Shown: positions 1 through 64,000 of the stretch, piece by piece
Position numbering within the stretch: position 1 is the first letter of the stretch
Layout: the number at the start of each line of letters is the position of its first letter
Origin: Octopus sinensis
Taxonomy: Eukaryota
Assembly: GCF_006345805.1 (NCBI RefSeq)
Contig: NC_043025.1
Coordinates: 3,472,001-3,536,000 of the forward strand
Direction: 5' to 3'
Length of the DNA: 64,000 bases
The notes under the pieces: model-generated
What the model was told of the DNA's origin: nothing
Database searches by the model: none
The model's input: the letters and a program-made list of their open reading frames with translations, nothing else
Program-made: the position numbers and the translations under genes

Positions 1-1722
1 CACTGATATCGTGGCAGAAACAAATGTTGTCCTCGTCTAAGTAAAATGATGAAAACTGCAGATGGCGAATAGGAACTTTGGAGTTTCGCTGGAGAAAATT
101 CCGATCTTGAGGTCTGGAACCGTGCAACTCTACCTTTTCTTTTAATAATTCCAAATTGGACACTATGTCATTTAACTCCATTTGACTTCCCAAATGTAGG
201 GAGCTAGTTGCATCTGGAAAATATATGCTATTCTTTCCCCTATTTCTATTTCACTATCAAACTGGTGAACTGCTGTCTTCAACAACGAATCTACTTGGCT
301 GTCATACAGCGACTGACCGTTGGGCAATTGGCAACTCTTGACTCAGTGTGGCTAACTCGGGATAAATTTTATTGATCAGAATCATTAGAATCTGCATATA
401 GTTGTCAAGCAAAAATTGCTTTCACCTTGAAAAGCAAACACCATATCACTGGCATTAAGATTATTAAAACCAAAATCTGGACGTGGTAAGAAATCTTATT
501 AAGTGATTGGCATTTCACACAAAATCTAGACATTATAGAAAAAAATGTAATTATAGATTTAAAATGAGAATAGCAAAATAAGCGAGGAACACTTATTTGG
601 TCTTCTGTAACAAAATCTTTGTTGTTTGTATGTGATAGAAGTGTTAGATGAGAGATAAAAGAAGTGATTCCAAGGAAAGGGATAATTAGTAGCACAAAAG
701 GGGATGGAATATGTGCAGTTCAGCTCTTATATAATTACATCAACTGAGGAAATTATACCATAGTCAGGGGTGATCGTAGTGTGGGTGATGTGAAGATGAG
801 TTGGTGGGGAGGTTTGACAGATACAGATTGAATCCGTGGGAATAGATAATAAAGATATGCTTTTAAAATCCCAATTTGCTTTAGAATGACGGTTCATCTC
901 GTGTCGTTTGTCGTCATTTTCTGCGAGAGACTCAGCAATGGCATGGTTGGTTTTTCACTACTGCCTCCCAACCGTCTTCACTATACCAGTGCCGACGCCC
1001 CTCTTTCTCTCTTGCACCTTATATCTCATTCATTTTGCCCTGTTTTTCTCTCAACTTATATGCACATTCTCGTTCATGCAGACTGATTCATATATATATG
1101 TACACATAAATATATACACACACACCAATACACTCCGTTCTCACCACTCAACATTTATATATACGTCCGTTAATATATAATATCATGCATTCGCAATTAA
1201 ACACCAAAAGTCGTCCAGTTAAATGTCCAAAGCACAACAGTGTAGTCTCGTTATACAAGATCTTTCATATTTCTTTTTAATCTTAATATATTTGATGACA
1301 AATTATTAACACAAATTATATTATTAACACAACCACAGAAAAGTACAGAAAGTTGTGTTCTTCACTATAAAACATTTCTTGTGCCTGCTGCTAAATGGCT
1401 TAAAATTTCTGTGGCGGCCACAAAATGCCATACTCTCAAACCTAACCATTCAACAACTTTGTCTGTGGACGACGACACTTCTGTTTATAGGGTTATATTA
1501 ATGAGTCTAATTGTTAAAGAGATACTAGGTTAATTATCTTTTCAAATTCTTCTGCTCCTCCATCATCTGTCCTATATCTTTTTTTCTACATCTTTTAAAT
1601 GCAATAAATAAGTGTGGTAACAATGGTGGGAGAAATAATGTTCTTTATGTGTATTTACTGCTGCCGTCAACCAATACACACACATACACATGCGCGTGCG
1701 ACTACATGAATACACACAAACG

Positions 1723-1799
<77 letters not shown>

Positions 1800-1845
1800 A
1801 AACAAGTCAAAAATAGAAAATGCTAAGATGATTTTATAGTGAATC

Positions 1846-1889
1846 TTTCAGTACCGGTTTCGGTCATTTCGAGACCTTTTCAACTGTAA
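1846..1889 (-). ncRNA. Minimal type I hammerhead ribozyme motif, U3-A8 core variant (left-arm copy)
   Basis: Minus strand reads ttacag-TTGAAAA-ggtc(tcgaaat)gacc-GAAAC-cg-GTA-ctgaaa. Stems I and II pair, stem III is the palindrome accggt, and the cleavage triplet is GUA. Confidence 0.65.
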
Positions 1890-2205
1890 CGATTAAATAA
1901 TTAAATTTAGAAAAATTTAGAAAAATTAGAAGAAAGGTTTTTTTAAAGGAATACTTCCATAGTAGTGTTCAGATATAGGTGGCATTCTGCCTTTCTCTGA
2001 CTCCCTTGTTTGCACTTGTGTATTCGAGGTCGTTGTGAGTTCTTGAGGGGGTGGGAGTGGGAACGACCTCGAATACACAAGTGCAAACAAGGAAGTCAGA
2101 GAAAGGCAGAATGCCACCTATATCTGAACACTACTATGGAAGTATTCCTTTAAAAAAATCTTTCTTCTAATTTTTCTAAATTTTCTAAATTTAATTATTT
2201 AATCG

Positions 2206-2249
2206 TTACAGTTGAAAAGGTCTCAAAATGACCGAAACCGGTACTGAAA
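2206..2249 (+). ncRNA. Minimal type I hammerhead ribozyme motif, U3-A8 core variant (right-arm copy)
   Basis: ttacag-TTGAAAA-ggtc(tcaaaat)gacc-GAAAC-cg-GTA-ctgaaa. Confidence 0.65.
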
Positions 2250-2333
2250 GATTCACTATAAAATCATCTTAGCATTTTCTATTTTTGACTTGTTTTTTCA
2301 TATATATCAACTCGTGTGTTCCTTTCCACCCTT

Positions 2334-2407
<74 letters not shown>

Positions 2408-2923
2408 GTCTGTATTGTGGATGGTGGATTTGTTCTTTGTGGAGAGTGGTTCTTCGACAGAGTGATATTTCTGTTTGGCCAATATCCTGATTACCGCACC
2501 CTAACCAGATAATGTCATAAATTAGGTTTTCCGAGGCACAGGTGAAATTTGATTTAATCTTAAATATTTCACCTTGTTTGAAAAGTAGAAAATGATGTCA
2601 ATGGTTAAAAACAATGAGATAAACATGATTCTGCACCAAATTCTTCCGTATTCATGTCTCTGCGAACCCGAGAAAGAGATTGAATCAAAAATAGAAAACT
2701 ACTGGACAGACCAAGAATTAGTTGACCAATGCAAAACACCCCAATGGTTGCTTATGAATGAGACAGTAGTAGTTTTTTGGTATTGATAGTTTTAGCTATT
2801 ATATGTGTTGTAATATTGAAGTTGTTGTAGAAGAAGAGGTTACAACAATAACAACAGCAACAGTTGTCGTAGTGTTATTTATTATTTATCAATTTCAATT
2901 TTCATTTTATTTTTCTCTACCAG

Positions 2924-29678
<26,755 letters not shown>

Positions 29679-30393
29679 GTAAGTATTTTTCTGTTTCGTT
29701 CACCTCATAAAGGACAAACTGTAAAGAGACCCTCAACCAGTCTTAGGACTTAAACGTTTATATGGAATTTGTTGGCACACTAGTGTCATAATGTGTCAGG
29801 TCAAACCGATATGGAGGTTCTCGTTGTTAGATAAGTTCCTCAAAGGCACATCACTGACCAATTGCATCCATAAACCTGAATTTAGTGATGAAGAGTCCAA
29901 CGGGTAACTTGTATCGTATTGATTCGTCCTAGAATTTAAGTGAACGGAAGATGTTCACTTGTAATAACTTCATATTCCTGCTGGAAATGTTTGTATGTCG
30001 GTTTCGAAGTCTTATGATTTTACAAACGAATAACTGGGCGTAAATATACGGATGGATGGTGACATGTGTGTAAAGAAGTGCCTGGATATCGCTATAAAGA
30101 AGAAAGCTGGGAAAGTAGAAAGCTCAAGAAGACATGGGAAGGAGTGGAGAAAACATCCAGAGATGCTGGTTGTAACAAATAGAGAGGCACCTGTGTCGGG
30201 GAGATCTTTCTAGGGCGTGTTAAGCATGGAAAAACAGACGTACAGAAATGATGATGTGGAAAAGGAGGAGAAGGGACGGGAGGAAGATAATGATAATGGC
30301 GAAGATGCTGCTGCTGCTGATGATGATGATGACGATGATGAATAGAAGATGACATTCTTTTGAAATATTACTCTGATTCAGTTTACCACGAAC

Positions 30394-30620
30394 ATGACAC
30401 CAAATAGTACATATACATATATAGGGTCTACCACAAATCGGTTCAAAATACAAACTCACACATACACTCACGCACACAGACGCAAACACTCACACATACA
30501 CACACACCGGCACACAGACGCGCGTGCACGCACACATTCACACGTTTCGCAATTCAGACAAGAAAATGATACATCACTACCCAAACACTTATGGACATAA
30601 AAAATGAAGACATTAGAAAA
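30394..30620 (+). mobile_element. Degenerate Penelope-like GIY-YIG remnant split by a (CA)n tract
   Basis: TYIGSTTNRFK...HVSQFRQENDTSLPKHLW parallels YVGLTEGNFKARF..H...TQLSNHIW of the 8.6-10.4 kb element. Confidence 0.5.
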
Positions 30621-31549
30621 AACAAATTCTGAATCGAAACTCCAAATTAATCTCCCCATTTAGACACAAAATTTTACAAACACTGAAACATGAAAGTAAT
30701 TCTTTAATCTATTGGTTGAATATAAAAATACCTCATCACCTTCCTTATCCAATTTCCACTTTCATCATTAACTACCTCCAAAATACGCATAAAAAACTGG
30801 TTGTACAGCTGTATACTAAACAGGTTCTGCAGAAATGATCCAAGATTGCCAAAATTTTAGCAGAATTTCCCACAAAAGTGCACTCGCCTCCAAACACACA
30901 CATGCATATATGCGAGGAGGATAGAAGCTTAATCTGACATGGAATTTCTTACTCATTTATTATAATGTCGACTTTTTGCACATTTTAATAAGTCCAAACA
31001 ATATGTTATTTGAAGAAGAAATATCGATGAAAAATAGCCTACAAACTTCAATTTCCTAAACACAAGAGTTAAAATTTCGAAATAGCAGGCAAAGAATTTC
31101 CAGACAATGACTCCCAGAGACAAATATGCTGACCAATAACATTTACAACTTGCTACAGCTTCTTATGAACATTAACATTTCAGATTAACACAGTTTCCAT
31201 ACTAATAACACTATGACCTGCTTAAGTAATACCCAAAACCATCCCAATATAAACCAGGGGAAAACCCTAAATAATGCCAGCCTGCCAACAAACTAAATTT
31301 ACCAATAATTTACATTCTTTTATGAATCCTTAAAAATGTATTACTTAAAATCCTTAATTACAAAGGTTTTACTACCGGACTGAACGCTGAGATTTAATCT
31401 TCACATTCACAAAACGAATCGTTAATGTACTTGTTAACCTTAGCTCTGCTGCTCCTCACTCACTACTTCTTCCCTCACTTTCTTTAATTAACTCTTCTAT
31501 TATTGTTCCGAATCCTTTCTCTTTGACTAAAGTACCTTTCCTCGAGGCA

Positions 31550-32400
31550 AGATTTGCATCTTGTGTTTCCCAATTTCTTCAGTTTCCAAACTTCTATTCT
31601 ACTCAGATCTTGTCTTCGAGTCTTCACTTTATTTTGTAGTTTCCTTTTCCACATTTGCTCTTTTTAAATCATTCCCTGTGAGATATCTAATCTTCTGGTG
31701 ACTACCACCACTCCTGCATAAATCAATAAGTTAGTGTCCCTTATTGTTTTAGTATCTATCCTACTGATAACAGAATCTACTTTCCTAGTCATTTCTAGCA
31801 GCTTCCTTCACTTGGCGCCTTTTAATGCTGGCAGTCTTTTTCTCACTTCTTAACTCATTATTTTCTGCAACTCATCTAAAATCTTCTCATCTTTCTCACT
31901 TAAATCACTTTGGTCGTTGGTGCCAGTTGTCCCTTCCTTATTGATAGTGCTATTATTACTTTTCTTTAGGTTCTTCCTTGGTTGGGATGTACCTATGTTG
32001 CTCTTTGTCTTTCACACTGCTTGGTTTTTCTTATTCAGTTCTCTTGTGATCTTTTCTACCTCTAATTCTGCCATCCATTTCCTTCTAATAGCATTAGCTT
32101 GACCAACTAATCTCTGCTCAGTCACTTTAAACATACCCTTCTCTACTCAAAGTGTTAACATCCGTTTCCTATGTCCCCTTCTTTTAGGTTTACTTTGCAA
32201 GTAGCACTGTATCACTATCCTGTTTTCTTTGCTGGTCCACTTCCTCCTCTTTGTTCTATTATCTGCTGATGCTATATTAGGATGACAGCTATTGTCAGTC
32301 TGCCTCTTAACTGATCCACTGCTGCGCGAGAAGTCTTCTCTTAAAGGTCTAGCTTCATTTTCGCTGTTACAACCAGAGTTTTCGGGAACTCTTCTCCGTC
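31550..32400 (-). mobile_element. Degenerate R4/Dong-like 5' region
   Basis: Minus translation KRRKWTSKENRIVIQCYLQSKPKRRGHRKRML..FKVTEQRL matches the family N-terminal motif also seen near 25.9 kb. Confidence 0.7.
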
Positions 32401-32501
32401 ATAAACTGAGGTAAGGTAACGTTCTTCACCAGTGTCATCGCCACTATTATTTCTCGACATCTGAAAGTTTCAAGCAGCTTTCTATTGCATTATTTGTTGT
32501 A

Positions 32502-33734
32502 CGAGGGACGTTCAATAAGTTATGCCCCTGACCCACTTGCATTTGTTTGATCTAGCTGAAATTTTGCATGTGCAATTATTCGTATCTCTATAGATTAAGT
32601 GGCAAATTACAGCTCTGAACTAATTATCAAGTGTGAAATGGAGCCTGTTGAGTGTCGAGCAGTGATCCGGTTTTTGTGAAAGGACGCACACCACGGGAGA
32701 CTTTTGATGAAATGAAAGTAACTCATGGTGATGATGCCCCATCATATGACCTTGTAAAACGCTGGCATCGTGAATTCAAATATGGTCGGAACTCCGTGGA
32801 AACAGCTCCCAGATCTGGTCGCCCCCTTCTGCCATTGATGAGGCATCTGTCCGTCAAGTTGAGGCTGCCATTTTGGAAGATCGACGCATAACAATTCGCC
32901 AAATAACCCATCAGGTCACAATTAGTACCGGGTCTGTGGAAACTATCATTCATGACCATTTACATATGCAAAAGGTGTCTGTCAGATGGATTTCCAGGTT
33001 GCTCACGCCTTTCCAGAAGCAAGAACGCGTCGAGTGCTCGAGGATGAATTTGGAGATGTGCCAAGAAGATGAGTCAAAATTTTTCAAAAGACTGATTACA
33101 CAGGATGAAACCTGGGTCCATCACGATAATCCAGAGACCAAAGCCCAGTCAATGCAGTGAAAGCACCGTGACTCACCCCCTCCAAAGAAGGCAAGGGCGC
33201 AACCCTCTGCTGGCAAGTTCATGCTCACAGTCTTCTGGGACCAGGACGGAGTAGTGATGACAGATTTCCTGGCAAAGGGTACCACAATTACAGGAGCCTA
33301 TTATGCTCCTATTTGAGGAAATTAAGAGAAGCTATCAAAATCAAGAGGCGGGGCAAGATCAGCAAAGGCATCCTCCTCCTGCAGGACAACGCTCCGGTCC
33401 ACAACTCGCGTGTCACCAGATCAGAAGCACAGGCGTGCGGCTATGAACTCCTACCTTGCACCCTCTGATTTTCACCTCTTCCCAGCCATGAAGTTGCTTT
33501 TGAAAGGGAAGCGTTTCCCAGATGATGCAGCCTTGATTTCTGAAGTCCCAGCGTGGTTGGAGAACCAGGCTGGGGTCTTCTAGAAAAACAGTCTCCAGAG
33601 CTGCATCAAACGATGGAAGAAATGCGTAACTCTGGGTGGTTCCTATGTAAAAAAAGACTAATAGCTGTGCCAAGTTTCGTTCCTCTTCTGCTATGGGAAG
33701 TGGATCAGGGGCATTACTTATTAAACGCCCATCG
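32502..33734 (+). mobile_element. Second mariner copy of the same family, defective
   Basis: TIR cgagggacgttcaataagt ... ttaaacgcccatcg with TA flanks; ITQDETWVHH followed by a premature TGA; small deletions. Confidence 0.93.
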
Positions 33735-33832
33735 TACCTTTGCGCTGGTGGAGTGGTGTGTGCAGTATTTATGTGCGTGGGGGGATATTGTATTGTATCA
33801 GTACGTTTTGTTATGGGGTCTTATTATTATCA

Positions 33833-33918
<86 letters not shown>

Positions 33919-34448
33919 GAGTGAGAGAACAGTGCATATTATCAAGTGTAACACTGGGGTAAGATTTACGAAGCCCAGTATATTCATTATGACTACTCAT
34001 CTGATAAGAGGACACCAAGCACATTCATTACAACCATATGTGCGTGACATGGTGATCTCATATCAAGATGAACAGCGCATGAACTTGCAGGTGGGGGCCC
34101 AGTCGGAATTTTCCTCAGGTTGAGTAACCCGTCCAGCTCAAAAGGTCCCTGAGTAAAGGTTGTTTAAGGATGTTGAATGAAACACCTATGTTTCCAGAGG
34201 TGAATTATCCAAATCCCCAAGAATTGTCTTCAATATATGGCTATGATGCTCCCCCACTAATTCTGCTCGTGATCAGAGATGTACGTATCGTCATCCACTA
34301 ACGGACATGCTCAACTGGTTAAAGTCAAGTAACTGACTAGAAAATCTGTGGTATTGAGCAGAATTGGAGGTATTGGAGACCATCTTTTATACCAATGTAC
34401 ATGATAATACTTCCAATCAGGGCATTTATTATTGCTGTTGCTATTATA

Positions 34449-34501
<53 letters not shown>

Positions 34502-34512
34502 TATTTATTATT

Positions 34513-34612
34513 NNNNNNNNNNNNNNNNNNNNNNNNNNNNNNNNNNNNNNNNNNNNNNNNNNNNNNNNNNNNNNNNNNNNNNNNNNNNNNNNNNNNNNNN
34601 NNNNNNNNNNNN
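34513..34612. other. Assembly gap (100 N)
   Basis: Exactly 100 N between an (ATT)n tract and a (TA)n tract, typical of an unsized scaffolding join. Confidence 0.99.
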
Positions 34613-34668
34613 TTATATATATATATATATATATACATATACATACTTATATATACATATAAATATCC

Positions 34669-34702
<34 letters not shown>

Positions 34703-34712
34703 CTGTAAAATG

Positions 34713-35010
34713 ATGTGACAATTATCCAATAGCCAAAAGATAACGCTAAGTTTCGGATGCCGAGGGAGAAATCCACAGCACCATCTCTTCGGTTATCTGA
34801 AATGACAGAAATATAGAAAGAACATAGAATATAGATGGCCAGATAACCGAAGAGATGGTGTTGTGGATTTCCACCTCGGCATCCGAAACTCAGAGTTTTA
34901 TCTTGGCTCTTGAATAATTGTCACTTATTATTTTGCAGATAAATTTCCTCTATTTACATAATATTGAGGTCTCTTTCTTTCTTTTGTTATCTTACCGTTT
35001 TTACCAATAT
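34713..35010. mobile_element. Penelope-like terminal-repeat fragment with its own short inverted duplication (34713-34799 / 34840-34939)
   Basis: Same family as 10290-10465 (cagataaccgaagagatggtgttgtggatttccac; gataaatttcctctatttacataatattgagg). Arms are moderately diverged. Confidence 0.8.
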
Positions 35011-35028
35011 ATATATATATATATATAT

Positions 35029-35905
35029 ATCACAATCAAGGAACGGCCATAATAGGCCATTCACCCACTAGAAATAACAGCCAAAAGCTTCAACCGCAAA
35101 ATAACATCAATTCCGTAAACCAGGAGAAAATTAAAAAACATTTACCCTGTAATTTCTTATACGATGCACCGTTTCATCTACTGTTTAATGGTAAACTAAC
35201 CTGATTAAATTAAATCAAGCCAATCTACCATAGGCCCTTAGATTCATCAGTAAGAAAATAGCCAAATCGGAACAGATATTTTTCACGAGGCATTCCCGTC
35301 CCTGCCTCGGCAATATCTGACCTAAAATTTTCAAATCATAGCACTCGCGCCAAATTTATCGGCAGCAAATAAATATAAGCCACCGATTCCATTACGGAAT
35401 TAACCAGAAAATTCATAATTAATCAATATAGGGTGGCAAAAAATTTTGTAGAATTATTTTTTTGCTGGTGGCAAAAAAATAATTCTACAAAATTTTTTGC
35501 CACCCTATATTGATTAATTATGAATTTTCTGGTTAATTCCGTAATGGAATCGGCGGCTTATATTTATTTGCTGCCGATAAATTTGGCGCGAGTGCTATGA
35601 TTTGAAAATTTTAGGTCAGATATTGCCGAGGCAGGGACGGGAATGCCTCGTGAAAAATATCTGTTCCGACTTGGCTATTTTCTTACTGATGAATCTAAGG
35701 GCCTATGGTAGATTGGCTTGATTTAATTTAATCAGGTTAGTTTACCATTAAACACTAGATGAAACGGTGCATCGTATAAGAAATTACAGGTAAATGTTTT
35801 TTAATTTTCTCCTGGTTTACGGAATTGATGTTATTTTGCGTTGAAGCTTTTGGCTGTTATTTCTAGTGGGTGAATGGCCTATTATGGCCGTTCCTTGATT
35901 GTGAT
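35029..35905. repeat. Near-perfect ~877-bp palindrome (arms ~437 bp, 5-nt loop tggtg at 35466-35470)
   Basis: atcacaatcaaggaacggccataatagg... is the reverse complement of ...cctattatggccgttccttgattgtgat, with only a few substitutions and 1-bp indels. Confidence 0.92.
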
Positions 35906-36005
35906 GTTGAACTTAAAAATGGTCTATGACTATTTAAATTTTTTACCACTAGCCGCTGGTGGCCAAAAATAATCTACTAACAAAATTTTTTGCCACCCTA
36001 TATTG

Positions 36006-36038
<33 letters not shown>

Positions 36039-36709
36039 TATATTTTATTATATCTATATATGCATATACATACATATTCATACCTATACATATGTATGCA
36101 TGTATACGTGAAACTCAGAGTAAACAGTTTTGTTGAATTTTCTGCTGCTTTAATAAAGCATATTACTCTAACACTGGTATTTGAGTACTCCTTTTTTCCA
36201 CCTTGTTTCACACATTTATGTGTTTTACTCTCACTTTACACACAACCACACCCACGGCGTTGTAGATGTACATGGAGAGGTAGGACGTACATATATGTTT
36301 ATATATATACATATGTTTTATTTCATTAATTAATATATATATATATATTATATATAGATAATATATACATATATATATACATACATATAATACTTATATA
36401 TACATATAAATCTCCATATATATATATACATGTAAGGCGGCGAGCTGGTAGAAACGTTACCACGCGGGCGAGATTCGTAGCCGTTTTCGTCTGTCGTTAC
36501 GTTCCGAGTTCAAATTCCGCCGAGGTTCGACTTTGCCTTTCATCCTTCGGGGCGATAAATTAAGTACCAGTTACGCACTGGGGTCGATGTAGTCGACTTA
36601 ATCCCTTTGTCTGTCCTTGTTTGTCCCCCTCTGTGTTTAGCCCCTTGGGGTAGTAAAGAATATATATATATATATATCATGTATATATATATATATATAA
36701 TATAGCATG

Positions 36710-36765
<56 letters not shown>

Positions 36766-36835
36766 CATACATATCATACATATAAATATCCATAATATAT
36801 ATACATGTAAGCATGTATATATATATATGTATATG

Positions 36836-36875
<40 letters not shown>

Positions 36876-38717
36876 CATGTACGCATGTACAATATTTATA
36901 TATGTTATTCGTTTTACACTTTTTTCTCATACTGCTTTGCTAGCAGGGGGGTTAGATGGATACATCATTAAGGCATAGTTTGCAGTTTGATCCCTTCAAA
37001 CACGAACCTTTATCTGGTGCTCAGTAAGGGATCACTTCTGTCTAATATCCTTTTGCTAATAATGAAGATAATAAGAACATTATTATTCTGAGCTGGATAA
37101 TTTTCAGAGATACAAAACGTAAACAAACAAGCACACACACACACACACATACACACACACCACGCACACAGAGTCAGGTATAAACACCTACGTGTGTGTG
37201 TGTGTGCCTATATACCCTTGCCCAGTGTGCCACGCCTTGGCACAGAACTAAAAACTACCTACGATACATCTGTAATACATATACGCACATATATACATAC
37301 GTGTGTGTGTTTGTGAAAATTATGAACAATTGTCCAAATATATGAATAGTTTTAAATATTTTTTAAAGATACTATTTTATAACTCTATATGTCACTTGTG
37401 GTGGTGCTTGGTCTTCAGACTAGAATCGAAAGAGATGAGATCAAATCAAAGATGAATCCTGAAAGGATCTATTGCACGCTCCATGTCTATTTCTTTAAAT
37501 TTCTCTTCTTTTATAGAATCAATATTTTGTTGTATTTCTGTGTGTTCTTTCTATATTTCTGTCATGTCAGGAATGAATGCGAAGACGGATTACCTGAAGA
37601 ACAAATAATCTTTCCTTGTCTTCCAAATTTTAAATGCGTTAATATTTGTTTCAAGATTTGGCACAAGGCCAGGAATTCGGAGGATGGGGGTCAAGTCGAT
37701 TACGTGTACTGGTAATTATTCCATCCAAAATCTGAAAGGCAAACTGAAGCCTGACAGCATTTGAGCTCAGATGTAAAATCGGAAGAAATGCCATTAAGCA
37801 TTTTGTCCGGTAGCCGAAAAGTCTATCAACTCAAGCTTTAATATGTGTAAATCTTTTGTCTGAAGATTACTTCAAGGAGAAGTATTTTGTATCTTAATCC
37901 GTTCTATAAATAAATAAATAAATTATTATCCATACTATGTGGGATCCTTCATTATAAATATATTTTAATAACATAATTCTTGGTAATTAAAATCGTTATT
38001 GATCTCATCTTGATATGTTGAGCAAAACTTCATTCTTGGGTGATGCTTTCTGATAGTGACTAACATGAAGAAATACCGAAAAGCTATGGTGTGGTTTTGA
38101 AATATGGAACCATAGTGGTGGTCACAGAATGGGAATGATATCGAATTGATAAGCATTTGGTTGTTTATAACTGTTTCCATCATTCTAAGTTCTTGGAATT
38201 TGTTGTTGAGTAGCTCCAGGTAAGTTCTGATCAAACACACCTGCGCCCCCGTAATCAGTGAGTTGAATAACAAGGTATTATCCATAGGCCCTCAGCTCAA
38301 AGGGTACTGTATTTACACCTCTCTGAAGAATGATCTATAGCGCAAGGTATACATTGTCTCCACTTAGCTGAGGTATGATCCACAAACCCAAGCCCAACAT
38401 GAACAGTATCTCCACCTGGCTGACCAACAGACTGTACATTCCAATATCCAGCGTTTACTTGTCACCAATCAGACTGTAATAAGCAGAGTAATGTGGCTGA
38501 CCAAGAGACTCAACACAATGACTGTTGTTAGGTTTATTAGTGCCAAGAAGGACATCCAGATGTAAATAATACTTTAGATAAATTGAAGTTTCCAATTTAT
38601 GTAATATTTTATGAGAAATTTGAGAAACACAGTCTTCTTTATATTGTTGTTTACCTCATTTTATAAGGTTTTGAAATTTTTGATTTCTTTCTTTTTCTAG
38701 CATATTTCATTTAAAAG

Positions 38718-41700
38718 ATGGAATTTGATGAGAATATAAGTAAACTTTTGCTTAGTGACACTCAATATATTAAAGGATATATTGAACAAAATTCACATAA
38801 AGTAAGTTGTTCTGTTGATTACCTTCTCAAAGTTGATTGTCATTTTATACACACCTGTGTTCCTAACTAACCACATATATTTGTCCATGATATTTCATTC
38901 CTTCCTTCACCCCCACCTTCTAATTCTCATTATCATTAGAGTTTATGAAAATTCAACCCAATCATGAAGCATGTCAGAGTTGATGGAATGTAAGTGAGAG
39001 AGAAGCCTGTCATCACACACTGCAACGGAGTATTCTGGCAGGAAATATTCAGTTAAGAGAAGAGAGACAGATGAAGCCAGTAGATGGATGGTGACTTTGT
39101 CATGACGTTCTCTTGCCATACACAGTTGAAAGTTCTTTTGGACGTCAGGAGTTATACCAATTCTTTGTTCTGTCAAATGTATGAAAACATCAAATCTTTG
39201 ATGAATCTTAGATCAATCCCCACTACACACTCTCTTCACTTTCTTTCCATAATCTAGACACAATCCTTTGCTACAACACCGAGAGGAAGAGATTATAAAT
39301 ATATGAGTGTGTGTATTATCGACACACTCACATGTATATGTATCTATCTATACCTGTGAGTGTACCTGTCTATAAATACAATACAAATCTCACCCCTAGA
39401 AACGCATCATTCCTCCTGTGTATGAGTCGAATACTTTATCTTCTGTTTCTGAGAATTGTGTAAGGCTTCTACCTTTCCTCTCCTAGCCACAAATTTTAGA
39501 TTCTTTATTGTTATTTCTTTTCAGATAAATCAACAAAATAGAGATGGTGACACACTACTACATCTGGCCTGTGCTCTCGGACACACAGAAATTGCTGAAC
39601 ATCTGTTGCAGCAGTCTGGCATTGATGTAAATGCTCTGAATAAAGATCAGAACACACCACTGCACCGGGCCTGTGTCATGGGACACACGAAGACAGTTAA
39701 ACATCTACTGCAGCACTCTGATATTGATGTAAATGCTAAGGATAGCGATCAGTGCACACCCCTACAGTTGGCCTTGTCACGGGAGACACGGAGACAGTTA
39801 AACATCTATTGCAGCACTCTAATATTGATGTAAATGCTAAGGATAGAATTCAGGACACACCCCTACACCGGGCATGTGACAAGGGACACGCAGAGACAGT
39901 TAAACATCTACTGAAGCACTCTGCTATTGATGTAAATGCTAAGGATAGCGGTCAGTACACACCACTACACCGGGCCTGTGTCAAGGGACACACGGAGACA
40001 GTTAAGCATCTACTGAAGCACTCTGCTATTGATGTAAATGCTAAGGATAGCGATCAGTGCACACGACTACACCGCGCCTGTGTCAAAGGACACACGGAGA
40101 CAGTTAAGCATCTACTGAAGCACTCTGCTATTGATGTAAATGCTAAGGATAGCGATCAGTGCACACCACTACACCGGGCCTGTGTCAAAGGACACACGGA
40201 GACAGTTAAGTATCTACTGCTGCACTCTGCTATTGAAGTAAATGCGAAGGATAGAATTCAGGACACACCACTACACCGGGCCTGTGTCGAGGGACACACG
40301 GAAACAACTAAACATCTACTGCAGCACTCTGCTATTGATGTAAATGCTAAGGATAGCGGTCAGTACACACCACTACACCGGGCCTGTGTCAAGGGACACA
40401 CGGAGACAGTTAAGCATCTACTGAAGCACTCTGCTATTGATGTAAATGCTAAGGATAGCGATCAGTGCACACCACTACACCGGGCCTGTGTCAAGGGACA
40501 CACGGAGACAGTTAAACATCTACTGCAGCACTCTGATATTGATGTAAATGCTAAGGATAGAATTCAGGACACACCACTACACCGGGCCTGTGTCACAGGA
40601 GACACGGAGACAGTTAAGCATCTACTGCAGCACTCTGATATTAATGTAAATGCTAAGGATAGAATTCAGGACACACCACTACACCGGGCCTGTGTCACAG
40701 GAGACACGGAGACAGTTAAGCATCTACTGCAGCACTCTGATATTAATGTAAATGCTAAGGATAGAATTCAGGACACACCACTACACCGGGCCTGTGTCAC
40801 GGGACACACGGAGACAGTTAAGCATCTACTGCAGCACTCTGATATTAATGTAAATGCTAAGGATAGAATTCAGGACACACCACTACACCGAGCCTGTGTC
40901 ACAGGAGACACGGAGACAGTTAAGCATCTACTGCAGCACTCTGATATTAATGTAAATGCTAAGGATAGAATTCAGTGCACACCACTACACCGGGCCTGTG
41001 TCAAGGGACACACGGAGACAGTTAAGCATCTACTGCAGCACTCTGATATTGATGTAAATGCGAAGGATAGCAATCTGTACACACCACTGTACCGGGCCTG
41101 TGTCGCGGGAAACACGGAGACAATTAAACATCTACTGAAGCACTCTGATATTGATGTAAATGCTAAGGATAGCAATCTGTACACACCACTACACCGGGCC
41201 TGTGTCACGGGAGACACGGAGACAGTTAAACATCTACTGCAGCACTCTGCTATTGATGTAAATGCTAAGGATAGCAATCAGTACACACCACTACACCGGG
41301 CCTGTGTCACGGGAGACACGGAGACAATTAAACATCTACTGCAGCACTCTGCTATTGATGTAAATGCTAAGGATAGCAATCTGTACACACCGCTATACGT
41401 GGCCTGCGTCACGGGAGACATTGAGACAATTAAACATCTACTGCAGCACTCTGATATTGATGTAAATGCTAAGGCTAGCGATCTGTACACACCACTACAC
41501 TGGGCCTGTGTCACGGGAGACACGGAGACAATTAAACATCTACTGAAGCACTCTGATATTGATGTAAATGCTAAGGAAAGCAATCAGTGCACACCACTAC
41601 ACCGGTCCTGTGTCGAGGGACACACAGATACAGTTAAACATCTACTGCAGCACTCTGATACTGACGTAAATGCTAAGGATAGCAATCAGGACACACCACT

Positions 41701-44700
41701 ACACCGGGCCTGTGACAAGGGACACGCGGAGACAGTTAAATATCTACTGCAGCACTCTGATATTGATGTAAGTGCTAGGGAAAGCAATCAGTATACATCA
41801 CTACACTGGGCCTGTGTCATGGGACACACGGAGACAGTTAAGCATTTACTGCAGCACTCTGATATTGATGTAAATGCTAAGGATAGCAATCTGTACACAC
41901 CACTATACCGGGCCTGTGTCGAGGGACACACGGAGACAGTTAAACATCTACTGCAGCACTCTGATATTGATGTAAATGCTAAGGATAGCAATAGGTGCCC
42001 ACCACTACACCGGGCCTGTGTCGAGGGAGACACGGAGACAGTTAAGCATTTACTGCAGCACTCTGATATTGATGTAAATGCTAAGAATAGCGATCTGTAC
42101 ACACCACTACACCGGGCCTGTGTCGAGGGACACACGGAGACAGTTAAGCATCTACTGCAGCACTCTGATATTGATGTAAATGCTAAGAATAGCGATCTGT
42201 ACACACCACTACACCGGGCCTGTGTCGAGGGTTACACGGAGACAGTTAAACATCTACTGCAGCACTCTGATATTGATGTAAATGCTAAGAATAGCGATCT
42301 GTACACACCACCACACCGGGCCTGTGTCGAGGGACACACGGAGACAGTTAAGCATCTACTGCAGCACTCTGATATTGATGTAAATGCTAAGAATAGCGAT
42401 CTGTACACACCACTACACCGGGCCTGTGTCGAGGGACACACGGAGACAGTTAAACATCTACTGCAGCACTCTGATATTGATGTAAATGCTAAGAATAGCG
42501 ATCTGTACACACCACTACACCGGGCCTGTGTCGAGGGACACACGGAGACAGTTAAGCATTTACTGCAGCACTCTGATATTGATGTAAATGCTATGGATAG
42601 CGGTCAGTTCACACCACTACACCGGGCCTGTGTCAAGGGACACACAGATACAGTTAAGCATTTACTGAAGCACCCTGCTATTGATGTAAATACTGAGGCT
42701 ATCAATGGGTACACACCACTCCACCAGGCCTGGGACAAGGGACACACGGATACAGTTAATCTCTTACTGCAGCATCCGAGCATTGATTACTATAAAAGAG
42801 ATACATCTGGTCACACACTACTACATCAGGCAGTTCTAAGGTGAGTCAGCATCATGGGTCATCCTTCTTCTTTCTCTCTCTTACTGTAATGACACTACCT
42901 TCTACTTTATTCAGTAATCACCGCCATAATTATTGTTATTGTTGTTCTTGTTATTGTTTTTATTGTTGTTGTCCCTGACTAGATCTTTCACTTCATCTCA
43001 TTCTCTATTACCACAACATCACATGTTCAAATCCTCTCTCTTACTTTTACTCCACATAAAACACCATACTTCTCCCTCCCTCCCTCCCTCCCTCCCCTCT
43101 CTTTTTCTCTCTCTCTTCTCTCTCTCTCTCTTCTCTCTCTTCATCTCTTGTAATGTCCCTCTTTCCTCTGACCCAGGGTTACGACCCTTTGTATCCTGAG
43201 TTCAAATCCTGCTGAGGTCAACTTGTTCGTTGTACCATAGAAAACATTGTGGTGTTTATTAAGATGTATATATATATATATGATTAATCAAGTGGTTAGA
43301 GTGTATATATCGATTATATTTATGTGTGTCTATATAATTATTGATGTAAACAGGTTGTATGTAGCTCATTAAATCTGTTTTCATAAATTAAAGACCTAAT
43401 AATTATTAATTATCTCAACCTCTATGATTTTCGCATTTTTTAATAATTTTCTTTCTTTTTGTATAACTTTCAGACAAAGCTATGATGTGGTTGGCATTGA
43501 TGCTATCCCAGGTTAGTTAATATATACATATTATATATACTCTCTTGTATTTTAATGATTTGGTCAATATTAACATCATCAAAGTACCAGTGAAATACTG
43601 GGGTAGATTTAATCAGCTGTACCCCACTAACCTTTAAATGACAGGTCTTGGGTCTGTGGAGGAACATGATAATAATAGTAATGGTAATGGTGTGGAGACA
43701 GTTCAGCTGACCACCACCACAGACAATACCATTTTTAATGTCTAGATTATACGAAATGTGTACAAGATTATTATGAAATTAATCCAAATATATCACAAAA
43801 ATTATCTTTTTATATATATATATATATATATATATACCGGAGTAAACACATAAATGTGAAACAAGGTGGAAAAAAGAGTACTCAAATACCAGTGGTAGAG
43901 TAATATGCTTTATTTTAAGCAGCAGAAAATTCAACAAAATCTGTTACTCTGAGTTTCTCCTTGCCGTTCATCAGACAGTTTTTGCTAGAATGGAACCGAT
44001 ATATCAATTCAGTCTAGACTCTTACAAACGCTACACCTTTTTAAAAAAATAGACTTGTTTGATTGGCCCTTTAGAAAAAAACGGTCAATCTTCGAGCGAT
44101 AAACAAAAGGTCAAAAATATATGTATATATATATAAAAATTTATAAAAAATTATAAAATTCGAGGAAAAAACCTTACATTGAATAAAATACATATTGACG
44201 TTAATGAAGAAAGTATAATTAAAGCATAGCAATTAAACCTATTATAAATATTACACTGCAATACATATTTATATTAAAGTGTACATATATATATATCAAC
44301 ATACACAGAAGGAAGCGTGCAGACGCCATACATATACAAACGTATAAATATAAATCTAAATATACACATAAATGCATTCGTACATATATGCACGCAATCC
44401 ATCTCGCACGCAAGTTAAAATCATCTATGTAGTGATTCTCATATACTGTGTAAGGGGGGGGGAACGAAAGAAAGGAAGAGAGAGAAAAAGGAACGAAGAA
44501 GGGGGAAGGACAAAAGAAAAAGGAGGGGTGGGGAAAAAACGAAATAAGAAAAAATTATGTATACAAGCTGTGTAACGGCATTCTTGGAGACAACTATACA
44601 AATACACAAGTTCGAATGGATACATACACATACAGTCGTGTATATGTGTGCTTAAGCACAAACATACGCTCACTTACACATACACAGATACGCATGCTTA

Positions 44701-45442
44701 CAAATACATATCCATGGTTATACACATACTTATATCAAAATTCTAATTTTTGACAACATTGCTTTTTTTAATATATATATACGAAAGGTATATAAAATAT
44801 ATATACGAAAGACATATAAAATATAACACCCTATTTTGGATCATCTATAAATAATCAAGGTAATAAATAATCAAGGTAATCCTATACAATACAATAACAT
44901 GAAATAAATAAAGTCGAATGTTTTTCCTAATGTATATGTAGAAACATAAGACTTTGCTATACGGATTAAAATCTGCATAGCTTGCAACAAAATCCATCGT
45001 AGCGCTCACACACCAGTTCAAGAGTCAAAATCAAAATTTCAAAATCAAAAAACAAAATATATACTCTATCCATATGGTATATTTATATTCGACATTTTAA
45101 ATTTAGCCGCGTGCCTACATAAGTTCATTAGCTCACTTCTTTGATTCAAAGAATTATTGTCTTTGAATAAAATGTACATTTTTTCTAATAAGCAAAGCTG
45201 GCACTTAAAATTATTTTTGTATGCTCCATGTCTGTATGGTGCCGCCCTGTCCAGAATGCTCCATGTCACGTTGAAAGGTGGGGTTTCCTTTTCTTTTAGT
45301 TCCCAGACATATTTTGCTAGGCTGGTCCTCTTCCTATTCTCTGGGTATTTAAATAAATTTTTATGAGAATACAATCTTGTTTTAAATGAATTTTCTGAAG
45401 CCCCTGTGTATGTCTTGTATTCTGATGAGCCTTCTACATATA

Positions 45443-45497
<55 letters not shown>

Positions 45498-47434
45498 GCG
45501 TGTATGTATGTATGTATGTATGTTGTATGTATGTATGTATGTATATATCACACACACATACACATGAATATATTTCTCCTCAAATCCATAAAATACACCA
45601 ACATAGGTAAATATATTACAACTGTCAACCTGTATGTTAAAACCATCTCATTATAGCTGAGACGTAATGCCATAGGATACCAAATCTAGTTGAAGAACAT
45701 GAACCAATGTTACTATCATGACAGAGCTTTCTACTGACATATCCATGCATAGTCTTCTGCTCATACAGGCTCATCCTTTCATCTGATGATACGCTGTGGT
45801 AGAGTCGTCCAAATTCTTTGGGAATGTATTCTTGGTTATCAGATAAAGAGTGTTGCTCACGGAGCTGCCTTCCTGTCATGCTCGAACCTCCTGCCTGGTA
45901 CACAGCCACTTCCCTCAGTTTCATTTCTTCCTTCAGCTGAGAAGTCTTTGTCATGCATGTTATTTGGTCACCCTGCTGGTGTTGGTGCCACGTAAAAGCA
46001 CTCGTGCTGGGGCGCCCAGTCCACACTTTTCCTTTTGTAGTTTACTTTGTACCTTCTCACATTATTCTGGCCTTACAAAACAAATCTCTTTGAAGTTATA
46101 CCACAAATACAGACATACATATGATGTGAGTTGTCTCACTTGCCTATGACTTACTTTCATGTGTTTTTAACACCACCAGACACATTGAGAATATATTCTC
46201 TCACACCTAAAAATGCAGCCAGCGAAGAACGTAACGACACACACTCCATGTTTGTGCGTTCGATTTTGTTTTGACATAAATTTTATGAACCCCTTATTAA
46301 TTTAGTAACATCAAAATTATACGCAAGTCCTAAAGGTCTTCTTTATTAAACTTAACCTGCTAATCTTGTGTTCGGTCCATTTGAACTCCCCTAAATTTAC
46401 TTCAGTGAGGGATAAACGTAGATTAGACTGAACCAATCTGTTTATTACATCTTAATAGATGTATCATGTCTCTTAAACACACTCATAGCAAGTTATAGAG
46501 GGACATTATGCAAGGCTAACTTCACTGACAAACATGAAATGTACATGATCGATTTGATCAAGTACCCAGTAGACGGCATTAATGACACATTGATAGCCAC
46601 CCTGATTTTCATGTAAATTTTCATTCTCTCTTTTTACTTCGACAAAGGATTCAGTGAAATTGAACATAACAAACTGGGATGGTATAACACCATTTCTTCA
46701 AGCTGTCTCTAGCGGCAACTTCAGAATAATGCAGGAATTCATTTCTAAAGGAACAGAGGTAAATGTGATCGATAATATCGGAAACAATTGTCTTCACCTT
46801 GCGGTGAGGAAAGAGGGGTTCCATTCTGAGGGTGAATCCTTAACTGTCTTGGATAAGGTAAGTTTTAAAATTATTTGTAAATATATATACGTGTGGATTT
46901 ATTTATAAGAGATAGAAAGAGAAACAGAGAGACATGATGGCAACCTTTAGAATGCAAGTGCCATGATAAATACATCCATTCCATTCTATGAGGGATTCCG
47001 AAAAAACAGCCCCCTGTCTTACTTCTTGTACACAACATTTATCCTCTGGCTTCTTGTGGACATGTCATAACAATATTGAATGTTAGAACACTAGAGAATG
47101 GATACATATAATATATAGTACATATATACATACGTACATACATACATACATACATACATACGTACATACATACATACATACATACATACATACATACATA
47201 CATACATACATACATACATACATACGTACATATATATATATATACATAGTGGCTGTGTGGAAAGTAGCTTGCTAACCAACCACATGGTTCCGGGTCCAGT
47301 CCCACTGCCTGGCATCTTGGGCAAGTGTTTCTGCTATAGCCCAGGGCCGACCAATGCCTTGTGAGTGGATTTGGTAGACGGAAACTGAAAGAAGCCTGTC
47401 GTATATATGTATATATATATATATGTGTGTGTGT

Positions 47435-47467
<33 letters not shown>

Positions 47468-47728
47468 ATTTGTCTGTCGGTGTTTGTACCCCTAGCATTG
47501 CTTGACAACCGATGCTGGTATGATTACGTCCCCGTCACTTAGCGGTTCGGCAAAAGGGACCGATAGAATAAGTACTGGGCTTACAAAGAAAAAGTCCAGG
47601 TGTCGATTTGCTCGACTAAAGGTGGTGCTCCAACATGGCCGCAGTCAAATGACTGAAACAAGTAAAAGAGTAAAAAGAGTAAACGAGTAATAGAGTATAT
47701 AATATATATACATATATAAGTATATATG

Positions 47729-47793
<65 letters not shown>

Positions 47794-48103
47794 TTCATTT
47801 ATTTATATTTATTAATTAATAAATTTTAGGGTAGCAAAAAATTCTAGAAAAATTCTCCGCTACCAGCGGTCAAGTGAGTAAAGAAAATAGTCAATAGACT
47901 ATGTAATATACATTCAAATATATAAGGGATGGCCATAATAGGACATCCGACTCACTAGAAAGAGCAGTTAAACTCCAAACCACTAATAGTTGTAATTCTG
48001 AAATGGAAAGAGAAATAAAAACGTTTACCCGATATTAGTGGTTTGGAGTTTAACTGCTCTTTCTAGTGAGTCGGATGTCCTAATATGGCCATCCCTTATA
48101 TGT

Positions 48104-48185
<82 letters not shown>

Positions 48186-48298
48186 ATATGGATCAAAATA
48201 GTTTAATGATCCAAACTGTTTTGATCCATACATGTAACTTCCAATGAATTGTTTGAGTGCCCCTCTCTCATTTGTTCACTTACTTTCACTCACATACA

Positions 48299-48366
<68 letters not shown>

Positions 48367-50263
48367 AAAATACAAATACATCAACATTTAACCATCAGTA
48401 GATCTAACAGTATTTACTGTCAAATTTTGCGCACTTGAAGCAACTCACTGATTCCCACATGAGTAACGGTCTCTACAGATTTGTGACTGTATTTCAGACA
48501 TTTGATGGTCATCTTTGTGTTGTGGTAATGTCCACTTTGATTCGAAGAAGCTATTCTGGCAGTCAAATGCCCTTCTCCCTCCATTACTGGAATTGTCTGT
48601 CAGACTAACAGTTTCCATAGTTTATCAAATAGAATGTGTTGGTGTCTTTCCTCAACCGTGACACCAATTCTTACTTCTTTTACTTCACCTTCATCATCCA
48701 AAGATGTTTCTTTATTAATTATGGAAACATCGTTGAGATATTTGGATAGGTCTGTGTGTTCTCTGTTATTTTTAACATTCATAGTTTCCATTATCTTTCT
48801 TGTATTTGACTTGATGCTATGATTTTGTTTATATTTGTGTACTATTGTACTTGTCCTTTTTATATTTCACCATTTGCAGTACTACAAGAAGCTCCAGCTT
48901 AGCAAAGGAGGCAAGCTTTCAAGCCTAGCAGTGGCTTGTTATCTGGCCGACAATGGAAGCAATTTTTACCACAGAAACGAACAGAATGTGATGCCGCTGG
49001 ATTTTATCGAGGATACAAATTTAAAAGAAAAAATTAAAAGACTTTTCCCACCTCCGGTGAAAGTATTTACTGAAAATGTCACGATTGACCAGTGAGTTTT
49101 CCCTTCTGTACATAATCATGTTCATATATTTTGCTTGGTTTTAATTCTCCCAATACGTTATTCTGTGTTTTGACCAAAGACCACACAACAACTGTAAGAA
49201 GAACAAGAAATAGAAAATACAGTCGAAGAACTCTATTTTGATTACATTCACATGATTGGTTGTGTTGATTGTTATACCACACTCTGCAATTTCTCTTTAA
49301 GTGTTAAAACCCGAGTAAGATGTTTCTTAGCTTAGTAAATAAGCACTTCCCCCGTACAAATAGATTCAACAAAATATTCAATAGTCACACTCTGCCTCAT
49401 TAGAAGCTAGACAGTATGCACATGCCTCAGTAGAAGGTTAATCTAACTAATTTTGATTATGATTCAATCTAATGAAGCAGAGAACATGTTTTTGGAGGAA
49501 CACATTTGATGTGGACAAGTTGTAGAGAAAATGTTTGTAAATCAATGATTTCTTGAGATGCACCAAAAACATTATTACATCATGCATGGCAGATAACATG
49601 GCCTTCTCTATAAATCTGGATTCAGCTTTAACTAGGGGCGGGTTTGGATGCAGAGCATTTGTGCAATTCTGTAAGGTGTTTTTGCTTGTATATATGTTAC
49701 GTCAGATATCCGCAATTTCCCTGTGAATGGGTTGTTTTTGTCTGACAGCCATGGTTGGAAAAGACACACAGGTCAGGAACTGAAAGGACCAGTTTGGTAG
49801 TTGGGCTGTTTTCTATATTCCATCCATCATAGAACCATTTTTTACCTTTTTCTTAGACTGAGATCATCAAGAGATTAGTTGTGCATTGAAGGCAGATAGA
49901 AAGCTGACATTTATTGCATTCAACTCATCAGTTTTCAAAACTATCCTCAGGTTTGGTATGTGCATATCAGACATGCTGCTTGGGGCATTGTTTTATTATA
50001 GAACTGTGGCCTGGTTTGTAACACATTGTTCACAAATACAAGAAGCTAGGGCAATTGTATCCTATCTGTCCATCCATACAATTCAAAAGGAATTGTCTAC
50101 GTTTAGAAAACTTGTTAAACAGATTAGGTTTTGTTCAGAAGAAATTGTCCCTCTACAAGAATTGAAGTATGTTTCTGGAATATATGTAGTTCGTTGTGTG
50201 TAAAGCAATTTTTTGTGATGTACCAGAGTCAAGACACATATTTAACAATATGTATGTTAATGC

Positions 50264-50297
<34 letters not shown>

Positions 50298-51898
50298 TGT
50301 GAGCGTAGAGTTCATATACACAGATATTTGCATTTACGTAATTGTTTAACGAAGATATTTTTATGTACTTTTACTGTGTCTCATAATATTCTGTACTCTA
50401 AACATGTACTCAATGCAATATTTGTTATAAATGAATATTATCAGTGATATGCCTCTATGTTTTGCTCAACAGATGTCTGCTGTGTAAATCTAGTGAAGCT
50501 ACAGTGACGTTTCAACCATGTGAGCACACTGTTACATGCAAAGATTGCTGTTCAGAAAATGAGCCTAAAAACTGTCCCGAGTGTCAACAAGTAATAGTTG
50601 ACAAACGTGGATTCGGTAAGAATAATATTTGATGATCTGTCTGTTTGTCTCATTGACTTTATGCTGTTGAATAATATACTTCATGTTACTATGAAGAGTC
50701 ACACCTGTCATAAATGTAGCAGATTTATGATAAAAGTGTCTTTTCTTTGTGATACTTTATCAATCACCACATCCACCAAACTTCGTCTTCGTCCAAATAC
50801 AAGGCTTGCTGCACTTCAAGAGGATACTGTTTGCAAGATAAGACTAATGAGTTATACTGCAAGTTAAACGGCGACTAACAGAAATATCAATAAAGCTGCC
50901 AGTTTCCCTCAGTAAATATCATGTTTTTACAGTCAATTACGAGTGATTAGAGGTGATTAATGATTTATCAGTATTTATCAGTATCTGATAAAGACAGCGT
51001 GAACATCAGAATGATTTTTGTAAAATAGGAGATTCAATGAGAAAATCTCAACTGAGGGATTAAAGAACAACATTAGAGGCTTTGATTGCTTAATTAATTG
51101 TTTTGCTTAATTAATTGTTTTGTGCTGCTGTGAATGTTTATTTGGTGATAGCTTCAACATATTTTGCAAAATTATCCTCCAGGAATTCTTCATGATTTAT
51201 CATGTTATGAAAATGCTAAACAATAATATTAGTCCACTGTTTGATCTGAGATGTCATCTCTTGTTAGGGTACGTACCCGGAATGTCTCAGGTTAAGACAT
51301 ATATTGTTGTGATAACTAAAAAAAATTAAATATTGATCGTTAAATTAATTTTATTGAACTGTGAACATATGTTTACATATAAACAAAGTATTTATGTTCA
51401 CGTATAAAATATACAAAGAATAATAAAATAGGAATTCCTAATGTGATTCGAACACACAACTCCTTGTTTGTAACCATATATAATCAACATTTGCTACATG
51501 GTTTGAATAACATTTGCATTCCATATTTATGATCATTCTTATGTAAATTAATAATCTTAAAAATATTACTGAAATCTCATCACATATCTTCTGAGTTTGG
51601 TAATATGGAGAAATGAGTTTAGACAAAATAGAGTTAATATTGTCTTTTGGAATAGGGAAATAAAATATGTTGTTGTTTAAGGGTAAACGAACGAGTACTG
51701 ACAAGGCTTTTGTTTGTTTTAAATTTTCTAAGAGTTTATTTTTGATGATGTTCAGCAAGACGTCATATTCTCACAGACTTAAGATGAAAAGTGTTCCAAA
51801 AGCAATTTCCATGTCTTTCTTTCTTTGATACTAAATCTTTTAATACATCCATTGTCCTTATCCAAGTACAAGAGTTTGGTTTGCTACTGAGATAAGCA

Positions 51899-51974
<76 letters not shown>

Positions 51975-54900
51975 CTTCAAAACAGATTTTGGCTACAAGA
52001 TTCAATACAATCAATGATATTGTCCTCATCATTAATCATGTTTTCCATACTCTCATGTTTTAGATGGGTGGTCACTGTCCTGGTCAGCTCTTATTCGTTG
52101 GCTGAAGAATATCTCTCACTTAAAACAGTCCAGCTTTTCACTGGTGGCATGCCCTTCCTAACACCAACCACATTTTTGAAAGGCCCTGGGAGCATTTTAC
52201 TGTGGCCCAAGCAGTAAAACCTTTGTCATATCCTCAAGAAGATTTCAATGTTGTATGACTTGATCTGGCAAACTCTCATGGGCCTCTACCAAAGAAATTG
52301 TTGATAGAAGCAGTGGACTTCTTTTATACACTGGAGAACGTTGATGATCTAATGAGGGGCTTTTGTAACAATTTCAAGATGTGGCAGACATCGGAATGTT
52401 TCACAACAGACTGACATCGTCTTGAAATTGGAATTGCTGTAGGTTGCCAAAAGTCAGTCATCTGGCTTGTGTCTGTTACTTATATTAGCAGATTTCCCAG
52501 AAGAAATTGCTCAAATGGAATCACCTAAAATGGCAATGGTGGATGATATTACAATTCTAACATGAAATGAAGATGATATGCAAATATTTGTGGGTAGACT
52601 GTATGGATCAATCACTTGTTCAAGGAGGAGGTTTAAGGCAATTAATTAATGCATTCATTTGTCAAAGGACATGAGAAGCAAGTGAAGTTAGGAGTAGCAG
52701 GAGAAACGATTCCAAAAGTTAAAGACAAACATTTAAGAAGCTTAGGAATATGCTAAGGACCATGGTACGAACTAAGAATGGGTTAAAAGCAATAGTTAAG
52801 TCAAAAGCGCTGGACAAATACAAGATCTGGTGCTTGCAGCCTGGTCTGTATCCTCATCTTGCTTATAATGTTTTGAGTCTCATTTCTTCTGAACCATTTC
52901 AAGTAGTTTCAGTGCAATAATGCGAGGGTGAACAGATATATGTAGTTGATGAGGTTTTGTGCATGTGAACTGGGGGTTTTAAGACACCTGTCATCGTCTT
53001 CTGCTTTACCTAGGTAGAATTATCAGAGAAGCTGACTAGCATTGTAATGTCTTCAGATATTTCTTGAGTCAGAGAACATTCTGGTGAAGTGTGATGTGGT
53101 CAGTTAAAATTAAAAATTGCAACCAACAACCTTCAACAAAGAGATCAGGTGTGTGTTTATCCTACTTGAAGTAGTGTGTCATGTGTTTGTGGTAAGATCT
53201 TTGCAGAACCAACTTGGTTGACATTGGAATTAAGCAGGAAGAAGAATGCTGGTTAGTGAAGTCTAGAGACGTGAGGACAAGGCCATTGATTTGGCACAGA
53301 TATAAGAGAAGAAAGACAATACAAAAAAGAGAACATGACATCAAGTGATAATTAAATGTGATAATTACTAGATTATTTGAGAACGGAGGATATCTTAATC
53401 GGGAAATGAAGTTTAGGCCATTCTGGTGTGGACCTTAACATTGTGTCATTTGATGAGGTCACAATGCATAGTATAAAAATGCTGTCCAACACCATAGTGA
53501 CCACCAATTGACCGTTGATGATGTGAATAACAAGGACAAAATATAGACCATTGATAGGGAAAGAGAAATTAAAGTTTGATGTGTAAAATTTGGAAATATC
53601 TTATTTTCAGAGTCTGTAAAACTGGAGGCGATGCATCTCAATATAGTGGCAACGAAGTTAGGGAAGGACTGGCAATTTGTTGGTGAGCATTTAATACCTA
53701 ATTGATTTTTATAAATTTTGCCTTCACTTGAGCTTCTGTTTGTTAGAATGATTGAGAACAGTTTCCATTCTTTTAAATTCCAATTGAAAGTTTAACTGCA
53801 AAGTAATTCTAATGAAGAAACTTCCTAAAATCGAGGTTTGCATGGTTGGTAAAATGGATTAATTTGAAGCCACAAAAGATTTAATATTCTCTTTTAAAAT
53901 AGGGATCTAAAATATGTTGTTGTTTATGTACAAACAGGTGAGTTAATGTCAATGGTTTCGTTTCTTTAGATTTTTACTATGTTCACTGGTAGGTTGTTGT
54001 TGTCATGGTTGTGGTAGATATCTGCCTTAATCTTCAGAAGAAAAGTGTTCCGGGTGCGGCATCATTCTTTCTCTTAGGAGAAGAGGATCTCATTATCAAA
54101 TGCAACGTCGTTAACCCAAGAGTGTGCCTTTTGTGCGACATGTTGTAGCCCCTCCCCTGACCAGTTTTTTTTTACTTTTGTTATAGCCCCAGGTCAGCCT
54201 ATAGTCGTGTCTCTAAATTGACAGGCCCCATTTTTGATTGTTTTTGCGTGTGGATTGAACTCCGCGCTGTAAGTTAATGAAACAAAACACAAATTATAAA
54301 ACAAAACACAAATTATAAAACTATTACCTTGTTTTAAATTTTGAGGCTTAAAATTTGGCAAAAAGGTTTTGTAAGGGATTATACTGCTATCCATGTATAA
54401 GAAGCTCCCATACTTTTTTAACCTAATTTTTAACAAAAATTGGTTCCTTCACATGTTAAAATATGGTAAACTTAACTTGATTTCATTTCTTATTTGAAAT
54501 TCTTTCCTCACCCTTTACAATACAAATATCATTTAGAAATCATGAACATCACAATATTCCATTTCTCTTTGTGTGAATGGGTAAGAACAGAAAGTATGAT
54601 TTATACAAACTTCCCATTATTTATAGCAATGTCTTGTACCTGCCCATGGCACCTGTGTACATCTAAGTAGACTGTCCTATAGTGAGATGTATTTACCTGG
54701 GGTATTGAGCAGTTGACCCCTGACATAGGATGTCAACATAATATCCTCTCAGTCAGCTGATAGAATTGATTTATCTAAATTTAGAGAAGACATCATCTAT
54801 GACAATGTCGATTTCTTATATCCCTGGAAGTCATACAAAATGTACCGGTCATATACTGGGGTAAAATAAACTCCCTAATAATATTCATTATCATCATCTT

Positions 54901-57008
54901 AAGTCCATCTCTCCACACTTGTATGTGTTAGATGACTTCTCCCACAAATGCTGTGAACCTTTGTTACGTTTAACCTCTTGTTTTCTTCCATTTGGATATT
55001 CTGGCACTTCTTTATCCAATTTTCATCTTCCATACTCTTCCCATGACTGTACCATTTCTTCTCTTGTGCCCTATCTCTGATTCTACTGAGACCCAGTTTT
55101 TCTTCCAGCTCATCTTTTCTCCAGCATTCCAATACACTAACATTACACTTCTCGTGAAGTATTCTCACCTCATTTCTTGCCAGTTTTCATACATCCTCCA
55201 CATTCAATGCATCGCTGCACTTTACAAATATACATCATACAATCTACCCTTCATTCAGAAAGAGAATTCTTTATTTGTCAGTAGGGATAACAGCTCTATG
55301 TACATTTTGCCACCTCATTCTGTTCTCTAATCACCTTACTTTCAGAGTAGTCTCTCCCACTCCTAATTATGTCACCTAGGTAACAGAAACTCTCGTCCAT
55401 GCCTTTCACAGTTATTCTTACAACAAACTATTCCTGTATATCTACTACTCACAAACTCCTTCCTCTCCATCAACTTGCCTCTGACCCCACATCACCCATT
55501 GTGTGCATTGAATACACAGTATAGAATCCCTATTAACCCCTTCTACCTGCTTATGAAATATGGTAACTTCACTAGATGATGTAGAGGTTGGTAGATGCAG
55601 TGATTCCTTCAGGCCCTAAGCGTCTGCATGTGTATGGTGTAGATGGTGATGACTCCCGTCTTCTTTCCTACAAAACTAAAACTTTTCTCTTTGCTAGCTT
55701 TACTCTAAAACCTGTCCATTATCGGATTCTCTCTAAATTGTGGCATTGGTCCAGTAAAAGAAATCCTTATTACGAGTCATGAACCCAAAATGGTTAAGTT
55801 GGTGTCTTTTAAAATATGTGTTGTGTACTTGATAGCATTATATTTTGTATTTTGTGTAATTAAGGTCATTCTGGTGTCATGCTTACTTGTATTTTAATTG
55901 GTCCAGGTGTACCTAATATTACTGGTATTGATAGTTAAAGTTATTTCTAAATGTTGATATGTTTTAATTGTTAATTAGTGAGTGTAGGAGAAGTAGGAGA
56001 GACATCACTGATGACTATTCCAGGTATTGATCAGGTGATGATTCAAAGCAGCTGAAATGGGATTCCTTTAAATGGTCTCTGTTACTGAAAAGGAGGCGCA
56101 CGGCTCAGAGATTTGGGAGTCTCTCCAGGTTGAGCCACTATTTCCCTGCATTGAGGGGTCACAATTCCAGTTCTATGGACATGAGATTAGACTGTCACAA
56201 GAAAGAATTGCAAGACGGATTCTTTAAGCTGAGCCACTTGACCGGAGACCAAGGAATAGACCAAGAATGAGATTGTTGGATAATATCTAAAGTCTTAATT
56301 GGTCAAGCTTGAGAATCCAACTGGACAGTAAGATGAAAGTAACTTTGAAGGGGGTTCCCTGGCGACTCTACCCCCACAACCCTTTTATGAATAGAGGGTA
56401 GAGAATATGAATAGATGGATGAGATAATGTGACTCTTTGGGTGATATTAATTGATTCTTTAGGGTCTCATACGCTATTACCCACACAACATTTTCCCTGC
56501 CATCTCTTTACCAGAAATTCTCTCAAATATAATTTTCAATACTTTTTAAAACATTTCTCCATTTCAATCCTTTATTTCAATTTCTTTGTTATCTTTTAAT
56601 CATCATTCCTAGAAATAGAGAACAATGTCTAATATTTTTCATTTTTCTTACCTATTTTTTAATTTCTCTCCCGATATAATATTGTTGTTATAGTTATTAC
56701 AATCTGCAATATGCATCTCTTATTTTATTCTTAATGTTGTTGCAATTATTTATTATTTTTGTATGTTTTGCAGGAAGGGAATTAGGAATTAAACAAATTG
56801 AGCTGGACTTTATCATCATGACTATCCAAAAATACTAAAACAGATTTTCCAGATGCTCCACTATTGGTTCAAGAGATGTGATCGAAAGAAACACGAAACA
56901 CTCAGAAATGCTCTTAAGTCACGTCATTGTAAAGAGGCATTAACATATCTAGACTCAGTGAATTCCATGGAAATGTTTAGTCTCATGTCAACCAACAGTG
57001 ATCTATGA
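38718..57008 (+). CDS. Ankyrin-array / RING-HC / death-domain protein (Mind bomb-related), ~1,430 aa; exons 38718-38801, 39525-42840, 43474-43511, 46648-46857, 48880-49091, 50473-50615, 53611-53682, 56774-57008
   Basis: ATG at 38718 (MEFDENISK..), GT-AG introns with matching phases, TGA ending at 57008, AATAAA at 57192. The reconstruction requires correcting 1-nt indels at ~39775, ~43497 and ~56812. Confidence 0.85.
39525..42840 (+). repeat. Coding tandem array: 32 complete 102-bp (34-aa) ankyrin repeats in one exon
   Basis: Consensus TPLHRACVxGHTETVKHLLQHSDIDVNAKDSxxx. Period measured as 102 bp (39839 to 39941). The 1030-aa ORF equals 35 + 29x34 + 9 residues. Confidence 0.97.
43935..43984 (-). 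ncRNA. Type I hammerhead motif with canonical core and weak stem II, intronic
   Basis: caaaa-a-ctgt-CTGATGA-acggcaagga-GAAAC-tcaga-GTA-acag-a-ttttg. It lies downstream, on the same strand, of the PLE fragment at 45 kb; a 3'-half copy is at ~36110. Confidence 0.5.
45066..45430 (-). mobile_element. Penelope-like GIY-YIG C-terminal fragment (second family)
   Basis: TYTGASENSFKTRLYSH..TSLAKYVWELKE..WSIL..CQLCLLEK..LNQRSELMNLCRH. Confidence 0.85.
47912..48109. repeat. Hairpin: 77-bp arms (47912-47988 / 48033-48109), 44-bp spacer
   Basis: ataagggatggccataataggacatccgactcactagaaag... and its reverse complement, 2 mismatches; resembles the end of the 35-kb palindrome. Confidence 0.85.
50473..50615 (+). 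CDS. RING-HC (C3HC4) exon of the ankyrin gene
   Basis: CLLC-x10-PCEH-x3-CKDC-x8-CPEC. Confidence 0.92.
52250..52870 (+). mobile_element. Degenerate R2/NeSL-like RT fragment (intronic)
   Basis: HRLEIGIAVGCQKSVI, AMVDDITIL, KYKIWCLQPGLYP. Confidence 0.6.
53611..57008 (+). CDS. Death domain (two exons: 53611-53682, 56774-57008)
   Basis: LNIVATKLGKDWQFVGRELGIKQIELDF(I)HHDYPKILKQIFQMLHYWFKR..ETLRNALKSRHCKEALTYL matches the death-domain pattern (LGxDW..LGRxLG...I...YP....Q...ML..W). Confidence 0.85.
54890..55560 (-). mobile_element. RTE-like LINE 3' remnant
   Basis: ELEEKLGLSRIRDRAQEKKWYSHGKSMEDENWIKKC resembles the RTE C-terminus; short (tga)n tail. Confidence 0.6.
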
Positions 57009-59431
57009 TCAAACGCATTCCAGCCATGGCCATCCTGTCTTTATCCTTCATGTAGATGAGCCAGAAAAACATTGTCCAGTGTATTCTTCTTTAAGGTGAC
57101 AAAGTGTGAATTGTGGTGGATTTGACTACTACTTCTAGCAGATTATCTACCACAAAGAAATCCCTTTATTGGAGGTGATTATACACTTAAAAATAAATCC
57201 AAAATTTTAAAATCCAAAAATAAAACTGTGTTAAAAACTCTTGTCTTGTTGGAAATAATGACACAACATTTGTTTATTTTAATTCCATGTGACTGTAGAA
57301 AAGCCACAATGACCCCTTCTTTCCAAATAACATCGGATAATGGAAATGAACCCTTTTTTCCCTACAATATTTCATACAACTGGACTTTTATTGCATTTCA
57401 ATTTGCAATTAAATTCCAAGACTTTAACACCATCAACTCAGATGACATCCTAAGTAAAACACACGAAACCTCTGAGAAGGACTTCTTTTTGTCAATAAAA
57501 TCATGCGAGAGGAAACTCTCCTTTGCAAAATTAAGTGAAATGAAACAGGGTTTGGAATTGTAGTTTTCTGTGATAAGAGTTGTTCTGAAATTAAATATTT
57601 AAAAAATATTCAAATTAGATCAAAACTCTTTATTCTGAAATTAATATGTAATTAAAAATTATTTATGTTAAAACAAATTATTTTGTATCAAATTTCTTAT
57701 AAACTTATTCTAACTAAAGTGATAACAGTAACTTATTAATTAAAAGGTAAGGTCGGTTTTGGCAAGGTTCTTACAGCTGGATGTCCTTCACAGCACCAAC
57801 CACTCAGCAGAGTGAACTCAGTGCTTTTTATGTGGCACAAGCACAGGTGAGGTCAGTTTTGGCAAGGTTTTTACAGCTGGATACCCTTCCGAACACCAAC
57901 CACTTTACGGTGTGGACTTGGTGATTTTTTAAGTGGCACCTGCATTGAGAGGGTGACTAAGTACATGCATGACAAAAACATCTAAAAGGAGAGGAGGTGA
58001 TGATGAAAAGGTTATAATGAGACAGATATAGGCATCTTACTGAAGAGGAAGTACAAGGTTACCCGGCCGGAGAGAGAAAGTTCAAGAATGAAGACAGAAA
58101 CAGGTGTGCTATCACAAAGAAAATACACAGTTGCTCAACCTTAGCGAAGTGCAGGAGAGAGAGAGACAGAGAGAGAAAGAGAAAGAAAGAGAGAGAGTGT
58201 GCGGGGTAGGGTGGGGAGACAGCAGGGTGGAGATGATGGCAAAATGCTGGTCATGCTCACAAGGAACGGAGTTCAGAGTATAAATGAGATGGTTGAGTGA
58301 AGGAAGAGAGAGAAATATAAACAGCAGCAAGTGCCAGGGCATAGTCTTGAGGTTCAAATGCCATAATATAAGTGACCGGATATTGTGAAGGAAGAGCAAG
58401 TAAGTGGTGAAAGACCTGGGTATATATAAAGTAAGAAGGATCTACTGGATGGCAACGATGCATAGAAACACGGGGGTGAGGAGAGAACTGGGGAGTGAGG
58501 GCTAAGCAAGGAGAGAGAGAGAGCTAGGCAAGGGGAGAGATAGAGAGAGAGAGAGAGCTTGGCAAGGAGAGAGAGAGAGAGAGAGCTAGGCATAGTGAAT
58601 GAAGGAGGAAATGCTAGAAAGAGATGTAAATTGGTTTGTTGAGGTTGGGTGAAGGACACGTTTTCTTGTTACGTGTGGAACACCCAGGTCGGAGGCTGGC
58701 AGATGGCAATAATAGAGACATGGCATGTGGGTAGAACGCACAGGTCAGGGTCAAGCAGAGGGCAATGGTAAAGTGGCACCAGGTCAAGGGGACAAGATTG
58801 GGGAGTGGGAGGTAAGCATAGAGCATGAAGTAGAAATGTGAGGAATGATGTAGAGATGAGTTTGGTTCGTTGTGGCAGAAGTGTGAGAAGTTCTCTACAC
58901 AACGCTTCCAGAACTCAGTTTTGCTGATGTGGGTGGGTCTTCTCAAGGAATTCATATCGCCAGACATCTTGGTCCATTGTCATTTCCTCTGTGAGGGCCA
59001 GCTTCCTGAGATCAGTCCTAATCACTTGATGCCGTGTCTTCCTGGGTCTCCCTCTTCCACAGGTACCATCCACTTTCAATGATCAGCTCTTCTTTATGCA
59101 ACTGTCCTCATTCATACGCATCACATGTCCATTATAAGCAATGTAAATATTCTACAACAGATGATAATAATAATAATAATGAAATCAATGTATACAGTGC
59201 TCAGGTGCACCACAACTTGTCAAAAGTGCGTATAAAGCGTATAAAACATATCCTACTGATAGCAAGAGGTATTTTTCTGCGACATCCTTATAAGCACGTC
59301 AACACTTTCTACAGGGAGAAATTCCTATGTCAGAGAAATTCTGGAACTTCTGGCACTCTCATAACCTCGTTTGGTCCTCACAACTTGAATTTATTCCTAA
59401 GACCAACTGCTGCAACCAATTCATTTAATTC

Positions 59432-62400
59432 AGTTAGTTTCTCCATGCAACCAGAAAATCTGTACAACTTTAAACTTTAAACACATTAAACTAAATGTTT
59501 TAATGGCTATATATGAAAATACCTCACCACCTTCCTTCATCCATTCCACTTCATTATTGACTACCTCTACAATGCACATAAAAAATGATGGATGAAGCAA
59601 CGTTGTAGCATATTTTCTGCATCATGCGAATGATGCGGTGCTTGTGGCAGCGTATTTCAAAGCAACCCCAATAATCAATTTCAGTTATGCCATTTATTTT
59701 GTTTATTTATTTTGTAGTTGTTCTCTGATCTGTCATAATTCTCCTAATATTTGGTTTAGTGTATGGAGACTACTGTAAGCAAACATTATACTAAGTAGGA
59801 TCATACAAAGAAGGTGAACAGTGGGATGGCGTCACCTTCTAATGACTGCAGTAGGAGCAGCAGTTGAGAGGATTTTAAAGAAGATGAAAGAATTGTAACA
59901 GTGAAAGATGATAGATTTTGCAATACTAAATGTTCGTAGAATTGATATCAAAGAGAGCGAGTAAACAGAGATATCCGAAACTAATCAAAGATCTGAAGAA
60001 ATTGTGAAAGTGTGGGACACACACCTGTCTTATTAAAGCGTTTATGACAAGTCTCGTCAAATCTTTACATTTTTGAAGAATACACGATGCCAATTCATTC
60101 CAGTAACCATCGCTTTCTTAGAAAACAGTTTGGGTGTCGAAACAAGAACATCAATAATCACAGGAACAACTGTCAATAGTCTTTCACAATTTCTTCAGAT
60201 CTTTGATTAGTTTCGGATATCTCTGTTTACTCGCTCTCTTTGATATCAATTCTACCAACATTTAGTATAGCAAAATCTATCATCTTACACAGTTACAATT
60301 CTTTCATATTCTTTAGAATCCTCTCTAATGTTCTGGCTCAGTAGTATGGCAAGTCTTTATGAATAGACCCCATAATAGTCTGTAATTATTATTCTTTGTC
60401 ATACCCTCTGGCTTGCATTCATACCACTTTCTTGCTACTTTGTACCTGTCCGTTTTTGTTAAGTCCAAATTTTGTTGAGTCCCTTTACATTAAAAGCATA
60501 CTCTGGCAGGTCTTGTTTGCAGTTATTAAAAGGACAACGACAGGGTGGAGTCTGGTCTTCCACTTCATTGCCCTCTGAGCGTACCCTGTTGGTTGCAGTA
60601 GATCTGGTGTCTTGGACATCTAGGGGAGTTTTCCCGTTCGTACCGTTACTTGGGTTTGAAATTGTTATCGTTAATGCAAAGAATGGTAATAATTTCTTAC
60701 AGTTTTCTCCGTGGCTGTGTTTATTTGAGATTTTCATGAAAAGGGTTACCCCAGATACAACACCAGCTGTAACGTGATTGCCGGCCAAGGTTTTGGGACA
60801 CCAAGTTCGCCCTGTGTAATTTGCTGCAAGCCTCCCTCAAACGAAAGGTTACACCAGCGTATGCAAGGCAGAGGTGGCACCAATTGCCCACACTGTTCAC
60901 ATGGACATCCACATAAAGAATCCCACTATCTGATCTTTTCTTTTCTCTGCGATGTTAAGTGCGATTTGAAAGAGATGTAACTACTCTTTCTATCATGCCA
61001 AAAGACTTCCCAGAGAGTCCATTGCTCACTTGTAATTTCCTCGGTGAAGATTCAGCGTAAGAAAGATCATACTTTTTGTCCTTACTTCTGTAGTTCTAAT
61101 GCTTCATAAGGATATTTACGCTTTGTAGGATGGTTGGAAAACATATATGTGATTTGGTTGATGAATACTTGCTTTAATATTTGCAGCTTCAAATAAAAAT
61201 GTTCTAAGTATGAAACAATTGTACCGAATTACTGATCTATTCGTGTTACCTTTTTCTTGGCTATAATCACCCCAGATATTTTTATGGTTAATACCATAAA
61301 GAATTCTGGTGCATCTAAGTTAAGTACCATATTCATTTGAATTCATTTGAATCTTAATTGTTTCCCTGAAAAAACAAAATATTAAATTTTAAGCACATTA
61401 ATTTAAGACAATTCATTTCACGTTCCCCCAGTCAACTCAGCTTCCAAAAACGAGTATTACCTGCATTTCCAGGTGACGAGCTGGCTGAATTGTTAGCGTG
61501 CCGCGCGAAACGCCAAGCGGTATATCTTCTGTCTTCAAGTTCTGAGTTCAAATTCCGCCGAGGTTGACTTTACCTTTCATCCCTTCGGGGTCGATAAATT
61601 AAGTACCAGTGAAACTCCGGGGTCGATGTAATCGACTTAGTACCCCTCACCACAAAATCCAGGCTTTGTGCCTATAGTAAAAAAGGGATCTGTTTAAGCA
61701 TTAAATATATTTAAAAAGTCAAGGAAAATAAGAAAAAAATAATGTGGAGTGGGTGAGGATATTAGTTTTCTTGATTATCTGTCTTTCGTTTCTTCTTTCT
61801 TCAAGTATTTTTGCGGTGTTTTATCTTATTTTCTTACTGTCCAGCATTCTTGCTTTTCAAAATATATTTAAAGCATAAACAGAGGCTGAAAGGTTACTTT
61901 CTAATAAATGGCACATTTTGTAAATATGCCTGGTCAAGTATGATAAAATCTTGGAACTACTAGTAGCTCTTTCGGTTGTGTATTTAAATGGATATTTATC
62001 TCTCACTTGACGAGGGACTTTTTCTGCTGATTCTTCCTCTGTTGGATCTGTAAGCTATATACATATTTATATACTCTTCTTTTCTTTTACTTGTTTCAGT
62101 CATTTGACTGCGGCCATTCTGGAGCACATATGATATGATAATTTTAAAAGCTATCGCACTTACTTCTGCCGGCGGTAATTTTCCATTGATTTATTCTCTT
62201 TCTTTCATTTACAAACTCCCTGATGATATTTCTTGTATCTTTCTTGTATATACAATAGAATACGAAGATAAACATTCCTTGAAGTGTATTGAATATAGTA
62301 AAAAGATAATCAAACACGTTTGCTGCTTCACTAACAGCGAAGAAAGCAAAGACCCATGTGAGTCCAAGCCAAAACAGCAAACCAAACAGGCCCAAAACAC

Positions 62401-62792
62401 GTACTTTACTTCTTTCCTGCTCAGATCTCTTATTACTTTGCATCATTATAAGGTGCCAGATAACGAGAGAAGGCATGATAATGTTGAAGATGAGACTGAT
62501 CGCAACAGGAGCCAGGAAAGCAGCATAGAAAGATGGTGCGGACAACCAACAGCTACAAAGAAAATAGAAAGGCAATAAAGGAAAGAAATTTGTCAAATGT
62601 TCAGTCAATAAAATGAAATATCACAGAAGTATTAAGGGGAAGAGATTTCGATCCAAATCAAAACGAAAACATTTCTCATGTTTGCCACAAATTATGTACG
62701 TTAATGAGTAGAACATATTTTTTTGTATGTTACGATATCCAGACACACAGAAACAAAGACATACACGCACACACACATACATTTATACATGC

Positions 62793-62850
<58 letters not shown>

Positions 62851-63572
62851 CAGCTGAACGGACGCGCACGAAAGGTAAATATATTTTTTAAAACAGTTTA
62901 AGTAGTAAGCCTAGTTGATGGCAAAGTGCATGTCATTAGTGTATATATACTATTAATTTTTCTATCAGTAATTAAAACAGCACAAAGTGAGTTGGTTCTT
63001 TACGTGAAAATCTCTTTGATATCAATTCTACCAACATTTAGTATTGCAAAATCTATCATCTTTCACTGTTACAATTCTTTCATCTTCTTTAAAATCCTCT
63101 CAACTGCTGCTCCTACTGCAGTCATTAGAAGGTGACGCCATCCCACTGTTCACCTTCTTTGTATGATCCTACTTAGTATAATGTTTGCTTACAGTAGTCT
63201 CCATACACTAAACCAAATATTAGGAGAATTATGACAGATCAGAGAACAACTACAAAATAAATAAACAAAATAAATGGCATAACTGAAATTGATTATTGGG
63301 GTTGCTTTGAAATACGCTGCCACAAGCACCGCATCATTCGCATGATGCAGAAAATATGCTACAACGTTGCTTCATCGATCTGCAGGACTTGTTTTGTGCA
63401 TAGCAGTGATACCAATTTTTATGTGCATTGTAGAGGTAGTCAATAATGAAGAGGAATGGATGAAGGAAGGTGGTGAGGTATTTTCATATTTAGCCATTAA
63501 AAGTTTTACTTTAATGTGTTTTAGAGTTGTACAGATTTTCTGGTTGCATGGAGAGACTAACTATGAGTTTCT
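59432..63572. repeat. Inverted repeat pair 59432-59955 / 63011-63572 plus local foldback 59884-60010 / 60181-60307, made of R4-like LINE remnants
   Basis: 63011-63376 is the reverse complement of 59591-59955 with one mismatch seen; the outer ~150 bp are more diverged and include a 38-bp indel. A degenerate RLE C-terminus (VVPVIIDVLVSTPKL) lies on the minus strand near 60.1 kb. Confidence 0.88.
62144..62552 (-). CDS. Adhesion GPCR terminal exon (TM5-TM7 + C-tail)
   Basis: Polypyrimidine acceptor ttctattttctttgtAG, then c-TGT TGG: CWLSAPSFYAAFLAPVAISLIFN..LFGLLFWLGLTWVFAFF..YLFTIFNTLQGMFIFVFYC..; TAA at 62144-62146. Confidence 0.93.
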
Positions 63573-64000
63573 TTCATAATTTGGTTCTGAAGATGTAAGA
63601 ATGTGCTACAATTCTTTGGCAAAAAGTTCGCAGGATTCCTAGTCACCTTTGTACGTTTGTGCGTTTGACAAACGTTTTTTTCAATTAAAGGTTACTCGAA
63701 TATTTCATTAATTTAATGTCCATATATGTTTGGATAGTGAGGTATCATTTTTCATGTCTGTGCCGGGAAAAGTGTGTGTTTGTGTGTGTATGTGTGTGTG
63801 TGTGTATGTGTGTGTACGCACGAGTGCACGTGAGTGCTTCTGACTGCTTGCTTTAAACGGTCTGTGTAGACCTTATCTATATATGTACGTAATAGTTGGT
63901 GTCATGTTCATGCTTATGGTTGTAATATAGATAATATTGCTTGTGAGAAAAATTTCTTTCATATATGTTCGTATGTGTATGTATATAGAAGTATATATAT

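Follow-up and report, generated by a model that had tools for sequence, protein, structure and literature searches.

A large family of Mind-bomb-like genes seen in Octopus, with a mosaic, lesion-bearing member on chromosome C29

Does an octopus gene carry a giant ankyrin array, a RING finger and a death domain in one working chain? The question arises from a window of 64,000 nt of Octopus sinensis chromosome C29, in which an initial annotation described a Mind bomb-derived protein combining the three. All of its domains were found between 38718 and 57008 (+ strand), with the ATG at 38718 and the TGA at 57006–57008, as it had placed them. From the sequence comparisons described below, this architecture recurs at about 100 loci, forming a roughly hundred-member family, and the copy in the window is apparently disabled and probably a pseudogene.

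Gene layout and domains

We assigned the following exons (slashes in splice sites mark exon borders):

38718–38801, + strand: exon 1, the ATG and 28 codons (MEFDENISKLLLSDTQYIKGYIEQNSHK); donor AAA/GTAAGT, phase 0
39525–42840, + strand: exon 2, a single 3,316-nt ankyrin mega-exon holding 33 tandem units of 102 nt (34 aa) each
43474–43511, + strand: exon 3, micro-exon encoding (R)QSYDVV[A]LMLSQ, which finishes ankyrin unit 33
46648–46857, + strand: exon 4, 70 codons (DSVKLNITNWDGITPFLQAVSSGNFRIMQEF...LTVLDK), ankyrin units 34 and 35a
48880–49091, + strand: exon 5, terminal ankyrin segment of Mind-bomb type (YYKKLQLSKGGKLSSLAVACYLADNGSNFYHRNEQNVMPLDFIEDTNLKEKI...), extended by 12 codons; donor CA/GTGAGT
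50473–50615, + strand: exon 6, RING finger, C-x2-C-x11-C-x-H-x3-C-x2-C-x8-C-x2-C, then a conserved ...RGF
53611–53682, + strand: exon 7, opening part of the death domain (SVKLEAMHLNIVATKLGKDWQFV); 72 nt long, with phase 1 at both ends
56774–57008, + strand: exon 8, remaining death domain and stop TGA, from alignment to the paralogue exon

The gene matches five paralogous loci exon by exon, with the same phases, in the N-cap, micro-exon, cap, RING and two death-domain exons. Splicing of exons 4–8 agrees residue for residue with XP_036370842.1, the model of the paralogue at C29:1.68 Mb (94% identity in exon 5); the paralogue's RefSeq model starts within exon 4, and exon 7 is present in its isoform X1 and skipped in X2. 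Exon 1 encodes the 28-aa N-terminus described previously, which caps the ankyrin domain at its N-terminal end and is conserved in the family; the exon shares 96% identity with the C29:9.36 Mb paralogue, and its motif also begins XP_029653061.1 and XP_014782788.1. Exon 2 lies between the acceptor TTTCAG/ and the donor CTAAG/GTGAGT (phase 2). The micro-exon, absent from the earlier gene model, was located with family peptides and aligned to the paralogues p8.80 and p9.35; with TTTCAG/ before it and /GTTAGT after it, it begins in phase 2, ends in phase 0 and measures 38 nt versus 37 nt in paralogues. Intact family proteins have ...AVLKQHYDVVALMLAQ... in the corresponding place. Exon 4 has the acceptor ACAAAG/, kept in all six close paralogues, and the donor AAG/GTAAGT. 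The exon 5 donor is shifted relative to the paralogues, with phase preserved by the new site.

In the ankyrin array, TRF finds a period of 102 with 31.6 copies and 90% matches, and Pfam Ank families match exon 2 with E down to 1e-50. Adjacent 102-nt units share 71–100% DNA identity and are ordered in blocks (RIQD, SNLY, SDLY). Three more ankyrin-like units follow the 33, bringing the total to about 36, close to the approximately 35 repeats first counted. Annotated family members have roughly 5–12 repeats versus 33 or more units here; long arrays occur at three separate loci, the others holding about 26–27 units.

The single RING-HC finger is borne out by Pfam zf-C3HC4_3 (36.1 bits, cut-off 27, E 5.8e-9), with all eight zinc ligands present in C3HC4 spacing; PCGH has Glu where Gly is usual, and the last Cys is followed by Gln. 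The nearest solved RINGs are those of cIAP2, XIAP and MUL1, and by its sequence the finger is of the general IAP/MIB class. A likeness to the first RING of Mind bomb had been proposed; the spacing F-x-P-C-x-H-x3-C is that of RING1/2 and of IAP fingers. RING3 is the MIB1 finger needed for activity, whereas the RING in the window is of the MIB RING1/2–IAP type, a point against the proposed ligase mechanism; a C-terminal RING3-type finger is absent from this gene, such fingers being confined to sister members, P0006 among them.

Exons 7 and 8 (53611–53682 and 56774–57008) match the Pfam death domain PF00531 at 27.2–34.1 bits (cut-off 22.6), so that the annotated C-terminal death domain is recovered, but only when a frame lesion in exon 8 (lesion 3, below) is read through; the death domains of six of six paralogues also match PF00531. 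Against solved structures, a family death-domain profile finds the RIPK1 death domain best (6ac5_A, E 3e-12), then PIDD, ankyrin-3 and FADD. The RIPK1 match spans profile positions 2–83 with the core I.HD....LKE..YQML.KW, although the kinase and RHIM of RIPK1 are absent from the octopus protein. Ankyrin repeats also precede a C-terminal death domain in ANKDD1A/B, ankyrins, DAPK1 and NF-kB p100/p105, as in the octopus family; to our knowledge, none of these has a RING in between or a MIB-type cap.

Relation to Mind bomb and distribution in Octopus

The SSLAVACYLADNG... segment on which the Mind bomb connection was originally based is present in exon 5 (48880–49091). As a single sequence searched against the PDB, exon 5 matched MIB1 alone (8v0e_A residues 340–380, E 0.002); a cap profile from 11 paralogues reached MIB1 8v0e_A residues 340–381 at E 4.3e-13, ahead of the top-scoring generic ankyrin protein at 2e-7. 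In the reverse search, the human MIB1 segment retrieved the octopus MIB1 orthologue first, followed by no fewer than 73 family exons. As in MIB1 and MIB2, the ankyrin domain ends in the same special repeat (...IACFLAANGADL..RNKKGQSPLDL..DPNL), and a zf-C3HC4_3 RING follows the last ankyrin repeat after a short linker. Sister family members also terminate in a MIB1 RING3-like finger, the C-terminal second RING of XP_029652975.1 matching MIB1 RING3 at E 3e-13. Descent of the terminal ankyrin segment from Mind bomb is thus supported at the level of sequence.

Descent of that segment does not make the gene a Mind bomb member. Unlike MIB1 and MIB2, which are two genes with about nine repeats each, it has 33 or more repeats, about 100 paralogues, a single RING that is not of the RING3 type and a C-terminal death domain, and it lacks the MIB/HERC2-ZZ-MIB/HERC2 and REP substrate-binding region. 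No Pfam match to MIB/HERC2, ZZ, ZU5 or UPA was obtained in the N-terminal and C-terminal parts of the gene, nor in six whole-scanned family proteins among matches listed at E 0.001 or better. Searching the whole genome with PF06701 gave exons on C26, C13, C20 and C10 and none on C29; these MIB/HERC2 exons are confined to two true MIB loci and HERC2-like loci. The MIB1 orthologue maps to C13, with its MIB/HERC2 exons at 61.80–61.84 Mb, RING1 at 62.006 Mb, and a cap exon at 62.00 Mb with 88% identity to human; the probable MIB2 orthologue maps to C26 at 20.27–20.31 Mb. The automatic names of relatives ('MIB2-like', 'MIB1-like', 'ankyrin-3-like') would point to a MIB1 or MIB2 orthologue, an ANKDD1 or an ankyrin; we reject these identities as virtually certain to be wrong, MIB1/2 being refuted by the true orthologues elsewhere. 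ANKDD1, as far as we know, has no RING.

A comparison can also be made with IAPs, such as mammalian cIAP1/2 (BIR-UBA-CARD-RING) and oyster BIR-DD-RING proteins, which share the RING class and, like the octopus gene, join a death-fold domain and a RING in a single chain. The gene differs from them in having no BIR domain; no BIR match appeared in Pfam scans of the gene parts and the six family proteins. Its order is RING then death domain, versus DD or CARD then RING in IAPs, and its RING is therefore not C-terminal. Oyster BIR-DD-RING types and the lineage-specific IAP expansion in molluscs resemble the octopus family, but Octopus itself has the least IAP expansion among the molluscs compared (PMC8917759).

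The O. sinensis genome contains at least 75 cap exons of the family and no fewer than 132 of its death-domain exons; exon matches number 144 or more. We found 49 database relatives; 27 of the 30 records looked up carry the name of an Octopus species (O. sinensis, O. vulgaris or O. bimaculoides), and as far as examined here the family is seen only in Octopus, judged by sequence. Pfam scans established the combination of ANK, RING and Death for four RefSeq/ENA models and that of ANK with two RINGs for two. Example models are XP_036370842.1, XP_036355694.1, XP_029653061.1, XP_014782788.1 and CAI9744105.1, under names such as 'E3 ubiquitin-protein ligase MIB2-like', 'MIB1-like', 'ankyrin-3-like' and 'RF_0381'. 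The window gene shares with these proteins the N-cap motif, cap exon, RING exon and death-domain exons, and differs from them in its 33 or more units and three lesions; no database model was found to match it. It is a mosaic: in its 5′ part it comes nearest to the C29:9.35 Mb paralogue, in its 3′ part to the one at C29:1.68 Mb. The literature searched held no study of the family and no characterised protein with the ANK-RING-death-domain architecture, in keeping with the earlier statement that none was known, although the architecture itself is far from unrecorded, given its many loci and its RefSeq and UniProt entries. We regard the gene as an uncharacterised, lineage-specific variant of known modules.

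Frame lesions: damage or assembly error

Comparison with paralogues shows that the reading frame is interrupted three times, each time by an independent 1-nt lesion:

39774–39775, + strand: lesion 1, G missing in ankyrin unit 3, from alignment with p9.35 and p8.80
43491/43492, + strand: lesion 2, extra T in the micro-exon (exon 3), from alignment with p8.80 and p9.35
After 56818, + strand: lesion 3, A missing in exon 8, ATCATC-ATGAC versus ATCATCAATGAC

At lesion 1, both long paralogues p9.35 and p8.80 retain GGCCTGTG in ankyrin unit 3; the lesion adjoins His-to-Gln and Arg-to-Leu changes in the TPLHRA motif, and the frame beyond it hits a TAA at 39831–39833. Because of the A missing after 56818, the incoming frame ends at an in-frame TAA at 56836–56838, and exon 8 is among the few family death-domain exons with internal stops. 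With its three lesions, the assembled gene therefore gives a 130-aa peptide from the ATG, whereas predicted family proteins from the three Octopus species mostly measure 250–650 aa, and the example models named above have open frames of 185–653 aa. The single continuous chain of the initial annotation had silently read through the breaks at 39774/39775, 43491/43492 and 56818.

Two of the three lesions fall within about 1 kb of non-repetitive exons outside the array, in kinds of exon that are almost always intact elsewhere in the assembly: 75 of 75 cap exons, and nearly all of roughly 115 death-domain exons outside C1 arrays, are stop-free. Exon 8 has six indels in 235 nt relative to the paralogue, where about 0.8 would be expected from 31 gap openings over 9.1 kb. 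These observations favour real damage. Against a pseudogene, bridging the three indels leaves 1,437 codons without any in-frame stop due to a base substitution, while about three nonsense substitutions would be expected under neutrality at ~3.5% divergence, by our own estimate. Further, all three lesions are single-base indels, typical residual errors of long-read assemblies, and the assembly analysed was built from PacBio reads. If such errors account for all three, the gene would be intact and functional, encoding a protein of ~1,436 aa with ~36 ankyrin repeats, a RING and a death domain. Short-read polishing fails on 102-nt units as alike as these (identity up to 100%), and the two other long-array paralogues have one frameshift each in the repeat exon. 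Frameshifts in all long arrays could signal a systematic assembly problem there, and those at the other two loci differ and are each unique, a pattern expected of random assembly errors. The sequence of the RING exon suggests constraint, on the tiny counts of one non-synonymous and three synonymous changes relative to paralogues, and the new exon 5 donor keeps phase. An intact gene is nevertheless doubtful, if a serious contender, in view of the position of two lesions, the indels of exon 8 and the record in the annotated sets of the three Octopus species, which hold no family protein of at least 771 aa.

The count of 33 units might itself be an artefact of array expansion or collapse, the giant array then not being biological. 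Full identity between some units, a 100-N gap at a sister locus in place of the expected array and the smaller arrays at the other long loci lend this some weight, but a 90% mean match and ordered blocks are enough to anchor long reads and long arrays stand at three separate loci, and we consider such an artefact improbable. We give still less credence to a short product made by skipping exons 2 and 3, with the N-cap, about three ankyrin repeats, the RING and a truncated death domain. Exon 1 ends and exon 4 starts in phase 0, and the nearest paralogue (C29:1.68 Mb), which is without the ankyrin mega-exon, has annotated products of 211–272 aa, one of them skipping exon 7; the death-domain lesion would persist, however, and exon 2 has strong splice sites. 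The best explanation, to which we lean with appreciable reservation, is that the gene belongs to a large Octopus-seen family of Mind-bomb-like genes and is a mosaic, lesion-bearing member, most likely a pseudogene of recent origin or a null allele.

Proposed origin and role of the family

On this best explanation, the family would have retained an ankyrin domain with a MIB-type terminal repeat and one IAP/MIB-class RING, and would have lost the N-terminal MIB/HERC2-ZZ substrate module. A RIPK1-like death domain in most members would occupy the place of the MIB RING3-like finger of some sister members. In the window copy, recent unequal crossing-over of the 102-nt unit may have expanded the ankyrin exon to 33 units.

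In RefSeq and UniProt, the family's entries from three Octopus species bear nothing but automatic names. The sensor, E3 ligase and adaptor role proposed for it is putative, and the window copy itself is probably non-functional. In intact members, we infer that the ankyrin groove would bind a target, that the death domain would bring the protein into helical death-domain signalling complexes, by assembly or by recruitment, and that the clustered RINGs would then ubiquitylate bound partners. A role of the intact members in innate immunity or cell death would be consistent with such a mechanism.

Gene structure and reading frame of the window copy

We reconstructed the ankyrin-RING-death-domain gene of the window as eight exons on the forward strand, from an ATG at 38718 to a TGA at 57006–57008:

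38718–38801, + strand: exon 1, 28 codons
39525–42840, + strand: exon 2, ankyrin mega-exon
43474–43511, + strand: exon 3, micro-exon of 38 nt
46648–46857, + strand: exon 4, ankyrin exon
48880–49091, + strand: exon 5, Mind-bomb-type last-repeat segment (the 'cap exon')
50473–50615, + strand: exon 6, RING
53611–53682 and 56774–57008, + strand: exons 7 and 8, death domain

AG and GT sites flank every junction with compatible phases, and the splicing of exons 4–8, applied to the nearest paralogue, yields RefSeq XP_036370842.1 residue for residue. The domains listed in the initial annotation are real: the ankyrin repeats are recovered by Pfam and Tandem Repeats Finder (TRF), the RING matches Pfam zf-C3HC4_3 at 36.1 bits (cut-off 27) with 8 of 8 ligands present, and the death domain matches PF00531 at 27–34 bits (cut-off 22.6). 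An alternative junction from exon 2 to an internal acceptor at 46713 (TCTAG/C) was rejected, its AG being confined to the window and a single paralogue; it is also superseded by the micro-exon, located through family peptides, with which splicing to the conserved acceptor at 46648 becomes canonical again.

At the end of exon 5 (49040–49091), paralogues usually terminate in ...PPQ or ...PPL with the donor CA/GTAAGT or CT/GTAAGT. In the window and in the paralogues at 1.68 and 1.71 Mb of the same contig, C29, this donor is destroyed, and exon 5 runs on for 12 extra codons to a new, phase-preserving donor, CA/GTGAGT. The 1.68-Mb locus carries three RefSeq models (XP_036370843.1, XP_036370844.1 and XP_036370842.1); its isoform X2 skips exon 7 (72 nt, phase-symmetric), losing the first death-domain helices in frame, and its isoform X3 stops after exon 7, making it possible that regulated splicing there produces forms without a death domain.

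Over the 38 kb that precede the gene we saw only repeat debris and microsatellites and no further host gene. Two mariner-type transposase fragments lie there, at 16711–17298 (+; Pfam Transposase_1, E = 3.9e-26) and 32774–33160 (+; no Pfam match), and a 13-residue motif is common to both. Three open reading frames, at 9023–9862 (−), 9675–10106 (+) and 45066–45647 (−), share the motif ...KYVG/YTG..E..FK.R...H...F...W.L....W.I......Y......C.LC..E...I without a Pfam match and probably represent an unclassified repeat family, one copy of which sits within intron 3.

The continuous frame assumed in the initial annotation is interrupted by three 1-nt lesions, two of which had been read through unnoticed; the other falls in the micro-exon, which that exon set had missed. 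Compared with paralogues, ankyrin unit 3 lacks a G between 39774 and 39775, and the micro-exon has an additional T at 43491/2, giving 38 nt here versus 37 nt in two paralogues. In exon 8 an A found in a paralogue is absent after 56818, and the incoming frame stops at TAA 56836–56838. As assembled, the product from the ATG is 130 aa; reading through the lesions gives a protein of ~1,436 aa (1,437 letters including three X placeholders).

These lesions could mark real damage or errors of assembly, and we favour, with some confidence, a real pseudogene or null allele. Two of the three fall within ~1 kb of non-repetitive exons. No stops occur in any of the 75 cap exons listed for the assembly, and nearly all death-domain exons outside processed arrays on contig C1 are stop-free, so the local rate of indel error seems low. 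Stops inside the death-domain exon, as in the window, are found in few such exons genome-wide. Compared with a 94%-identical paralogue, exon 8 has accumulated six indels in 235 nt, against 31 gap openings in the whole 9.1-kb duplicated block. Further, no annotated long-array protein was found in any of the three Octopus species.

That the gene is instead intact and the lesions are assembly errors is rather unlikely in our judgement, yet it has points in its favour. All three lesions are single-base indels, and substitution has created no stop among the 1,437 codons; near-identical repeats are difficult to polish; and a frameshift interrupts the array at all three C29 loci that carry long arrays, unique and different at each. 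On balance, we take the window copy to be probably dead.

Probable descent from Mind bomb and probable acquisition of a death domain

The exon-5 segment has one significant match in the PDB, the last ankyrin repeat of MIB1 (8v0e_A residues 340–380, E = 0.002), and a profile of eleven paralogous exons matches MIB1 at E = 4.3e-13, six orders beyond any generic ankyrin protein. Conversely, a search with the human MIB1 segment leads to the orthologue of MIB1 in octopus (C13:62.00 Mb, 88% identity) and then to the family exons (38–50%), with the probable MIB2 orthologue reaching only 40%. Some family members have two RINGs, and their terminal finger resembles MIB1 RING3 (8v0d_B, E = 3e-13) more than the best IAP (8e-8). 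A genome search for MIB/HERC2 exons returned two true MIB loci and HERC2-like loci only. Taken together, the last-repeat, RING3 and MIB/HERC2 results argue that the family is a Mind bomb derivative lacking the N-terminal substrate module; the Mind bomb derivation put forward in the initial annotation is supported.

The RING retained in the window gene has the spacing of both MIB RING1/2 and IAP fingers, with cIAP2, XIAP and MUL1 as nearest solved relatives, and by our own count MIB RING1 and RING2 each match it at 8 of 22 residues, which assigns it to neither. Within PCGH it carries Glu, and its last Cys is followed by Gln. MIB1 requires a RING3-type finger for activity, and the retained RING is not of that type; both points counsel caution over the mechanism suggested below. 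Members of the death-domain branch are best read as having this domain in the place of the RING3-type finger. A profile was built from six paralogous death domains, each of which singly passes Pfam Death (6 of 6); its top match among solved structures is the RIPK1 death domain (E = 3e-12), followed by PIDD (2e-9), ankyrin-3 (5e-8) and FADD (7e-7), with Fas, CRADD, TRADD and TNFR1 lower in the list.

The window gene itself falls outside MIB proper. The true MIB1 orthologue, at C13:61.80–62.01 Mb, extends over 200 kb or more, and the exons seen are all intact:

C13:61,802,419 and C13:61,835,221: MIB/HERC2 exons
C13:61,999,912: last ankyrin exon
C13:62,005,921: RING1
near C13:62,007,105: RING2, first half

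Size and turnover of the family

Counting paralogues across the O. sinensis genome (2,719,151,902 bases in 13,516 contigs) pointed to a large family. A six-frame search with the C-terminal 270 aa of the window gene returned at least 144 exon matches, spread over dozens of loci; the 41-aa piece of human MIB1 matched at least 75 exons and the death-domain exon of a paralogue at least 132, all counts being lower bounds that possibly include assembly duplicates. In a paralogue on contig C10645 that is only 45% identical, the cap, RING and death-domain exons are all intact, indicating that the RING–death-domain combination is family-wide and not a chance juxtaposition at the window locus.

The initial annotation knew of no characterised protein with this architecture. 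We likewise found no description of the family in the literature searched, but its members are already in databases under misleading automatic names: 'E3 ubiquitin-protein ligase MIB2-like', 'MIB1-like', 'ankyrin-3-like', 'ankyrin repeat protein RF_0381', '26S proteasome non-ATPase regulatory subunit 10' and 'Death domain-containing protein'. Against 1.84 billion representative proteins, exon 5 gave 49 matches; of 30 records looked up, 27 were named O. sinensis, O. vulgaris or O. bimaculoides, the others being one generic plant ankyrin protein and two unnamed ENA records. Among ten of the matches scanned, Pfam listed ankyrin repeats with zf-C3HC4_3 and Death in four, ankyrin repeats with two RINGs in two, and MIB/HERC2 or ZZ in none. 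Models of the relatives are 185–653 aa long with roughly 5–12 ankyrin repeats, and a collection of 5.8 billion clusters lacked any family protein reaching 771 aa. A protein search limited to the C-terminal region had no match, and the whole-length query found generic ankyrin proteins only (23–46% identity).

Exon 2 of the window gene comprises 33 tandem units of 34 aa (TRF: period 102 nt, 31.6 copies, 90% matches), to which exons 3–5 add three more ankyrin-like units. Neighbouring 102-nt units are 71–100% identical and grouped in blocks (RIQD, SNLY and SDLY types), a pattern characteristic of unequal crossing-over or gene conversion in the recent past. The other two long arrays, at 8.81 and 9.36 Mb of C29, have ~27 and ~26 units. 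Gaps of 100 N lie at window positions 34513–34612 and at C29:1595812–1595911; the latter is ~2 kb upstream of a paralogue's exon 4, where a mega-exon is expected, and an array there is probably unassembled.

Amino-acid variation among units is highest at unit positions 1–4, 13, 15, 24, 27 and 34, most of which we take, from designed ankyrin proteins, to lie in the beta-turn and first helix, where they make up the ankyrin binding groove. The ratio pN/pS among units is 2.3 at positions 34, 1–4, 13 and 15 versus 0.66 elsewhere, for columns chosen partly post hoc and pairs that are non-independent. This concentration at canonical binding positions is suggestive, a weak hint of a recognition role. 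Between paralogues, dN/dS is ~3 in ankyrin exon 4 versus 0.08 in the RING exon, on tiny counts and without statistical significance, and 0.7 to 1.7 overall, where counts are small and neutrality and mixed selection both fit.

The window copy is a mosaic, with 45872–47160 being 96.4% identical to the 9.35-Mb paralogue and 48177–57200 being 93.8% identical to the 1.68-Mb paralogue, a pattern in keeping with frequent recombination in a family that evolves by birth and death. Elsewhere on C29, match statistics are identical, in inverted orientation, for the paralogous loci at 1.59–1.62 Mb (+) and 8.80–8.82 Mb (−), and likewise for C29:1611633 and C29:9340090. Such pairs reflect an inverted segmental duplication of very recent date or else a stretch that was assembled twice, and they inflate the family counts. 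Intronless, stop-ridden C-terminal halves (cap, RING and death domain) form tandem arrays at C1:41735553–41762722 and C1:107080390–107101656, with a period of ~3.57 kb measured for the 41.74-Mb array only, and look like processed pseudogenes amplified in satellite fashion. CAI9744105.1 and XP_036355694.1 carry, between RING and death domain, two to five tandem motifs of ~17 aa with a CxxC pair (ECP[KR]C[KR]EK.VKTV.ESF), which the window's subfamily lacks.

A possible function and its meaning

In intact members, we envisage that the ankyrin solenoid would bind a protein target and that the death domain would self-associate or enter a death-domain signalling assembly; the resulting clustering would bring RINGs together, and bound partners would be ubiquitylated. 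IAP-class RINGs function as dimers. More broadly, the family might constitute an octopus-specific repertoire for intracellular recognition, in which ankyrin arrays, as the variable binding part, would be coupled to a RING ligase and to a death domain of RIPK1/IMD type; we consider this reading quite improbable. Under it, fast-evolving arrays would expand and contract by unequal crossing-over, the death domain would nucleate a signalling complex, and the 33-unit window locus would be a recent, perhaps still segregating, product of birth and death; functionally, the family would be analogous to the NLR or TRIM expansions of other animals.

The initial observation is therefore partly confirmed: the architecture is an uncharacterised, lineage-specific variant of known modules, and the family, more than the window locus, deserves attention. 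Little of cephalopod innate immunity or cell-death signalling has been mapped well. In a comparison of molluscs, Octopus was smallest for classically expanded families, such as IAPs (PMC8917759). Some 100 loci combining a MIB-type ankyrin/RING module with a RIPK1-like death domain would rank among the larger lineage-specific expansions of the genome. For annotation, a distinct family is hidden under 'MIB2-like' or 'ankyrin-3-like' names, and its long-array members are at present unannotated or broken. For biology, the family suggests that a developmental ligase, Mind bomb of the Notch pathway, can lose its substrate module and be rebuilt with a death domain, and it offers a testable candidate for how octopuses may couple recognition, ubiquitylation and death-fold signalling.

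Follow-up and report, generated by a model that had tools for sequence, protein, structure and literature searches.

Gene structure around the ankyrin array

The window analysed here is a 64-kb stretch of Octopus sinensis NC_043025.1, and all coordinates below are window positions on the forward strand. It contains an ankyrin (ANK) array of 32 full 34-residue repeats and one partial repeat with a 102-bp period. Tandem Repeats Finder delimits the array at 39550-42774 (period 102, 31.6 copies, 90% matches), and the Ank profiles of Pfam match it with PF00023 (E=6.7e-219, 29 stretches) and PF12796 (E=1.1e-217). Based on the splice sites, the repeat finder and Pfam, the array forms exon 2 (39525..42841), with phase 0 at both ends, an acceptor ttttcag/ATA at 39525 and a donor AAGG/gtgagt after 42841. 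These sites agree to within one base with the exon bounds of a preliminary description made from the sequence. The continuous reading frame given there proved incorrect; the exon is 3317 bp rather than 3318 bp long, and one base is missing in unit 3. Slicing into 34-codon units yields 32 complete units (39537-42799), followed by a partial unit 33 (42800-42841) that runs on into exon 3. In the AF2 model (pLDDT 88.6, pTM 0.80), each unit has two helices, at unit positions 7-14 and 17-24, and the units stack into an ANK solenoid. Foldseek matched this model to a DARPin, ankyrin-1 and MIB1 ANK at TM 0.8.

Exon 1 (38718..38801, located by tblastn) consists of a start codon and 28 residues (MEFDENISKLLLSDTQYIKGYIEQNSHK) and ends at a donor AAG/gtaagt. 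It matches the N-terminal end of P0275, a family member from O. bimaculoides (tblastn E=5.6e-7), and is 96-98% identical to the paralogues P11 and P12. Downstream of the array, exon 3 (46648..46857, phase 0-0) was identified by Pfam Ank_4 and Ank and by its splice sites. It completes unit 33 and adds one ANK repeat (DSVKLNITNWDGITPFLQAVSSGNF...LTVLDK), with 80-81% identity to P0270 and P0271, 'MIB2-like' proteins of O. sinensis and O. vulgaris. Exon 4 (48880..49091) encodes a degenerate terminal ANK repeat and a linker (YYKKLQLSKGGKLSSLAVACYLADNGSNFYHRNEQNVMPLD...), is 93% identical to P0270, and is covered by a PDB sequence match to the MIB1 ANK region 8v0e. It ends in phase 2, which fits exon 5 exactly. 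Exon 5 (50473..50617) encodes a RING finger (CLLCKSSEATVTFQPCEHTVTCKDCCSENEPKNCPECQQVIVDK) that matches zf-C3HC4_3 (PF13920, E=5.5e-10, with a score of 39.3 bits where the cut-off is 27) and is 96-98% identical to P0271 and P0272. Finally, the Death domain is encoded in two parts. The probable part 1 (53613..53693, SVKLEAMHLNIVATKLGKDWQFVGEHL) has a weak tblastn match to residues ~167-193 of P0272 (E=4.7e-4), and its region is 94% identical at the P0270 locus. Part 2 (56773..56966) carries a frameshift and was traced by tblastn in two frames and by alignment to the P0270 locus.

Searching the window with tblastn revealed collinear homology to P0270-P0275 over exons 1, 3, 4, RING and Death. The precomputed Pfam domains of these relatives are Death, Ank and zf-C3HC4_3. 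Ordinary family members have 390-478 residues and only a handful of ANK repeats, and the genome holds at least 150 matches to the family exons. A tblastn search with 120 ANK proteins, some of them with STAND domains, gave no further match within the 64-kb window, and the gene model, which has ANK, RING and Death only, contains no NACHT or NB-ARC module. Collectively, the array, as exon 2, belongs to a lineage-specific gene of Octopus sinensis that runs, in order, from a short N-terminal exon through ankyrin repeats and a C-terminal RING to a Death domain. In a subfamily on one chromosome, a single internal 34-residue ANK unit has been amplified within this exon to 25-38 copies.

The relatives are labelled "E3 ubiquitin-protein ligase MIB2-like" by NCBI. 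Like MIB1 and MIB2, the octopus gene has an ANK block followed by a C-terminal zf-C3HC4_3 RING, and its last ANK repeat and linker resemble the MIB1 ANK region (8v0e; fold match TM ~0.8). In contrast to MIB1 and MIB2, it has a Death domain after the RING and 33 ANK repeats instead of about nine, and the MIB/HERC2 domain is absent. This domain (PF06701) has nine matches in the genome and none on the chromosome of the array. We rejected a true MIB identity, given the absent MIB/HERC2 domain and the direct joining of the 28-residue exon 1 to the array; the name 'MIB2-like' is a best-hit label and does not denote orthology.

Turnover of the units and state of the window copy

Three paralogous arrays lie on the same chromosome and have 25, 25 and 38 units, compared with 32 in the window. 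The window flanks, from ~34.6 to 57.7 kb, are 93-96% identical to the paralogous loci, and segmental duplications of at least 23 kb contain the whole gene. Between paralogues, the end units share 97-99% identity; an internal unit finds its nearest match in its own array. Unit 1 and the final two units are positional orthologues; the internal units have been gained, lost and recombined through unequal crossing-over and gene conversion. All four gametes occur at 54% of informative site pairs in the four-gamete test, and unit W_10 of the window is identical to A11_16, an exchange between arrays. Moreover, some adjacent units are identical to each other, and higher-order repeats occur as well; units 11-14 and 26-30 form blocks with 97-100% nucleotide identity over 408-510 bp, while the mean amino-acid identity among all internal window units is 78%. 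In the young arrays, every unit is exactly 102 bp long apart from one indel per array.

These observations bear on a proposal of the preliminary description, a modular code comparable in logic to LRR or TALE arrays, read here as one repeat recognizing one element, with units that are rearranged allelically or somatically. The paralogues do differ in unit number and order, and their units recombine. However, identical units adjoin in blocks, including runs of identical recognition units (RIQD four to five times and NSDLY five times), which argues against individual tuning of each unit, and we see no sign of a one-repeat-one-symbol relation. In ANK solenoids, several repeats together bind a folded or extended protein ligand, rather than each repeat binding one element. 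Of the proposed shuffling of 102-bp units within the exon, the germline part holds, as seen in the arrays of 32, 25, 25 and 38 units. The somatic part finds no support. In the germline, the exon is already complete, is in phase, has normal splice sites and can be spliced as it stands. Assembly of the VLR type finds no basis in the 64-kb window either, which holds no cassette arrays or flanking cassette library. We therefore regard such a code as highly improbable.

The array contains no in-frame stop codon, where 11.3 nonsense events would be expected under neutrality (P(0)=1e-5). Because no stops occur where about 11 are expected, the array shows past selection for an open frame. The RING exon, with three synonymous differences and one non-synonymous difference from the paralogues, points the same way. 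At present, the frame of the window copy is broken by a 1-bp deletion in unit 3 (39774..39775), where the consensus GCCTGTGTC reads GCCT-TGTC and three substitutions adjoin the deletion (CACCGG to CAGTTG). Frame A runs from 39525 to ~39770, and frame B stays open between 39746 and 42841 (1032 codons). A second frameshift, a 1-bp deletion at TCA(A)TGAC near 56830, lies in part 2 of the Death exon, which, compared with the intact P0270 locus, has also lost 3 and 6 bp in frame and carries a further 1-bp deletion close to the stop. In total, five frameshifts occur across the three young copies, none of which is frame-intact; the one of P11 lies in array unit 9, and those of P12 affect array unit 24 and the RING exon.

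Most likely, the window copy is a very recently inactivated family member; the alternative, to which we attach a lesser but substantial probability, is that the assembly is wrong at those bases. In the latter case, an intact gene would encode ~1,400 residues with 33 ANK repeats, RING and Death. The assembly consists of 13,516 contigs and has a gap of 100 N located 5 kb upstream of the array, and tandem repeats and segmental duplications are prone to error. The uniform 102-bp units with one indel per array, the lack of stop codons, the location of some Death-exon indels in short homopolymers and the conserved RING exon all fit an intact gene. Against assembly error, the five frameshifts in three copies are independent, and two of them lie in unique exons (RING of P12 and Death of the window). 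Three lie outside homopolymers, and two are coupled with neighbouring substitutions. Furthermore, the older 38-unit paralogue has a 3.9-kb array and all other exons intact in the same assembly, and the NCBI models of close paralogues begin at the exon 3 Met and thus bypass the arrays.

Variable positions and tests of selection

Unit positions are numbered from D1 to K34, so that TPLH occupies positions 6-9, AC positions 11-12 and G position 15. Unit slicing reproduced the hairpin motifs reported in the preliminary description (RIQD, SGQY, SDQC, SNLY, SNQY, SNRC, N-SDLY and E-SNQC) and recovered the listed residues after H (R/W/V/L/Q) and after AC (VK/VE/VT/VA/VM/DK). The amino-acid entropy per position peaks in the hairpin (positions 1-5) and in helix 1 (positions 10 and 14). 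The values are 2.12 at position 14, 1.85 at position 3, 1.80 at position 5, 1.41 at position 28, 1.38 each at positions 1 and 4, 1.23 at position 16, 1.18 at position 2 and 1.06 at position 10. The two residues after AC had been described as variable, which is correct for position 14 but not for position 13 (V in 28 of 32 units). Similarly, the supposedly near-invariant framework is invariant at G15, L23 and L24, whereas positions 16 (H/D), 25 (Q/K) and 28 (D/A) are as variable as the hairpin. Much of the framework sameness reflects recent common ancestry of the units rather than constraint; overall, non-synonymous divergence is about as large as synonymous divergence (pN/pS 1.0).

The equivalents of the positions randomised in DARPins are 2, 3, 5, 13, 14 and 34, and four of these six are among the 8 most variable of the 34 positions (hypergeometric p=0.018). 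The variation does lie on the canonical concave face, formed by the hairpin and the inner helix, as had been proposed. The likeness to DARPins is partly circular, because the library positions were picked from positions that vary in natural ANK repeats. Outer helix-2 positions 17, 18, 21, 22, 26 and 27 are highly variable in 639 generic ANK repeats but quiet in the array. Variability in the array and in generic ANK repeats correlates with a Spearman coefficient of 0.43-0.54, and the array concentrates its variation more than the general tolerance of ankyrin repeats would lead one to expect.

The preliminary description had named a lack of non-synonymous excess at variable sites as evidence against its reading; an excess was found. 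At the DARPin-equivalent sites, omega is 1.5-3.2, with p from 0.40 to 3e-5 according to the method and the data used. Independent pairs give a pN/pS of 1.7-1.8 at these sites and 0.8-1.0 elsewhere. Codon likelihood on a fixed tree yields omega values of 1.92 against 0.83 for the remaining sites in the window array alone and 2.86 against 0.88 in the three young arrays, and a class-specific synonymous scale gives 3.16 (LRT 17.5, p=3e-5); these tree-based tests are inflated by recombination among repeats. Site-wise omega exceeds 1 at positions 2, 3, 4, 5, 10, 13, 14 and 34 and is far below 1 at positions 8, 15, 23 and 24. The most conservative analysis, which counts every distinct codon a single time, yields an omega of ~1.5 (p=0.40) when only the window is used and ~2.5 (p=0.03) with three arrays. 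Positive selection at the binding-surface positions is therefore suggestive and not proven.

A competing explanation is relaxed constraint only, in which a young array drifts, the hairpin and helix-1 sites are merely tolerant and solvent-exposed, and the diversity is unselected and without a role in recognition. The overall pN/pS of ~1.0 agrees with this, as do the framework omega of the codon models (0.83-0.88), which is not significantly below 1 (0.87 in the young arrays, p=0.30), and the correlation with generic ANK variability. The intact older array has an omega of only ~1.15 at the DARPin-equivalent sites, which is not significant; nor is the conservative count for the window alone, and recombination violates the tree behind the strong p-values. 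The other exons, with a pN/pS of 0.9-1.2, together with the framework omega near 1, fit relaxed or neutral drift too. The newest differences between units (up to 3 nt) are scattered over the whole repeat, with 46 non-synonymous and 10 synonymous changes, and 18 of the 46 fall at the sites singled out in the preliminary description. Nevertheless, drift should not leave the tolerant outer positions quiet (omega 0.34-1.13) while concave positions reach 2.3-4.1. An omega above 1 is out of reach of neutral drift, and it persists both with the class-specific synonymous rate and in the conservative count of three arrays. We consider relaxed constraint as the sole cause rather doubtful, though a serious alternative.

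A mechanical or scaffold role, in which a solenoid of 25-38 repeats serves as a spacer, spring or multivalent platform, like that of ankyrins or NOMPC, and it is repeat number, not the surface residues of each repeat, that counts, appears improbable. In length, the array resembles ankyrin-1 and NOMPC, whose solenoids of 24-29 repeats rank among the best matches in sequence and fold, and runs of identical units are present. However, such a role leaves the concentration of change on the concave face with omega above 1 unexplained, and the gene model pairs the array with RING and Death and has no membrane or cytoskeletal domain. Overall, the best explanation, which we hold to be probable, is an amplified ANK array that is turning over within a RING-Death gene and diversifying its concave face, in a copy that is likely inactivated.

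Possible function and comparison with known systems

In the preferred reading of a diversifying array, the protein would act as an E3 ubiquitin ligase in which the concave face of the long ANK solenoid binds a substrate or ligand, and the Death domain would link it to death-fold signalling or oligomerisation. The focus of amino-acid change on the concave face, above the synonymous rate, would then reflect selection that diversifies binding specificity within a birth-and-death family of an innate-immunity or cell-death kind. We infer E3 activity, Death-domain signalling and an immune role from domain names only.

Immune receptors of fungi already show repeats that differ mainly on a predicted binding face, and among known systems the highly internally conserved (HIC) repeats of fungal NLRs come closest. 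The ANK, TPR and WD repeats of these proteins, as in the Podospora nwd/het-e/het-d family, are near-alike tandem units of variable number (Dyrka et al. 2014, PMC4986451). Their units recombine within and between paralogues, and hypervariable sites with signs of positive selection lie on the concave face, made up of inner helices together with a beta-hairpin or loop (PMC4986451). Repeats count as HIC if they share at least 85% amino-acid identity along a stretch of 100 residues or more, and such repeats are reported in only 0.8% of metazoan repeat proteins (PMC4986451). The octopus array is similar in its alike units, repeat-number variation among paralogues, exchange and concave-face variability. 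In contrast to the fungal NLRs, its host is an animal, its partners are RING and Death without NACHT or NB-ARC, and the window copy is frame-broken; moreover, the mean identity of 78% among its internal units is below the HIC threshold except within blocks.

Marine invertebrates have lineage-specific Death-fold expansions that combine repeat 'sensor' and ubiquitin-system domains, and superstructure-forming ankyrin repeats have been proposed as invader sensors (Kaur et al. 2021, PMC8195603). The TRADD-N proteins at the centre of that paper are, according to its authors, very few or absent in cephalopods. The octopus family resembles these systems in being large (at least 150 exon matches) and lineage-specific, with a Death-like adaptor, ankyrins and ubiquitin-ligase domains; the ANK-RING-Death order and the amplified array are absent from that description. 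In a more far-reaching form, the family might be a cephalopod class of germline-diversifying receptors, with recombining ANK arrays under concave-face diversifying selection, repeat numbers that differ between individuals, ubiquitination of pathogen or transposon proteins and death-fold signalling. We regard this form as unlikely. If true, the cephalopod ANK-RING-Death class would be the animal counterpart of the fungal HIC-repeat NLRs, with an E3 ligase replacing the NOD.

The array shares a near-consensus framework with DARPins, and the best fold match of its model is the extended DARPin 6mol_A (41% identity, TMq 0.82). DARPins were derived from natural ANK statistics, and the resemblance is therefore expected. 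In contrast to DARPins, the octopus array has no capping repeats of the designed type, its unit has 34 residues instead of 33, position 13 is near-fixed, and positions 1, 4, 16 and 28 vary. Compared with the canonical ANK repeat of 33 residues, the extra residue aligns in the loop between helix 2 and the hairpin. A 34-residue period is a common variant and does not disqualify the units from ankyrin membership.

Array structure and the ANK-RING-Death gene

Based on Tandem Repeats Finder, positions 39550-42774 form a single array with a period of 102, 31.6 copies and 90% matches, and no second period. The array occupies an exon of 3317 bp with canonical splice sites (acceptor ttttcag/ATA at 39525, donor AAGG/gtgagt after 42841), in which Pfam recognizes approximately 30 ankyrin repeats (PF00023, E=6.7e-219). 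When this exon was sliced into 34-codon units, 32 complete units were obtained at 39537-42799, together with a partial 33rd unit whose remainder is supplied by the next exon, and all of the motifs listed in the preliminary description were recovered. Unit 3 measures 101 bp: one base is absent between 39774 and 39775 (consensus GCCTGTGTC, here GCCT-TGTC), with three substitutions adjoining, and thus the reading frame is broken after approximately 2.5 units. Downstream of the break, a second frame is open for the remaining 1032 codons.

The family was found by a protein search with the C-terminal exons as the query. The relatives carry the NCBI name 'E3 ubiquitin-protein ligase MIB2-like' in O. 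sinensis and O. vulgaris, with one further member in O. bimaculoides, and the Pfam domains precomputed for them are Death, Ank, and zf-C3HC4_3. Mapping these proteins onto the window yielded a collinear model on the plus strand, in which all checked phases are compatible. Exon 1 (38718-38801) contributes the start codon and 28 residues, exon 2 (39525-42841) the ankyrin array, exon 3 (46648-46857) ANK sequence, exon 4 (48880-49091) a terminal ANK-like segment, and exon 5 (50473-50617) the RING (PF13920, E=5.5e-10). These are followed by a probable first Death exon at ~53613-53693 and a second Death exon at 56773-56966. This is a large family, whose exons have at least 150 matches spread over many contigs of the assembly (2.72 Gb, 13,516 contigs). 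Its ordinary members have 390-478 residues and a few ANK repeats, 2-3 of them being 34-residue units of the amplified type. No publication on this octopus ANK-RING-Death family emerged from literature searches.

Other assignments were considered. A true Mind bomb was rejected, since the MIB/HERC2 domain has no match on this chromosome and 9 genome-wide, and a TRP-channel or ankyrin-cytoskeleton context, considered early, was abandoned after the RING and Death exons were found. As a protein query, the array retrieved only generic ANK proteins, at no more than 49% identity. STAND, caspase, Death, and GT4 'conflict' proteins score high against it owing to consensus-like ANK repeats, not orthology, and were not used for function.

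Units were numbered D1 to K34, such that TPLH occupies positions 6-9, AC 11-12, and G 15. The highest amino-acid entropies are found at positions 14 (2.12 bits), 3 (1.85), 5 (1.80), and 28 (1.41), followed by 1 and 4 (both 1.38), 16 (1.23), 2 (1.18), and 10 (1.06). Four of the six equivalents of DARPin-library positions (2, 3, 5, 13, 14, and 34) fall within the eight most variable positions (p=0.018). The preliminary description had placed the variation in the hairpin and at the residues following H and AC, against a nearly invariant framework, and this picture holds in outline but needs correction in three details. Of the two residues after AC, position 14 is variable, but position 13 is nearly fixed, with V in 28 of 32 units. 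Within the framework, G15, L23, and L24 are unchanging in all units, but positions 16, 25, and 28 vary. Finally, much of the framework identity reflects recent ancestry and not constraint, because synonymous and non-synonymous divergence are approximately equal overall (pN/pS 1.00).

In the AlphaFold2 model of units 16-25 (pLDDT 88.6, pTM 0.80), helices span unit positions 7-14 and 17-24, and the best structural matches are the extended DARPin 6mol_A (TMq 0.82), ankyrin-1, and the ANK domain of MIB1. Based on these helices and matches, the hairpin/loop is predicted to hold positions 1-5 and the inner helix positions 10, 13, and 14, which would jointly form the canonical concave binding face. 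In sequence alignments, the residue that is extra relative to 33-residue repeats sits between helix 2 and the hairpin.

Paralogous arrays and unit turnover

Three further arrays lie on the same chromosome: two of 25 units each, at 8.81 and 9.36 Mb, and one of 38 units at 1.72 Mb. From ~34.6 kb to ~57.7 kb of the window, the non-coding flanks are 93-96% identical to those of the paralogues, and the arrays are therefore part of segmental duplications of the whole gene. A scaffold gap of 100 N at 34513-34612 coincides exactly with the upstream edge of this homology, which begins at 34614; the upstream junction of the duplicated block is therefore unassembled. In the 38-unit gene, the reading frame stays open from exon 1 across two extra ANK exons and the array to exons 3 and 4, RING, and Death, and thus at least one long-array member looks intact. 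Its array has a higher-order period of eight units (816 bp).

Several features of the relatives were also observed. The two additional ANK exons of the oldest paralogue (1.72-1.74 Mb of C29, the chromosome carrying the window) lie between exon 1 and the array; the window's gene is without them, and its intron between exon 1 and the array is only 723 bp. Adjoining the 38-unit gene is the locus of the annotated relative P0270 (C29:1684758-1695108, minus strand), an intact paralogue in which exons 3, 4, RING, and Death are present without an upstream array exon and which is 93% identical to window positions 45549-54732. This locus is a truncated duplicate whose protein model begins at a Met in exon 3. 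On C27, weak DNA matches to the array unit (66% identity) occur at ~9.96, 10.32, and 10.75 Mb, close to exon matches of the same ANK-RING-Death family at 10.1-10.2 Mb, and may represent further, older arrays.

At the ends of the array, unit 1 and the final two units can clearly be matched by position to units of the paralogues, at 96-99% identity. The internal units are closest to fellow units of their own array; for instance, units 11-14 are 97-100% and units 26-30 97-99% identical, and unit 5 is identical to unit 9. Moreover, within the 102-bp unit, 54% of the informative pairs of sites show all four gametes, and hairpin types occur joined to several different helix-1 types. Collectively, these observations demonstrate unequal crossing-over and inter-unit exchange in the germline, and so bear out the earlier suggestion that the array diversifies by shuffling of 102-bp units. 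Somatic diversification is not supported.

Possible selection on the concave face

Selection was assessed by three approaches. In independent nearest-neighbour unit pairs, the six DARPin-equivalent sites have a pN/pS of 1.7-1.8, compared with 0.8-1.0 at the other sites. A custom codon likelihood on a fixed FastTree topology gave, for the window alone, an omega of 1.92 at these sites compared with 0.83 (difference p=1e-4); tested against 1, this omega has p=0.006 under a shared scale and p=0.07 when the synonymous scale is class-specific. For the three young arrays, namely, the window's copy and its two young paralogues, omega is 2.86 compared with 0.88, and 3.16 with the class-specific scale (LRT 17.5, p=3e-5). 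For the intact older array, it is 1.15 (not significant) compared with 0.62. Because recombination violates the tree underlying this likelihood, we added a count in which each distinct codon state enters once per position; the window alone then gives an omega of ~1.5 (p=0.40), and the three arrays give ~2.5 (p=0.03).

Site-wise, the codon likelihood places omega above 1 at positions 2, 3, 4, 5, 10, 13, 14, and 34, almost exactly the variable sites first listed from the sequence, and near zero at positions 8, 15, 23, and 24. Across 639 generic ANK repeats, the outer helix-2 positions 17, 18, 21, 22, 26, and 27 vary as much as the concave ones, and the same positions are quiet in the octopus array. 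The concave-face pattern is probably not mere structural tolerance. An excess of non-synonymous change at the variable sites was thus found (omega 1.5-3.16, p from 0.40 to 3e-5); it is real on the concave face, and its formal significance is method-dependent. Outside the array, exon 3 differs from the paralogues by 7-14 non-synonymous and 0-1 synonymous changes, and the RING exon shows the reverse (S3:N1).

Functional state and comparison with known systems

The 82 young units contain no in-frame stop against 11.3 nonsense events expected under neutrality (P=1e-5), and the old array likewise contains none against 7.1 expected. Additionally, all units except one per array are exactly 102 bp. 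Together with the changes in the RING exon, these features favor past function. The evidence regarding present function points the other way. All three young copies are frame-broken, in five different places, two of them in non-repetitive exons; in the two young paralogues, the breaks fall in array units 9 and 24 and in one RING exon. Relative to the intact P0270 locus, the Death exon of the window has a frame-shifting 1-bp deletion, as well as in-frame losses of 3 and 6 bp and a further 1-bp deletion near the stop; with the deletion in unit 3, the window's copy therefore has two frameshifts. That these are assembly errors, in which case the protein would be intact and have about 1,400 residues, is a substantial possibility, somewhat short of even, and we lean towards recent inactivation of the window's copy. 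Furthermore, framework omega is ~0.87, pN/pS of the other exons is 0.9-1.2, the newest differences are dispersed across the repeat (N46:S10), and the NCBI models of close paralogues begin inside exon 3, all of which, like the broken frames, argue against present function.

Domain order, amplification mechanism, and the concave-face focus of change are established here, and the named domains suggest how the protein might work. The RING would make it an E3 ubiquitin ligase, the ANK solenoid may be the substrate- or ligand-binding part of that ligase, and the Death domain would tie it to death-fold complexes. The evolutionary regime suggests that the family takes part in some fast-changing interaction, most plausibly defence. 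The recognition code per repeat envisaged in the preliminary description is not supported.

Fungal NLRs have repeats that are polymorphic in number, are exchanged between loci, and carry sites under positive selection on the concave face of the ANK repeats; among metazoan repeat proteins, only 0.8% have such repeats (Dyrka et al. 2014, PMC4986451). In marine invertebrates, Death-fold proteins that combine ankyrin 'sensors' with ubiquitin-system domains have undergone lineage-specific expansion, and cephalopods have few TRADD-N class proteins (Kaur et al. 2021, PMC8195603). The octopus array resembles the regime of fungal NLRs in its highly similar, recombining repeats with hypervariable positions on the predicted binding face, but differs in that the repeats are joined to a RING and a Death domain. 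The case is genuine and fairly tidy, in a host and a domain context that are both unusual, and the broken frames weaken it. If long-array members are expressed, they would provide a rare animal example of the fungal-NLR regime, attached to a putative ubiquitin ligase, and a concrete set of loci for studying it in octopus, namely, the four arrays of this chromosome, including the intact one. Innate immune receptors are poorly known in this animal group. Should the young copies be dead, the locus would mainly exemplify birth-and-death turnover in a large lineage-specific family and would also warn that current gene models omit array exons.

Other elements were noted within and around the gene. 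A CT-rich microsatellite (~43150-43260) lies directly downstream of the array, and the segment at 43179-43797, with the end GGTTACGACCC...GAGTTCAAATCCTGCTGAGGTCAAC, looks like a SINE-like element; it is 90% identical at the oldest paralogue, where the flanking intron is far more diverged. Three ORF copies with a common peptide including YTGASENSFKTRLYSHK (9026-9862, minus strand; 9675-10106, plus strand; 45069-45647, minus strand), one of them within intron 2, have no Pfam match and probably encode a repeat-element protein. Mariner-type transposase remnants are present on the plus strand at 16711-17295 (PF01359 Transposase_1, E=3.9e-26) and at 32774-33157, the latter sharing an N-terminal peptide with the former and having no Pfam match. 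Finally, an open exon at 62144-62620 on the minus strand matches PF00002 7tm_2 (E=1.8e-13) over the final transmembrane helices of secretin/adhesion-type GPCRs and is part of a neighbouring gene on the opposite strand, unrelated to the array.
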